Source: Acaryochloris marina MBIC11017
GTDB lineage: Bacteria > Cyanobacteriota > Cyanobacteriia > Thermosynechococcales > Thermosynechococcaceae
NCBI RefSeq assembly: GCF_000018105.1
Contig: NC_009926.1
Span: forward strand, 1-32,000
Length of the DNA: 32,000 bases
Reading direction: 5' to 3'
In this document: positions 1-32,000 of the stretch, one piece after another
Position numbering within the stretch: position 1 is the stretch's first letter
Layout of the letters: the number at the start of each line of letters is the position of its first letter
Made by a program: the position numbers and the translations under genes
The notes under the pieces: generated by a model
Database searches by the model: none
What the model saw: only the letters and a program-made list of their open reading frames with translations
What the model was told of the DNA's origin: nothing

Positions 1-231
1 TTATTGTCCACAGGCATCGCGGAAAAATCTGTCCCAGAAGATTTTGAAGAACGGTTTACGGCCTTTTACCTTGCTGAATCAACCTGTCTTGGTCAACTTG
101 CTAAATCTAAAAACGGTGAGGCTTGCTGCGGAACTGCTGAGTGTACCGTTGATGACCTGGGTTGCTGTGCATAGGATTTTAGAACCAGAGATGCAAGCTT
201 TAGTCAAAGGTAGTTCCGATCATCTCGGTGA

Positions 232-381
232 AGTAAGCAAGTGCTCATCAACCCAGAAGACAAGCAGGTGGAGATTTATAGACCAGGGCAAGATGTTGAA
301 TTGCTGCAATCTCCTAGTACGATTTCTGGAGCGGATGTGCTGCCAGAGTTTAGCCTCAATCTGGAATGGATTTGGAGGTAG
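232..381 (+). pseudogene. 3' remnant of a Uma2-family (DUF820) putative endonuclease
   Basis: Frame 1 reads ..KQVLINPEDKQVEIYRPGQDVELLQSPSTISGADVLPEFSLNLEWIWR*, the typical C-terminus of cyanobacterial Uma2 proteins. The same frame has stops at 172, 211 and 229, so no intact N-terminal half exists. The 44..391 track ORF is an off-frame artefact. Confidence 0.6.
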
Positions 382-532
382 CTTGTATTGAAGGAGGCAG
401 GATTTTCGGAAAATTCGCGATCGCGTGAAGGCCAACCCAAACTGGCGAAAGATGCTGCGATCGCGAAGCCGTACCTTGTCGCAATGACAGCAGAACTCCA
501 AATAATGGCTACGGAGACTTTGTAGCCTGTGC

Positions 533-1318
533 TCAGATCAAGTCTTCCCAACGGTCTACGGCTTCTTCCTCCATGGCAGCAATAAAATCAGCCACGTTCG
601 ATCCATAAATCCCCCAGCTGTTGACCCCGCCAATTTCCACAAGCTTAGGTTCGCCAGCATGTATCCCAATGTCAACAGTCAGCATGTTCATACCAGTTAC
701 GTCCAAGGCTTGTGCAACACTCTCTGCAACGGATCTTATCTCCTGAGGCACTTCAGAGTATGGCTCGTCTGGATACGAGCTGCCGCAGAAAAATATTCCG
801 TTCCGGCAAAAGCAACGGTATTCAGCCTCAAATGAAACCACTTCAGAGACCACAGCTAGCTCATTTTGATGATGTGAGAAAGTCTTTACCCAATGTGAAA
901 GCTCTTGGGTTTTTAAGACCTCCGCTGGGAAAAGCTTGTAATTGGTATCGGAACGGACAAAAATATTATCTCCGAACATCCTTTGAAGGGGTAAATTGGG
1001 TAGTGCTCCAAATGGTGCAAATAGGAAAGCACGTCCTAAAAAAGGATAGATGTAAGAATAGTATTTAGAGCACCTTAGACTCGAATAATCGTCAAAAATA
1101 GCTGTACTGAGTGGTGGATGCCTGAGCAAGCGGGTCATAGCAAACATCGTCCCGTAGCCCACAATCCAATCTTCAGTATCTGGCCATCTACCTAACATTA
1201 CATCGTCCCGATCGATGACGATGGGCTCTATTTTCTTATGTTGTCTTAAATATCCTGCAACTATCTCCGATGCTGGGAACTCTGGGTGCAAGTCTATCAG
1301 CCAGCGCAAAGTCTTCAT
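533..1318 (-). CDS. ATP-grasp domain protein (R2K-like, phage/plasmid type)
   Basis: 261-aa ORF from MKTLRWLID (ATG at 1318). The C-terminal half, ..EYRCFCRNG..MLTVDIG...PKLVEIGGVNSWGIYG.., resembles the R2K-clade ATP-grasp fold. Call rests on remembered motifs only. Confidence 0.5.
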   Translation of the reverse strand: MKTLRWLIDLHPEFPASEIVAGYLRQHKKIEPIVIDRDDVMLGRWPDTEDWIVGYGTMFAMTRLLRHPPLSTAIFDDYSSLRCSKYYSYIYPFLGRAFLFAPFGALPNLPLQRMFGDNIFVRSDTNYKLFPAEVLKTQELSHWVKTFSHHQNELAVVSEVVSFEAEYRCFCRNGIFFCGSSYPDEPYSEVPQEIRSVAESVAQALDVTGMNMLTVDIGIHAGEPKLVEIGGVNSWGIYGSNVADFIAAMEEEAVDRWEDLI

Positions 1319-1514
1319 GACGCAAAATTCCAAGAGAAGCCAAGTTGATTTCTATGCAAAGATGACTTTTGATCATCGAGCAGCAAAAATTTGATTAATC
1401 CACATGAGGCTGTCACATCCATACGGCATAGCTTAACTACGGGATTTTAGAGAGGCAAAGCCTAACGCCTCGCGTCAACAGTGCGGCTTTAACACGTCCA
1501 GCTGCGTGCGCATG

Positions 1515-2012
1515 TTAGGTGGCGTCAACTCTTTGCTTAATGGTCTGGTATGTGTCCACATTGGTGTTAATCTTCGACCCTTGAAAAACAATAACCTCTC
1601 TGGCGCCAGCACCCAATGCTAGCTCTCTTAACACTCTCTCCTCAATTTCCGTAAGCCCACCTTCATTCTTCTCCAGTTGATGAATTATTACTCTAGGAGA
1701 AGTTATGAGCCGATTTCTCAGAAGTTTCCGGATCAAATATTGCAGTATTTTTTCAGCATATGTGAAGTTTGCGACGAAAGAGCGGGAATGATCAAAGGGA
1801 TTTATGAGTTGCAGCCCAGGCTTACTCATGTTTTGACATTCAGCGCCAACACCCTCAACCGTCAATTTATTTTTTTCTCCGCTTACGGCGATTAATGGTT
1901 TGTCTTTTACAGTGGCCCCACTTGAAAACGAGGTGATGCTTACTTCAGATTTGGTAAGTTCAATGAGGAGATCTTCTGAAAAAATGCCCATTAGTCTTTG
2001 AACCAAGTTCAC
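1515..2012 (-). CDS. MreB/actin-like N-terminal-half protein (truncated actin fold)
   Basis: INPFDHSRSFVANFTYAEKILQYLIRK...SPRVIIHQLEKNEGGLTEIEERVLRELALGAGAREVIVFQG parallels MreB (IRPLKDGVIADF..EKML..FI...PRVV.CVP.G.T.VERRA.RE.A..AGAREV.LIEEP). The ORF is only 165 aa and lacks the second half of the actin fold. Confidence 0.5.
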   Translation of the reverse strand: MNLVQRLMGIFSEDLLIELTKSEVSITSFSSGATVKDKPLIAVSGEKNKLTVEGVGAECQNMSKPGLQLINPFDHSRSFVANFTYAEKILQYLIRKLLRNRLITSPRVIIHQLEKNEGGLTEIEERVLRELALGAGAREVIVFQGSKINTNVDTYQTIKQRVDAT

Positions 2013-2121
2013 TGAGTCACCTAAATATGGTTATACGACTACGAGGATAAAAGTGCATTGTTTCTGACAACCCTACCGGTTATACGAGTGGCTCCATGCC
2101 TTGAGCTTGATTAGCCGATTG

Positions 2122-2501
2122 TTAGACACAATACTCTTCAAGCTTTAATGCCTTTGGGAAAGTGACCAAATAGGAGCCTAGCGATAATGTCTCATCGCAG
2201 TCATTTAATTCTGGAATGTACACCTGCACTCCCGTCCTCGCAACGTATTCATAGTTGGCAACTTCTTCAGTAACTCCTGAGTCGGTTGGATTCCTAGATC
2301 CAGAGCACATTTCGGGCATAGCCATTTGAAATTTGTCTGAATGGAATTGCCCGTGGGAAAGGCTGCGATCGCAACCCTGAATTCACGACATTTACAACAG
2401 TGATTCAAGTGAGGCGTTTTCAGCAGATAGACCCCTGCCTTCTTCTGCACATCCAAATCTCCAAGCTTGATCCGGGTCGGTCTTCTAACTTCGGTTGGCA
2501 T
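2122..2501 (-). pseudogene. Zn-ribbon (CxxC...CxxC) protein apparently split by a frameshift
   Basis: MPTEV... starts at ATG 2501 with GGAG 9 nt upstream. It contains HCCKC...WLCPKC, then drifts into implausible sequence. The overlapping ORF 2122..2325 carries a protein-like acidic tail (VTEEVANYEYVARTGVQVYIPELNDCDETL...). The switch point is near 2285. Confidence 0.4.
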
Positions 2502-2744
2502 GGTAAATTCTCCATTGAGAAATGGAAGCAATAGCTACTTCAATTGAGGGCGATTCCCTTAACCAGGAGTCGCCCGTTTACTGAATCTTTTTGCTCAGCA
2601 GCAAAAGATTGATAAACTTCAAACGGATTATTTCGTGGTCGTGGTAAATTCTGAGGCGATTGTGATTGGCAATCTCACTAGGGGCGGCACACTACACTCC
2701 ACGTCGCCCTTTCCCCATCCCCAACTTCCCACCAGTCATTCATC

Positions 2745-3191
2745 TCAAATTCCAAACTTCTTCTGAGCAGCAATGAACAAGGTGCTGGCAGCACACTTGA
2801 TGGTCTCCTCACTTGCATCGTGCTTCCCTAGCTCCCTGGACGCCTCTTGATAACAAAATGAATAGAGGGCCGCTCGGTTAGAAATATAGCTAGCAATCAC
2901 ACTCTTGGTATCCCCATCCAACGCCCCATCATCCAGGGGCGCATCCCCAACCACTGGGGCCTGACCTGGTGCCGAGGCTTGCTCGACCAGGCTGTACTTG
3001 CCTTTGCCATCTTTGGCAATCTGGATGGTTTGGCCTCTACGGAGAGCGAGCAAAGCTACATCGCCAGGTGGTCCCCATAACTTAGCCTCTTCACCATTCG
3101 CTACCTTGATTTTGGCGTTGAGGCGTGGGCCATACTGAGTATCAAATTCTTTAGCCGGGAATAGGAATTGGGCAGTGAGTACCTGGGTCAT
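2745..3191 (-). CDS. hypothetical protein
   Basis: 148-aa ORF with a beta-rich N-terminal part, a Pro/Asp/Gly linker and a helical C-terminal part. No recognisable motif. Confidence 0.55.
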   Translation of the reverse strand: MTQVLTAQFLFPAKEFDTQYGPRLNAKIKVANGEEAKLWGPPGDVALLALRRGQTIQIAKDGKGKYSLVEQASAPGQAPVVGDAPLDDGALDGDTKSVIASYISNRAALYSFCYQEASRELGKHDASEETIKCAASTLFIAAQKKFGI

Positions 3192-3339
3192 GGTTCTGCT
3201 CCTTCAGTGCATCCATTATGGGTAGGTTTGGAGAAGTAGAAACGGGCATACGATTTTTCTCCTGTAGATACGCGAAACCCCCGACACATGCGCCAGGGGT
3301 GCTTTTGAGATGAGTTTTAGGCGAGAGATGGAGAAAATA

Positions 3340-3681
3340 TCAATCATAGGTGTTCGCTATTTTCTTCCACATCACTTGATAGCGAGCAGTTCCACTCTCG
3401 TCTTCAGTAGCTAGATATCCTTTCTCAGTATCAACAATCTCCAAGCTACGAACGGTCAGATATCGTTGGTCTTTTTTGGAGTGTATGTCTACCGTGTTCA
3501 AGTCCAACTCCAATTCATGAGGGTGGAAGTGAAGAAGAATTGCATCCGATTTGACCAGCTTGCAAGCAATCGGGATTTCAATCATTTGCTCTGGGGCAAA
3601 TTCCTCATCAACCAAAGTTAGTTCTAGGACATCACCAACCTTGAGCTGGATGGAGAGTACTTCTAAGATTTGAACATCCAT
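3340..3681 (-). CDS. hypothetical protein
   Basis: 113-aa acidic ORF with no overlapping competitor. No motif recognised. Confidence 0.5.
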   Translation of the reverse strand: MDVQILEVLSIQLKVGDVLELTLVDEEFAPEQMIEIPIACKLVKSDAILLHFHPHELELDLNTVDIHSKKDQRYLTVRSLEIVDTEKGYLATEDESGTARYQVMWKKIANTYD

Positions 3682-3729
3682 GCAAAACGCTCCTGAAATG
3701 CTTGATGTATCGCTGACTCTGCATCACAA

Positions 3730-3879
3730 CTTACACCAATACACCAACCTAAGCCCTATAGCAGCAACATACTCTCTGATGACCGTTCCAAGACTCTCGC
3801 CATTATCAGCCATCTGGAAATCAATCACTTGGAACGTGCGACCATTCCAAACTTCGATTTGGGCAACATAAATATTCAT
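3730..3879 (-). CDS. small hypothetical protein (49 aa)
   Basis: Below the track cut-off. ATG at 3879 is preceded by GGAGG (cccGGAGGttccccgATG). Product: MNIYVAQIEVWNGRTFQVIDFQMADNGESLGTVIREYVAAIGLRLVYWCKL*. Confidence 0.4.
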
Positions 3880-3906
3880 CGGGGAACCTCCGGGAATCTT
3901 GAAGAA

Positions 3907-3935
3907 AGCCCCTTGGTGGGGGATACCAAGGGGCT
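3907..3935 (-). terminator. perfect 11-bp stem hairpin downstream of ndhK
   Basis: AGCCCCTTGGT (3907-3917), 7-nt loop, ACCAAGGGGCT (3925-3935). On the minus strand it is followed by TTCTTC. It sits 140 nt after the ndhK stop. Confidence 0.5.
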
Positions 3936-4077
3936 GTGCGGTTTGAGAGGAGAAAGCGGAACGAGAAGAATTAAAAGAGAACGTTTGGTGGAGGGGGACT
4001 GCTAGGGGAGAGGATCCATTTGAACAAGCTGAAACAGCCCGACAACAAAAGCCAAAGCAGTGAATGTAATCGGTTTG

Positions 4078-4706
4078 TTATGCAACTTCATGGCTTTGCA
4101 AATATTGCCCCGTGACCGCTGGTGGGACTACTTTCATTTTGTGAGGAATAGAATAATACCGATGGGTTTGCTGAGTAGTATCTCGCTCCTGCAAGCTCTC
4201 ATTGGCAATTTTCTTCCGTAGTTTAGTAATGGCATCCAACACTGCCTCTGCACGGGGTGGACATCCCGGAATGTAGACATCAACCGGAATCAGCTTATCA
4301 ACCCCTCTCACAGCACTGGGAGAATCCGCGCTGAACATGCCCCCAGTAATCGTGCAGGCTCCCATTGCCATGACATATTTGGGTTCAGGCATTTGTTCAT
4401 AGAGCCTCACCAATGCAGGAGCATATTTCATGGTGATAGTGCCTGCAGTAATGAGTAAATCAGCTTGACGAGGAGTAGCACGAGGAATCATACCAAAACG
4501 CTCCATATCGAAGCGAGAAGCGTAGGCCCCCATAAACTCCATGAAACAACACGCAGTTCCAAACATAAAGGGGTAGAGGCTAGACATTTTCACCCAGTCA
4601 TACAGATCATCTAAAGCCGTCAATATAACGTTGTCCGATAGTTCCTGAGTGACCTCTAGCGGTGTTATGGGGTTGATGATATTGGCTTCTAGACTTTGTG
4701 GTTTCA
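4078..4706 (-). CDS. ndhK: NAD(P)H-quinone oxidoreductase subunit K (NDH-1 NdhK / NuoB family)
   Basis: [10 protein letters not shown], ..[14 protein letters not shown].., [11 protein letters not shown] and [10 protein letters not shown] are the NuoB/NdhK Fe-S cluster cysteine motifs. The C-terminal tail [24 protein letters not shown] is typical of cyanobacterial NdhK. ATG at 4706 has AGGTGG upstream. Confidence 0.9.
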
Positions 4707-5073
4707 TAGTTAATACCACCTGTTCAAAAAGATTCTAAATTTGCAAGGTAGTTCTGTTGAAATGAGCTATTTATACGCAATATTTTTGTTGCAGCATCTA
4801 TCATTCAAGACTAGAAATAGTAAATTTCAGCCTTGACTTAACAGAACCAAATCCTCCAAGAAAAAGCTTGATTGAATAGAGGATTTTTTGAGAGACAATA
4901 CTATTTTTGAGAACACTTATCCTTGAGCCAAACCCTATTCAAGCCTCACAAATAGATTTCAGAGGTTTGTTAGGCTTTTACGCAAGTGGGCAACTAGTTT
5001 TGTTCTTTATTGGAATTAAAAAATACATAGCAAAGCACCCCAGCCCGGAAGCCAGAGTGAAGCGGGAGGGGCG

Positions 5074-5418
5074 TTAGTACTCGCTGGAGTGCATTAGGGT
5101 TAGAACCCTGGTTGTCTTGGTTAAGTCGCTTGGATCTACCGAGCCGTGAATAAGGTTCGGAGCAAAGTAATCAATTTTCCAGTTGAAGACTTCGCCTTTA
5201 AATTTGATGCACCCAAAATTGTGCTCACCATACGGGTCATTGCTGGGATTGAAATCATCGAACGTGCGGACCAGTCGGAAGAGTTCCTGCTGATCTTCGG
5301 AGGAAAGGGCGTCAACCCCATGGGTCGTAAAGATTCGACCTAGAGAATGATTACCTTGGCGAAATTCATCATTGAGTTCAGCAATGGTTGATGCGTGGGT
5401 TGCTTCGATAGTTGCCAT
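5074..5418 (-). CDS. DUF3768-like plasmid-associated protein
   Basis: Likely start is MATIEATH (ATG 5418); the longer track ORF is an upstream extension. NDPYGEHNFGCIKFKGEVFNWKIDYF resembles the conserved DUF3768 core as I remember it. Confidence 0.55.
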   Translation of the reverse strand: MATIEATHASTIAELNDEFRQGNHSLGRIFTTHGVDALSSEDQQELFRLVRTFDDFNPSNDPYGEHNFGCIKFKGEVFNWKIDYFAPNLIHGSVDPSDLTKTTRVLTLMHSSEY

Positions 5419-5482
5419 GATGTTGAGTCCTCTGAAATCACTTGAAACGAAACAGGGGCAGGGTGCCCCTGTGGTGGACGGT

Positions 5483-5776
5483 CTAAAACTCGTCTTCGTA
5501 CTGAGATTCAGCCCGAAGTTGCCGGGGTGAGGGGATAGTTTCCCAGTCTGCAAGTCGGGCAGACACGCCGAATTGCTTCAAGACCCAATCTCGGAGCCGA
5601 TCACCAACTGAACCAACACGGTTCTTGATGATGATGTAATACTCTTCCAAGGCTCCCCCTTCCCGGACACCAGGCCAAAACTCGACCTGGGCGTACAGCA
5701 AGGAATATTCAGGGTGAAGTGGATCGGTAACTCGTTCGTCGATCCACTGCTCCATTTGCGTTAGAGTAGTGTTCAT
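5483..5776 (-). CDS. hypothetical protein
   Basis: 97-aa ORF directly upstream of, and on the same strand as, the DUF3768-like gene. No motif recognised. Confidence 0.45.
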   Translation of the reverse strand: MNTTLTQMEQWIDERVTDPLHPEYSLLYAQVEFWPGVREGGALEEYYIIIKNRVGSVGDRLRDWVLKQFGVSARLADWETIPSPRQLRAESQYEDEF

Positions 5777-5807
5777 CTGTATTACCTCTGGTAATTGGTT
5801 TACAGAA

Positions 5808-5846
5808 AGAGCCGCTGGTGTTCCTGCTAAGAAAAGCAGCGGCTCT
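5808..5846. other. 10-bp perfect-stem hairpin in the divergent intergenic region
   Basis: AGAGCCGCTG (5808-5817), 19-nt loop, CAGCGGCTCT (5837-5846). It lies about 30 nt upstream of the minus-strand start at 5776. Confidence 0.4.
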
Positions 5847-6026
5847 GTTTAATGGACTGTCTTTGAAATCGTTTCAGTTTTAAGCCTTGATGGGCATCGG
5901 GCTATCCCCGGTGGCTGCGGTATTAGCAGTTTGACCAGCACTCAGCAGAACTCACTTATTTAGTTAGCTTGCAACCCTGGATTTTTGTTTACTGGAGAGG
6001 CCGTTTGCTTTCCTCATCCATGTATT

Positions 6027-6120
6027 TATATTCGCATAATACAGTAATACTGTCAATATAGAATGTTGTGATTTGCGTATTCGCAATTTAAAGCCATAAT
6101 GGCGGTATGCGAATATTAGG
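6027..6120. promoter_or_regulatory. operator-like repeat cluster upstream of the HTH gene
   Basis: ATATTCGCATA at 6028-6038, its exact reverse complement TATGCGAATAT at 6105-6115, a 9/11 direct copy GTATTCGCAAT at 6077-6087, and the palindrome ACAGTAaTACTGT at 6041-6053. The last site abuts the start codon at 6123. Confidence 0.6.
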
Positions 6121-6122
6121 AA

Positions 6123-6497
6123 ATGACTATGTTGAATCGCATAAAAGAGTTACTAGATAACAGGCCAGACCCCGTTAGCGGCACTGACAAAACCACACCT
6201 TATCGGTTTTGGCAAGATACAGGAGTCGGTAGGGATACTGCCTACCGAATGTATAACGACCCCACTTACATCCCTACTAGTAGTGCCCTAAACAAAATTT
6301 GTGAGGCGTATAAAATTCAACCAGGCGATTTCCTAGCATGGGAGCCGGACAGTCTTTCACAAGACAGTGCTGCTCAAACAGAATCACCTGAAATTCCAAG
6401 TAGTCAGGCAAAAAAGTCAGATAAACAGAATCAACAGAAAAATAGTGGCCGAAATTCTTTGCTGAAAATTTTACCCACAATACCTAAAACAGCTTAA
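6123..6497 (+). CDS. helix-turn-helix (XRE/Cro-like) transcriptional regulator with a low-complexity tail
   Basis: The N-terminal ~75 aa (RIKELL...YRFWQDTGVGRDTAYRMYNDPTYIPTSSALNKICEAYKIQPGDFLAW) fit an HTH_XRE-type fold. The C-terminus is Ser/Gln/Lys-rich. Confidence 0.6.
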   Translation: MTMLNRIKELLDNRPDPVSGTDKTTPYRFWQDTGVGRDTAYRMYNDPTYIPTSSALNKICEAYKIQPGDFLAWEPDSLSQDSAAQTESPEIPSSQAKKSDKQNQQKNSGRNSLLKILPTIPKTA

Positions 6498-6693
6498 GCA
6501 ATGCAAACTCATTCGATCTGTTAACTTCCAGAATCATTGCTTTATCTTCCAAACAGTTGACCTGATCAGCAATCACAGCCTTTACTAGAACAAACCATTT
6601 TGGGTGATTGTGCCCAAAATCTATACATAATTGGCAGAGTCAAACCACTGCCAGGCTATAAGGAGGTGAGAAGAATGTAAACACATTAAACGC

Positions 6694-6724
6694 AAAAAAC
6701 CCCGACTGGTCGAAGAGTCAGGGC
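6694..6724 (-). terminator. intrinsic terminator reading on the minus strand, upstream of the rep gene
   Basis: Minus strand reads CCCUGACU-cuucgacc-AGUCGGGG followed by UUUUUU: an 8-bp stem including one G-U pair. The plus-strand reading lacks a good U tract. Confidence 0.55.
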
Positions 6725-6910
6725 TTTAAGCGTCCAAGCACTTCCAATATTTCAGGGGACTTGAACCAAATGCTATTTGTCTCAGCATGAGTTTGGGCCT
6801 CCAATGGAGCCTTGCGTCTATCCTAAGCGATACATATGCAGTGGTCAAGATTGTTATGGGCATTTTTTGGCCAAATGGCTCCCTACTCACTACATTTAGG
6901 GGCCACGGCC

Positions 6911-8566
6911 ATGACCTACTCCAAAACCTTAACTCCCACCTGCAGAGGCAACCCCTGCGACCTCTGCGGGGATATCACAGGCAAATGCAGAAAGGCCGAC
7001 AACCTCAATCTCTGCATGACCCTCTCAGGCCAGATTGAGGGATATCGCTACCTGGGCCAATCCAAAGATGGCCTCTGGGGTAAGTACGTCCTCGATGACG
7101 GGCAAGACCTCAGCCAGGAAGAAAGGGAGCGTCGATGGCAAGAGCAGCGCATTCTTCGGGAACAACGTGCCCAAGCAGAAGCTCAACACCATGCCCAATC
7201 CCTCCCCGCAACAGAACGAGACCAGCATTATCGCCAACTTCTTGACCAGCTCACCCTTCACCCAGCGGATCGAGCTGACTTGCATCGTCGGGGATTGACC
7301 GATGAACAGATCAAAGCCTGGGGGGTGAAGTCAGTTGAGCAATGGCAATCGCTCTCTGGTGAACTACCTCATACCTTGTCTGGAATTGGCTTAGATGGTC
7401 AATCCTTAATTACCCCTAGACCAGGCTATCTCTGCCCCATTGTTGATGCAGATGACCTTATCGTCGGTTTCCAAGTCAGAGCACGAACCGCTGAGGGCGG
7501 TCGCTATTACTGGCTCACAGGTAAAACCAAGAAACGACCCCACGGACCCACCCCTCACCTTCCCAATGGTGAATTACCCCTATCCGTCCATCGTCCCGAA
7601 CAAACCACGAGAGACGCTATCGCACTCGTTGAGGGAACGGGGGCAAAGCCTCACCTCCTTGCTCACCGATTGGGCCAAATCACCATTGGGGCTGCGGGTG
7701 GACTATTCGCTGCATCCCCTGAAACGCTGAAAGCATCACTCGCTCAGCTTGGGACAAACTCGATTGAGTTCTATCCCGATACGGGGGCCATTCAGAACAA
7801 ATCTGTTCTGCGGCAATATCGGGCAACCTGGAAACTATTGAAAGACTGGGGATACACTATCACCGTTGCCTGGTGGAAGCAGACGGATAAGCGCATCCAC
7901 GCTGACATTGATGAACTGGAAGACCTGAGCCAGATTCAGTATTTGTCCGTGGCTGAGTTTGAACGGATTGCAGCTCAATGCAATGGACTATTGCATAAGC
8001 TTCAGCAGGTACTCTCTAAAATCACTCGTCCCTCCTCACCCGCTCAAGGGTTTGCACCTCCCAATGAACAACAAACCCAGATCCCTAACCCTCGCGGAAC
8101 GAAGCGAACTTCGTCAGATGACGAGTGTCTTGCAACGCAGCCTACAACAAGCCGCCGAGCAAAAAGAGCCCGTCGCCGCACTGCACGACTCCTTGCAGCT
8201 CATCGAAGACATGGATATATTTCAAAACTTCGACTGGAAAATTATCGAAGACGCATTAGAAGACATACTTCAAGAGCGACACACGCCAGAGGTAGCAGCC
8301 TACAAAGCCGCTCTGGAGATAACAGGACTCTCGACCCAACAACGCCATTAGTCCAAGAATACCAACCAGGACAACGACTCCAAACTTGGGAAACCCTTAT
8401 CTCATCAGGATTCCCCTATATCCTCGACCAGTCCCAACCGGGAACAGGTAAAAGCTACGACTCTGGGAACGTTACCCCGATTGGCTTTGGGATGGAGCAG
8501 GTTATTTACCTCTCCGACCAACACCGCAATCCCACCGTATCTACTCTAGACCGTGGCAATTATTGG
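6911..8566 (+). pseudogene. plasmid replication primase-helicase (CyRepA1-like), 5' part, interrupted by IS21-family element
   Basis: Probable start is MTYSKTL (ATG 6911). Features: Cys cluster CRGNPCDLCGDITGKC..LC; a Toprim/DUF3854-like segment (AIALVEGTGAKPHLLA...IGAAGG...EFYPDTG); then Walker A ILDQSQPGTGKSY. The frame terminates inside the IS end at 8579. Confidence 0.75.
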
Positions 8567-8738
8567 ATGTCAACCCCATAGGCGATGTCGCGACAACCAC
8601 AAGGCGGATCAACCCCCAAATTTGAACCGTATTATTTGGCGTACACTCCCTTTGCGTTAGCTCTTTTTCAGACCTCATACGATACCTTCAGAACAAAACG
8701 ACAACCCGTGATCGAAATGACAACCAGTGATCGCTCGA

Positions 8739-9581
8739 TTATTTGGACTGGGATTTTTGAGGTGGAGACTGAGTTTGAGCCGTTCTCTGAGTCGCTGATT
8801 TGCGCCGATAACTATCGGCTTGAATTTCGATAATCAAGCCATGATGAATTAAGCGATCAATGGCAGCCACCGCCATCATCGAATCAGTGAAAATGTCATC
8901 CCATTGGCTGAAGGGTTGATTCGCTGTAATCAACAAACTTTTTCGTTCATAGCGATGCGCAATTAATTCAAACAGAACGGACGTTTCCGCTTCCGACTTT
9001 TTGCAATAGCCCAAGTCATCCAAGATCAACAGATCATAGCGGTCCAGTTTTTTGAGCATTGGATGCAGCTGCAGTTGGAGCTTCGCCTGTTGCAGTTGCT
9101 GGACCAATGCGTTGGCTGCAAAGAACTTCACCCGCTTACCGAATTCCAGCATCTTTTTGGACACCCCAGTGGCCAGATGTGTTTTTCCAACACCCGAGGG
9201 CCCCAGAATAAGGCAATTCTCGGCGCGCTCCAACCAACCCGGATCTGCGGCTAATTGCATCAAGGGAGCTGGATTGAGCTGGGGACAATGGCTAAAGTCA
9301 AAGTTGGTAAAACTTTTTGCGTTTGGGAGCCTGGCTTCGGTGAGGGCACGTTTTAGACGAGCTTGTTCTCTTCGTTGGGCCTCCGTTTCGCACAAGGCTA
9401 GTAAGAATTCCGCATAAGACCAGTTTTCCTGCATGGCTTGGGATTCGATAGATTCCCAATGGGTCAACATGTGGGAGAGCCTGAGCTTTTTTAAATAGAG
9501 GCTCAGGTGCTGGTAGGGGCTCAGCGGGGACTGAGCAGGAGGGGAGGAGTTTGTCATAAAGTTCAAGTGAATGTTGTTCAA
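8739..9581 (-). CDS. istB: IS21-family helper ATPase IstB
   Basis: Walker A LILGPSGVGKTHLA, Walker B LLILDDLGY, and a typical IstB N-terminus (..WSYAEFLLALCETEAQRREQARLKRALTEARLP..KSFTNFDF). The true start may be the ATG at 9557. Confidence 0.9.
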   Translation of the reverse strand: MNNIHLNFMTNSSPPAQSPLSPYQHLSLYLKKLRLSHMLTHWESIESQAMQENWSYAEFLLALCETEAQRREQARLKRALTEARLPNAKSFTNFDFSHCPQLNPAPLMQLAADPGWLERAENCLILGPSGVGKTHLATGVSKKMLEFGKRVKFFAANALVQQLQQAKLQLQLHPMLKKLDRYDLLILDDLGYCKKSEAETSVLFELIAHRYERKSLLITANQPFSQWDDIFTDSMMAVAAIDRLIHHGLIIEIQADSYRRKSATQRTAQTQSPPQKSQSK

Positions 9582-11034
9582 TGCTGAGGTCAGGAACCTG
9601 CTTCATCTGAGGCGGCTCAAACTGTTTTTTCAGGCGATTGAGGGTAAGGCTGGATGAGCGAAGCTGCTGCTGTAAGTACACTGCTACGGCCTGTTCTTTA
9701 TCTTGAACCGCAGCAATATACAGGGCTTCCACGATGATCTTGGCAGCCTGCTCCAGGTCAAATTGGGCTTTGAGCTGTTCCCAGATTTGGCGGTATTCAG
9801 GATTGGGAAGTAGGTCTGATTGCCAGGTGCAATAGATAAAAGCACGAGGCTTCAATCGCATTGAACCAATAACATGGCGATAGTTGATGCAACGGTCGCG
9901 ACGTTTGCCTTTGCCACTGACGCGCTTCCTCGGCAATTCCACCACCGGGTGTCGCTCCAGATAGCCGACAATCCGGTCATGGTATAGATGCAGTTCCAAT
10001 TGACGACCAATCAGTCGAGAAGGGACGGTGTATAGAATGCAGCGAACATCGATGGTGCTGCGTTTGCTGACTTTAGCCGTGAGCACTTCATAGTCAGGGG
10101 TTCGATATTTGGGCAGTGGTTGTAGATGGTCTTTCTCTTGCTCATACTTGGTTTGGCACTGCTGATTCAACTTGGCAACCTGTGCATCAATTAAGGCTTG
10201 ATACTCAGCAACGCTCGTAAAATCTGCACTGCCGCGCAGATAGATCGCCTGCTTAATTCGGTTCTTCAGATGACCATGGGGAGATTCAATGGAGCCATTC
10301 TCATGGGCTACACCTTTGTTGTTACGAGTGGGTTCTAGCCGATAGTGGTCACACAGTTCGTCGTACAGACGAGTGAGGTTTTTGGACCGGCGGCCGCCCA
10401 TGTTGCGATAGGCTGCACTCAAACTATCAGTACGATGCTGTGTAGGAACACCTCCACAGGCTGCAAAGGCATTTTGCAATCCTTCTGAGAGGGCGACAAA
10501 GCTTTCGCCTCCTTCGATGATCTGGGCATATCGCCAGCCGCTGTATCCCAGACGGTAATGGTATATCAGGTGCTCAAAGGGTTTGCCGGCAATGGTAATC
10601 GTGATGCCCTTGAGTTCTGTAAAGTCGGAAAACCCTTGTACCCCGGGTTCATGACGCAATTCAAACATCACTTCAGGGCTTGGTCCATGTAAGGCTTTCC
10701 ACGTTCTCACCCGACGTTGTAGGGTCCGCAGGACTTGGGGATACTGGCCTGGATACTTATCCTGCAGGTACTCATACAGGGTCATGGGTTTGAGGCGTGG
10801 GTCTCGACGCAGCATTGGTTCTAGCTCGTCTTCCCACACATCAGCTAAGGGGTCGGGAACGGTGCGTTGGTCCTGAAGGCGGCCGCGATTAGGTTGATGG
10901 GTGCCGGCCTCAATTCGTTGTCCGGTTCTTGTAGATATTTCGGCAATGTAAGCTGCTTCAGCTTGTTTCAAGCCGAGGTCTCTTCCGTTCATATAAACAC
11001 GAGTATGATAGGAATCAATTCTTTTGTTAGGCAC
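9298..11034 (-). CDS. istA: IS21-family transposase IstA (DDE)
   Basis: N-terminal HTH region and a DDE core (..FSDFTE.., ..HRTDSLSAAY.., ..NNKGVAHENGSIESPHGHLK..). The ORF runs about 284 nt into istB in another frame. The last ~90 codons look off-frame, so the functional stop is probably expected near 9560. Confidence 0.85.
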   Translation of the reverse strand: MPNKRIDSYHTRVYMNGRDLGLKQAEAAYIAEISTRTGQRIEAGTHQPNRGRLQDQRTVPDPLADVWEDELEPMLRRDPRLKPMTLYEYLQDKYPGQYPQVLRTLQRRVRTWKALHGPSPEVMFELRHEPGVQGFSDFTELKGITITIAGKPFEHLIYHYRLGYSGWRYAQIIEGGESFVALSEGLQNAFAACGGVPTQHRTDSLSAAYRNMGGRRSKNLTRLYDELCDHYRLEPTRNNKGVAHENGSIESPHGHLKNRIKQAIYLRGSADFTSVAEYQALIDAQVAKLNQQCQTKYEQEKDHLQPLPKYRTPDYEVLTAKVSKRSTIDVRCILYTVPSRLIGRQLELHLYHDRIVGYLERHPVVELPRKRVSGKGKRRDRCINYRHVIGSMRLKPRAFIYCTWQSDLLPNPEYRQIWEQLKAQFDLEQAAKIIVEALYIAAVQDKEQAVAVYLQQQLRSSSLTLNRLKKQFEPPQMKQVPDLSIEQHSLELYDKLLPSCSVPAEPLPAPEPLFKKAQALPHVDPLGIYRIPSHAGKLVLCGILTSLVRNGGPTKRTSSSKTCPHRSQAPKRKKFYQL

Positions 11035-11237
11035 TTGTACAGCCCTCTATTGATTAGGGATGTAAAAAGTGTCTTTTTTCTTGAGATTGAATTCTAGAAA
11101 CGCGATCTCACACATCATTTCTAGGGAATTGAGATCTAGTTTTATCCTTCTCAGGGGATGCCTGGTTTCTTCATAGCTATAGCCGACGTGACATCGTCAT
11201 TAATCCGTCAGCTCGATTGTCGTCTAATAGGCAATGG

Positions 11238-13125
11238 TTGGTCCGACTTGGAAGCAAGACACGGTGGACTTAATCGGGTCAAGAATCGGCTTCAACGATC
11301 TGCCAAAAGGGATGCCTACGTTGTTCCCGCGAACTGTAGCCGCATTGGAGTCTTGAATGCCTTACGGGACAAGAATATCCCTGGTGCTGATACCGCCAAT
11401 CTTATCTGTGGCACCTGCATTGCCAGAGAAGCCTGTATCAATGCAGATGGGCCAGGGTATGGGTTCTTGAATCAGCGGCGCAATGTCCTAGGTGCCCCAC
11501 TGTTGAGGGCACATCCTGACTCACTGCCCGACCCAGAGGATTACCCACTGGAAAACACGATGCTGATCTGGGATGAACCCGGTCAGAACTTCCAGGTCAA
11601 GCAGTCCGTGACTGTTACCTTTAGCGACTTGCAGCAAACCATCACAACCCTGATTATCTATCCAGAAATCTTTGCCCTAGTGCAACCGTTGCTCTCAGCC
11701 CTCCTCCCCTTGATGGATGGGTCTATAAAGCTAGGGAAATATGGCTTAAATCATCTAGCCCTCAAAAGCCGTTTGCCCGATATGGCAGGAGTGAAACTCG
11801 GAGAAATCGCCCTAATCCTGATGCCCAACCTGGGATTCCTCAATACCTCTTCCGACTATGGGATTGACCTTGCAGACTTACCCAAGCAACTCAGAAAGAA
11901 GTTCTCTGAACGGGACTCGGAGATGGCAGAGCAGGCCAGGAATGGGGTGGTTAAACAGTGGCTCATTCCCCTGATCCGAATCCTGCAAGGAGGAGCAGGA
12001 TGTATCCAAGTCAGTCGCTATGGCCTCCTGACCCTTAATACCCCCAATCCTCGACATCGAGACTTAGCCCAAGCTGCTCAAGCCAATGTATTTCTCGATG
12101 CCACCCTCTCCCGTGAAGACTTAGCACTCAAGCTGGGTTGCTCTCCTGATGAAATCTTAGTAGTTCGTCAAGCCGTCCCAGACACCGGAAATCTGGAGGT
12201 GATTCAGGTGGCCGACATGGGGCGCGTGGGCATGAGTCGAGGTGGGGATCAGACCAAGCGCATTGATGCACTAGTCCAGCATTACCAAGATTTGGATGCA
12301 GTGAATACTAGGACTATCGATTTTAAGCAGTTTGAAAAGGATGGGGCCTGGTGGCGTGATAGCCGAGGGGTGAATGATTTCCTCACCGTTCAGACCCTAG
12401 TACTGGTAGGCACTCCCTGTCGTAACCTCAATGACTTAGCTGCTGAGTTTGCCATCACGAGCGGATACTACCCAGAGGAAGAAGATCCAGCGTTCAAAGC
12501 TTTCGTGGACCGATCGATACTAGCTGAGATTCACCAAGCGATTGGACGACTCAGAGCACATCGACGCCCTGGAGAATCCCTGCAAGTGGTGTTGATTTCC
12601 AATATCGATATGGACATTCCGGTGCAGCAGATCCAAGCCAAGGATCTGACGATTGAAGCCGCCCACAAAACGGAGCGGGTAAGACTTGCGATTGAATCAG
12701 CCATCCTCCAGCTCCAAGCCAAAGGCGAGAAGGTCACTCAGCAGATCGTCTCAGCGATGACCAAAATCCCCAGAGGGACGATTGCGCGATACTGGCGTCT
12801 GTTCATTTCGCTTTTAGATAGTTTTAATAGCAAAGTGAACAATTCCAAGAATGTGTCAGAGGCAGACCAAGACTGCCATCAAGCGATTGCGGGTGTTCTA
12901 GATGAGCTGGCGGATCTGCCTATAGATGACCTACTACCCAGCCTCAATGAAGTGTTCTTTGACTGGCTCAAACCCAGAGAATGGGCCAACGTCTGGGACA
13001 AGGTGAGCATATCGTGCCAGATGGCGATTCTAGAGGGGGTGGCGATGATGTTACCAGTGAAGCTGCTGGAGGAAACGTTGCCAGAAAAACCCAATCAAAC
13101 AGTTCAGTTGAGCCAACATGTCTAA
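11238..13125 (+). pseudogene. plasmid replication primase-helicase (CyRepA1-like), 3' part
   Basis: Continues ..WSDLEARHGGL.., with a Walker B-like MLIWDEPGQ, helicase C-terminal motifs (TLVLVGTPCRN.., HQAIGRLRAHRR) and a C-terminal helical domain. The track ORF start at 11158 lies inside the IS end. Confidence 0.75.
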
Positions 13126-13367
13126 AAAAAGCTTGTTAAAGATCAAAAGAGATCTTGCATACGTTGTAGAACTCTTTGCTTATAATTCTCTAGTGTTGCG
13201 AAAGGGTCAGATTAAGAGAATGTAGAGAACATATACTAACTTACAAAAACTTGCGATGATAACCTGTCCATAATCATAAGCAGTATTACCACTAGTTTAC
13301 TTAATTAGTGATAGAAACACTCAAGCTTTGTTTTTCAACTCAGTGTATAAACTGTATTAACCTAAAT

Positions 13368-14546
13368 ATGTTCAGAAATAAACCAGTGAAACCATCTGTG
13401 CTTGATATCTTCTGTGGAGCAGGTGGTATGAGCCTTGGTTTTCAGAAAGCTGGCTGCAAGATACTGGGTGGAATAGATAACAACCCACATGCTGTAAAAA
13501 CTCACCATCAGAATTTCCCTAAATGCAAGTTGAAACTTGATGCTACTGACATTCGTGACATAGAAAATCTTGAAGATCTTGGTATAGATCCTAAAGAAGT
13601 AGACATTCTAATTGGTGGACCACCATGTCAAGTCTTTTCCAGAGTTGGCATTGGAAAAATGAAAAATCATTTAAAGCGAAATATTGAACAAGATCCAAGA
13701 AATTTTTTATACAAGGAATATATCCGATTTCTTCGTTATTATAAGCCTCTATTTTTTATAATAGAAAACGTTGATAATCTTGCAAATAAAAAAGATATAT
13801 TAGAAACAATTATAAAAGAATTAGAAGCTTGTGGATATCGAGTTGAATACAACGTTTTAGATGCATCAGATTTTGGAGTTCCTCAGCGAAGACTTAGGAT
13901 TTTTATCATCGGGTCACGCCTAGATCTAGGATGGAAACCAATTTTTCCAAAATCAAAAACTAAAATACCACTTACTGTCGGGGAAGCCATCAGTGACTTA
14001 CTTGAACTTCAACCTACTGCTATGCCTTTAAAACTCAAATCTAGTGGGCCTAAACAGAAAGATTGTGAACTACCATATCGTAGTGCGCCTGAATCAGGGT
14101 ATCAACGTATCATGCGACGATATAACGGTGATCTTGTAAGAAACCATATATGCCGTGCTCATAACTATGAAGATCTAAAAATATTTGACATGCTGAAACA
14201 AGGACAAAAATATGGTGATTTACCTCAGGAGGTAATGCGTTATCGGGTCGATATTTTTAAGGATAAGTACAAACGTCTTATCTGGGATGATCTATCTTGG
14301 ACACTAACTGCTCATATGCGTAAAGATTGCTTAGCCTACATTCACCCTACTCAAATACGAAGTATTTCAGTCAGAGAGGCTGGTAGGATTCAGAGTTTTC
14401 CTGATAACTTTATATTCTATGCGCCAATGACAAGAATGTTTGAGCTTGTGGGCAACTCAGTCCCCCCTCTTCTGGCTGAGTCTGTAGCGAAACCTATAGT
14501 AAAAAAGATTCGTGAATATTATAATGTACTAAGCTTAAAAGAATAA
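13368..14546 (+). CDS. DNA (cytosine-5)-methyltransferase
   Basis: Motif I DIFCGAGGMSLGF, motif IV GGPPCQVFS, motif VI FIIENV, motif VIII QRRLRIFIIG, motif IX-like RSISVREAGRIQSFPD, motif X GNSVPPLL. ATG at 13368; the track ORF begins at an upstream GTG. Confidence 0.93.
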   Translation: MFRNKPVKPSVLDIFCGAGGMSLGFQKAGCKILGGIDNNPHAVKTHHQNFPKCKLKLDATDIRDIENLEDLGIDPKEVDILIGGPPCQVFSRVGIGKMKNHLKRNIEQDPRNFLYKEYIRFLRYYKPLFFIIENVDNLANKKDILETIIKELEACGYRVEYNVLDASDFGVPQRRLRIFIIGSRLDLGWKPIFPKSKTKIPLTVGEAISDLLELQPTAMPLKLKSSGPKQKDCELPYRSAPESGYQRIMRRYNGDLVRNHICRAHNYEDLKIFDMLKQGQKYGDLPQEVMRYRVDIFKDKYKRLIWDDLSWTLTAHMRKDCLAYIHPTQIRSISVREAGRIQSFPDNFIFYAPMTRMFELVGNSVPPLLAESVAKPIVKKIREYYNVLSLKE

Positions 14547-14709
14547 TTAGCTAAGAATTATAAGAATAGATTTTTTAGCATATATTTATCTAACGGGATA
14601 TTTAAAATATTCATATATTTACTCCAATTTTAAATCCTAATAATAACATTCTTAACTGAGAATACTTCAAAAGTTATTTTTCCTTAGTAGAAATATTTCA
14701 GCAACGCTT

Positions 14710-16881
14710 ATGTCTCATAGTTCTATATCATCAGTTTCAACCTCTTTGCCACTACGTCCTAGGGCTCGATTACTGAGAACAATCGGAGATGAGTTAATTA
14801 GTAGCGAAATAGTTGCTGTAATTGAATTAGTAAAAAATGCTTATGATGCCGACGCTACTATTGTTTTAGTTAAATTTATTGAACCTCTTGAGACTGGTAA
14901 AGGATCAATTGAAATTATCGACAATGGTAATGGTATGTCACTCAAGATCATTGAAAAATCTTGGATGGAACCAGCAACTTTTTCAAAGAAAAATACTAAA
15001 TTTAGTAAGATTTATCGTCGTCGATTTTTAGGAGAAAAAGGTGTTGGGAGATTTGCAACATCAAAATTATCTGACTTTTTAGAAATCGTTACGAGGTATA
15101 TAGAGTCAGATAATGAAATACGAGCAATTTTTGATTGGAAGCAATTTGATGATGAAGAAAAATATTTAGATCAAGTAGAAGTTTTATGGGATATGACTAG
15201 CCCTGATGAAATTTGTTCTGAGGGTTCAATTATGATGTTGTATGACTCATGTGAGATTAGAGGTTCGGATGGAATCACGCATGGAACTATTCTACGAATG
15301 TCAGATCTTAGAGCTAATTGGGACAGGGACCAGCTTCTACTTCTTCGAACTGCCTTATCCCGATTAATTTCTCCATTCAGTGATGCGAAAGACTTTCAAG
15401 TCATTTTAGATCTGCCAAAACAATATGAAAATCTTTCTGGTAAAGTAGAGACTCCTAGAGTATTTGAAAAGCCTCCATACCGTATTAATGGAAAGGTAGA
15501 TTCTGAAGGAAATGCCAATCTTATTCTGAATGTTATGGGTAAAGATCCCCAACATATTTCAGAAGTTTTAGGGAAGGATAAAAATATACCTCAATGTGGA
15601 CCATTTGAGGTGGATATTCGAGTGTGGGACTTAGACAGAGATTCATTAAAACTATTAGTAAAAGATCAACAATCTACATTAAAAGATATTCGTAAAGATA
15701 TCAAGGACATAGCAGGAATTAACATTTACAGAGATCAATTTCGTGTGCTTCCATATGGAGAGAGAGACAATGACTGGTTGAGATTGGACATAAGGAGAGT
15801 ACAGGCTCCAACACTTCGCTTATCGAATAATCAGATCGTCGGGTACATACTCATTTCTTCTGACCTAAATCCCGAATTAAGAGATCAAAGTAACCGGGAG
15901 GGGATCGTAGAAAGCCAAGCATTAAGAGATTTACGATTCTTAGTAAGAACTATCCTAGCTAAACTTGAGGCTGAAAGATATAATACTCGTCGACAACAAG
16001 AGCAAGAAACTCCCATTTCTAGCCAAGGAAGCCTCTTTGGAAATTTTAATCTTGATCCGCTTCGGACAGCTCTAACCGAAAAATATGGTAAAGAGAAAGA
16101 TCTCATAGGCATAATTGATAGCCAGGAAAAACAGCTTGAAGAGAGAGTAAAAGTCGTAAAAGAGGTGTTATCTAGATATCAACGCCTTGCTTCACTTGGA
16201 CAATTAATAGATACTATTCTTCACGATGGTCGAGCTCCATTATATAAGATTGATAATGAAGCTACATTACTAATTAAAAATATTGAGAAATCTGATAATA
16301 ATAATTCATTATTTGATAAATTAAAAAAACGAGGCGAATCGATAAAAAAATATTCTTCACTATTAGGAAATCTTTTCAAAAAAATTGAACCTTTTGGAGG
16401 ACGCAAGCGAGGTCGTCCTAAAAAAATAATTCTTGAAGAAGTTATTTCAGATGCATTCATGCTGTTAGAAAGCGATCTAAACAAAGCAAACATTAAAATT
16501 CATATTCCAACAACTAAAACTACAGTTTTTGTCGAGTCTTCTGAGTTACAGCAGGTGATTATGAATCTTGTTGATAACAGTATATATTGGCTTAATAGTG
16601 TTGACGAAGATAAGAGATATATTAATGTATCTATTTCAAATAAGGAAAATCCTTCTGATGGAATTGATATTATATACTCTGATTCTGGTCCAGGTATAGA
16701 AGAAAAATTTAGAGAACATATTTTTGATCCATATTTTTCTACTAAACCTGATGGTGTCGGCCTTGGATTAGCAATTGCTGGGGAGATTTTAACAGAGTTT
16801 TACGAAGGAAGTTTAGAGCTGATAGAGAATACTTCTTCTTCTGGAGTTACATTCCGTATTCATCTAAATAAGAGAGTTTAG
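14710..16881 (+). CDS. dual-GHKL protein: N-terminal MORC/MutL-like ATPase module fused to a HisKA + HATPase_c histidine kinase core
   Basis: N-terminal Bergerat motifs: VIELVKNAYDADA (N-box), IEIIDNGNGM (G1), GEKGVGRFA (G2). C-terminal kinase motifs: H-box LIDTILHDGRAPL (His505, codon 16222-16224), N-box VIMNLVDNSIYW, G1 YSDSGPGI, F-box FDPYFSTK, G2 GVGLGLAIA. No transmembrane segment or classical sensor domain is visible. Confidence 0.8.
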   Translation: MSHSSISSVSTSLPLRPRARLLRTIGDELISSEIVAVIELVKNAYDADATIVLVKFIEPLETGKGSIEIIDNGNGMSLKIIEKSWMEPATFSKKNTKFSKIYRRRFLGEKGVGRFATSKLSDFLEIVTRYIESDNEIRAIFDWKQFDDEEKYLDQVEVLWDMTSPDEICSEGSIMMLYDSCEIRGSDGITHGTILRMSDLRANWDRDQLLLLRTALSRLISPFSDAKDFQVILDLPKQYENLSGKVETPRVFEKPPYRINGKVDSEGNANLILNVMGKDPQHISEVLGKDKNIPQCGPFEVDIRVWDLDRDSLKLLVKDQQSTLKDIRKDIKDIAGINIYRDQFRVLPYGERDNDWLRLDIRRVQAPTLRLSNNQIVGYILISSDLNPELRDQSNREGIVESQALRDLRFLVRTILAKLEAERYNTRRQQEQETPISSQGSLFGNFNLDPLRTALTEKYGKEKDLIGIIDSQEKQLEERVKVVKEVLSRYQRLASLGQLIDTILHDGRAPLYKIDNEATLLIKNIEKSDNNNSLFDKLKKRGESIKKYSSLLGNLFKKIEPFGGRKRGRPKKIILEEVISDAFMLLESDLNKANIKIHIPTTKTTVFVESSELQQVIMNLVDNSIYWLNSVDEDKRYINVSISNKENPSDGIDIIYSDSGPGIEEKFREHIFDPYFSTKPDGVGLGLAIAGEILTEFYEGSLELIENTSSSGVTFRIHLNKRV

Positions 16882-16882
16882 T

Positions 16883-18049
16883 ATGTTTGAAATTACTACT
16901 TGGAGACTACTTATTGTTGATGATGATGAGGAAATATGTAAACAAGTTAAAGAAATATTAGAGGACGAAGAAATTAACAATGTTAGACTTTCTATTATAA
17001 TTACAACCGATTTTAATGATGCACTTGAAATCTTAGAGAATCAACGGATTGATCTCATCATCCTTGATGTTCGCGAAGGTTCACATGATGATAATCCTTC
17101 AGAAGAAATTGGAATAATTACATTAAACAAGATAAAAGAGAAGTGTTTTTTACCTATAATCTTTAATACCGGATTACCAAATCTAGTTGAACACTTAAGA
17201 TCTAACCTTATTCGTATTGTTCGAAAAGGAAAATCTGAAGAGTTATGGAATGAAATCAACAATGTATTTACAAGTAACCTACCAATTATTAATCGAGCAT
17301 TAGTACATCATTTCGAAGAGATACAGCGTCAATATATGTGGGAATTCATAGCTGATAATTGGCAAAGTATTTCTAGAGATAATGATAATCATGAATTAGC
17401 ACATTTATTAGCTCGAAGAATTTCTTTATCTTTATCAGCCGAAGAAATTTTAAGTTGGGTTTCACAACTAGGATTTACAAGTAAGGATTCAATTAAAAAA
17501 GAAGAGGTATCTCAAAGCCACCCTATTACTTATTACTTAATACCTCCTATTTCGAATTATCCACGACCTGGTGATTTATACGTTAAAGATAAAGAGGATA
17601 ATCCTACATATTGGGTTATTCTTAATCCATCTTGTGACTTTATTATTCGCAAGAATGGCAAGTGTAAAGTGGAGTATATCTTACTTGCTAACGCAAGTAA
17701 ATTGTCTGATCAAGAAGAGTATAAAAGCTGGTGTTTAAATTATTCAAACAGTCAAAAGAAAAAATTGATTAAACTAATTCAGGATAATAGAGAAGGTCAG
17801 TCAGAGCGTTTTTATTTTTTACCTGGTGTATGTGATTTTCCCGATTTAATTGTCGATTTCCAAGTTGTTGTTAGTATTAAGTATGATGATTTATCCAATG
17901 GAGCTTATAATCGGCTTGCTTCACTCGATAGTCCTCATGCTGAAGCCTTACTTACTAGATTCTCTCGGTACTTTGGCAGAGTAGGAAAACCTGACTTAGA
18001 TGCCGAAAGTATTCTATCTAAACTGCAGGAGGTTATCAGCAAGGATTAA
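16883..18049 (+). CDS. response-regulator receiver (REC) domain protein with an unknown ~260-aa C-terminal output domain
   Basis: REC signatures: LLIVDDDEE acidic pocket, DLIILD (Asp62, codon 17066-17068), IIFNTG, VRKGK. The start codon lies 1 nt after the kinase stop (TAG-t-ATG). The C-terminal domain (..PGDLYVKD..WVILNPSCDF..RFYFLPG..LIVDFQ..ASLDSPHAEALLTRFSRYFGRVGKPDL) matches nothing I can name. Confidence 0.8.
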   Translation: MFEITTWRLLIVDDDEEICKQVKEILEDEEINNVRLSIIITTDFNDALEILENQRIDLIILDVREGSHDDNPSEEIGIITLNKIKEKCFLPIIFNTGLPNLVEHLRSNLIRIVRKGKSEELWNEINNVFTSNLPIINRALVHHFEEIQRQYMWEFIADNWQSISRDNDNHELAHLLARRISLSLSAEEILSWVSQLGFTSKDSIKKEEVSQSHPITYYLIPPISNYPRPGDLYVKDKEDNPTYWVILNPSCDFIIRKNGKCKVEYILLANASKLSDQEEYKSWCLNYSNSQKKKLIKLIQDNREGQSERFYFLPGVCDFPDLIVDFQVVVSIKYDDLSNGAYNRLASLDSPHAEALLTRFSRYFGRVGKPDLDAESILSKLQEVISKD

Positions 18050-18083
18050 GTATTTTTATTATCCTAAACACGCTAATCCAAAA

Positions 18084-18107
18084 CCTTGCACATTAGTGCA
18101 AGGCTTT
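18084..18107 (+). terminator. hairpin terminator after the REC-effector gene
   Basis: CCTTGCAC-atta-GTGCAAGG, an 8-bp perfect stem, followed by CTTT, 35 nt after the stop at 18049. The U tract is weak. Confidence 0.5.
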
Positions 18108-18180
18108 AGCTGCTACACACCTCTAAAAATAGAGATTTATAATACTAACAGCTAGAGGTTTTCATATCAAATCAGATCGA

Positions 18181-18301
18181 TAAGTTGACGACGCAGCTCT
18201 AGATTGGGACTTTCAGTCCCTTCTTTAACCTCTGGACTTTCAGTCCAGAGTGGTTAAGTTTAAAATTTTTTTCATCCATCATATTCTAAGCAGTCAACTT
18301 A
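18181..18301. repeat. twin palindromes GGACTTTCAGTCC bracketed by a 9-bp inverted repeat
   Basis: GGACTTTCAGTCC occurs at 18207-18219 and 18234-18246, centre-to-centre 27 bp. Each extends to a 5-6 bp stem hairpin. TAAGTTGAC at 18181-18189 and GTCAACTTA at 18293-18301 flank them. Confidence 0.6.
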
Positions 18302-18506
18302 CACAACTTAGAAGAGCTGTTTCAAGTTTGCCAGGGGTAATTCGAAATCACTGGAAGTCCGTAAAGAGCAAGGGCACTATGGAGAATCTAGTTACGCAAT
18401 ATTCTTGGTTCTAAACTTTCTCCCAGAAAATTAAACAGCTCTGGACTGCTTAGGGTTTTCTCTTTTTTTACTTTGACAATTTATATAGTCCAACAGTTAT
18501 CTAATA

Positions 18507-18652
18507 GAAATGAGAAAATCAGCTGCCCCGCTTCAAGCAGACGGGGTATGGAATACGATTTGCTCCCAAACCGTAGATTTGGATTACAATCCCATTTCTT
18601 TGCTGCAAGCAGCGGGAAATCTACCCTCACTAGATTAAATATTTCTCATTTT
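18507..18652. other. inverted-repeat-bounded structured element (~145 bp), possible ncRNA or MITE-like relic
   Basis: AAATGAGAAA (18509-18518) pairs with TTTCTCATTT (18642-18651). Inside are the hairpin CCCCG-11nt-CGGGG (18526-18546) and two similar direct motifs: GCTTCAAGCAGACGGGG (18530-18546) and GCTGCAAGCAGCGGG (18602-18616). The 60-aa track ORF here looks non-coding. Confidence 0.3.
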
Positions 18653-18831
18653 TAAATCAGCTTTTCAGCACCCTCACTGACTCCAACCCAGCCTGCACAA
18701 TCTCCTCAATCTGCACCATCGTCTTCAGTAGGCGCAGCCCAATTACCCGATCAGCACGAAAAATACCTCCAAAGATGCAACTACTTCCAGAAACTGATCA
18801 AAAACTCAATCCGACCAAACACAGGTGCAGT

Positions 18832-19001
18832 ATGATTTATCCTGCGGGATTAGGTTGGGATAGCTCATCAACCCAGAGGATAATCAGGTAAAAATCTATC
18901 GGCCTAATCAGGTTGTTGAGATGCTAGAATCTCCCAGCTCGGTTTCTGGAGAAGAGGTATTGCCAGGGTTTAGTCTCAATCTAGAGTGGATCTGGGGATG
19001 A
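18832..19001 (+). pseudogene. second Uma2-family (DUF820) 3' remnant, frameshifted
   Basis: From 18864: LINPEDNQVKIYRPNQVVEMLESPSSVSGEEVLPGFSLNLEWIWG*. Upstream ..MIYPAGLGW is in another frame and a TAG immediately precedes LINP. By eye it is about 70 percent identical at DNA level to 241-381. Confidence 0.6.
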
Positions 19002-19043
19002 GGTTGATTCAAACTTGCTTAGAACACCAGCTTAAAGTTGATG

Positions 19044-19424
19044 TCAATTCTGCTTAGTACCCATTTTTTTATAAAACTCACGGTTGTATTCTTTTGCTGC
19101 TAATTCCATCCCCTCTACAACATCATCTGGCACGATTCCACTAAATGAGTCAGCATCTCCACCTGGATCCATCATCAGAACTTCACAAGGATGAGTCTTT
19201 AAAATCACCCACCAGTTGGAGTTGGCCTGTTCTACACCAATGAGATGATAGTTCCACTGGGAATGAACAATTTTCAAATCCTTAATAAACTGCCGATCAT
19301 ATGGAACAAACTCTATTGTTTGGGCACATTCTTCAATACTCCGATCTGAAGTGTTTGCTTCAACTGCTATAGCAACTGGTAAGGTTAACAAACTTACTGA
19401 TAGTGATATTAAAAGAGTCCGCAT
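19044..19424 (-). CDS. secreted hypothetical protein (signal peptide)
   Basis: Signal-like N-terminus MRTLLISLSVSLLTLPVAIAVEA. The start is 5 nt after the hydrolase stop, suggesting co-transcription. Confidence 0.55.
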   Translation of the reverse strand: MRTLLISLSVSLLTLPVAIAVEANTSDRSIEECAQTIEFVPYDRQFIKDLKIVHSQWNYHLIGVEQANSNWWVILKTHPCEVLMMDPGGDADSFSGIVPDDVVEGMELAAKEYNREFYKKMGTKQN

Positions 19425-19429
19425 GGCTT

Positions 19430-22400
19430 TTAGTACAAGAAATTTGCAGGATTTAGTCTTTGACCAGAAGGGTCTCGGATCTCAAAATGTAAATGTGGTC
19501 CTGTTGTTCTACCGCTGTTACCAGAGAGGGCAATCACTTGGCCTTGCTTAACAGGATCACCTATTTGCACATTTGTAGCTGATAAATGCCCATAAACCGT
19601 AACATAACCGCTACTGTGCTGAATAAACACAAAATTGCCGTACCCTCCGCCACATCTAGACTCCAAGTGACCCTGCTGAGGACAATCTACTTTAACAGCA
19701 GTGACGACACCTCCATCTGATGCCCTAATTTCAGATCCTATCGGTGTACCGTAATCAATACCTCTGTGGAATCCTAATGATCGCGGACCATAGGGCGAAG
19801 TTATAGGATACTCAGTTGGTAAGTCAAACTGTCCAGTGGTTATCCCATCTCCCTGAACAAACGGCCCTAATTGACCATTAAGGTTACTCGCGATCGCACC
19901 AGGCGAACCCGGCACCCCAGCCACCTGTGAAGGCTTACAGGGCACCCCAGCCGAAGCCACCGTAGCAGGCGCATTGGTCGAAGCATCTCCAGTTGACCCA
20001 TACTTCTCAAAATTGGCTGGATTACTCCACACCTCACTTTCTTCAGGTCCACCGGGCAGCGAGGTCCATTGCCAAGGACTCAGCACCCTGTCTGCCAGGG
20101 CAAAGTTCCCTCGCTGAATCGCACCGATTAGATCAACATTCTTCTCAGCCCCAATGATTTTGATCCACTCCACCGCTGCTTGAGCCGCAACCGCCCGATC
20201 CCGTGTCCAGCCATCCAGCCCCGTTCGTTGCAGAAGGGACTGCCTAGACTCTGGTGTAAATTGATAAATTCCATAAGCACCTGTCTTAGGATTGGGCCTC
20301 CAATTCGTCCCATCCGTGCTTTCTCCAATTCTGATTCGGGCTAGATATTGCCTCAGATTATGGTCAGGATCGGCGGGGGCTGAATGGGTTGATGAGCCCT
20401 GACTTTGGCTATTGCTAGCGCTATTATTAAAGGTTGCCGCTGCTTGATCCGTACCCACATACCGCCAATGCCACGGCTCATAGCTCACCCCTTGGCTATT
20501 CCCCTTAGGAAACGACAGCTCAAACCCATACTTCCCCGCATTCTGCTGCATCCAGGCATATTCAGGAGTGTTAGCCCAAGATTCATTCAGGTAGGGATTC
20601 GCATTATTTCCTACATCCACGGCTAACCCCGTATGGTGCTCACTGTGGCCTGCGGGTGCTGATATCTTCGCTGCTGCTTCTGGAGAACCTTGCTCAGCGA
20701 CCTGGTCCGAGAACAACTCTTCTTGCAGCTTTCTATCCCGAAAGCCTGATACCGCCTTGATATCCAATCCTTGAGCCGCTGCATCAGCCCGCATTTGCTC
20801 AAAGGCTGACGCTGCATCTTGAGTCAGGCCAACTGTAGCCCCATCCACCGCAGTCACTTCATAAAGCTGTTCATCGGTTTCCTCATAGGGAAGATGCCCA
20901 TACTTAGTATTTGCGGCTCCCGCATCACTCTGGCCCGCTGTCGCAATAATCTGGTCGGGGTCGCAGTACACCCCAGCAGCCAAAGTTTGATTTCTCAAAC
21001 GTGCAAGACTAGCAGGCAAGTTCCGCCGACTCGCGACGAGGAACAGCCCATCTTCTTTGACAACATACGGTGTTGGAATCACCAGAAAGTGAGGTGTACA
21101 TTGCTGGCCGAGCAAGGGAATCATGACGCAGAACTGAAAGGCGACACTGAGCTTAGCCGTACTCTTTTGGTCGGGATACTCCGTGATTTTCTTGAGGACA
21201 AACTTGGTATGGCTATTCACCCCAAACGGATGAATCCCCGCAGGTTCCCAGCCTCCATTCACCCACTTCAGCAGTCCTTTTCCTCCTTTAACCCCTTGGC
21301 CATTCTTGCCCCCTGAGTCTCCTTGCACCCATTGTTTCCCTTCGATATCGTCATCCCCCGTCGCTTGGGCTACTGGAGAGCTGATAAACTTCCGCATCTC
21401 AAAATGGGGGCAGTTATCCGCTCTTTGGTTTTGGGTCTGGCCGAGGGTGCATTTGATGGGTCTAAACTTTTGGTTTTCACTGCCACCGGATAGCGAATGT
21501 TGGATGGAAGGCTCCTCTGGCCCCTCAACTCCGCTATAGGCAATATCAAACCTCGCGAATAAGTCCCCCGCAAAAAAGCTAAAGGCTAGGTCAAAAGGGA
21601 GCTTATCAATCGGAATCTCTGAGAGGCCAGGAACAGAGTTGATGGTCTTGTCCTTCGCTCCAGGTATCTCTTCAATCGCCATGTCCGCAATCTTAGGTAG
21701 GGTCTGCTCAATGGGCTGATTGACCAGATCGGGGACGGCACCCAAGGGCAAATTCTTTAGTTCAGGCACGGCCTTGATCACTTCCTTGACAGCAACATCT
21801 GTTCCTTTTGCCAAGATATAAGCTTGTGCCCGTTTCCTCACCTGTTGCCAGTTACCATTTATCGCATCACCGACGAGAGGGACAACCTGATTAACGGGCA
21901 GTTTCTTGAGGGTGGGGCCAATCTTCTTACCAATCCCCGCTAGCTGAATCTGCTCAGCCTTGGAGATGACCCCCTGCCAATTACCCCGTGCTAGGTCTTG
22001 AAGCGGAATCCCTTTAAAAGCGGGTATCTTGCTGAGTCTAGTAATCAGCACTTTCTCTCCTGTAGTCAGGGCGGCTTGCTGGAGCTGTTTACCTGCTTGA
22101 GAAGGGTCATACAATACCCCTAAAGCTGCTTGGATGGCCGGGGCGGCATCATCAACGGTGATTTTCTCGCCATTGTTGATCTTGGTGTAGAGTTTATCGA
22201 TTTCATCAACCGTCAGGCCATAAACGAGGGGCACATCGCCAATGGGTAATCCTGCAATATCCGTCCCCTGTTTAGCTGAAATATCTCGTAAGGTCAGTTT
22301 GGTGAAGGATGCCGTGACGGGATTTTGCTGTAAGTCTCCAAACTTGAGGATTTGATCAGGAGTCGCCCCTTGAGGCCATGCCCGATCTACTTGGTAAGGA

Positions 22401-22636
22401 AGCTGCACTCCATTGGGTAAGGGTGGGATTTCGACATAGCCAGCTTGCTCAGCCGTCGTTAGTTGTCGAAACGTAGGGGACGGTCCAGGATCGGGATCAT
22501 AGTAAAGTCCCGGTAAGTTGACGGGGGTATCTGGGCTAAGTGCTGCCGTCTGTTGCTGCTGTTGAGCTAGAGCAGGGGCTATCTGCGTCAAAGTCGGTAG
22601 ACCAGCCAGGGCCATAGCTATGAGTTTCTTTTTCAT
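19430..22636 (-). CDS. large secreted multi-domain peptidoglycan hydrolase (M15/VanY-like + lysozyme/transglycosylase-like + M23)
   Basis: Signal peptide MKKKLIAMALAGLPTLTQIAPALAQ (ATG 22636). VanY/M15 motifs: SGFRD..SEHHTGLAVDV..YEPWHWRY. Lysozyme-like motif: IGESTDG...GAYGIYQFT. M23 motifs: HRGIDYG...GPHLHFEI. The N-terminal ~600 aa are unassigned. Confidence 0.85.
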   Translation of the reverse strand: MKKKLIAMALAGLPTLTQIAPALAQQQQQTAALSPDTPVNLPGLYYDPDPGPSPTFRQLTTAEQAGYVEIPPLPNGVQLPYQVDRAWPQGATPDQILKFGDLQQNPVTASFTKLTLRDISAKQGTDIAGLPIGDVPLVYGLTVDEIDKLYTKINNGEKITVDDAAPAIQAALGVLYDPSQAGKQLQQAALTTGEKVLITRLSKIPAFKGIPLQDLARGNWQGVISKAEQIQLAGIGKKIGPTLKKLPVNQVVPLVGDAINGNWQQVRKRAQAYILAKGTDVAVKEVIKAVPELKNLPLGAVPDLVNQPIEQTLPKIADMAIEEIPGAKDKTINSVPGLSEIPIDKLPFDLAFSFFAGDLFARFDIAYSGVEGPEEPSIQHSLSGGSENQKFRPIKCTLGQTQNQRADNCPHFEMRKFISSPVAQATGDDDIEGKQWVQGDSGGKNGQGVKGGKGLLKWVNGGWEPAGIHPFGVNSHTKFVLKKITEYPDQKSTAKLSVAFQFCVMIPLLGQQCTPHFLVIPTPYVVKEDGLFLVASRRNLPASLARLRNQTLAAGVYCDPDQIIATAGQSDAGAANTKYGHLPYEETDEQLYEVTAVDGATVGLTQDAASAFEQMRADAAAQGLDIKAVSGFRDRKLQEELFSDQVAEQGSPEAAAKISAPAGHSEHHTGLAVDVGNNANPYLNESWANTPEYAWMQQNAGKYGFELSFPKGNSQGVSYEPWHWRYVGTDQAAATFNNSASNSQSQGSSTHSAPADPDHNLRQYLARIRIGESTDGTNWRPNPKTGAYGIYQFTPESRQSLLQRTGLDGWTRDRAVAAQAAVEWIKIIGAEKNVDLIGAIQRGNFALADRVLSPWQWTSLPGGPEESEVWSNPANFEKYGSTGDASTNAPATVASAGVPCKPSQVAGVPGSPGAIASNLNGQLGPFVQGDGITTGQFDLPTEYPITSPYGPRSLGFHRGIDYGTPIGSEIRASDGGVVTAVKVDCPQQGHLESRCGGGYGNFVFIQHSSGYVTVYGHLSATNVQIGDPVKQGQVIALSGNSGRTTGPHLHFEIRDPSGQRLNPANFLY

Positions 22637-22676
22637 GGGGAAATGCTGTGGTGCGATAAAGGAATGTACCGCCAGC

Positions 22677-22714
22677 AAAAACGGCCCCGATCTGAGCTAT
22701 TAACTGAAGTGTTC
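22677..22714 (+). repeat. 38-bp direct repeat, copy A (left of NACHT gene)
   Basis: AAAAACGGCCCCGATCTGAGCTATTAACTGAAGTGTTC matches copy B at 25430-25467 at 33 of 38 positions. Confidence 0.7.
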
Positions 22715-22918
22715 TGTAGGCTATCTGGAGGCGATTTACTTGACAGAGAAGCGTTACCCAGAAGACTTGGGAGGACTTGTTAAAGGGCTGTGCGGTTAGC
22801 AAGAAGGAAATAGGTGATGGTGCAGCCAGATCCGTTCATTGGCTGTTGAAGTTTAACTGAGACTCCCAAGCTAAGATGCTATTGAAAGCTGCAATTTGTT
22901 GTATTTCTTGGGTGAAGA

Positions 22919-25456
22919 GTGATTTCTTGGCTAAACAACTGGCATACAACGCCTTGGCTCTGGTTGCTTGCAAACACCACAGCAAAAGGAAAAGATGACT
23001 CAAGAATCAAGCAGATCCTAGATTTTCTCAACAACATTCCGATGATCGGCTGGGGAATTGCTGGGTTCGCGTTGGTGGCAATGGCAACAGCAGCGATCGC
23101 TAAGTGGACAGGCAACCTTGAAAAAATCATCGTATTTTCTCAAAAATATCTCTTTCGCAAAACACCAGAGATTATCGAAGCAAAAAGACAAAAAGCCCGA
23201 CAAAAGCTGATTAAAGTTTTACTTGGGCAAGTTGTTAAACGCTTGGAAAACTCTTTACATCACAAAATCCCTATTGATTTGAGGCATGAGGAGCAACCAC
23301 AACGGGTTGGACAACGGAATTTACCAACTGTTCAAGACGAAGAAGTCTCTGAGAATTTCATCAATCGAACATTCAATCCCTTCACGGAAAACGCTCTACA
23401 CGAGGCTGAAAGCACCCAGAAATCTACTCAAAAACTCTTAGAACGGGAGGACATTCAGGGACGTTTATTGATTTTGGGAGAACCGGGGTCTGGAAAGACA
23501 AATGAACTGTTAGTTCTAGCTAGGGACTTACTGATAAAAGCACAGCAATCTCCAGATAAACCAATCCCAGTAATCTTTGAGCTATCTGAATGGAATGACA
23601 ACCAGGAGCTTGATGAATGGCTTGCTCAGCAATTATTTGAAAAGCACAAAATCCCATTAGATGTTTCTAAACACTGGATGAGACAAAAACAGCTGCTTCC
23701 TCTATTGGATGGCCTGGACGAGCTTAGCAAAATAGAAGGGAGTGAAGAAGTTTCATCAAAAGAACTTGACCAAGGTCAAATCAAAGAACTGATTCAATGT
23801 GTAAGGGAAATCAATACCTTTATTAGTATTTTCTCTTTACCTCTTGTTGTGTGTTGTCGGCGCAAAGAATATGAAGCACTCGAAGCACAAGGTGAATCTC
23901 TCAAGTGTTTGAACGGAGCTATAGATTTACAACCTCTCAGTGATAAGCAGATTAAAGAATATCTTCAGAAATTAAAGCGGGAATCTTTATGGGAAGTACT
24001 TCAAAGCCAGCCTGAACTTCCGGAATTTATCCGTTCACCATTGTTTCTACTTATTTTGGCGGTTGTATATAAAGGGGAACACATTAGCAGTGAAGAAGAA
24101 TTGCTTGACGAATACATAACTAAACAACTAAATTCGGCCAGCAAAAAGGCTTACCAAAAAAGAATTCGTTCCAAGTTGCGGCCGAGTAAATTCTATATAA
24201 AAAAACTTGGTAAAGAACCTGCTCCAGAGAAAACTCATTATTACCTGAGCTGGTTAGCAAGCAAACTGGATTTTGAAGGAAAAACTGAGTTCCTAATCGA
24301 ACAAATTCAACCTACATTGTTAGATACTGCAAAGGCTCGAAAACATTATCGTTGGATTTCTGGGCTGATGTATGGAGTGATTATAAGTTTGTGTTTTGGG
24401 TTGATAGGAGGGTGGTGGATCGGTCTAGTATTCGGTTTAATTGGGGGACTAAGTATTGTACTGAGTGAAAATAAAAAGCCAAAGAAGTATAGATTCTCAT
24501 GGAAAGGATTCTGGGAAGCAGGACTGATTTATGGGTTAATTATTGGGTTTCTTAAAGATCTTAATCTTGGTTTGTGTTTTGGACTGAGTGGAGGACTGAG
24601 TAGAGGACTGAGTAGAGGACTAGGTGACAGCCAAAAACCTGAAAAGCTGAGATTATTCTGGAAAAGCTTTTGGAGGGCAGGAGTAATTTTTGGACTAATT
24701 TTTGGACTCAGTGGAAGTCTGCGTAGAGGACTTGCTGGAGGGATTATTGGAGGGCTTAGTGAAGGGCTTATAGAAGGACTGAGTAGAGGACTGAGTAACA
24801 TCAAAACATCAGAAAAGTTCAGCTTTTCATGGAAAAGTTTTTGGAGAGTAGGGTTTAGTATTGGACTGACTATTGCGATTATTGGAGGGCTTAGTGAGGG
24901 GCTTACAGAAGGACTGAGTAGAGGCGTCTTGATTGCATTAACTGGAGGGTCAAGTATTGGGTTTATCGCTGGGCTGATTGAAGGAATAGAAAATTCTGAT
25001 ATTGATGTTCAGGATAAAACAACTCCTAATCAAGGAATTAAAACTTCTATCAGAAATGGGATAATTGTTGCAATAGTATTTGGACTGTGTGCTGGGCTAA
25101 TTGGTGGACTGAGTGAAGGACTAGTTTTCGTGTTGGCTAGTGGGTCGAGTAGGGGGATATTTGTTAGGATGGCTGTTGGGTTGAATGTCGGACTGATTGC
25201 TGGACTGATTGCTGGACTGATTGCTGGGATAGACGCAGTCTTTAAACACTTTTTCTTGCGTATAGTCCTCTACCAATCTGGAGTTGCCCCCTGGAACTAC
25301 GCAAGATTCCTCGAACATGCCGAAAACCATCGATTCATCCAGCGAGTAGGTGGCCGCTACCGCTTTGTCCATGACCTGCTAAGAAAAAGGTTCACGGCAA
25401 CTTTGAATGAGGAGAAAAATAAAGAAAAAAAAAACGGCCCAGATCGGAGCCGTTAA
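22919..25456 (+). CDS. NACHT-family P-loop NTPase with a C-terminal glycine-zipper transmembrane repeat region
   Basis: Walker A LILGEPGSGKTNEL, Walker B LLPLLDGLDEL, and a short N-terminal TM helix (MIGWGIAGFALVAMATAAIA). The C-terminal ~330 aa are repeats of basic-W-motif plus GL-rich helices. The track start is GTG 22919; an alternative ATG is at 23042. Confidence 0.8.
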   Translation: MISWLNNWHTTPWLWLLANTTAKGKDDSRIKQILDFLNNIPMIGWGIAGFALVAMATAAIAKWTGNLEKIIVFSQKYLFRKTPEIIEAKRQKARQKLIKVLLGQVVKRLENSLHHKIPIDLRHEEQPQRVGQRNLPTVQDEEVSENFINRTFNPFTENALHEAESTQKSTQKLLEREDIQGRLLILGEPGSGKTNELLVLARDLLIKAQQSPDKPIPVIFELSEWNDNQELDEWLAQQLFEKHKIPLDVSKHWMRQKQLLPLLDGLDELSKIEGSEEVSSKELDQGQIKELIQCVREINTFISIFSLPLVVCCRRKEYEALEAQGESLKCLNGAIDLQPLSDKQIKEYLQKLKRESLWEVLQSQPELPEFIRSPLFLLILAVVYKGEHISSEEELLDEYITKQLNSASKKAYQKRIRSKLRPSKFYIKKLGKEPAPEKTHYYLSWLASKLDFEGKTEFLIEQIQPTLLDTAKARKHYRWISGLMYGVIISLCFGLIGGWWIGLVFGLIGGLSIVLSENKKPKKYRFSWKGFWEAGLIYGLIIGFLKDLNLGLCFGLSGGLSRGLSRGLGDSQKPEKLRLFWKSFWRAGVIFGLIFGLSGSLRRGLAGGIIGGLSEGLIEGLSRGLSNIKTSEKFSFSWKSFWRVGFSIGLTIAIIGGLSEGLTEGLSRGVLIALTGGSSIGFIAGLIEGIENSDIDVQDKTTPNQGIKTSIRNGIIVAIVFGLCAGLIGGLSEGLVFVLASGSSRGIFVRMAVGLNVGLIAGLIAGLIAGIDAVFKHFFLRIVLYQSGVAPWNYARFLEHAENHRFIQRVGGRYRFVHDLLRKRFTATLNEEKNKEKKNGPDRSR
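24340..25240 (+). repeat. intragenic tandem repeats (~165-170 bp units, plus 15-bp and 12-bp micro-repeats)
   Basis: Unit starts lie near 24470 (KKYRFSWKGFWEAG), 24631 (EKLRLFWKSFWRAG) and 24800 (EKFSFSWKSFWRVG). GGACTGATTGCT occurs 3 times at ~25190-25230 and GGACTGAGTAGA 2 times at ~24591-24614. Confidence 0.8.
25425..25454 (-). terminator. strong intrinsic terminator for the minus-strand T4SS operon, embedded in the NACHT 3' end
   Basis: Minus strand reads AACGGC-uccgaucugg-GCCGUU followed by ten U (A-run at 25425-25434). It lies 36 nt downstream of the small ORF stop at 25490. Confidence 0.6.
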
Positions 25457-25467
25457 CTGAAGAGTTC
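25430..25467 (+). repeat. 38-bp direct repeat, copy B (right end of NACHT gene)
   Basis: AAAAACGGCCCAGATCGGAGCCGTTAACTGAAGAGTTC. It includes the last 8 codons and the stop of the NACHT ORF. Confidence 0.7.
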
Positions 25468-25489
25468 AAATTGAAAAACTGAAGTCAGC

Positions 25490-25600
25490 TTATTTCAAGA
25501 GCAAGATCCAAGCGATTATCCCCAAGATCCAGCCAATGGGACCTGCGAGGAGCAGGAACGGTGTGAGGACGATCAGGAGGATGACAAGACAACCTTTCAT
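25490..25600 (-). CDS. 36-aa hydrophobic membrane peptide, translationally coupled to the upstream gene
   Basis: MKGCLVILLIVLTPFLLLAGPIGWILGIIAWILLLK*. Its ATG overlaps the upstream stop (TGATG). Below the ORF-track cut-off. Confidence 0.45.
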   Translation of the reverse strand: MKGCLVILLIVLTPFLLLAGPIGWILGIIAWILLLK

Positions 25601-27051
25601 CAAACACCCTCCACAAAGTAAATTTCTACTTCCTTATCAAAGTGATAGAGGCCACTGCGAGAACCACTAGAACGATTGGGAGCAAAGCTATTCACGAGAG
25701 ACGAGGCTCTATCTCCCACACTGCTTGAACGGAGCTGGTCAAAGCCCACATTGAGGCCCGCCCTGAGCAGCTTGTTGCCAAAACCTTCTCCTTGACCTTT
25801 GAGCTTGGCTTGCAGATAGGGAGACTGCTTGTATTGGACAACCGCAACAGGCGTCTTTCTGCTTTCTGGTGACTCATCCGTCAGATTGACATGCTCAATG
25901 GGCTGTTGGTTGACTTCCACCACTTGCATACTCAAAAAGTCACCCTCCGCACTGGTCACTTCTGCCAAGACTTTGGAGCCTTTCTTCGCCATTGCCCCTA
26001 AGTCTTCACTCAGGGTCAACAGATACCGCTGACCGATGATCGCGTCACTGTTCTGGGGTATCCAGGTAATCGGATTGTCGAGCTTCGCCTTGGCTGTCGT
26101 ACCAGGGGAAATCAGTCCCTTTCCGAGTGGACTACTGCTAGCGGGGTAGAGGGCAGTGGGTGCATCGGATACCTGATTATCCTCCAGCAAATCACCCGTC
26201 AAAGAAGCCACCAGTATTCCTTGGGGTGGAGGGGCTTTGGCAACAGGTTTTGTGGTAATCGGTTTACGGACGGGGTGAGAGGTGGATACCTTGATGGGAC
26301 GAATGGGCTTGGGTTGAATGGGTCGAGCAGGCTGCACGGGCTTCGGAGTAAAGGCCGACTGCTGGGCAAGGCTGAAGTTAGCAGCAGGCTTGGGGGCTTG
26401 AGCGACGGGTCGGGGGGCTGGGGGTCTAGCCGCAACAGGCTGAGGCTTGGGAGCAGGTCTATTGCGATAAACGATCCGAGGTCGAGACGGGGGTACAGAC
26501 CGACGTACCTGGATGGGTCGGGTCACCCGATGGGCTGCACTGGGCGGTCTGCGGTGGGACTGGGCTGGCTTCGTCTTCGGCACCACTATCGGCTTCTGGG
26601 GGACTGCTGTGAGCTTGTTCTGGCCCGGAGCATCCGTCACATTTCCCGTTTCATACTTCTGCTTTAGCTCAGAAATTTGGACGGCTTGACTCTTGATAAT
26701 GGCATCCTTATCATCCTCAGCCATCCCAATCGAGGGCTGGGGCCTGGTGGCAACCGCTGGCTTGGGAGTATCACTGTTCCCCGATGTCACGGCTTGAACC
26801 ACCGCCAGAATTAGAAAGATACTCCCTCCAATTACCCCAATCTGGATGGGTAACCGTCGTCTTGTCTTGGTCGGTGTCTGGGCATCAAACTCATGGGTCA
26901 GTTCCGGTAAATGGAAGTCTTGCAGGGTGGCGGGTACAGGTTCTTGGGGTTGTGCCTGTGCTGGGTCAGGCTTGGTATCCTTGACACCCGCCTTGGGCTT
27001 ATTCTTGTTAATCGCAGCTAGGGCTTCTTTTTTGGTCTTGATATCAGACAT
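25600..27051 (-). CDS. VirB10/TrbI-like T4SS protein (N-terminal TM, long Pro-rich linker, C-terminal beta domain)
   Basis: The architecture matches VirB10: a cytoplasmic N-terminus, TM LPIQIGVIGGSIFLILAVVQAV, about 150 aa of Pro-rich repeats (PKP/RP), then a globular C-terminus. Its operon position after the VirB8-like gene also fits. No decisive motif. Confidence 0.45.
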   Translation of the reverse strand: MSDIKTKKEALAAINKNKPKAGVKDTKPDPAQAQPQEPVPATLQDFHLPELTHEFDAQTPTKTRRRLPIQIGVIGGSIFLILAVVQAVTSGNSDTPKPAVATRPQPSIGMAEDDKDAIIKSQAVQISELKQKYETGNVTDAPGQNKLTAVPQKPIVVPKTKPAQSHRRPPSAAHRVTRPIQVRRSVPPSRPRIVYRNRPAPKPQPVAARPPAPRPVAQAPKPAANFSLAQQSAFTPKPVQPARPIQPKPIRPIKVSTSHPVRKPITTKPVAKAPPPQGILVASLTGDLLEDNQVSDAPTALYPASSSPLGKGLISPGTTAKAKLDNPITWIPQNSDAIIGQRYLLTLSEDLGAMAKKGSKVLAEVTSAEGDFLSMQVVEVNQQPIEHVNLTDESPESRKTPVAVVQYKQSPYLQAKLKGQGEGFGNKLLRAGLNVGFDQLRSSSVGDRASSLVNSFAPNRSSGSRSGLYHFDKEVEIYFVEGV

Positions 27052-27053
27052 GA

Positions 27054-27773
27054 CTAAAAATCCTCCATTGATGTAATCATCAGGCCGTGACGCTGGTACT
27101 TGGTGATCAGGTGGTTGAGTTGGCTATAGGAGTCCCCAAACAGTCGCTGAGCTTCCCCTTCCGTGGGAATCACAGCCTCAACCACGAGCTTTTTATTCAA
27201 TTTCTCCGGGAAGGATTTACCGTCCTTAGACCGATGGGTACGGATGGAAATCACATGGATCTGCCACTGACCCGGTTTGATCTGGGTGAGATGGATATCC
27301 GTATCCCGCTTAATCTCAACGACGCTCTGCCATTGACCCGACAGGTATTCTTGGATCGGTTGCTGAGCTTTCTCATATTTCTGATGCTCAATCTCTAGCC
27401 AGCCATCCCGGAGCAGGGGGTCGATGGACTGGGCTACGGCAAACAGCTCCCCTGGATAAATGTGGTCGTTATGCTTCTTGGGAGGACTGCCCCCATTCCA
27501 GGTCCAACCCACTTTGACGAGTTCATAGGCATAGGTTCTCAGGAGCGCGTCCTCCCGGTGCAAGGGGTCCACTTTTTCAGCCTGGACGGTCTCATCGTCC
27601 TGGGTCTGGACGTAGATGGTGGATTGGTCTGATGCGAGTTGGGCACTGCGGGAGCTGGAGAGGAATGCTCCACAGCTTGAAAAGAAGTTGAGGGTGAACA
27701 CCCCCAAAATGGCATACAGCACATAGGGGGGCTGTTTCTTGTGGGTTTCGCTTGGGTATTGGAGTTTTAGCAT
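27054..27773 (-). CDS. bitopic membrane protein in the VirB8/TrbF-like position
   Basis: 239 aa with a single N-terminal TM (YVLYAILGVFTLNFFSS) and a globular periplasmic part. Size, topology and gene order resemble VirB8. The stop is adjacent to the next start. Confidence 0.35.
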   Translation of the reverse strand: MLKLQYPSETHKKQPPYVLYAILGVFTLNFFSSCGAFLSSSRSAQLASDQSTIYVQTQDDETVQAEKVDPLHREDALLRTYAYELVKVGWTWNGGSPPKKHNDHIYPGELFAVAQSIDPLLRDGWLEIEHQKYEKAQQPIQEYLSGQWQSVVEIKRDTDIHLTQIKPGQWQIHVISIRTHRSKDGKSFPEKLNKKLVVEAVIPTEGEAQRLFGDSYSQLNHLITKYQRHGLMITSMEDF

Positions 27774-27786
27774 GGGTCTGATATCT

Positions 27787-29172
27787 CTATCGATTTCTCA
27801 AGGCTCTGGAGGTGACGGCTGAACTCGCGGATAAGGCAGCGGAAGACACAACGGTCACTGCTGCTCCCACGGTGGTCACCACAGCTCCCGTATAGACCCC
27901 TGATGCAGCTAATGCCCCCACCGTCACCGCAGCCGTGGCGACCGCAGGGGCGATATAGCCTAAGAAGGTGGCAAAGGCGGCTCCTTGATCCGCGATGGGG
28001 TTATCCGTTAGATAGATCGCCCCAAATCCAATCACGAAGATATAGGCGAATCGCACAAGGGCAATAATGACCAGGGCTTTCTGGTACTGCAAAACCGCCC
28101 ACTTATGACCCGCAATCGGTAGGGTGGAATAGATGATCATGATCGGGGCTAAGATCCCTGACAGAATCAAGGCCAGTTCTTGGCCGGAGACAAACCAGTA
28201 TTGGATCTGGAGAGGACCTTCGATAGAGACGGTCCGAACCGCATTCTCTTTAACCACGTTGAAGCCATGTATGGCATCATCAATGGGGTTCAAGGTGTTA
28301 AATATCGCGGCACTAATGCGGCCTAGATCGGCTTGAATCCCTTTTTTACGACTTTCAATCACTTCCAGAGCCGTCTCACAGCTCGGGCAGTCTTTCTTGA
28401 TGGCAGCCTCATCCCGTTCCAGCTTTTGGGCCAACAACTCCAAGCAGCGCACGGCGGTTTGCACTTTCGGGGCTTGAACCTGGTCCAGTCCTTGACTGGA
28501 GGACGCGGCTGCGGGGTCTCTGAGGGTGATTGCCGGCAGACGAGAACAGCTCGCAGACTGACGGTTATATTCGGCTATCGCTGAGGACGCATGAATCTTG
28601 TCCTTGAGGGCATCCCGGACCACTAGCCCCGCCCACTGGGAATCGAGGATCAGGTCGCTCCCTCGATTGGCCACCTCCCGAAAACTCCAGGCAACGACTT
28701 TCGCCCCCCAGCCATAGTTGAGGGTAAAGGCGAGGAGTAAGACGATGGGAACGATCTGCTGCAAGACAATCCGATGGGTTTCCCCACTCAAAAAGCTCAT
28801 CCCCGCTCTCGCCATCAGCACGAGGCAGGCCACGAGCAAAAAGGGCAGCAGGATGCTAAACATCGCCTTGTTATTGACGGTCGTCCGGGGGTTATCTCCG
28901 AGGATGTCCTCCCACAAGGCATCCCACCATTGGGAGGTCTCAAACATGCGGATCTTGGACTCCCGCAGCAGGTCTACACCCACGGAAGGGTCGAGGTCCT
29001 CATTAATGGCATGGGCTGACACTTCACCCAAGGCGATAAACAGTAGGGTGAGACCGATGACGGACACTATCGTTCTAGGGAGCGGCCTCTGAATATAAGC
29101 CAGGAATGTAGAGGTAGTTGAAGCTAAGCTGCTCCCGCAGAGCGGCCTGGTCTTGGGCGCGGTGTCGTTCAT
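27787..29172 (-). CDS. polytopic inner-membrane T4SS protein (VirB6/TrbL-like)
   Basis: 461 aa with at least 6 predicted TM helices and a Gly/Ala/Val/Thr-rich C-terminal tail. It follows the VirB5/TrbJ-like gene. The annotated start overlaps that gene by 98 nt, so the true start is uncertain. Confidence 0.5.
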   Translation of the reverse strand: MNDTAPKTRPLCGSSLASTTSTFLAYIQRPLPRTIVSVIGLTLLFIALGEVSAHAINEDLDPSVGVDLLRESKIRMFETSQWWDALWEDILGDNPRTTVNNKAMFSILLPFLLVACLVLMARAGMSFLSGETHRIVLQQIVPIVLLLAFTLNYGWGAKVVAWSFREVANRGSDLILDSQWAGLVVRDALKDKIHASSAIAEYNRQSASCSRLPAITLRDPAAASSSQGLDQVQAPKVQTAVRCLELLAQKLERDEAAIKKDCPSCETALEVIESRKKGIQADLGRISAAIFNTLNPIDDAIHGFNVVKENAVRTVSIEGPLQIQYWFVSGQELALILSGILAPIMIIYSTLPIAGHKWAVLQYQKALVIIALVRFAYIFVIGFGAIYLTDNPIADQGAAFATFLGYIAPAVATAAVTVGALAASGVYTGAVVTTVGAAVTVVSSAALSASSAVTSRALRNR

Positions 29173-30226
29173 CTTTGTATAGCTCCAGTTCAGCTCGGAT
29201 TTGTTCTTGGAGAGTGAGTTCTGAGGCGCTTAGGTGCAGCCCCGTCGTGCGCTGCTGATGGGCAAGGGCAGAGCCAACCACGAGGGCATCTGAAGACTTC
29301 TTCTGCTCCTCTTGACCCGATACGACGTTGCTCAGTATGGCTCCATTGGTTGCGGTTCCTTGAGCCATCAGGCTGTTTTGAGCGGTGAGGGACTTGAGGA
29401 CTGCTTGGGAGGACTTCAGGGTTTGGGCTTTCTGGCCCGTCTCCCCAACAGAGGTCGCAATCCCAGCCCCCGCTGTGGCTTGCTCTTTGCTAGCGGCACT
29501 GAGCTGCACGAGGGCTTGAGTGGACTCAATGGTGTTAACCACGGACTGCTGCACTTGCTCTCCCTGCTGCTGAATCAAGGCTTGACCATCCTCAGAGAAG
29601 ACGAGCTGAGTCATCAGTTGGGGGAGTAAGGCTTTACGGGCCTCGTTGTTGCGGGCTTGGGTATACACCTGAAAGGGGTCTTGGGGATCTGAATAAATGG
29701 GGTCCTCAGATCCACTGCCTCCTTGCTGGCTTTCGCTGGTGCCATTGGTGCCCAATTTGTCGTACTCAGAGAGGACGGTAGAGATGGACCCGCTTAGGAT
29801 CCGCTTCAGGGAGAAGTTATCGATTGCGTCATATATGGCTCGGCCTACCTTGTAGGCATCAAGCGCTTTCTGTCCATATTCATAGACCTTGAGAATCTTG
29901 CGTTGGGTCTCATTGATCACCCTCGCTTGTCCAGGTTTCTGCTTGGGTCCAAGGACATTAAAGACCGTGCCGAGGAGACCACTAGGGAGCTGAGCCGTGG
30001 GCACTTCCGTATAGGTAGACGTATCTAGAGGATTATCCTTGGCTATCGTCACATCCCCCGTGGGGATGGGAACATCAGGGAAGGTGGTGGGTGTAGTGGT
30101 GGTCGGTAAGGTGATATCGGTGCTAATCACGGGGTCGTCGTAGGACACCTGAGCATAGGCGGGGACGGTGGTGATGGTAGCTTGAACTGACAGAACCAGA
30201 GTTATCAGTAAAGGTTTAGGCTGCAT
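29075..30226 (-). CDS. secreted Gln/Ala/Ser-rich coiled protein (VirB5/TrbJ-like position)
   Basis: Signal peptide MQPKPLLITLVLSVQATITTVPAYAQ from ATG 30226, followed by long helical Q/A/S-rich segments. It lies immediately after VirB4, overlapping its stop by 11 nt. Confidence 0.45.
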   Translation of the reverse strand: MQPKPLLITLVLSVQATITTVPAYAQVSYDDPVISTDITLPTTTTPTTFPDVPIPTGDVTIAKDNPLDTSTYTEVPTAQLPSGLLGTVFNVLGPKQKPGQARVINETQRKILKVYEYGQKALDAYKVGRAIYDAIDNFSLKRILSGSISTVLSEYDKLGTNGTSESQQGGSGSEDPIYSDPQDPFQVYTQARNNEARKALLPQLMTQLVFSEDGQALIQQQGEQVQQSVVNTIESTQALVQLSAASKEQATAGAGIATSVGETGQKAQTLKSSQAVLKSLTAQNSLMAQGTATNGAILSNVVSGQEEQKKSSDALVVGSALAHQQRTTGLHLSASELTLQEQIRAELELYKDERHRAQDQAALREQLSFNYLYIPGLYSEAAP

Positions 30227-32000
30227 AGTCTTCCACTCCAATGGTTTCAACCTCAATCCCTTGTTTGTTGGCCTGGGAGAGCTGATCGCCAAAGTCCACT
30301 AATCCGGCTACGGGGTCATCAGGATAGCGAGACATCACCCGGTTGCGGGCTTTGGTTTGCTCCCCTTGGTTGGCACCGACTCCCAAGGTGAAGTTGCTGG
30401 GGTTATGGGTGACGATCAGTTGCCGAGACCCTCGCTGCCAGCACCAATGGGACTGCTGGAGGGACTTGGAGGCGCGAAAGGATTCATGCTCAAATTTCTC
30501 AAGGATCTTGGACTGGATCCCAAATTCTGAGACCAATAGCTTACGGGCATATTCATTGACGTGACTGACAAATTTGTTCTGGAGGTTGGAGATGACCTTG
30601 GATGCACAGCTTGAATCCAGTAGGGTTTTTACCTCTGTCATTCCAATCAGGATGTTGCACTGCCATTTACGGCCTGAGTTGGCGAGAGACCCCACCATCT
30701 CTGCAAAGATGGTACGGGTTAATAGCTCTGACCCTTCATCAACCGGTAACAGGGTCCGCTTGCCGTTCATGGCTTTGCGGATCAGCAAGTCAAACCCCGC
30801 CACCCCATAGACGAGGGAGTCACTGTCGTTGTCCACGTTGGTCAGTCCCAAGATCAGGGCATCCACGTTGGCGTCAAAGGAGCTGATGCCATTGATAGAA
30901 TCTCCTAATGCCGTGGGGATGACGCCCTCTAATAGGAGCTGTAGGTGCTCAAAGGTTCGCTGTAAGTCGGGACCACAGTCGTTCACTTGGATATACTGCT
31001 TCAGCCAGACTTTGGCAAAGGCGACAAACTCCTCATAAATGGGCATCTGTGCCGCTTCATCGGAACCGAAAGGCGCATTTGACGCGAGGGTGTAGCGCTC
31101 AAGGTGGGCCTCGTGAAAGGATTCAAAGCATAAGCCCAAAGCCCGCTCAATCAGGAGGTTCTCCATCGGGTTAGACTGGCCCGCATCCCCCATCGCAATC
31201 GCTTTAAGGATCCTCAACTTGTTGCGCTTGATAAATTTCCACGCTTCCTCACGGGTGGGCTGTTGGGAGTCATAGCCCGGATCACCCGGTTTGGGCAGAT
31301 CATCAATCCAGGAGACATCGGGAATCTCCATGACGTTGATGGTGGCTTTGTCTACGGGTTTGTAATTGGAGGACACCCCTAATTGCTCTTGGGTTGCCAT
31401 ATAAGGTTCATAGCTGGATTTACCCGTGGGGGGCGGGAAGTCAAACCCCACGACGTTCATCCCTTCCCGCTGGCAATAGCTCGTCATCTCCAGCATCAGC
31501 ATGGTTTTACCTGCCCCCGTTTCCCCCGTGACGAGGGTGTGATTCGGGAAGGTATGGGCTAGATCGAGGTAAAAGGAAATCGGAAGGTCATAACCTATGA
31601 GCAACACCCCCCGACAATCCATCGGGGCGGGATGGATTTGGGGCAGGGTGGGCAGCACTCTCGGGGACATGGTTTTATACAGGTGATTCCCCCCGCCCGG
31701 TAAGGTGAGCATGGGGGCGGCACTGATGGCGAGGCTCGTACACCAGTGATGCTCAAATTTCTGGGTAATCTTGACGGCTTTGGTCCCCTCTAGCTTTTGG
31801 GCTAAGGCGTCCAGGTCAAGGTTGAGTTGGTCTACGGAATCCCGATAGAGGAAGATGGCGAAGGCGACCCAAAAGGGACGATTGCCGTTGTTCATCCACT
31901 CTAGGTTTTTCTTCGTTTCTTCAAGGCGTTCTAAGGCAATGGGGTTCAGTTCTTTACGCTGGGCGGCATCCCCCATTTTGCGGATAGAGTTCCGCCCCGT
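30216..32000 (-). CDS. VirB4/TrbE-family T4SS ATPase (5' end probably beyond the window)
   Basis: Walker A LVTGETGAGKTMLM and Walker B-like LLPVDEGSELL. The frame remains open upstream of the first Met to the window edge, and VirB4 proteins are usually about 800 aa. Confidence 0.7.
   Translation of the reverse strand, partial: TGRNSIRKMGDAAQRKELNPIALERLEETKKNLEWMNNGNRPFWVAFAIFLYRDSVDQLNLDLDALAQKLEGTKAVKITQKFEHHWCTSLAISAAPMLTLPGGGNHLYKTMSPRVLPTLPQIHPAPMDCRGVLLIGYDLPISFYLDLAHTFPNHTLVTGETGAGKTMLMLEMTSYCQREGMNVVGFDFPPPTGKSSYEPYMATQEQLGVSSNYKPVDKATINVMEIPDVSWIDDLPKPGDPGYDSQQPTREEAWKFIKRNKLRILKAIAMGDAGQSNPMENLLIERALGLCFESFHEAHLERYTLASNAPFGSDEAAQMPIYEEFVAFAKVWLKQYIQVNDCGPDLQRTFEHLQLLLEGVIPTALGDSINGISSFDANVDALILGLTNVDNDSDSLVYGVAGFDLLIRKAMNGKRTLLPVDEGSELLTRTIFAEMVGSLANSGRKWQCNILIGMTEVKTLLDSSCASKVISNLQNKFVSHVNEYARKLLVSEFGIQSKILEKFEHESFRASKSLQQSHWCWQRGSRQLIVTHNPSNFTLGVGANQGEQTKARNRVMSRYPDDPVAGLVDFGDQLSQANKQGIEVETIGVEDYAA

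Follow-up and report, generated by a model that had tools for sequence, protein, structure and literature searches.

The stretch of DNA analysed here (the window) comprises the first 32,000 nucleotides of contig NC_009926.1 of Acaryochloris marina MBIC11017 and contains an AT-rich island at positions 13126-18660, with a G+C fraction of 0.343 as against 0.491 for the remaining sequence of the window. In 500-nt segments, G+C goes from approximately 0.50 before position 13000 to 0.29-0.40 within the island, and at the left edge it falls from 0.50 to 0.30-0.35 in less than 100 nt past position 13100. An earlier note on this DNA had described an abrupt drop after 13125 and a recovery near 18660; the drop was confirmed, whereas G+C is back at 0.50 only at around 19500, so that the right-hand edge is gradual and not sharp at 18660. 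The G+C content at third codon positions is 0.25, 0.22, and 0.22 in the methylase, kinase, and receiver genes, respectively, versus 0.48-0.55 in neighbouring genes. The mobility and foreign origin of the cassette, the latter already proposed in the earlier note, are indicated by this strong compositional anomaly and not by the lack of HIP1 sites to which that note had appealed: five sites occur outside the island and none inside, but only 1.05 would be expected in 5.5 kb at the outside density, and with a probability of 0.35 of finding none their absence is uninformative.

The island holds exactly three same-strand open reading frames (ORFs), at 13308-14546, 14710-16881, and 16883-18049, as had been noted before, and no further ORF of 80 aa or more on the cassette strand. 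The upstream ORF at 11158-13125, called 'rep' earlier, had no match in Pfam, NCBIfam, or PADLOC. Between it and the first gene lies an AT-rich non-coding region (13126..13367, forward strand), which is marked by the fall in G+C, forms the left-hand border of the island, and presumably includes the promoter region of the methylase gene. No promoter was assigned, because promoter-like matches in the island were not more frequent than in shuffled sequence.

The first gene (13368..14546, forward strand) encodes a C5 cytosine DNA methyltransferase of the Dcm type. The mechanically defined ORF opens at GTG 13308, while independent gene callers chose ATG 13368, which is the most likely start and would give a protein of 392 aa. 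The match to DNA_methylase (PF00145, E 7.8e-70) covers profile positions 3-323 of 324, the score for TIGR00675 (dcm) was 215.8 bits with a cut-off of 100.65, and the motifs FCGAGG, PPCQ, ENV, QRR, and GNSVPP are all there, in agreement with the earlier view that the enzyme is complete.

In the N-terminal half of the kinase (14764..15909, forward strand), a MORC-like GHKL ATPase (aa ~19-217) is followed by an S5-like transducer domain (aa ~230-400). HATPase_c_3 was matched at aa 35-152 (E 1.8e-17), and Foldseek matched this half to the ATPase modules of MORC2, MORC3, and SMCHD1 over about 470 columns (E 2e-11 to 1e-10), which bears out the MORC-like module recognized earlier. All 79 homologs share residues E39, N43, D46, D71, G73, G75, G108, K110, G111, G113, R114, and R396. 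The first 200 aa also resemble the BbrUII/HgiDII restriction-enzyme family, albeit with a score far under the family cut-off. A coiled coil and DHp helices with the phospho-acceptor His505 (codon 16222-16224) are assigned to 15916..16395 on the forward strand, where the AF2 model has helices at aa 403-433, 463-527, and 531-562; the DHp helix pair with His505 is supported by full-length kinase models and by fold matches of the C-terminal half to the DHp and CA core of HK853 (E 1e-12, TM 0.65). His505 is invariant in 79 of the 79 homologs and the next residue is E or D. The catalytic ATP-binding (CA) domain (16420..16881, forward strand) matched HATPase_c at aa 611-721 (E 1.9e-21), and N619 and N623 (N box), D658, G660, and G662 (G1), F672, and G682, G684, and G686 (G2) are kept in 75-79 of the 79 sequences. 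Of the HisKA plus HATPase core proposed before, the HATPase_c part was thus recovered by its profile and the DHp part by models and fold, whereas no match to Pfam HisKA or HEF_HK was obtained. No transmembrane helix was found, as no 19-aa segment is hydrophobic enough, in line with the cytoplasmic location that had been proposed.

The receiver gene begins 1 nt past the kinase stop codon, as stated earlier. Its receiver (REC) domain (16883..17272, forward strand) carries the phospho-acceptor Asp62 (codon 17066-17068). Response_reg (PF00072) was matched at aa 10-65 with 32.7 bits, the cut-off being 30.2; the family profile matched receiver domains in the PDB across aa 7-135, and Foldseek gave TM values of 0.75-0.85 to AdeR and RR468. 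In an alignment of 111 receivers, D62 is present in all and D14 in 110, the remaining sequence being gapped there; the residue at position 96 is either T or S, and 107 sequences have K115. With every ATP-binding motif of the two GHKL modules, His505, Asp62, Lys115, and Thr/Ser96 conserved, the machinery appears to be intact, including the two phosphorelay residues singled out in the earlier note. A helical linker (aa 133-195; 17279..17467, forward strand) with the motif LAYLLARRLA and AF2 helices at 133-164, 169-183, and 186-195 had no Pfam match; R178 is conserved in 97 of the 111 receivers, Y151 and R179 are largely conserved, and with its two arginines the linker could have a role in DNA binding.

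The C-terminal output domain (aa 205-388; 17495..18049, forward strand) is family-specific. Around Cys251 (codon 17633-17635) it has the motif GDLY...LTPSCD, and C251 is present in all 111 receivers, P249 in 110, D252 in 105, P314 in 109, R366 in 105, and G368 in 108. There were no Pfam matches to this domain among 20 members and no PDB sequence match, consistent with the earlier description of its output domain as unrecognised, and no HTH or wHTH family was matched in the receiver even at E ≤ 10. A search with the domain returned 2154 cluster representatives at E ≤ 1e-3, of which the best 150 were proteins of about 380 aa with the same architecture or shorter ones, probably fragments. Weak Foldseek matches to MazF/PemK toxins (E 4.5e-3 to 4e-2) were obtained in the viral library only. 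With hhalign, the comparison with MazF gave a P value of 0.0076 and a probability of 5 %, the reversed control scoring nearly the same and 1 of 40 shuffles reaching the real score, and the catalytic Arg and Thr of that toxin lack clear counterparts. The domain may have a MazF/PemK-like fold, which these matches weakly suggest.

The island ends in a non-coding tail (18050..18660) without Rfam match or tRNA. By blastn, two short repeated elements were seen in it, at ~18053-18198 and ~18516-18655, which match several Acaryochloris plasmids at 94.5 % and 91-93 % identity; most of the better-matching plasmid records hold more than one copy. Public short-read contigs with the cassette stop close to both island edges. 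A hairpin seen in the sequence, CCTTGCAC-ATTA-GTGCAAGG (18084..18103, forward strand), 35 nt past the receiver stop codon, is a possible transcript end, albeit a candidate of low confidence; it was missed by a terminator scan because it is without a T run.

Relatives of the kinase occur in at least 578 genome stretches, and the neighbourhoods of a sample of 80 of these loci were surveyed. A receiver homolog lies directly 3' of the kinase gene in 72, mostly separated from it by -4 to +20 nt, and a C5-methylase within 2.5 kb in 64; some of the other 16 loci have one farther off or an N6 methylase instead. Vsr was found in 27 of the 80 loci, the present window not being among those with it. No other family recurs in more than 5 of the 80, and there is no conserved separate nuclease. 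The phyla with kinase relatives include Cyanobacteria, Chloroflexi, Actinobacteria, Verrucomicrobia, Planctomycetes, Acidobacteria, Bacteroidetes, Firmicutes, and Proteobacteria, and methanogenic archaea are represented as well. The trio of methylase, kinase, and receiver is thus a conserved unit across bacteria and archaea, in defence or mobile contexts, which had been the key test set by the earlier note. Identities between kinases go with those between receivers (rho 0.76) and weakly with those between methylases (rho 0.36), and kinase/receiver pairs that are 50-67 % identical carry methylases of merely 20-34 % identity. Such swapping of methylases between close pairs suggests that the methylase supplies the target specificity of the cassette.

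The earlier note knew of no such system, but the cassette belongs to a kind described computationally by Bellieny-Rabelo, Pretorius and Moleleki (2021, PMC8011034). In 644 regions, these authors found a soluble HATPase_c_3, DHp, and HATPase_c kinase adjoining a receiver with an unassigned C-terminus, usually with a C5-methylase upstream and often with Vsr downstream. Thematically the same is Ambrosia, a five-gene system of XRE, N6-methylase, kinase/HSP90-like ATPase, REC, and HNH, for which a 2025 preprint showed experimentally that it blocks phage (10.1101/2025.09.30.679545). Its methylase, kinase, REC, and HNH are each needed for defence, which is abolished by REC D60A. AbrB and AbrC of Ambrosia were compared with the present proteins by description.

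We tentatively favour the view, at a probability of roughly 0.45, that the island arose by horizontal acquisition of a mobile, widespread restriction-modification (R-M)-like cassette in which methylase, MORC-like kinase, and receiver act together and the receiver output domain is the effector. The methylase would mark resident DNA and give sequence specificity, and the MORC-like DNA-clamp module would engage DNA in an ATP-dependent manner, with unmodified or foreign DNA switching on the kinase. By the two-component paradigm, His505, an invariant residue like Asp62, would autophosphorylate and pass the phosphoryl group to Asp62. Phosphorylation would then free the C-terminal domain with its Cys-Asp motif as the executing effector, which would halt the invader or the infected cell. 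An effector rather than a regulator is favoured by the lack of a conserved separate nuclease and of HTH or Pfam matches in the output domain, by the invariance of its Cys and the near-invariance of an Asp, an Arg, and Pro residues, by its confinement mainly to one architecture besides the shorter likely fragments, and by the weak structural matches to MazF/PemK. In Ambrosia, pre-methylation of the phage gave it no protection (10.1101/2025.09.30.679545), so marking of self DNA by the methylase may not apply to this cassette.

Less probable, and doubtful on balance, is a regulatory two-component system without an effector of its own, in which a signal of infection or stress makes the phosphorylated receiver bind DNA and activate transcription of the methylase or an R-M module, either in cis or at another site. 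Control of transcription by the relay was put forward by Bellieny-Rabelo et al. (PMC8011034), and a regulatory relay is also favoured by the Ambrosia authors, who observed reporter and transcriptional induction upon infection and assigned a wHTH to the AbrC receiver (10.1101/2025.09.30.679545). The conserved, helical linker with basic R178 and R179 would suit such a role, and 13 of the 64 loci have the methylase on the other strand, hence as a separate transcription unit and possible target. However, methylase and Vsr are the sole recurrent partners in loci of the C5-methylase type, leaving no restriction gene to regulate. Moreover, the failure to match HTH or wHTH families extends to the whole receiver, the invariant Cys and the other polar residues that do not vary are more typical of an active site, and the sensor is a DNA-clamp-type ATPase instead of a ligand-binding domain.

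R-M systems are known to cause post-segregational killing, and the cassette could chiefly be a selfish, toxin-antitoxin (TA)-like element stabilising plasmids: loss of the methylase would leave unmethylated sites that trigger the relay and a toxic output domain, so that cells shedding the element die, phage defence being secondary or absent. This is improbable; its mechanism largely overlaps with the effector cassette favoured above, and the two are not mutually exclusive. It would fit with the possible MazF/PemK-like fold, with TA genes (HicAB and VapD, for example) adjoining the cassette, and with carriage on plasmids, which here is probably an Acaryochloris plasmid and elsewhere includes 45 records of Campylobacter conjugative plasmids and plasmids of Enterobacter, Bacillus, and Hymenobacter. 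Many copies, however, are chromosomal, in defence-island-like neighbourhoods, and the related Ambrosia protects against phage without host toxicity (10.1101/2025.09.30.679545).

A role of the MORC/MutL-like ATPase, with Dcm and Vsr, in very-short-patch (VSP) repair or epigenetic maintenance of 5-methylcytosine sites, the relay reporting DNA damage instead of foreign DNA, is very improbable. MutL, likewise a GHKL and S5 ATPase, stimulates Vsr in E. coli, and among further neighbours Vsr alone recurs; however, Vsr generally accompanies C5-methylases, and most loci, including the present one, are without it. We know of no part in VSP repair for a relay of kinase and receiver whose output domain has an invariant Cys, and the patchy, mobile distribution suits conflict systems. 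An ordinary signalling pair beside an orphan methylase by chance, as the plain public annotations 'sensor histidine kinase' and 'response regulator' would allow, can practically be dismissed, being contradicted by the neighbourhood survey with its methylase linkage in 64 of 80 loci over many phyla and frequent translational coupling of receiver and kinase genes, and by the kinase-receiver gene linkage of 91.6 % in regions dominated by DNA_methylase genes (Bellieny-Rabelo et al. 2021, PMC8011034).

The abrupt change in composition that the earlier note had placed directly after position 13125 was borne out, with a G+C content of 0.343 inside the island at 13126-18660 and of 0.491 in the remaining part of the window. 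In a profile per 500 nt, values of about 0.50 give way to 0.29-0.40 past position 13000 and return to 0.50 only near 19500, so the left edge of the island is sharp and its right edge gradual. The island indeed holds exactly three genes, all on the forward strand: an ORF for a C5-methylase (13308-14546; likely start at the ATG at 13368, giving 392 aa, according to independent gene calls on public contigs), an ORF for a kinase (14710-16881), which begins 163 nt after it, and an ORF for a receiver protein (16883-18049), separated from the kinase ORF by 1 nt. The GC3 of these genes is 0.22-0.25, far below the 0.48-0.55 of the flanking genes, a difference that strongly indicates horizontal acquisition and marks the cassette as foreign to this region. 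Absence of HIP1 from the island had been put forward as a further sign of foreign origin. Five sites are located outside the island and none inside, yet only 1.05 sites are expected when the density outside is applied to 5.5 kb (P(0) = 0.35), and HIP1 depletion was rejected as evidence.

Direct or inverted repeats, tRNA genes and Rfam elements were looked for at the borders of the island and none was found. When the island DNA was used to search the plasmids in PLSDB, two short repeat elements gave the only matches. Non-coding elements at the right edge (approximately 18053-18198 and 18516-18655) recur on many Acaryochloris plasmids at 75-94% identity, most of the better-matching records having more than one copy. 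These short elements may be MITE-like repeats taking part in insertion. Public short-read contigs carrying the cassette, the longest of which measures 5592 bp, stop near both edges of the island. The 655-aa ORF on its left side (11158-13125, forward strand), previously labelled rep, matched nothing in Pfam, NCBIfam or PADLOC, and that label is unsupported. Just upstream of this ORF lies an IS21-family element (8739-11034, reverse strand) with an IstA transposase (578-aa ORF; NF033546, E = 2e-70) and an IstB helper ATPase (280 aa; E = 2.5e-84). As the two mechanically called ORFs overlap by about 280 nt, one of their start codons was probably called too early.

The methylase is of the Dcm type and complete, in agreement with the earlier call: PF00145 matches across its entire profile (E = 7.8e-70), the score against TIGR00675 exceeds the cut-off, and motifs I, IV, VI, VIII and X were all found. 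In PADLOC, the generic MTase_II, DrmMII and DruM models match the protein. Searches with Pfam, NCBIfam and PADLOC for a restriction endonuclease partner revealed no recognisable nuclease domain in the island, and no nuclease gene is conserved across 80 related loci. No recognisable counterpart of the endonuclease gene that is paired with the methylase in type II R-M systems was found in the island.

The kinase, a protein of 723 aa for which no membrane segment is predicted, was modelled with AlphaFold (AF2) at moderate confidence (pLDDT 75.7) as two halves. Pfam recognises HATPase_c_3 at aa 35-152 and HATPase_c at aa 611-721. Using Foldseek, the N-terminal half was matched over about 470 columns to the GHKL+S5 modules of MORC2, MORC3 and SMCHD1 (E = 2e-11 to 1e-10; TM about 0.5, target-normalised), so the MORC-like module proposed earlier is backed by structure beyond its Pfam label. 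Both the invariant motifs and the fold are those of MORC and paraMORC proteins, in which a GHKL domain with intact motifs is followed by an S5-fold transducer. The C-terminal half of the model matches the DHp+CA core of HK853 and ZraS in fold (E about 1e-12, TM 0.65), and full-length kinase models (AtoS, ZraS) align over aa 474-720. Of the HisKA+HATPase core that had been claimed for this half, the fold and the HATPase_c domain stand, but Pfam HisKA itself gave no match on the kinase. His505 is positioned in the first DHp helix. All ATP-binding motifs of the two GHKL modules are fully or almost fully conserved in an alignment of 79 kinases. His505 is invariant and is followed by E or D in 78 of the sequences (H505-D506 in the window protein). 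A reading of residues 392-401 as a MutL-type DQHA..E endonuclease motif was abandoned, since Q393 and N395 vary among the homologs and the spacing is not that of the motif.

The receiver protein of 388 aa consists of a canonical REC domain (aa 7-135, approximately), recognised by Response_reg, a conserved linker of three helices (aa 133-195) and an alpha/beta C-terminal domain (aa 205-388; model pLDDT 86.6). The latter was expected to be an unrecognised output domain and is one as far as Pfam goes, since none of 20 members gave a match. Among 111 aligned receivers Asp62 is invariant and Asp14 is found in 110, the remaining sequence being gapped there; Lys115 is kept in 107, and either Thr or Ser occupies position 96. 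The phosphorelay residues that had been singled out, His505 and Asp62, are therefore intact, and all elements of a canonical two-component pair are present: the DHp His, the N, G1, F and G2 boxes, the acidic pocket of REC, and its Asp, Thr/Ser and Lys. Cys251 is the single residue of the C-terminal domain that is kept in all 111 sequences, followed by Pro249 (110), Pro314 (109), Gly368 (108), Asp252 (105) and Arg366 (105). The codons for His505, Asp62 and Cys251 were confirmed in the sequence. The cassette combines intact phosphorelay residues and two intact ATPase modules with an output domain that is specific to the family and keeps one Cys throughout.

Relatives of the kinase number in the thousands, and the best 120 are nearly all full length with both Pfam domains. 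In a scan of one genome per species at least 578 stretches encoding it were found, of which 80 loci were kept; their six-frame ORFs were searched with the three window proteins, and all neighbours were clustered. The loci belong to Cyanobacteria, Chloroflexi, Actinobacteria, Verrucomicrobia and Planctomycetes, among other phyla, as well as to Acidobacteria, Bacteroidetes, Firmicutes, Proteobacteria and methanogenic archaea. With the kinase present at all 80 loci, a receiver with the same C-terminal domain lies directly downstream at 72, often with an overlap of 4 nt, and a C5-methylase is encoded in the neighbourhood of 66 (within 2.5 kb at 64). Vsr is present at 27 of the 80 loci, and any other gene family at five at most. 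In 37 of the 64 loci with a close methylase, its gene sits upstream in the same orientation; 14 loci have it downstream, again in the same orientation, and 13 have it on the opposite strand. The trio is thus kept as a unit elsewhere, which favours the proposal of the earlier note that it forms one system.

The kinase was also found on 45 plasmid records, of about 50-75 kb, from Campylobacter jejuni, C. coli and C. armoricus, where the gene order is kinase, receiver, dcm. On the C. jejuni plasmid p15597A-2 (L083; NZ_CP092024.1, 5401-9854), a conjugative plasmid of about 50 kb (MOBP, MPF_T), the cassette adjoins VapD, a recombinase and HicAB. Relatives of the cassette are also carried by Enterobacter and Bacillus plasmids, and no phage records encoding the receiver were found. 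The cassette is conserved as a unit, is mobile and occurs in defence-type contexts. The family is large and spans bacteria and archaea, and it rides clinically relevant conjugative plasmids such as those of Campylobacter.

Co-evolution of the three proteins was compared in 61 complete trios. The identities of kinase and receiver are strongly correlated (Spearman 0.76), and the correlation between kinase and methylase is weak (0.36). In many pairs of loci, e.g. L002/L030 and L079/L070, the kinases are 50-67% identical while the methylases, which differ in length, share 20-34%. The correlations and these divergent methylases show that the methylase is exchanged while the kinase-receiver pair is kept. 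Such swapping argues that specificity resides with the methylase: the kinase-receiver pair itself would read no DNA sequence, and the methylase would supply the specificity, much like Mod in type III systems and PglX in BREX.

The claim that no system of this kind had been described did not hold: the architecture was reported in 2021, and a related system, Ambrosia, was validated in a preprint of 2025. Starting from a Pectobacterium locus, Bellieny-Rabelo, Pretorius and Moleleki described a soluble kinase consisting of HATPase_c_3, a new DHp model (HEF_HK) and HATPase_c, which in 91.6% of cases, over 644 regions, was linked to a receiver-like protein (Response_reg_2) without any other known domain (Genome Biol Evol 13:evab024). 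A C5-methylase was dominant upstream and Vsr often present downstream; the authors saw a relationship between the kinase and the paraMORCs and suggested that R-M systems are under the control of the relay, leaving the output domain of the receiver undiscussed (Bellieny-Rabelo et al. 2021). The window cassette and its relatives share the soluble kinase architecture with its His-acidic DHp motif, the adjacent receiver with an unassigned C-terminus (1 nt away in the window), the nearby C5-methylase (163 nt in the window), which is usually upstream, the frequent proximity of Vsr and the link to paraMORCs. Homologs of the kinase over more than 90% of its length are found in genera of that study, namely Hymenobacter (31% identity, E = 1e-76) and Acinetobacter baumannii (24%, E = 2e-28). 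The published set is mostly proteobacterial, whereas the clade of the window is cyanobacterial, Chloroflexi and so on. HEF_HK (PF19191) gave no match at E ≤ 10 on the window proteins and on homologs from Sulfitobacter, Streptococcus and Marinobacter, and none at E ≤ 1 on those from Enterobacter, Hymenobacter and Campylobacter; the A. baumannii homolog scored 18.8 bits, under the cut-off of 24.1. No match to Response_reg_2 (PF19192) was seen in a Pfam copy that may not contain this model. As these models match no window protein, the cassette is a branch outside the narrow published Pfam models, yet it is the same kind of cassette.

Ambrosia (AbrR-AbrA-AbrB-AbrC-AbrD) has been validated against phage in Pseudomonas and encodes an XRE protein, an N6-methylase, a kinase/HSP90-like ATPase, a REC protein and an HNH protein (bioRxiv 10.1101/2025.09.30.679545). 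Defence requires all genes and D60 of the receiver; the genes are induced by infection, prior methylation of the phage does not shield it from the system, and the authors favour a transcriptional relay (bioRxiv 10.1101/2025.09.30.679545). Compared by description only, the two clusters have in common a DNA methylase, a kinase/HSP90-like ATPase and a REC protein, with D60 in the one and D62 in the other. Ambrosia has five genes, among them one for XRE, one for an N6-adenine methylase and one for an HNH nuclease that is type IV-like, whereas the window cassette has three, a C5-methylase and no nuclease; no XRE or HNH ORF was found in 13126-19043. AbrC has been reported to carry a wHTH, while none is detectable in the window receiver. 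Kinship of the window family with Ambrosia is plausible because variants with an HNH_2 nuclease (locus L057) and with an N6-methylase (locus L075) exist. In the former (232-1002), the nuclease gene lies upstream of the kinase. In the latter (8137-9393, 11605-12936), an N6/N4 (D12-class) methylase replaces the C5-methylase, and the divergent partner of 443 aa retains only a GDIF...CDL motif. A subgroup represented by L063 and L072 consists, in this order, of a methylase, a protein of 358 aa, a HerA-like ATPase, the kinase and the receiver, so that the HerA-like gene is placed between those for methylase and kinase. These variants resemble the layout of Ambrosia and suggest a larger modular family. 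L067 (20-1033) was listed with the variant cassettes as well. In A. baumannii (L084; CP040048.1, 546593-550847), the distant kinase homolog with 24% identity is followed by a hypothetical protein of 637 aa and not by a receiver of about 380 aa; the alignment of this protein with the receiver profile is weak and covers a REC-like stretch only, which suggests that the proteobacterial branch has other output proteins.

Three further groups of systems were compared with the cassette. In prokaryotes, the GHKL+S5 module has been linked to cytosine methylases, Vsr and mobile R-M-like operons, with paraMORC1-5 being associated with SF-II helicases, RE-fold, HNH or TIR domains; neither a kinase fusion nor a receiver is mentioned (Iyer et al. 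2008, Biol Direct 3:8). The N-terminal GHKL and S5-like module and the linkage to a cytosine methylase are shared with the window, which alone has the DHp+CA fusion and the receiver and which lacks the helicase, RE-fold, HNH and TIR domains of paraMORC1-5. The N-terminal 200 aa of the kinase also resemble the N-terminus of BbrUII/HgiDII and REase_II models of PADLOC, with scores far under the membership cut-offs. For NF050001, kinase aa 22-234 align with model positions 10-199 (E = 1.3e-14; 53.7 bits, far under the cut-off of 550), which indicates a homologous GHKL domain; the C-terminal two thirds of the model are unmatched, and the kinase core occupies their place. BbrUII/HgiDII enzymes partner with C5-methylases. 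Detocs, described by Rousset and co-workers in 2023, reportedly comprises the kinase DtcA, the buffer receiver DtcB and the receiver-effector DtcC. A phosphorelay from kinase to REC-effector in anti-phage defence is the logic shared with it, whereas the window cassette has no buffer receiver and no PNP-type effector, neither a second receiver gene nor a PNP domain being found in it, and instead has a MORC-like sensor and a methylase partner. Among the candidate models of PADLOC, PDC-M60B and PDC-M60C, which by size suit REC-only and REC-effector proteins and which may not correspond to Detocs, matched only the REC domain of the receiver (aa 7-86, E = 8e-6 to 2e-5), and no PADLOC kinase model matched the kinase. 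PADLOC 2.0 gave no system-level match and holds no model for the cassette, and the cassette is not described in the DefensePredictor and BREX-diversity papers. It is a new, divergent member of a kind that has been described computationally and validated in part.

A profile of the output domain retrieved 2154 cluster representatives (50% identity) at E ≤ 1e-3 among 1.84 billion. The best 150 of these either measure about 380 aa and have the domain at a matching position, or are shorter and probably fragments, and the domain appears, from these sequences, to be specific to the kinase-partnered receiver architecture. The profile matched no PDB sequence. Foldseek with the whole receiver model against the PDB left the domain unjudged, because almost all of the listed top 50 matches are receiver domains. 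In a viral library, which contains fewer receivers, three toxins of the MazF/PemK type were matched (E = 4.5e-3, 7e-3 and 4e-2): an endoribonuclease, a PemK-like protein and, at E = 7e-3, a MazF toxin of 108 aa with a target-normalised TM of 0.66. By eye, GD(L/I)Y...YWVLLTP, FLPG, VDFQ and ASLDSP with a helix ending in FGR can be aligned with PemK/MazF motifs. An hhalign comparison with a MazF profile of 74 sequences gave a score of 20.8 (P = 0.0076, probability 5%) and was not cleanly separated from its controls (18.4 for the reversed control; 12.8 ± 2.4 for block shuffles, one of 40 attaining the real score); with a profile of four sequences the result was insignificant. Pfam PemK did not match the C-terminal domain, a protein search started from MazF returned only near-identical Bacillus NdoA sequences, and clear equivalents of MazF's catalytic Arg and Thr are lacking. 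A MazF-like fold of the modelled domain stands at roughly even odds, as a lead that carries no claim of RNase activity; the conserved Cys-Asp suggests a chemistry unlike that of MazF. A PTP-like C-X5-R reading of the Cys251 motif was discarded, as its Arg/Lys position varies across the family.

In the favoured reading, the MORC-like clamp would sense the state of the DNA with the methylase as its specificity element, the signal would travel from His505 to Asp62, and the output domain would carry out the response. In its full form, this reading makes the output domain a novel effector in the MazF/CcdB fold class, gated by phosphorylation and using an invariant Cys-Asp site, and makes the exchangeable C5-methylase the specificity subunit of the MORC-like clamp; we give this combination about one chance in four. 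If true, the cassette would be a nuclease-free hybrid of R-M and abortive infection, in which recognition of unmodified DNA is turned into a His-Asp phosphorelay signal. We know of no R-M-like system for which such a mechanism has been shown, nor, to our knowledge, has any member of the three-gene C5-methylase type been tested experimentally.

The strongest competitor is the regulatory model from the literature, in which the relay controls transcription or R-M. The induction of the Ambrosia genes speaks for it, but in the three-gene type the methylase is the sole conserved gene to be regulated, and no DNA-binding domain is detectable. An addiction module overlaps with the effector reading and would draw on the same toxin-like output domain and self-marking methylase. 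A role in VSP repair is unlikely, and chance adjacency of a methylase and two-component genes is an unlikely account of a trio recurring across phyla. The cassette joins a MORC-like DNA-clamp ATPase, a prokaryotic cousin of eukaryotic epigenetic silencers, to a His-Asp phosphorelay. Knowledge of what the clamp senses and of the function of the invariant-Cys output domain would explain how a methylation-linked ATPase can signal instead of cutting, and would tell apart relays that act on transcription from relays that trigger an effector.

Elsewhere in the window, a protein of 845 aa (22919-25456, forward strand) contains a NACHT NTPase domain (E = 3.2e-9). Its gene lies in a second stretch of lower G+C content (23000-25500; 0.38-0.43), with a spike in GC skew of 0.50 at 24501-25000. 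The protein may be an NLR/Avs-like defence gene product, in which case this part of what is most likely an A. marina plasmid would be a small defence neighbourhood. A predicted large cell-wall hydrolase of 1082 aa (19430-22678, reverse strand) combines VanY (D-Ala-D-Ala carboxypeptidase) with an M23 peptidase and is followed by an ORF of 126 aa (19044-19424, reverse strand) with no family match and a G+C content of 0.39. The part of the window richest in G+C (0.50-0.59) holds a run of five ORFs on the reverse strand (25600-31976; 483, 239, 461, 405 and 586 aa), for which no Pfam match was obtained at E ≤ 1e-4. At the left end, three reverse-strand ORFs that are unrelated to the cassette (533-1333, 1515-2012 and 4078-4719) encode an R2K-clade ATP-grasp protein, an MreB/Mbl-like fragment of 165 aa and a protein resembling the NuoB/hydrogenase small subunit (Oxidored_q6).

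Follow-up and report, generated by a model that had tools for sequence, protein, structure and literature searches.

The window analysed here is a 32,000-nucleotide stretch of Acaryochloris marina MBIC11017 (NC_009926.1, positions 1 to 32,000). It contains a low-GC island with a GC content of 0.34, compared with 0.50 in the left flank and 0.48 in the right flank, and three genes lie inside it in the order C5 cytosine methylase, histidine kinase and receiver protein (Table 1). Related Acaryochloris plasmids lack the island, and a near-identity DNA search matched its flanks only. A search for direct repeats flanking the island found only short ones at chance level. The cassette is probably horizontally acquired. 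The first-pass annotation, which described the kinase gene, overlooked its place in this three-gene mobile cassette.

Table 1 Features of the methylase-kinase-receiver cassette and its products (positions in the window; residues of the encoded protein).
Feature	Positions	Strand	Evidence
Low-GC island, entire cassette inside	13126..18230	.	GC content
C5 cytosine DNA methyltransferase, Dcm-type	13368..14546	+	Pfam DNA_methylase, E 7.8e-70, full length
paraMORC-histidine kinase, AbrB homolog	14710..16881	+	723 aa, ATG start
N-terminal GHKL ATPase, residues 35-152	14812..15165	+	Pfam HATPase_c_3, E 1.8e-17; motifs invariant
Middle domain, transducer-like, residues 153-402	15166..15915	+	Foldseek to MORC-type modules; signature block
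Helical stalk and DHp, residues 403-562	15916..16395	+	Model helices; invariant H505
AT-hook-like basic linker GGRKRGRPKK, residues 563-572, DHp-CA junction	16396..16425	+	Sub-threshold Pfam AT_hook
CA domain, residues 573-723, N/G1/F/G2 boxes	16426..16878	+	Pfam HATPase_c, E 1.9e-21; Foldseek and PDB matches
REC domain of partner protein, residues 1-130	16883..17272	+	Pfam Response_reg, E 9.2e-8
Helical linker, residues 131-200, and conserved C-terminal domain, residues ~201-388	17273..18049	+	Family conservation; confident model
Terminator-like hairpin and T-rich tail, 3' of receiver gene	18206..18220	+	Consensus scan

The methylase reading frame opens at a GTG at 13308, and its likely start is the ATG at 13368, giving a 392-aa product that is also called in independent assemblies. 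This product matched NCBIfam dcm (E 1.2e-63) and PADLOC MTase_II (E 1.8e-95) and carries the FCGAGG, PPCQ, ENV, QRR and GNSVPP motifs. The kinase stop and the receiver start codon are 1 nt apart, and the two genes are predicted to be translationally coupled. The hairpin GGGACTTTCAGTCCC suggests a likely end of the operon, the number of such sites in the scan being no greater than expected from shuffles. A promoter scan likewise returned no more sites than shuffled sequence, and no promoter is claimed. Within the window, we found no Vsr remnant, and phmmer searches with AbrD, an HNH_2 protein and an XRE protein gave no match. Searches of the cassette against Pfam, NCBIfam, PADLOC, PHROGs and PDB sequences revealed no recognisable nuclease or toxin domain.

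We recovered the kinase reading frame, with every motif quoted in the first-pass annotation, exactly as it had been described. The N-terminal GHKL module contains ELVKNAYDA (residues 39-47), IDNGNGM (70-76) and GEKGVGRF (108-115), with key positions E39, N43 and D46 in the N-box, D71, G73 and G75 in G1, and K110, G111 and G113 in G2. The C-terminal core contains an H-box, LHDGRAPL (504-511), with the predicted phospho-acceptor H505 (codon 16222-16224), followed by the N (NLVDNSIYWL, 619-628), G1 (DSGPGI, 658-663), F (IFDPYF, 671-676) and G2 (GVGLGL, 682-687) boxes; the Pfam HATPase_c match covers residues 611-721. All nine N-terminal key positions are invariant in the best 120 homologs, as are H505, N623, G660, F672 and G682/684/686. 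The H505-D506 pair is conserved as H-[DE]-G-R-x-P, within an H-box of the form LH[DE]GRxP, in both close and distant relatives. The proposal that one polypeptide carries two Bergerat-fold modules is thus borne out, well above chance level, by two Pfam matches with invariant catalytic residues. In a profile search against PDB, the kinase cores of FixL (chimeras), ZraS and HK853 aligned with residues ~475-724 (E to 4e-26), and MutL matched residues 27-96 (E 1.5e-5).

Between the two modules, the middle domain had no Pfam match. It carries the motif INIYRDQFRVLPYGERDNDWLRLD (residues 337-360) and the signature GINIYRDxFRVLPYGE..DWLRLD..RRVQ.PT...SNNQIVGY......NP.L.DQSNREG, which AbrB and the distant plasmid homologs also retain. 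The AT-hook-like linker scored below threshold against Pfam AT_hook (E 0.03-0.1); within the close clade its G564, R565 and P570 do not vary, and in distant relatives the segment is merely basic overall. Pfam returned no PAS, GAF, TPR or HisKA match in the kinase, and its 19-residue Kyte-Doolittle mean peaks at 1.13, giving no transmembrane candidate. The kinase is therefore predicted to be a soluble protein with both Bergerat-fold modules in one chain. Neither a canonical sensor domain nor a membrane segment was found, which leaves the MORC-like module as the sole candidate input, as the first-pass annotation had argued. DNA or its methylation state as the candidate cue fits with the adjacent C5 methylase.

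We utilized AlphaFold2 to predict the structure of the kinase (pLDDT 83, pTM 0.75). The model contains long helices at residues 403-433, 463-527 and 533-562. Foldseek against PDB aligned residues ~1-480 with MORC2 (9cdj, E 4.5e-13), MORC3 (5ix2, 6o1e) and SMCHD1 (6mw7) over ~480-500 columns. These alignments span whole ATPase modules, with target-normalised TM scores of ~0.5, and are compared at the level of the fold. The model thus agrees with the MORC-like N-terminus that had been proposed, and suggests a MORC-type GHKL-plus-transducer ATPase fold for the first ~400 residues. The C-terminus matched histidine-kinase cores, with FixL, ZraS, HK853 and CpxA collected from the Foldseek and PDB matches. 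Like canonical HisKA-type kinases, the protein has H, N, G1, F and G2 boxes with a DHp and a catalytic domain, and histidine-kinase activity is predicted.

The first-pass annotation implied a one-off or unrecognised design, and this did not hold. The database contains thousands of related kinase proteins, the best 120 of which are all full length with the same architecture, and the design was published in 2021 (PMC8011034) and has an experimentally validated homolog, AbrB of Ambrosia. Of 79 related loci, at least 72, spread over many bacterial phyla and also some archaea, contain the kinase-receiver pair. A C5 methylase was found in ~61 of the 79, some loci having none nearby; XRE regulators occurred in 8 and Vsr in 33, in most cases immediately 3' of the receiver gene. 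Members of the clade come from cyanobacteria, Chloroflexota, Actinomycetota, Verrucomicrobiota and archaea, and distant plasmid kinases align over their full length at 32-33% identity. When the Enterobacter locus was used as a DNA query against E. coli genomes, no match was returned. Across phyla, the kinase and receiver genes are inherited together, and a C5 methylase usually accompanies them.

These gene neighborhoods also bear on a repair function, in which a MutL-like accessory formed by the MORC-like ATPase would act with Vsr on T:G mismatches arising from deamination of the 5-methylcytosine that the adjacent methylase produces, with the phosphorelay tuning repair. The frequency and position of Vsr genes are consistent with such a role, as are the match of the N-terminal motifs to MutL in the PDB search and the stimulation of Vsr by MutL in E. 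coli (PMC2292703). We nevertheless consider this explanation very unlikely.

The kinase belongs to an already described restriction-modification-associated two-component family. Bellieny-Rabelo, Pretorius and Moleleki gave a bioinformatic description of HEF_HK/Response_reg_2 two-component-like systems linked to restriction-modification in 2021, in which the 'group 1' kinase has an N-terminal HATPase_c_3, a DHp and a C-terminal HATPase_c, and proposed a paraMORC origin (PMC8011034). Our kinase is likewise predicted to be soluble and has the same Pfam architecture, the same histidine followed by an acidic residue (H505-D506) in DHp helices 463-527/533-562 that escape HisKA, an adjoining receiver-like gene with conserved receiver residues, and a C5 methylase upstream; Vsr is often downstream in related loci. 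The models PF19191 (HEF_HK) and PF19192 (Response_reg_2) did not match the kinase or its partner at E up to 10, and these models may be narrow or absent from the Pfam copy used. They likewise failed to match the Enterobacter, Hymenobacter, Campylobacter and Bacillus plasmid relatives, and were absent from the labels of 360 listed homologs. The receiver domain here is instead recognised by the canonical PF00072. The main text of the 2021 study mentions archaea once and cyanobacteria not at all, and does not describe the C-terminal domain of the receiver protein (PMC8011034).

Ambrosia (AbrR-AbrA-AbrB-AbrC-AbrD) is an experimentally validated anti-phage system described in a 2025 preprint and reported in Gammaproteobacteria only (bioRxiv 10.1101/2025.09.30.679545). 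BLASTP aligned kinase residues 14-402 with AbrB residues 11-398, covering the GHKL and middle domains, at 31% identity (E 1e-49; AbrB residues 1-400 compared). On sequence grounds, the kinase is homologous to AbrB, and in both systems a sensor of this Pfam architecture has a receiver protein and a DNA methylase as partners, which brings together restriction-modification and two-component parts. The systems differ in that Ambrosia has an N6 adenine methylase (AbrA), an XRE regulator (AbrR) and a separate HNH nuclease (AbrD), whereas the cassette here has a C5 methylase and neither XRE nor HNH genes. AbrC is a 209-aa protein without a C-terminal domain; the receiver protein here has 388 aa and an extra conserved domain. 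The two showed no significant pairwise similarity, and a profile comparison aligned the receiver domain only (P 0.01). In Ambrosia, phage defence is lost with the substitution N40A in AbrB, which lies in the N-box of the N-terminal GHKL domain, and with D60A in AbrC (bioRxiv 10.1101/2025.09.30.679545).

These comparisons largely refute an ordinary environmental sensor kinase, in which the N-terminal GHKL domain would be a degenerate, non-catalytic relic and the methylase a coincidental neighbor. The family is annotated simply as 'sensor histidine kinase', and the best partial NCBIfam matches are AtoS, ZraS and FixL-type kinases, but every one of these falls far under its curated cut-off. The N-terminal ATP-binding residues are invariant not only in the best 120 homologs but also in relatives of 32% identity, the methylase linkage holds across phyla, and the N40A substitution in AbrB abolishes function (bioRxiv 10.1101/2025.09.30.679545). 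We therefore regard this explanation as hardly tenable.

The kinase also resembles the MORC/paraMORC GHKL ATPases of restriction-modification systems (Iyer, Abhiman & Aravind 2008; PMC2292703), sharing GHKL motifs I-IV with catalytic Glu and Asn (PF13589) and gene linkage to DNA methylases and Vsr; the transducer-like middle domain behind the motifs may correspond to their S5-fold transducer. GHKL-plus-nuclease paraMORC3 proteins such as VcSduA are validated Shedu-type defence nucleases (PMC12137116). The outputs of MORC/paraMORC proteins are fused or neighboring nucleases or helicases, whereas here the output is a histidine-kinase core predicted to signal to a receiver protein. Residues 22-234 of the kinase resemble the N-terminal ~200 residues of the BbrUII/HgiDII type II restriction enzymes (NCBIfam NF050001, E 1.3e-14; PADLOC REase_II, E 6e-10), with a score far under the family cut-off (53.7 vs 550 bits) and with the C-terminal nuclease part replaced by the DHp and catalytic domain. 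Detocs, a defensive two-component system, reportedly also uses a kinase-to-receiver-effector phosphorelay in phage defence, and this logic alone is common to the two. It is said to have another sensor domain and effector and no methylase. Homology between Detocs and the cassette is not known to extend beyond generic kinase and receiver domains.

The receiver protein (388 aa; model pLDDT 89.7) carries an acidic pair, D13/D14, the predicted phospho-acceptor D62 (codon 17066-17068), T96 and K115. D14, D57, D62, T96 and K115 are nearly invariant (≥90%) in 120 homologs. Foldseek matched the REC domain to AdeR, RR468 and others with TM 0.75-0.85, and PADLOC gave weak matches to PDC-M60B and PDC-M60C, candidate receiver-containing defence proteins. 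Both ATP-binding modules of the kinase, its phospho-histidine and the aspartate pocket of the receiver are thus predicted to be intact and conserved. Behind the REC domain, the model shows a three-helix segment (residues 133-195), followed by the C-terminal domain of ~190 aa. This domain contains an invariant P249-S250-C251-D252 motif (P-[SA]-C-D in the family; C251 codon 17633-17635), and its invariant residues are common to plasmid relatives of 22-27% identity. The domain family comprises 2170 representative clusters and nearly always lies behind an N-terminal region of ~130 aa, with no other architecture among the 150 best representatives. It had no match in Pfam, NCBIfam, PADLOC, PHROGs or PDB sequences.

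With the whole protein as query, the Foldseek list from PDB was filled by receiver-domain matches, and a search of viral structures returned a 108-aa PemK/MazF toxin (target-normalised TM 0.65, probability 1.0, E 9e-3) and also a phage 'endoribonuclease'. The strand and helix order of the C-terminal domain is presumably that of MazF, whose fold is an SH3-like barrel with a C-terminal helix. The catalytic Arg and Thr of MazF lack conserved counterparts in the domain, which has an invariant Cys-Asp pair instead, and PemK_toxin (PF02452) gave no Pfam match at E up to 10. Similarity to MazF/PemK at the sequence-profile level was not significant: hhalign gave P 0.18, and 29 of 150 column-shuffled controls scored at least as high. 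The MazF reference sequences in this comparison were confirmed as PemK_toxin by Pfam, and the fetched loci yielded no MazF homologs with which to enlarge the profile.

In a purely regulatory two-component system, the kinase would sense infection and the phosphorylated receiver would be a transcription factor that turns on the methylase or other genes, its C-terminal domain being a DNA-binding module and not an effector. The XRE regulators at related loci and the three-helix segment are consistent with this idea, and Ambrosia genes are induced on infection, AbrC is reported with a wHTH and the authors favor transcriptional control (bioRxiv 10.1101/2025.09.30.679545). However, searches at E up to 10 detected neither an HTH nor any other DNA-binding family in residues 131-388 of the receiver protein, AbrC is related at the level of the receiver domain only, and the cassette has no nuclease gene to regulate. 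Moreover, the C-terminal domain has a Cys-Asp pair and several Arg and Tyr residues that are all invariant, as is more typical of an active site. We regard a purely regulatory system as unlikely.

Because the cassette has no separate nuclease gene, we lean towards the C-terminal domain being an effector rather than a regulator. It is possible, if doubtful, that this domain is an undescribed effector switched directly by phosphorylation, perhaps a toxin of the MazF/CcdB fold whose Cys-Asp active site would be new. In that case, the cassette would carry out 'restriction by phosphorelay': a MORC-type ATPase clamp would read DNA and license a toxic enzyme at the post-translational level, unlike the transcriptional route proposed for Ambrosia.

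Overall, we interpret the kinase as the sensor of a horizontally acquired cassette of C5 methylase, paraMORC-kinase and receiver-output protein that most likely serves in defence against foreign DNA or phage, with a probability of roughly 0.6. Counting against a defence function are the dissimilarity of the receiver partner to AbrC, the related loci without a nearby C5 methylase, the preference of the Ambrosia authors for transcriptional control, and the lack of a recognisable nuclease or toxin domain in the cassette. For a defence cassette of this kind, ATP binding would bring two N-terminal GHKL domains together as a dimeric clamp, in the manner of MORC, MutL and GyrB, and the clamp would engage DNA or another infection cue. 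The resulting conformational change may pass along the helical stalk (residues 403-527) to the DHp and so control how the catalytic domain autophosphorylates H505. From H505, the phosphoryl group would then move to receiver D62 and switch the conserved C-terminal output domain. The methylase would mark the host's own DNA; this self/non-self marking is an assumption, because the Ambrosia methylase was shown not to protect phage DNA (bioRxiv 10.1101/2025.09.30.679545).

These results place a 'kinase with two ATPase heads' in a widespread and recognised class, the methylase-linked two-component conflict systems, and connect the 2021 bioinformatic description to Ambrosia, the first relative validated by experiment. 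The clade makes it testable how a MORC-type ATP-driven clamp gates a histidine kinase and what role the Cys-Asp output domain plays. If the C-terminal domain is an effector, these cassettes would couple MORC-like sensing directly to a phosphorylation-gated toxin.

We confirmed, far beyond chance, the first-pass observation that the kinase carries two ATPase modules, matched in Pfam by HATPase_c_3 (residues 35-152, E 1.8e-17) and HATPase_c (residues 611-721, E 1.9e-21). The N-terminal GHKL motifs were found at residues 39-47 (N-box, ELVKNAYDA), 70-76 (G1, IDNGNGM) and 108-115 (G2, GEKGVGRF), and the C-terminal kinase core comprised an H-box (LHDGRAPL, residues 504-511), a second N-box (619-628) and G1 (658-663), F (671-676) and G2 (682-687) boxes. 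As had been claimed, PAS, GAF and TPR domains gave zero Pfam matches, HisKA was likewise not found, and there was no membrane segment, the 19-residue hydropathy peaking at 1.13. H505 and the ATP-binding residues of both modules were all invariant in an alignment of 120 homologs, and the residues point to two intact ATP sites and an intact phospho-histidine and receiver pocket; an ordinary environmental kinase whose N-terminal domain is dead can be all but ruled out. Residues 22-234 resembled the N-termini of BbrUII/HgiDII-type restriction enzymes in NCBIfam and PADLOC. An AT-hook-like basic motif, nearly invariant within the close clade and basic only in general character in distant relatives, is a possible DNA contact and an unusual feature for a histidine kinase.

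We utilized AlphaFold2 to predict the kinase structure from 120 homologs (mean pLDDT 83, pTM 0.75). The first-pass annotation had proposed a fold comparison of the N-terminal part, and Foldseek against the PDB aligned ~480-500 N-terminal columns with MORC and SMCHD1 ATPase modules, namely MORC2 with DNA (9cdj, E 4.5e-13), MORC3 ATPase-CW (5ix2, 6o1e) and the SMCHD1 ATPase module (6mw7), in keeping with a predicted MORC-like fold. On this alignment, the ~300 residues behind the GHKL domain, called unassigned at first pass, would form the transducer-like portion of such a MORC-type module. The block quoted from this stretch, INIYRDQFRVLPYGERDNDWLRLD, is present at residues 337-360. Long helices (403-433, 463-527 and 533-562) follow the transducer-like part and lead into the DHp. 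C-terminal matches were FixL chimeras, ZraS, HK853 and CpxA, and a PDB sequence-profile search agreed, with kinase cores at residues 475-724 and MutL at residues 27-96.

The 5.1-kb island holding the cassette has a GC content of 0.34, versus 0.50 and 0.48 in its flanks. The receiver gene starts 1 nt past the kinase stop codon, and the two genes are translationally coupled. The same three genes were also found on independent assemblies. On both sides the DNA is similar to Acaryochloris plasmids in which the island is missing, and a search for flanking repeats marking the insertion found none. The IS21-family pair lies just before this region, in keeping with a mosaic, mobile neighbourhood. The 655-aa ORF adjoining the island had zero matches in Pfam, NCBIfam and PADLOC. 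Two short stretches share 91-95% identity with DNA of several Acaryochloris plasmids that is non-coding or integrase-adjacent; together with a 21-nt inverted repeat close by, they may be small dispersed repeat elements that mark where the island ends on the right. Homologs of the VanY/M23 protein on Acaryochloris plasmids are labelled vanY-like in PLSDB. The NACHT ORF, which lies about 5 kb beyond the cassette on the downstream side, may be a further gene for conflict or STAND-type immunity.

Features of the cassette and its surroundings
Feature	Position	Strand	Description
IS21-family pair	8739-11034	-	IstB (E 5e-65) and Mu-transposase-like IstA
655-aa ORF	11158-13125	+	host-like GC
C5 cytosine methylase	upstream of kinase		intact; Pfam 7.8e-70, catalytic motifs all present
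Kinase ORF	14710..16881	+	723 aa
AT-hook-like motif	16396-16425		GGRKRGRPKK, kinase residues 563-572, DHp-to-catalytic-domain linker
Receiver protein	directly downstream of kinase		388 aa; canonical receiver domain (D13/D14, D62, T96, K115)
Output region	17273-18049		receiver protein residues 131-388
Plasmid-like stretches	18054-18199, 18517-18656		
Inverted repeat	18241-18261 / 18428-18448		21 nt
VanY/M23 protein	19430-22678	-	1082 aa; VanY D-Ala-D-Ala carboxypeptidase and M23 peptidase domains after long Gln/Ala/Pro-rich region
NACHT ORF	22919-25456	+	845 aa; NACHT ATPase domain (E 3e-9)

Searching one genome per species with the receiver protein, we obtained 79 related loci from Chloroflexota, Cyanobacteria, Actinomycetota, Verrucomicrobiota, Planctomycetota, Bacteroidota, Bacillota and Omnitrophota, and from the archaea Methanoregula and Woesearchaeota. 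The kinase lay directly upstream of the receiver gene in at least 72 of the 79; in the others the receiver gene was mostly at a contig edge or matched in part. A C5 methylase, usually upstream, occurred in about 61, Vsr in 33 (Pfam-confirmed, 2e-31), an XRE regulator in eight and an HNH nuclease in two. A MutL-like role in Vsr repair is nevertheless very unlikely, weakened by the absence of a Vsr gene from the window locus and by relatives free of Vsr and methylase. In 14 of the related loci (in one of them at L042:8142-8660), the position held elsewhere by Vsr, directly downstream of the receiver gene, is occupied by a family of ~172-aa ORFs that Pfam does not match and whose sequence, VDALSRNGDRYSIKT, is suggestive of a small PD-(D/E)xK-like nuclease. 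Distant full-length relatives of kinase and receiver protein (32-33% and 22-27% identity, respectively) were found on plasmids of Enterobacter, Hymenobacter and Bacillus and on many conjugative Campylobacter plasmids, with toxin-antitoxin and defence genes as neighbours; an annotated Dcm gene lay near three of the four loci examined, Enterobacter being without. The kinase-receiver pair is co-inherited with methylases in a mobile, defence-island context, and the cassette is itself mobile and conflict-associated.

Bellieny-Rabelo et al. 2021 (PMC8011034) described 644 regions with this arrangement: a soluble kinase-like protein (HATPase_c_3, a new DHp, 'HEF_HK', and HATPase_c), an adjacent receiver-like gene ('Response_reg_2'), an upstream C5 methylase and, in many cases, Vsr on the downstream side, with paraMORC ATPases as the proposed ancestors. 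The window locus agrees with this description throughout; the two Pfam models deposited with that study, which may be narrow or absent, had zero matches there or in any relative tested. Its main text never mentions cyanobacteria and mentions archaea once. Ambrosia, validated in Pseudomonas aeruginosa (2025 preprint, 10.1101/2025.09.30.679545), pairs AbrB, a kinase/HSP90-like ATPase, with the receiver protein AbrC and further encodes an N6 methylase, an HNH nuclease and an XRE regulator; infection induces its genes, all are needed for phage defence, and defence is lost in AbrB N40A and AbrC D60A. The first 400 residues of AbrB, the sequence compared (Table S1 of the preprint), matched kinase residues 14-402 at 31% identity (E 1e-49), signature middle block included, and by this comparison AbrB, a validated defence sensor that depends on its N-terminal ATP site, is a homolog of the kinase. 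The architecture noted at first pass holds at the sequence level, but it was already published in PMC8011034, and AbrB is an experimentally characterised homolog. GHKL-plus-nuclease paraMORC3 proteins are validated defence nucleases too (PMC12137116). Unlike Ambrosia, the window locus has a C5 rather than an N6 methylase, lacks XRE and HNH genes, and fuses a Cys-Asp output domain to its receiver protein; AbrC (209 aa) lacks this domain and is related at the receiver-domain level only. One locus from Binatia has no C5 methylase and carries a gene for an HNH_2 endonuclease (L001:3830-4822) directly upstream of the kinase, an arrangement intermediate between the window cassette and Ambrosia. The window locus is a cyanobacterial addition to already described methylase-linked kinase-receiver systems.

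We propose that ATP would bring the N-terminal GHKL domains together as a dimer, in the manner of MORC, MutL and GyrB, and that the resulting clamp would engage DNA or another infection cue, self DNA being marked by the methylase. The helical stalk would relay clamp state to the DHp and set H505 autophosphorylation, and D62 would take the phosphoryl group, switching the C-terminal domain of the receiver protein. We give this overall reading a probability of about 0.6. The main rival, a transcriptional output as proposed for Ambrosia, seems improbable: the receiver protein has no detectable DNA-binding domain, and the cassette has no nuclease gene to regulate.

The receiver protein, 100% identical to an Acaryochloris marina protein, continues for ~260 residues past its receiver domain, where Pfam, NCBIfam, PADLOC, PHROGs and PDB sequences gave zero matches. 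Its confident model (pLDDT 89.7) places three helices (133-195) ahead of a beta-rich domain bearing a long helix at its C-terminus. Close and distant receiver proteins share invariant L176, R178, P214, Y218, P221, G230, P249, C251, D252, R366 and G368, including a P-[SA]-C-D motif and R366-x-G368. An output-region profile matched 2170 representative clusters (299 at E <= 1e-30), and in the 150 best representatives a ~130-residue N-terminal region essentially always preceded it. From these matches, the region appears to be a dedicated receiver-coupled output module, described by no curated library. Foldseek of the whole model against the PDB returned a list filled by receiver-domain matches; against viral structures it matched one PemK/MazF toxin (TM 0.65 on a 108-aa target, E 9e-3) and one phage endoribonuclease. 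The order of secondary-structure elements agrees with that of MazF. A toxin fold is a lead and not a result, because profile-profile comparison with MazF fell short of significance (P 0.18, with 29 of 150 shuffles scoring at least as high) and the output domain does not conserve the catalytic residues of MazF. The Cys-Asp output domain on the receiver protein is the feature of this locus most worth following up.

Follow-up and report, generated by a model that had tools for sequence, protein, structure and literature searches.

What is the output of a response regulator whose C-terminal half belongs to no named family and whose gene follows those of a DNA methyltransferase and a sensor kinase? 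The question is raised by the first 32,000 nt of contig NC_009926.1 of Acaryochloris marina MBIC11017, the whole stretch of DNA that was analysed and that we call the window. An initial annotation, made from the sequence without database searches, described a receiver (REC) domain fused to a beta-rich domain of no recognised family, and suggested for the latter the role of a toxic or abortive effector. Three genes are concerned:

13308..14546, + strand: C5 cytosine DNA methyltransferase (Dcm-type, 412 aa), first gene of a low-GC island.
14710..16881, + strand: soluble sensor kinase, a GHKL/paraMORC-like ATPase with a C-terminal histidine kinase, 723 aa.
16883..18049, + strand: response regulator with a novel C-terminal domain, 388 aa.

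GC content is 0.32-0.36 across ~13000-18000 and ~0.5 in the flanks, and IS21 and NACHT genes lie near the island. The methyltransferase matches TIGR00675 (1.2e-63) and phrog_116 (1.7e-80). Among the island ORFs (13100-18100) there is no Vsr, glycosylase, HNH or XRE gene, and the island has no second receiver gene and no other nuclease gene. Around it, neither repeats at the flanks nor signals for promoters or terminators rise above chance. Compared with a plasmid collection, the window gave no match except a 146-bp repeat.

At 100% identity, the regulator matches an Acaryochloris marina protein that bears the annotation ‘response regulator’. Position 17260, where the initial annotation began its output domain, falls in codon 126 of ORF 16883-18049, and the frame does hold an intact receiver, a helical region and a beta-rich C-terminal domain. 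The five motif blocks quoted at the time are all found in the 388-aa translation: PGDLYV (aa 229-234), WVILNPSCDF (aa 244-253), RFYFLPG (aa 309-315), LIVDFQ (aa 322-327) and ASLDSPHAEALLTRFSRYFGRVGKPDL (aa 346-372). Described then as conserved-looking, they are truly conserved among 84 homologues. Residues P249, C251, D252, R309, L313, P314, D325, D349, P351 and G368 are invariant in this set, while conservation is 90% or higher at G230, D231, Q327, E354, R362, Y363, R366 and D371, and the pattern is repeated in 68 genome loci. This holds within the protein's own branch; the wider superfamily does not retain R309, D325, Q327 and D349. The C-terminal part has no match in Pfam, NCBIfam, PADLOC, PHROGs or PDB sequences, and no HTH or other DNA-binding family is detected by sequence in the regulator. 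Sequence and profile searches thus agree with the annotation that the output is not of HTH, GGDEF or CheB type and has no named family. The C-terminal ~190 aa are a distinct, unnamed domain with the signature PxCD plus RFSxYxxRxGxPDxD.

Signal input to this domain would come through the receiver:

16898..17272, + strand: receiver (REC) domain, aa 6-130 (PF00072; Foldseek).
17066-17068, + strand: phospho-acceptor D62, a conserved receiver residue.

Pfam PF00072 matches the regulator REC at 9.2e-08, above the gathering score, and by Foldseek the domain resembles AdeR, RR468 and other receivers (target TM 0.75-0.85). Receiver residues D13/D14, D57, D62, T96 and K115 are conserved (68-84 homologues), which bears out the earlier assumption that D62 is the phospho-acceptor.

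The kinase is composed as follows:

14779..15414, + strand: N-terminal GHKL ATPase domain, aa 24-235, with the Bergerat-fold Asn N43 invariant.
15700..15924, + strand: conserved middle module, aa 331-405 (IYRDxFRVxPYG...DWLxL...NQxVG...DQSNREG).
16129..16872, + strand: histidine-kinase core (DHp + CA), aa 474-721, with NCBIfam AtoS-/ZraS-type matches at aa 474-720.
16222-16224, + strand: phospho-accepting H505 of the H-box LHDGRAPL, invariant.

Pfam finds HATPase_c_3 at aa 35-152 and HATPase_c at aa 611-721. The N-terminus matches the BbrUII/HgiDII restriction-enzyme family (aa 22-234, 1.3e-14) and also PADLOC REase_II models. Across 64 loci there is no variation at N43, D46 and K110, nor in 65 sequences at H505 and the G-box glycines. 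Conservation along the kinase peaks in the middle module (column identity 0.65-0.87), which matches phrog_8137 at 8.6e-31; judged from GHKL architecture, it is probably a transducer/S5-like domain.

A single nucleotide lies between the kinase stop and the regulator start codon. The kinase gene is directly upstream of the regulator gene in 64 of the 64 loci with enough upstream sequence, and the two proteins have co-evolved (Spearman 0.85 over 1431 locus pairs). Kinase and regulator are almost certainly a cognate two-component pair. Given the invariant REC residues and H505, the 1-nt spacing, the co-evolution and the constant linkage, the phosphorelay is intact.

The full-length AlphaFold model of the regulator shows REC at aa 6-130, helices at 133-195, a strand-rich core at 231-348 and two C-terminal helices. 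The parts beyond the receiver are:

17279..17467, + strand: conserved helical region, aa 133-195 (NRALxxHxExVQRxYMWxFV ... LAYLLARRLAxSLS).
17510..17926, + strand: beta-barrel core, aa 210-348, with a predicted MazF/PemK-like fold.
17627..17638, + strand: PSCD motif, aa 249-252, the PxCD signature, invariant superfamily-wide.
17927..18046, + strand: C-terminal helices, aa 349-388, with the most conserved block SPxAEALLxRFSRYFGRxGxPDLD.
17957-18001, + strand: superfamily-wide RFSxYxxRxGxPDxD, aa 359-373, conserved in both branches.

Within the helical region the model has helices at 133-166, 169-183 and 186-195, and the conserved residues are Q148, Y151, M152, W153 and R179. A two-helix insertion is predicted at aa 278-299 within the barrel core. 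Column identity in the C-terminal block is 0.68-0.76. The other branch of the superfamily comes from Enterobacterales, Campylobacter and Bacillus; its invariant P227, C229 and D230 correspond by hhalign to P249, C251 and D252, and the helical region (aa 133-195) is absent from the hhalign match to the Enterobacterales branch.

Since the full-length Foldseek query gave receiver domains only, the domain was modelled alone (pLDDT 89, pTM 0.79). All 50 of the 50 best PDB matches were then MazF, Kid or MoxT (E 6e-4 to 1.5e-2, target TM 0.6-0.7), at modest E-values and with rmsd of 4-6 A; the best BFVD matches were PemK-like proteins and an endoribonuclease. The Foldseek check that the initial annotation had proposed for the C-terminal part thus put only MazF/PemK/Kid toxins at the top, in PDB and BFVD alike. 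Going by these models, the domain very probably has a MazF/PemK-like fold. It has in common with MazF, PemK and Kid (and ToxN-type toxins) a predicted SH3-like barrel plus C-terminal helix, and the strand order. Reading by eye also gives MazF-type echoes: strand 1 carries GD(I/L), and strand 2 is hydrophobic with (S/T)P at its end. The domain differs from MazF in being twice the size, in its two-helix insertion and extra C-terminal helices, and in its fusion to REC in place of pairing with an antitoxin; there is no small antitoxin-like gene up- or downstream, the partners being kinase and methylase.

Profile methods give no link to MazF: the regulator has no Pfam match to PF02452 (MazF/PemK) at E<=1, hhalign against a five-member MazF/Kid/ChpBK alignment returns a probability of 0.2%, and hmmsearch of PDB with the domain finds no MazF chain. 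We therefore claim similarity of fold and not homology. By topological mapping, the position of the MazF catalytic Arg is variable here (consensus G/T before YW), and S275 may or may not be the counterpart of the MazF Thr; neither of the two catalytic residues is evidently retained. R309, D325, Q327 and D349 are not conserved in the Enterobacterales branch, and this branch-specific loss leaves either a small catalytic set, formed by PxCD and the C-terminal helix, or a protein that is not an enzyme. The polar set C251, D252, the S, R and Y of RFSRY, R366 and D371 would fit metal-independent better than metal-dependent chemistry. A PD-(D/E)xK-like nuclease built on D252 and D325-x-Q327 was considered and rejected, because the predicted barrel is MazF-like and D325 and Q327 are lost in the sister branch.

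The domain is carried by 2068 cluster representatives (E<=1e-3) from bacteria, many of them Enterobacterales, and methanogenic archaea. Nearly all of the best 150 of the 2068 are ~380 aa long with the domain at ~aa 128-380. A search for the same domain fused to other sensor modules, as the initial annotation had suggested, was negative: the best 150 of 2068 representatives are REC fusions or fragments. No phage-encoded copies of the domain were found. Distant homologues occur on Campylobacter conjugative plasmids, beside dcm, and on one Bacillus plasmid. The context is therefore mobile, as the low-GC island and the nearby IS21 and NACHT genes also show. Three short or REC-less cases (P0102, P0118 and the L074 match) are in mobile-element contexts, two of them directly beside a transposase or integrase; they look like remnants disrupted by IS or integrase. 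At L074 an HNH gene follows the regulator-gene remnant, which shows that this regulator family and a separate nuclease are not mutually exclusive.

Gene neighbourhoods were collected for 52 loci. C5 methylases account for 41 of the 148 neighbour ORFs, and another 20 are T:G-repair enzymes (7 Vsr, 3 DUF559, 3 MTES_1575 and 7 HhH-GPD); no separate nuclease gene recurs among the 148. Coupling between the methylase and the kinase-regulator pair is weak (Spearman 0.25-0.28). Normalised scores between loci L003 and L017, for example, are 0.76 for the kinase, 0.69 for the regulator and 0.14 for the methylase. Judged from these sequence comparisons, there has been free exchange of the methylase with respect to the pair, and if this reading holds it suggests that the modules are not classical restriction enzymes. 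Neither kinase nor regulator has a hypervariable, indel-rich region of target-recognition type that tracks the methylase; differences are diffuse, and the most variable regulator stretch is aa 241-300.

The nearest system with experimental support is Ambrosia (AbrR/A/B/C/D), an anti-phage system validated in a preprint, where every gene was required for phage defence, including D60 of the regulator, and where mutation of AbrB N40 abolished defence (bioRxiv 10.1101/2025.09.30.679545). The window kinase is homologous to AbrB (31% identity to its first 400 aa, E 1e-49), and N43 of the former is N40 of the latter. Both systems have a DNA methyltransferase, a soluble GHKL-histidine kinase and a receiver-domain regulator. 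Ambrosia comprises five genes, with the N6-adenine methylase AbrA, the XRE protein AbrR and the separate HNH nuclease AbrD, whereas the window has three, with a C5 methylase, without HNH and XRE, and with the novel domain fused to REC. AbrC, at 209 aa, has no beta-barrel domain and no similarity to the window regulator outside REC. By analogy, the effector slot of Ambrosia would be filled in the window by the fused domain only.

Other known systems resemble the window in part. PF19192 (Response_reg_2)/PF19191 (HEF_HK) pairs adjoin restriction-modification genes (Bellieny-Rabelo et al. 2021, PMC8011034). Like the window they have a C5 methylase upstream, a soluble kinase of HATPase_c_3, DHp and HATPase_c, and an adjacent receiver-like protein without other known domain; Vsr is often downstream. 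Their kinases are ~990 aa with the H-box near 776-842, compared with 723 aa and H505 in the window. Membership in these two families was rejected, since neither profile matched the window proteins, the 84 homologues or 16 proteins of the Enterobacterales branch, all of which matched PF00072 instead, and the published kinases form a longer branch.

Detocs (DtcABC) is a defensive two-component system (bioRxiv 10.1101/2023.01.24.525353). It is like the window in concept, having a His-Asp phosphorelay and a regulator that carries a toxic effector (putative in the window) and not a DNA-binding domain. Its DtcC effector is reportedly a PNP-type ATP nucleosidase, and DtcB an extra receiver protein said to act as a buffer. 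Detocs differs from the window in its sensor kinase, the extra receiver, the PNP-type effector and the lack of a methyltransferase, and no PADLOC model for its components matched in the window.

ParaMORC/GHKL restriction proteins (BbrUII/HgiDII, GHKL-Shedu) share with the window an N-terminal HATPase_c_3-type GHKL ATPase and linkage, on mobile islands, to cytosine methylases and to Vsr (PMC2292703; PMC12137116). Their ATPase is fused to or lies beside a recognisable nuclease (RE-fold, HNH, DUF4263), whereas that of the window is fused to a histidine kinase and would signal to a separate, putative REC-effector protein. Classical type II restriction-modification likewise has an adjacent methyltransferase; the window differs in that no nuclease family was detected by sequence and in a methylase that is only weakly coupled to the kinase-regulator pair.

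The MazF-like predicted fold and the relation of the island to a validated anti-phage system make a phosphorylation-gated effector probable. Our reading of the whole, which we hold tentatively and as close to evenly balanced, is that the domain is the output of a cytoplasmic two-component pair, a phosphorylation-gated effector of MazF/PemK-like fold in a mobile methyltransferase-linked module. Its parts differ in strength. The three-gene module is likely to serve defence or addiction. That the C-terminal domain is its effector, as the initial annotation proposed, is somewhat less likely, though still favoured: the predicted fold, the module context and the lack of a recurring separate nuclease speak for the toxic role, while the link to MazF stands at the level of fold only. 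An RNA-directed nuclease is doubtful, being argued from analogy.

On the preferred reading, the GHKL ATPase half of the kinase would sense an intracellular nucleic-acid or infection cue. H505 would then be autophosphorylated and the phosphoryl group passed to D62 of the regulator. The phosphorylated receiver, most likely by dimerisation, would pair two barrels or free them from the helical region, and so switch the effector on. The activity would most likely be metal-independent endonucleolytic cleavage, on the model of MazF, Kid and ToxN-type toxins. Such chemistry would favour an RNA substrate, and the cell would stop growing or abort the infection. A bolder version, which we think rather improbable, has these modules form a distinct immunity class, where a methylation-linked MutL/MORC-like ATPase sensor acts through a phosphorelay on a fused toxin-fold nuclease with a new Cys-Asp active site. 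The receiver would then be a phospho-switchable antitoxin, and a self/non-self check would end in abortive arrest, e.g. by RNA cleavage, and not in the cutting of invader DNA.

If the preferred reading is true, an unnamed family of regulator outputs with >2000 representatives gains a fold and a testable role, and prokaryotic defence a second case, after Detocs, of a toxic enzyme gated by a phosphorelay. The widespread trio of methyltransferase, GHKL-kinase and regulator, so far described just as a two-component system near restriction-modification genes, would be supplied with its missing effector. It would also provide a toxin-fold module switchable through a single Asp.

The domain might instead be non-catalytic, a protein- or DNA-binding module that controls the methyltransferase or unlinked restriction genes, or feeds back on the GHKL kinase. 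SH3-like barrels often serve as binding modules, the residues that are invariant superfamily-wide are a handful of polar ones, and the L074 remnant is followed by an HNH gene. Infection induced transcription of the methyltransferase and HNH regions in Ambrosia reporters (bioRxiv 10.1101/2025.09.30.679545), and a regulatory role of this kind was proposed for their own regulators by the Response_reg_2/HEF_HK authors (PMC8011034) and in the Ambrosia preprint. We nonetheless regard this explanation as rather unlikely. The initial annotation had named a confident match to a DNA-binding or other ordinary regulatory domain as the outcome that would speak against an effector; sequence, profile and Foldseek searches gave none, there being no HTH or DNA-binding family by sequence and no match but receiver domains for the full-length model. 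The invariant PxCD, with its Cys-Asp pair, and RFSxYxxRxGxPDxD resemble an active site more than a binding surface. Besides the methylase no recurrent gene that could be switched is present in the 52 loci, and the Ambrosia regulator has neither this domain nor any homology beyond REC. Less likely again is a type II-like arrangement with the domain as DNA-cleaving ‘R’ subunit, where the GHKL-kinase reads unmethylated sites and licenses the endonuclease by phosphorylation while the C5 methylase protects the host. The tight linkage with C5 methylases and Vsr/glycosylase genes, as in m5C restriction-modification systems, the match of the kinase N-terminus to BbrUII/HgiDII and REase_II, and an island with no other nuclease gene would all suit it. 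The domain, however, has no PD-(D/E)xK, HNH, GIY-YIG or PLD signature, and its only superfamily-invariant acidic residues are D252 and D371, a poor fit for a metal-dependent DNase. The known members of the matched fold, among the PDB matches and to our knowledge generally, are all RNases or gyrase poisons. Free exchange of the methylase (Spearman 0.25-0.28) and the lack of a target-recognition-like hypervariable region in kinase or regulator also count against an ‘R’ subunit, as does the finding that Ambrosia methylation gave phage no protection (bioRxiv 10.1101/2025.09.30.679545).

There are two further explanations. One is a circuit for housekeeping or epigenetic control: the MutL-like GHKL kinase, together with its regulator, would watch over the deamination of 5-methylcytosine or over very-short-patch repair, and adjust methylation or repair in response. 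This would account for the Vsr-type and HhH-GPD enzymes of the neighbourhoods (20 in 52 loci), and in E. coli Vsr is stimulated by MutL, which is also of the GHKL type (discussed in PMC2292703). Yet the window island has neither Vsr nor glycosylase, the distribution is patchy and mobile (low-GC island, plasmids, IS-disrupted remnants), and a homologous kinase acts in Ambrosia phage defence, all of which makes a non-immune role very unlikely. The domain could also be a CcdB-like poison, released by phosphorylation to block DNA gyrase or another GHKL-partnered enzyme. CcdB and MazF/Kid have one common fold, and the Foldseek matches are at the level of fold only. This is the most improbable of the explanations: the best 50 PDB matches include no CcdB chain, no counterpart of the C-terminal residues with which CcdB contacts gyrase could be identified in the domain, and the invariant Cys-Asp pair is foreign to CcdB.

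The low-GC island at ~13.1-18.1 kb (GC 0.32-0.36, against ~0.5 in the flanks) carries three co-directional genes:

13308-14546, + strand, C5 cytosine methyltransferase (TIGR00675 at 1e-63)
14710-16881, + strand, soluble 723-aa kinase, GHKL ATPase plus histidine-kinase core
16883-18049, + strand, 388-aa regulator (nt 17260 is codon 126)

The regulator is 100% identical to an Acaryochloris marina protein annotated 'response regulator'. Its N-terminus is a true receiver domain (REC), scoring above the PF00072 gathering threshold, and the D13/D14 acidic pocket, phospho-acceptor D62, T96 and K115 are kept in 84 homologues and 68 genome loci. Searches of Pfam, NCBIfam, PADLOC, PHROGs and solved-structure sequences matched nothing in the remainder, aa 126-388, confirming the initial annotation of a REC-fused, unrecognised output domain. 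All five blocks quoted there as conserved-looking were located in the regulator:

aa 229-234, PGDLYV
aa 244-253, WVILNPSCDF
aa 309-315, RFYFLPG
aa 322-327, LIVDFQ
aa 346-372, ASLDSPHAEALLTRFSRYFGRVGKPDL

Several of them are specific to the window's branch of the family, where R309, D325, Q327 and D349 are invariant; these residues are substituted in a second, distant branch.

REC fused to this unnamed domain forms a large conserved family. A search with aa 126-388 gave 124 clusters, nearly all alike in layout and 370-410 aa long; they come from cyanobacteria, Chloroflexota, Actinomycetota, Verrucomicrobiota, Planctomycetota, Bacillota, Bacteroidota and methanogenic archaea. Against 1.84 billion representatives, a domain profile matched 2068 proteins at E<=1e-3, of which 299 reach E<=1e-30. 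Fusions to other sensor modules were looked for; the best 150 of the 2068 either join the domain, at approximately residues 128-380, to REC or are fragments. The distant branch (26-33% identity) was found by translated searches on plasmids of Campylobacter (conjugative), Bacillus, Enterobacter, Hymenobacter and Fusobacterium, and the Enterobacter regulator has 1292 close-relative hits, in Klebsiella, Serratia, Aeromonas, Neisseria and Pasteurellaceae. Profile-profile comparison joins the beta-rich cores of the two branches (probability 99.8%, E 1.6e-27). The only polar invariants common to both lie in PxCD (P249, C251, D252), [FW]LP, SPxF and the C-terminal-helix RFSxYxxRxGxPDxD; a conserved helical region, aa 133-195, occurs in the window's branch only.

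Among Campylobacter plasmid records, 41 match the distant kinase-regulator pair. It is carried on ~50-kb conjugative plasmids, such as C. jejuni plasmid p15597A-2 (4956-9409), together with a convergent dcm gene, and its neighbours are vapD, a recombinase and a HicAB toxin-antitoxin pair. Three REC-less copies of the domain were found in genomes, in mobile-element surroundings (IS or integrase). They fit a domain that stays inactive unless a receiver switches it on, and may equally be unexpressed remnants. At the related locus L074 (8046-8779), a truncated copy starting MVLTPSCD adjoins an integrase gene, and the ORF after it contains an HNH-like motif (LLQAAHIVED), so in at least some relatives the regulator family is partnered by an HNH nuclease encoded separately, as happens in the anti-phage system Ambrosia.

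The full-length AlphaFold model of the regulator (pLDDT 87, pTM 0.74) comprises:

aa 6-130, REC
aa 133-195, three helices
aa 231-348, strand-rich core
aa 352-364 and 374-387, C-terminal helices

Since Foldseek with this model returned receiver-domain matches only, aa 196-388 were re-modelled alone (pLDDT 89, pTM 0.79). All of the best 50 PDB matches to the resulting model are MazF, Kid, MoxT and other PemK-type toxins (E 6e-4 to 1.5e-2, target-normalised TM 0.6-0.7, ~10% identity), and the best matches in an independent viral structure library are 'endoribonuclease' and PemK-like proteins. The C-terminal domain is thus predicted to be a MazF/PemK-like barrel. By our topological mapping, the strands run in the order seen in MazF. 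Strand 1 starts GD(I/L), strand 2 is hydrophobic and ends (S/T)P, and strand 3 is followed by an insertion, after which come strands 4-6 and a C-terminal helix. What sets the window domain apart is a two-helix insertion (aa 278-299) and one more C-terminal helix, and in the same mapping the position matching the MazF catalytic Arg is variable in the family. Comparison with a MazF/Kid/ChpBK alignment by hhalign gave no signal (probability 0.2%), so the relationship is at fold level only and the domain is not assigned to the MazF family.

Kinase and regulator are an intact, dedicated His-Asp pair. One nucleotide separates the kinase stop codon from the regulator start codon, and the kinase lies directly upstream of the regulator in 78 related genome loci, wherever upstream sequence exists. 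The N-terminal half of the kinase is a HATPase_c_3-type GHKL ATPase, matching the N-terminal part of the BbrUII/HgiDII restriction enzymes and PADLOC REase_II models; next come a middle module of high conservation and a histidine-kinase core with H-box H505. The most conserved kinase module is aa 331-405 (nt 15700-15924; IYRDxFRVxPYG...DQSNREG), and aa 339-433 match the N-terminus of phrog_8137, an uncharacterised phage protein family of 572 positions (E 8.6e-31), so phages carry this module too, in a setting other than the kinase. Across 1431 locus pairs, normalised BLAST scores gave a Spearman correlation of 0.85 between kinase and regulator, indicating tight co-evolution, and 0.25-0.28 between either and the methylase, the latter approximate since a non-adjacent methylase was possibly picked in some pairs (L056, L047). 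Between loci L003 and L017, scores were 0.76 for the kinase, 0.69 for the regulator and 0.14 for the adjacent methylase. No indel-rich hypervariable segment of the target-recognition-domain type shows up in kinase or regulator, gap fractions being near zero throughout; closely related pairs differ diffusely, most in regulator aa 241-300. Weak methylase coupling and the lack of such a segment argue against the classical model of an 'R' component reading the methylase's sequence.

The kinase-regulator pair is tightly linked, on mobile DNA, to C5 methylases. A Pfam census of the ORFs next to the pair in 52 loci (the two upstream of it and the one downstream, 148 ORFs in all) gave:

C5 DNA methylase, 41 ORFs
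Vsr, 7 ORFs
DUF559 (Vsr-like), 3 ORFs
MTES_1575 (Vsr-like), 3 ORFs
HhH-GPD glycosylase, 7 ORFs
Mrr_cat, 2 ORFs
DUF4420, 2 ORFs

The conserved core is therefore methylase, kinase and regulator, with T:G mismatch repair enzymes optional and no recurrent separate nuclease gene among these 148 ORFs, where other nucleases are sporadic. In L017 (~5100-5900) a ~240-aa HhH-GPD (MutY/Mig-like) glycosylase gene lies between methylase and kinase, as in L004, L008, L011, L014, L016, L019, L064, L066 and L077; other loci have a Vsr-type gene after the regulator. These are alternative solutions to 5-methylcytosine-deamination repair in one module. In several actinobacterial and Dehalococcoidia loci (L048, L050, L051, L053, L059, L073) the methylase lies inside a 630-655-aa ORF upstream of the kinase, which suggests fusion to an extra ~200-aa domain.

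Parts of this arrangement are already known. The gene-neighbourhood theme was published by Bellieny-Rabelo et al. 2021 (PMC8011034), where Response_reg_2/HEF_HK pairs, related there to paraMORC ATPases, adjoin C5 methylases and Vsr, and the remainder of the regulator-like protein was left uncharacterised. Those kinases are ~990 aa, against 723 aa here, and PF19191 and PF19192 have no match in the window proteins, the 84 homologues or the distant Enterobacterales/Campylobacter/Bacillus relatives; the window module stands on another, related branch of this theme. A relative of the sensor kinase has been tied experimentally to phage defence in Ambrosia (bioRxiv 10.1101/2025.09.30.679545), whose five genes encode an XRE regulator, N6 methylase AbrA, 'HATPase' kinase AbrB, receiver protein AbrC and HNH nuclease AbrD. 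It shields Pseudomonas against phages, all genes being needed, including AbrB N40 and AbrC D60; AbrA methylation gives phage no protection. The window kinase is homologous to AbrB (31% identity over the first 400 aa of AbrB, E 1e-49, from the supplement sequences), and N40 aligns with its invariant N43, whereas AbrC is only 209 aa long and lacks anything equivalent to the C-terminal domain. Receiver-fused toxic effectors are likewise known, from Detocs (bioRxiv 10.1101/2023.01.24.525353), a defensive phosphorelay ending in a REC-fused enzymatic effector. Our literature searches found no paper on a receiver-fused MazF-like domain or on this C-terminal domain. Within the literature and libraries searched, the domain itself, its size, distribution and PxCD/RFSxYxxRxGxPDxD signature, its predicted MazF-like fold and its place as sole candidate effector of a minimal three-gene module appear new.

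By analogy, the fused domain would fill the effector slot held in Ambrosia by a separate HNH gene, and phosphorylation of D62 would switch it on. MazF-type toxins act as dimers whose substrate groove spans the interface, and dimerisation is a common result of receiver phosphorylation, so phospho-dimerisation would be the most economical activation mechanism; alternatively, the barrel might be freed from the conserved helical region. The effector role first proposed for the domain is partly supported: it is well motivated but unproven. The invariant residues are few and mostly non-acidic (Cys, Asp, Ser, Arg, Tyr, Arg, Asp). Such a set fits metal-independent chemistry better than a two-metal DNase, and with the predicted fold it tilts weakly towards RNA cleavage and growth arrest, an activity we put forward tentatively.

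A non-catalytic regulatory or binding output, the view taken of their own regulators in PMC8011034 and bioRxiv 10.1101/2025.09.30.679545, would agree with so small an invariant set and with the HNH gene after the regulator-gene remnant in L074; we consider it doubtful, since the motifs resemble an active site and the searches detected no DNA-binding family. Genomic context would favour a methylation-sensitive DNA endonuclease acting as the 'R' subunit, but predicted fold, residue set and uncoupled methylase all make this unlikely. Still less probable is a circuit controlling methylation or very-short-patch repair rather than defence, and a CcdB-like poison is scarcely plausible.

Directly after the regulator stop, a 146-bp stretch (18053-18199) is 94.5% identical to an unannotated site on A. 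marina plasmid NZ_AP026077.1, the only match for the island region in the plasmid collection; it is perhaps a short repeat that marks where the island ends on the right. Directly left of the island, a 655-aa ORF (11158-13125, + strand) has no match in Pfam, NCBIfam or PHROGs and, with GC ~0.5, probably lies outside it. Just upstream of the island region is an IS21-type pair (8739-11034, - strand), consistent with a mobile, plasmid-like setting:

8739-9581, - strand, IstB (PF01695 at 5e-65)
9298-11034, - strand, 578-aa transposase-like ORF with Mu-transposase C-terminal domain

To the right, a 1082-aa secreted-looking protein (19430-22678, - strand) with VanY D-Ala-D-Ala carboxypeptidase and M23 peptidase domains is unrelated to the regulator domain. 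In a second lower-GC stretch (GC ~0.40), an 845-aa ORF (22919-25456, + strand) with a NACHT NTPase domain (PF05729 at 3e-09, aa 183-354) may be an NLR/Avs-like defence gene near the island.

Follow-up and report, generated by a model that had tools for sequence, protein, structure and literature searches.

Innate immunity relies centrally on NLR-type switches, in animals and plants as well as in fungi and bacteria; the usual grammar of these proteins keeps the sensor constant while the effector varies. To our knowledge, every such switch that has been studied mechanistically is soluble. The animal NLRs are soluble proteins with LRR sensors, CARD or PYD effectors and a winged-helix domain (WHD) without a membrane insert; in resting NLRs, a histidine of the WHD contacts ADP. 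Transmembrane glycine zippers (GxxxGxxxG) are reportedly found in channel-forming proteins.

Among bacterial NACHT proteins, Kibby, Conte, Burroughs et al. distinguish a sensor category named 'TM regions' (category 4), whose transmembrane (TM) regions they expect to respond to signals from within the membrane or the periplasm. The text of the preprint covered here describes proteins enriched in cyanobacteria and other multicellular bacteria and variable in their N-terminal effectors, features shared with the family studied here. It holds no description of the insertion point, of glycine-zipper hairpins, of EKLSFS and PNQGI loops or of variation in unit number, and, Table S2 (27 tested proteins) aside, no experiment on the TM-inserted family. 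Searching the literature for the combination of 'NACHT' and 'glycine zipper' gave no match. KAP P-loop NTPases likewise have TM helices inserted in a conserved cytoplasmic module; going by the title of Aravind et al. 2004 (Genome Biol 5:R30; reference taken from PMC8195603), their insert is part of the P-loop domain itself.

The protein described here belongs to the 'TM regions' category, as hydropathy and AF2 models place several TM helices in its NACHT module. The architecture is not new, and no class is added by this gene. It joins a large, mostly cyanobacterial family noticed before as a further member, compact, without an enzymatic effector or a soluble sensor, and with an unusually expanded membrane block. 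What sets it apart from the category as described in that text is a unit triplicated in its own lineage, with charged GLSEGL helices.

The gene and its genomic slot

The ORF occupies positions 22919..25456 on the + strand of the window, by which we mean the whole 32,000-nucleotide stretch of Acaryochloris marina MBIC11017 that was analysed. Taken from the ORF list, it is complete, starts with GTG and encodes 845 aa. It is real and intact, and the GTG start is backed by the syntenic ORF of A. marina S15, which also starts with GTG and keeps the N-terminal 60 aa. In a promoter and terminator scan, sites were no more numerous than in shuffled sequence.

The gene lies between a VanY/M23 cell-wall hydrolase gene (19430-22678) and genes resembling those of type IV secretion systems (T4SS), including a weak VirB4-like ATPase. 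It is on the strand opposite to the T4SS-like genes, and its GC content is 0.40 vs 0.49-0.57 in the flanking sequence, 10-15 points lower. The same slot holds an ortholog in A. marina S15 plasmid unnamed8 and a pentapeptide gene in unnamed10, and in pMB01 it is without a NACHT gene. Because of the opposite strand, the lower GC and a slot that is variously filled or without a NACHT gene, we infer that the gene is cargo of an Acaryochloris-like plasmid, placed in a variable slot of its conjugation gene cluster. The protein might instead be part of the neighbouring conjugation apparatus, such as an ATPase for entry exclusion or gating, as could be argued from its place between the hydrolase and T4SS-like genes, from the occupied position in unnamed8 and from another homolog close to a MobF relaxase. 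We consider this very improbable given the strand and the GC difference, the otherwise conserved clusters of pMB01 and unnamed10 that have no NACHT gene, and the fact that T4SS families account for 0/25 of the commonest Pfam families encoded next to 80 genomic homologs (135 nearest neighbours).

The NACHT core and the N-terminal part

The protein is a bona fide NACHT NTPase of the NLR/STAND type, as the initial annotation had it, and it retains every catalytic and switch residue in conserved form. The P-loop NTPase core (aa 183-354; 23465..23980, + strand) matches Pfam NACHT (PF05729) with 37.3 bits, above the gathering cut-off of 26.7. Its Walker A, GEPGSGKT (aa 187-194, nt 23477-23500), fits GxxxxGK[ST], and G187, G192 and K193 are invariant in an alignment of 103 sequences (A2). 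In the Walker B, DGLDE (aa 264-268, nt 23708-23722), invariance is complete for D264, G265, L266 and D267 and near-complete for E268, both in A2 and in a second alignment of 12 sequences (A1); this motif agrees with D[GAS]hDE, given as the Walker B signature of NACHT in the Kibby et al. preprint. The sensor-1 residue R314 is invariant across the 103 sequences. Helical domain 1 (HD1, aa 355-435; 23981..24223, + strand) has an invariant P374 in an SPLFL motif (A2), and in a search with the A2 profile this domain aligned to NLRC4 with an E of 3.8e-4.

The NACHT identity follows from these matches and invariant residues, including the WHD residue H818 discussed below, and from the fold. The top Foldseek matches of the model, and of the model of a homolog (P0001), are NOD2, NLRC4 and NLRP3; for the protein itself these include NOD2 5irm (E 1.7e-6), NLRC4 4kxf (1e-5) and NLRP3, and for the homolog NLRC4 (E 1.4e-7). 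The NACHT modules of animal NLRs (NLRC4 4KXF, NOD2 5IRM/5IRN, NLRP3) are thus the best structural matches, with E values of 1e-7 to 1e-5 over ~300-350 residues, and they share the order NBD-HD1-WHD and the conserved WHD histidine at a sequence identity of 12-17%. Other searches yielded candidates that were set aside: a single-sequence PDB search gave solely RFC P-loop noise, H+-pyrophosphatase TM matches from the profile search (H+-PPase E 0.002) were taken as compositional, and a Pfam Tim17 match below the cut-off (E 0.052) was dismissed as seemingly compositional.

A P-loop NTPase with inserted TM helices has a superficial likeness to the KAP family, and membership of that family instead of NACHT would account for this layout. 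The probability is negligible: Pfam finds NACHT and no KAP_NTPase, the DGLDE signature is present and the fold matches NLRs. A KAP identity is ruled out by motif tests and by the position of the insert, as no hydrophobic segment lies between Walker A and Walker B (aa 194-264); KAP proteins differ from this one, which is a NACHT with its insert in the WHD.

One TM helix had been proposed near the N terminus, and it is found at aa ~40-64 (23036..23110, + strand), where the best 19-residue Kyte-Doolittle (KD) score is 1.90 and AF2 has a helix at 41-64. This helix is conserved in close homologs and occupies the slot where relatives have kinase, CHAT or TIR domains. A conserved helical linker follows (aa 65-182; 23111..23464, + strand), recognised by the motif VVKRLExSLHxKIxIDL in A1 and A2 and by AF2 helices at 87-129; R108, S112 and L113 are nearly invariant in both alignments.

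The membrane array and the winged-helix domain

The WHD consists of two separated halves. The first (aa 436-470; 24224..24328, + strand), THYYLSWLASKL...TEFLIEQIQP, has an AF2 helix at 436-453 followed by a short strand and turns, and has its counterpart in LILQHLALFFQD... of the NACHT without TM segments in L010. The second (aa 787-838; 25277..25432, + strand) is delimited by conservation and by an AF2 arrangement of a helix, a beta-hairpin wing and a helix (H794-803, E807-810, E813-816, H819-838) with a pLDDT of about 90. It contains the motif VGGRYRFVHDLLRKRF with the invariant H818 (nt 25370-25372), the conserved histidine that in resting NLRs touches ADP, is near-invariant in the family (motif GGRYRFVHD) and is 93% identical to the S15 ortholog. 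The post-insert tail, PWNY...RFIQRVGGRYRFxHDLL, and a PNQGI loop are common to this protein and the family members in A1 and A2, and HMM positions 665-685 align to the GERYQFAHLTLQEFFAA motif of TM-less NACHTs.

Canonical cyanobacterial NACHTs without TM segments include Nostoc sp. HK-01 BBD63447.1 (NACHT+HEAT) and A. marina S15 WP_212667020.1, and their core matches the family profile with an E of about 1e-29. Their WHD motif G-E-R-Y-Q-F-A-H-L-T-L-Q-E-F-F-A-A aligns with G-G-R-Y-R-F-V-H-D-L-L-R-K-R-F-T-A of the protein, but their WHD halves are contiguous (~100 aa from HD1 to the motif) and are followed by soluble repeats (HEAT in L010). L010 and L008 were used for this comparison instead of the first canonical NACHT selected (L006 14573-16166), which is cut off before its WHD; in both, the tail motif comes ~100 aa past HD1 with no hydrophobic stretch between. 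Because the WHD is uninterrupted in L010 and L008, the AF2 order is H436-453, helices 471-786 and H794-803, and the AF2 model of P0001 has the same split-WHD layout (pLDDT 88.8), the hydrophobic block is a ~310-aa insertion within the WHD, between its second and third helices. The initial annotation had taken this block for a C-terminal module in place of a sensor; that placement does not hold, as the block lies inside the WHD and a conserved ~50-aa soluble segment comes after it.

The block is a predicted array of glycine-zipper TM hairpins (aa 471-786; 24329..25276, + strand), defined by hydropathy, loop charge, AF2 helices and its lack in TM-less NACHTs. Five units can be delimited on the + strand (u0 24347-24478, u1 24479-24640, u2 24641-24811, u3 24812-25018 and u4 25019-25276), and aa 481-790 are 19% Gly, 14.5% Leu and 12% Ile. 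The proposed repetitive glycine-zipper character is borne out by this composition and by 18 overlapping G-h-x-x-G-h-x-x-G matches in the protein. As in glycine-zipper channel formers, the G-x-x-x-G-x-x-x-G pattern lies in hydrophobic helices, a likeness at the level of the motif, with no homology found. Hydrophobic segments are located at 478-518, 534-555, 640-662, 668-690, 709-743 and 745-785. Only three units are strongly hydrophobic by their maximum 19-residue KD (u0 2.19, u3 1.88, u4 2.31); u1 is borderline (1.63), and u2 (1.34), whose second helix is amphipathic (muH 0.37), is under the usual threshold of 1.6. Inter-unit loops contain 3-6 K+R vs 0-2 in intra-unit turns, from which we predict in-out-in hairpins, with the basic loops on the cytoplasmic side together with the NACHT core and the tail of the WHD. 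A typical homolog (P0001) has three confident hairpins in its AF2 model, with a pLDDT of about 90.

The W-motif (W-K-x-F-W) occurs three times (aa 528, 581 and 638), and the first and last of the five units are without it; the repetitive organisation proposed at the outset is therefore present, and the count of at least four W-motif units is not. Units u1 and u2 (24479..24811, + strand) are lineage-specific extra copies of the unit 'EK-x-x-F-S-W-K-x-F-W + GL helices'. They are missing in the nearest homologs and in the syntenic ortholog of S15, which shows a gap of 95 residues there, and AF2 pLDDT over them is 40-70. When the C-terminal block was compared with itself by BLAST, no off-diagonal HSP appeared at E<=1e-3, and the units were set by motif and MAFFT; a loose regex for EKLSFS-like loops under-counted (1 in this protein, where there are 3), and its counts were set aside. 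The large DNA units of 162, 171 and 177 bp have pairwise identities of 55-64%, so the triplication of one hairpin unit, which led to five units, happened long ago, and the array is not a currently unstable one. Tandem Repeats Finder detects two in-frame arrays of 12-bp period on the + strand, GGACTGAGTAGA x3.4 (24581..24621, 96% matches, encoding GLSR repeats) and GGACTGATTGCT x3.2 (25190..25227, 100% matches, encoding GLIA repeats), and no 15-bp repeat where three copies of one had been claimed. Of the suggested proneness to expansion and contraction, these two near-perfect 12-bp x3 arrays can be retained, but the large units have diverged, which leaves at most a weak instability.

Between hairpins u3 and u4 lies the conserved loop PNQGI (aa 703-707; 25025..25039, + strand; A1 and A2), in which N704 and I707 are invariant among the 12 sequences of A1, and N704, Q705 and G706 are conserved at >=90% among the 103 of A2. 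The loop is single copy in 142/173 inserts. The homolog P0126 has the PNQGI unit four times, which, like the three W-motif units here, is an example of unit duplication. Across the family, the distance from Walker A to the tail ranges from 383 to 825 aa.

Family context and candidate function

The insert and tail are matched by 2,914 clusters (50% identity) at E<=1e-10, and at least 253 loci occur in GTDB species genomes, mostly of cyanobacteria and Chloroflexota. An alignment-based scan of genome contigs found no locus above 46% identity, and a scan with query-specific peptides found no relative. The N-termini vary within the family and include a single TM helix, kinase (Pkinase), CHAT, TIR (TIR_2), BTAD and Trypsin_2 domains, and in some members the WHD is followed by WD40 or pentapeptide repeats at the C-terminus; the membrane array is a constant of the family, kept also where the N-terminus is a kinase, CHAT or TIR domain and where such repeats follow the WHD. 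WD40-bearing members already have a conventional sensor, so that the array is not needed as one there, an observation that speaks against a sensor role. Spurious P-loop or TM matches seem to lie behind several JGI product names in the family, namely 'DNA polymerase III delta prime subunit', 'F0F1-type ATP synthase assembly protein I' and 'energy-coupling factor transporter'. The absence of a soluble repeat sensor, noted in the initial annotation, was confirmed for this protein, and so was the expectation of conflict-system kin: the fusions to CHAT, TIR_2, Trypsin_2 and Pkinase point this way, neighbours of relatives include Trypco2, EAD1-CHAT, HEPN, Abi_alpha and caspase-STAND proteins, and housekeeping partners are not the rule.

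The antiphage NACHT/STAND models of PADLOC and NCBIfam gave P-loop-level matches only, with none above threshold. Scores were 18.1 bits for EruA (cut-off 1000) and 16.5 bits for HyoA (cut-off 1200), and PADLOC matches comprised IetA (aa 123-204, E 0.002), PDC-M54A (aa 170-205) and mad8 (aa 182-227, E 0.0084). Some homologs lie amid housekeeping genes, with P0010 among metabolic and ribosomal genes. Together with the lack of significant PADLOC matches and the fusions to BTAD, a transcription activator, and to Ser/Thr kinases, this could indicate a non-immune STAND that senses the state of the membrane or envelope as a housekeeping function and adjusts physiology accordingly, outside any conflict. 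We find this unlikely, as the distribution is patchy, multi-copy and plasmid-borne, the slot is variable, CHAT, TIR, Trypco2, EAD1, HEPN and Abi contexts occur, the GC is below that of the flanks, and most genomes are without the family, which fits a housekeeping gene poorly. The BTAD and kinase fusions would also fit ordinary signal transduction, a point that can be set against a conflict role.

In the Pfam survey of these 135 neighbours no family dominates, and the largest neighbour cluster (12/80 loci) was rejected as a conserved partner because single linkage had merged pentapeptide with CHAT proteins in it. The lack of a conserved partner suggests a single-gene system. The reading that we favour, with about even confidence, is that the protein is an intact NLR-type STAND switch in the cytoplasmic membrane and a single-gene conflict module, directed against phages or mobile elements, with the array as input and autoinhibitory element and the N-terminal TM module as effector. 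The hairpin array would hold the WHD at the bilayer. If the membrane changed, or a ligand appeared within it, the WHD would be displaced from the nucleotide-binding domain, with ADP/ATP exchange and oligomerisation to follow. The N-terminal TM-helix module (aa 1-150) would sit in the effector slot, where relatives have kinase, CHAT, TIR or BTAD domains; clustered by oligomerisation, possibly with the amphipathic charged GLSEGL helices, it may damage the membrane and lead to cell arrest or death. A point against this reading is that the predicted periplasmic turns of the array have 0-10 residues, a small surface for an external ligand.

The roles could also be distributed differently, with the glycine-zipper array itself as the effector, as the initial annotation suggested: an oligomerised NACHT would gather amphipathic charged GxxxG helices into a depolarising pore, and sensing would reside in the cytoplasmic loops or the NACHT module. 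Consistent with this are the lack of an enzymatic effector and of a soluble sensor in the protein and its close relatives, the amphipathic helix 606-624 (muH 0.37, with E/E/R at i, i+4, i+8), the 18 glycine-zipper motif matches, and WD40-tailed relatives with only TM segments N-terminally (P0112, L047, L051), which would then have a complete set of sensor, switch and effector. However, the array is constant while the N-terminal enzymes vary (kinase, CHAT, TIR, trypsin), and two effectors per protein are less parsimonious; the charged GLSEGL helices are peculiar to this protein, the syntenic ortholog having purely hydrophobic GLIFGL helices; and a hypervariable array length is more typical of sensor repeat arrays. 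This assignment is possible but rather doubtful. The constancy of the array against variable N- and C-terminal domains, read by the usual NLR grammar, favours the input or anchor role of our preferred reading no less strongly than a role as effector.

A further proposal, which we regard as improbable, is that the array may be a membrane-embedded counterpart of LRR, WD40 and TPR sensor arrays that evolves by duplication of whole TM hairpin units and is wired into the ADP-sensing WHD, so that the insertion of foreign membrane proteins (phage holins, injection channels, an incoming T4SS) would be read in the bilayer. More generally, thousands of bacterial NACHTs carry a polytopic membrane array within their WHD, where resting NLRs have the histidine that contacts ADP. 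This protein and its close ortholog, which differ by two hairpin units, offer a handy natural experiment on whether the array serves as input, output or both.

The NACHT core and the position of the hydrophobic block

The NACHT gene at 22919-25456 (+) starts with GTG in the ORF list and encodes 845 aa. On comparative grounds this start is credible, because the syntenic gene on plasmid unnamed8 of A. marina S15 also starts with GTG and has matching first ~60 residues (MIAGLNDWNTMSWLWLLAD...IPMIGWGIAGFAV). The S15 ortholog (WP_212666652.1, positions 9056-11281 of locus L001) has 741 aa when read from the GTG at 9056; its RefSeq start (9356) is ~100 codons late, and the earlier GTG regains the conserved N-terminal transmembrane (TM) helix.

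The initial annotation of a NACHT NTPase is borne out by a Pfam NACHT match at aa 183-354 that scores 37.3 bits, over the gathering score of 26.7 bits. Residues invariant or nearly invariant in a 103-sequence alignment include those of Walker A, Walker B (DGLDE), sensor-1 R314, P374 of helical domain 1 (HD1), N704/Q705/G706 in the PNQGI loop, and G811, F816 and H818 in the tail (aa 787-838) that follows the hydrophobic block; the NACHT signature given in the text of Kibby et al. is D[GAS]hDE. Foldseek placed models of this protein and of a typical homolog (P0001) beside NLRC4, NOD2 and NLRP3, and the family profile matches NLRC4 by sequence (E 3.8e-4). The protein is an intact NLR-type switch with a winged-helix domain (WHD) fused to a membrane array. 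Named antiphage STANDs in PADLOC and NCBIfam match it weakly and partially, far under curated cut-offs. A KAP NTPase was excluded on two grounds: the stretch from Walker A to Walker B has no hydrophobic segment, and the Pfam match is to NACHT, not KAP.

The block had been described as a C-terminal module replacing a sensor, a placement contradicted by several observations. The structure prediction that the initial annotation proposed (AlphaFold2 with the family alignment; pLDDT 80, pTM 0.75) gives a helix at 436-453, a short strand, long helices at 471-786, a helix at 794-803, a beta-hairpin at 807-810/813-816 and a helix at 819-838, a predicted winged helix broken between its second and third helices. 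The P0001 model (pLDDT 88.8) has the same layout, with three helical hairpins predicted confidently and short strands at their bases. When the family HMM was searched against two TM-less NACHT proteins from cyanobacterial plasmids, its NACHT-HD1 part matched both at E about 1e-29 and tail positions 665-685 (GGRYrFiHdlLrkhFa) aligned to GERYQFAHLTLQEFFAA and GEGYQFTHLTLQEFFAA; in these proteins the tail motif lies only ~100 residues past HD1, with no hydrophobic stretch between. The added C-terminal domains of some family members (WD40, pentapeptide, peptidase S26) follow the tail rather than the TM block. Predicted structure, TM-less comparison and extra-domain members agree in pointing to an insert within the WHD, followed by the conserved ~50-aa tail.

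Hairpin units and their multiplication

Residues 481-790 are 19% Gly, 14.5% Leu and 12% Ile, and the protein has 18 overlapping matches to G-h-x-x-G-h-x-x-G. Five hydrophobic hairpin units (u0-u4; aa ~471-786, 24329-25276 (+)) can be distinguished. Hydrophobicity is strong only in u0, u3 and u4; u1 is borderline, and u2, whose second helix is amphipathic, falls under the usual threshold of 1.6. Loops between units carry 3-6 Lys+Arg and turns within units 0-2. By the positive-inside rule, this fits hairpins running in-out-in, which would leave the NACHT core, the conserved loops (EKLSFS-type and PNQGI) and the tail of the WHD cytoplasmic, with probably very small exposure on the outer face.

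The repeats are present, in part other than first described. The W-K-x-F-W motif occurs three times (aa 528, 581 and 638), not in at least four units. No 15-bp repeat exists; the period of the short repeats in the DNA is 12 bp (24581-24621, x3.4; 25190-25227, x3.2). Units close to the proposed ~165 bp were found (162-177 bp), with pairwise identity of only 55-64%; the duplication of the hairpin unit is old. Opposite the GL-repeat coding region, a 91-aa SPLLSP-rich antisense ORF (24529-24804 (-)) seems to arise mechanically from the repeat codons and to be no gene.

The unit formed by EK-x-S-F-S-W..F.R plus GL helices is present once in the nearest homologs and the S15 ortholog and three times here, so that the alignment has 95 gap positions in the ortholog. 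Identity between the two proteins is 74% in the N-terminus, 66% in NBD-HD1, 56% in the insert and 93% in the tail. In the ortholog the helices are hydrophobic throughout (GLIFGLIGGL); the MBIC11017 protein has acquired charged GLSEGLxEGLSRGL stretches. Walker A-to-tail distances in the family span 383-825 aa (median 503), and the 624 aa found here is exceeded in only 17 of 172 members. A 997-aa metagenomic homolog (P0126) has four tandem ~100-aa units, each with the otherwise single-copy PNQGIW.SA.NGL loop. Hairpin-unit duplication is a family trait, because P0126 also multiplied a unit, independently and a different one. The family is already known, and the specific feature here is the lineage-specific expansion of the hairpin unit.

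The family and a possible mechanism

The homolog search gave 694 matches at E<=1e-3 among candidates scored; nearly all of the 120 listed are cyanobacterial "NACHT domain-containing proteins" of 600-850 aa. In order along the chain, they share an N-terminus that varies but usually has one TM helix, the NACHT core, a hydrophobic Gly/Leu-rich block of variable length and a strongly conserved ~50-aa tail (PWNYARFLxHAxxHRFIQRVGGRYRFxHDLLR). As the initial annotation had suggested searching for, the block recurs in many NACHT proteins: 2,914 50%-identity clusters match insert plus tail at E<=1e-10. GTDB species genomes contain at least 253 loci. Cyanobacteria and Chloroflexota account for most of them, and one case each comes from Acidobacteriota, Nitrosomonas, Calditrichaceae and a Methanocrinis archaeon. 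The last, in the methanogen Candidatus Methanocrinis alkalitolerans (L039; 32% identity over aa 74-827), suggests inter-domain transfer or assembly contamination.

The protein looks like a single-gene system, because no neighbour family dominates among the 135 nearest neighbours of 80 loci (Uma2 7, TPR 6, SH3_3 5, CHAT 4). Upstream or neighbouring genes at some loci encode Trypco2, EAD1-CHAT, HEPN with Abi_alpha, or a caspase-STAND with another NACHT, and housekeeping genes surround one homolog. On Nostoc sp. C057 plasmid p057_M (L009, 1125-4755), a Trypco2 gene lies immediately 5' of a 1067-aa CHAT-NACHT-TM-insert member, which connects the family with a domain already associated with defence. 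Tandem pairs of same-strand family paralogs occur in Mastigocoleus testarum (L032, 4638-8893) and a marine cyanobacterial MAG (L068, 4062-9332).

In resting NLRs, ADP is contacted by a histidine of the WHD, and the WHD is packed against the nucleotide-binding domain, as is established for NLRC4, Apaf-1 and the plant MHD motif. An array inserted beside this histidine could couple membrane state to WHD release, which would permit nucleotide exchange and oligomerisation; the N-terminal TM-helix module would then cluster and damage the membrane, leading to abortive infection or growth arrest. The array is constant in the family and the N-terminal domains vary, with fusions to Ser/Thr kinase, CHAT, TIR_2, Trypsin_2 and BTAD. 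As the usual NLR grammar in the text of Kibby et al. is a constant sensor and a variable effector, the preferred reading is that the array serves as anchor and input, with the N-terminal module as output. Alternatively, as first proposed, the array itself may form a pore, consistent with the amphipathic charged helices and with the WD40 sensor that some family members already possess. A non-immune signalling role, to which the BTAD and kinase fusions would be suited, is a weaker rival. The finding would gain importance should the array turn out to be an intramembrane repeat sensor. The text of Kibby et al., outside Table S2 (which lists 27 tested proteins), contains no experiment on the TM-insert family, and the WHD insertion point, hairpin units, conserved loops and unit-number variation are not described in the literature consulted.

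Plasmid setting

The gene is very probably cargo and no part of the secretion machine. It lies on the strand opposite to its Acaryochloris-type plasmid flanks, with a VanY+M23 cell-wall hydrolase gene on one side and T4SS-like genes on the other, and its GC content is 0.40 versus 0.49-0.57 in the flanks. These belong to a conjugation-type cluster (19430-22678 and 25600-31976, (-); 77-83% DNA identity with Acaryochloris plasmids) that includes the 1082-aa hydrolase and a weak VirB4/HerA-like ATPase; family searches with four of its proteins gave no match. A variable cargo slot separates the hydrolase gene from a 483-aa gene: S15 unnamed8 carries the ortholog there, S15 unnamed10 has a pentapeptide gene, and pMB01 lacks a NACHT gene at this position.

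Elsewhere in the window, a low-GC island (0.32-0.36; 13308-18049 (+)) has three co-directional genes, for a C5 cytosine methyltransferase, a 723-aa fusion of a histidine-kinase module to an N-terminal GHKL domain similar to BbrUII/HgiDII restriction enzymes, and a 388-aa protein whose one recognised domain is an N-terminal receiver. Together they resemble an R-M-like module connected to a phosphorelay. At 8739-11034 (-), an IS21-family transposase (578 aa, E 2e-70) overlaps with a 280-aa ORF, which may encode its IstB helper.
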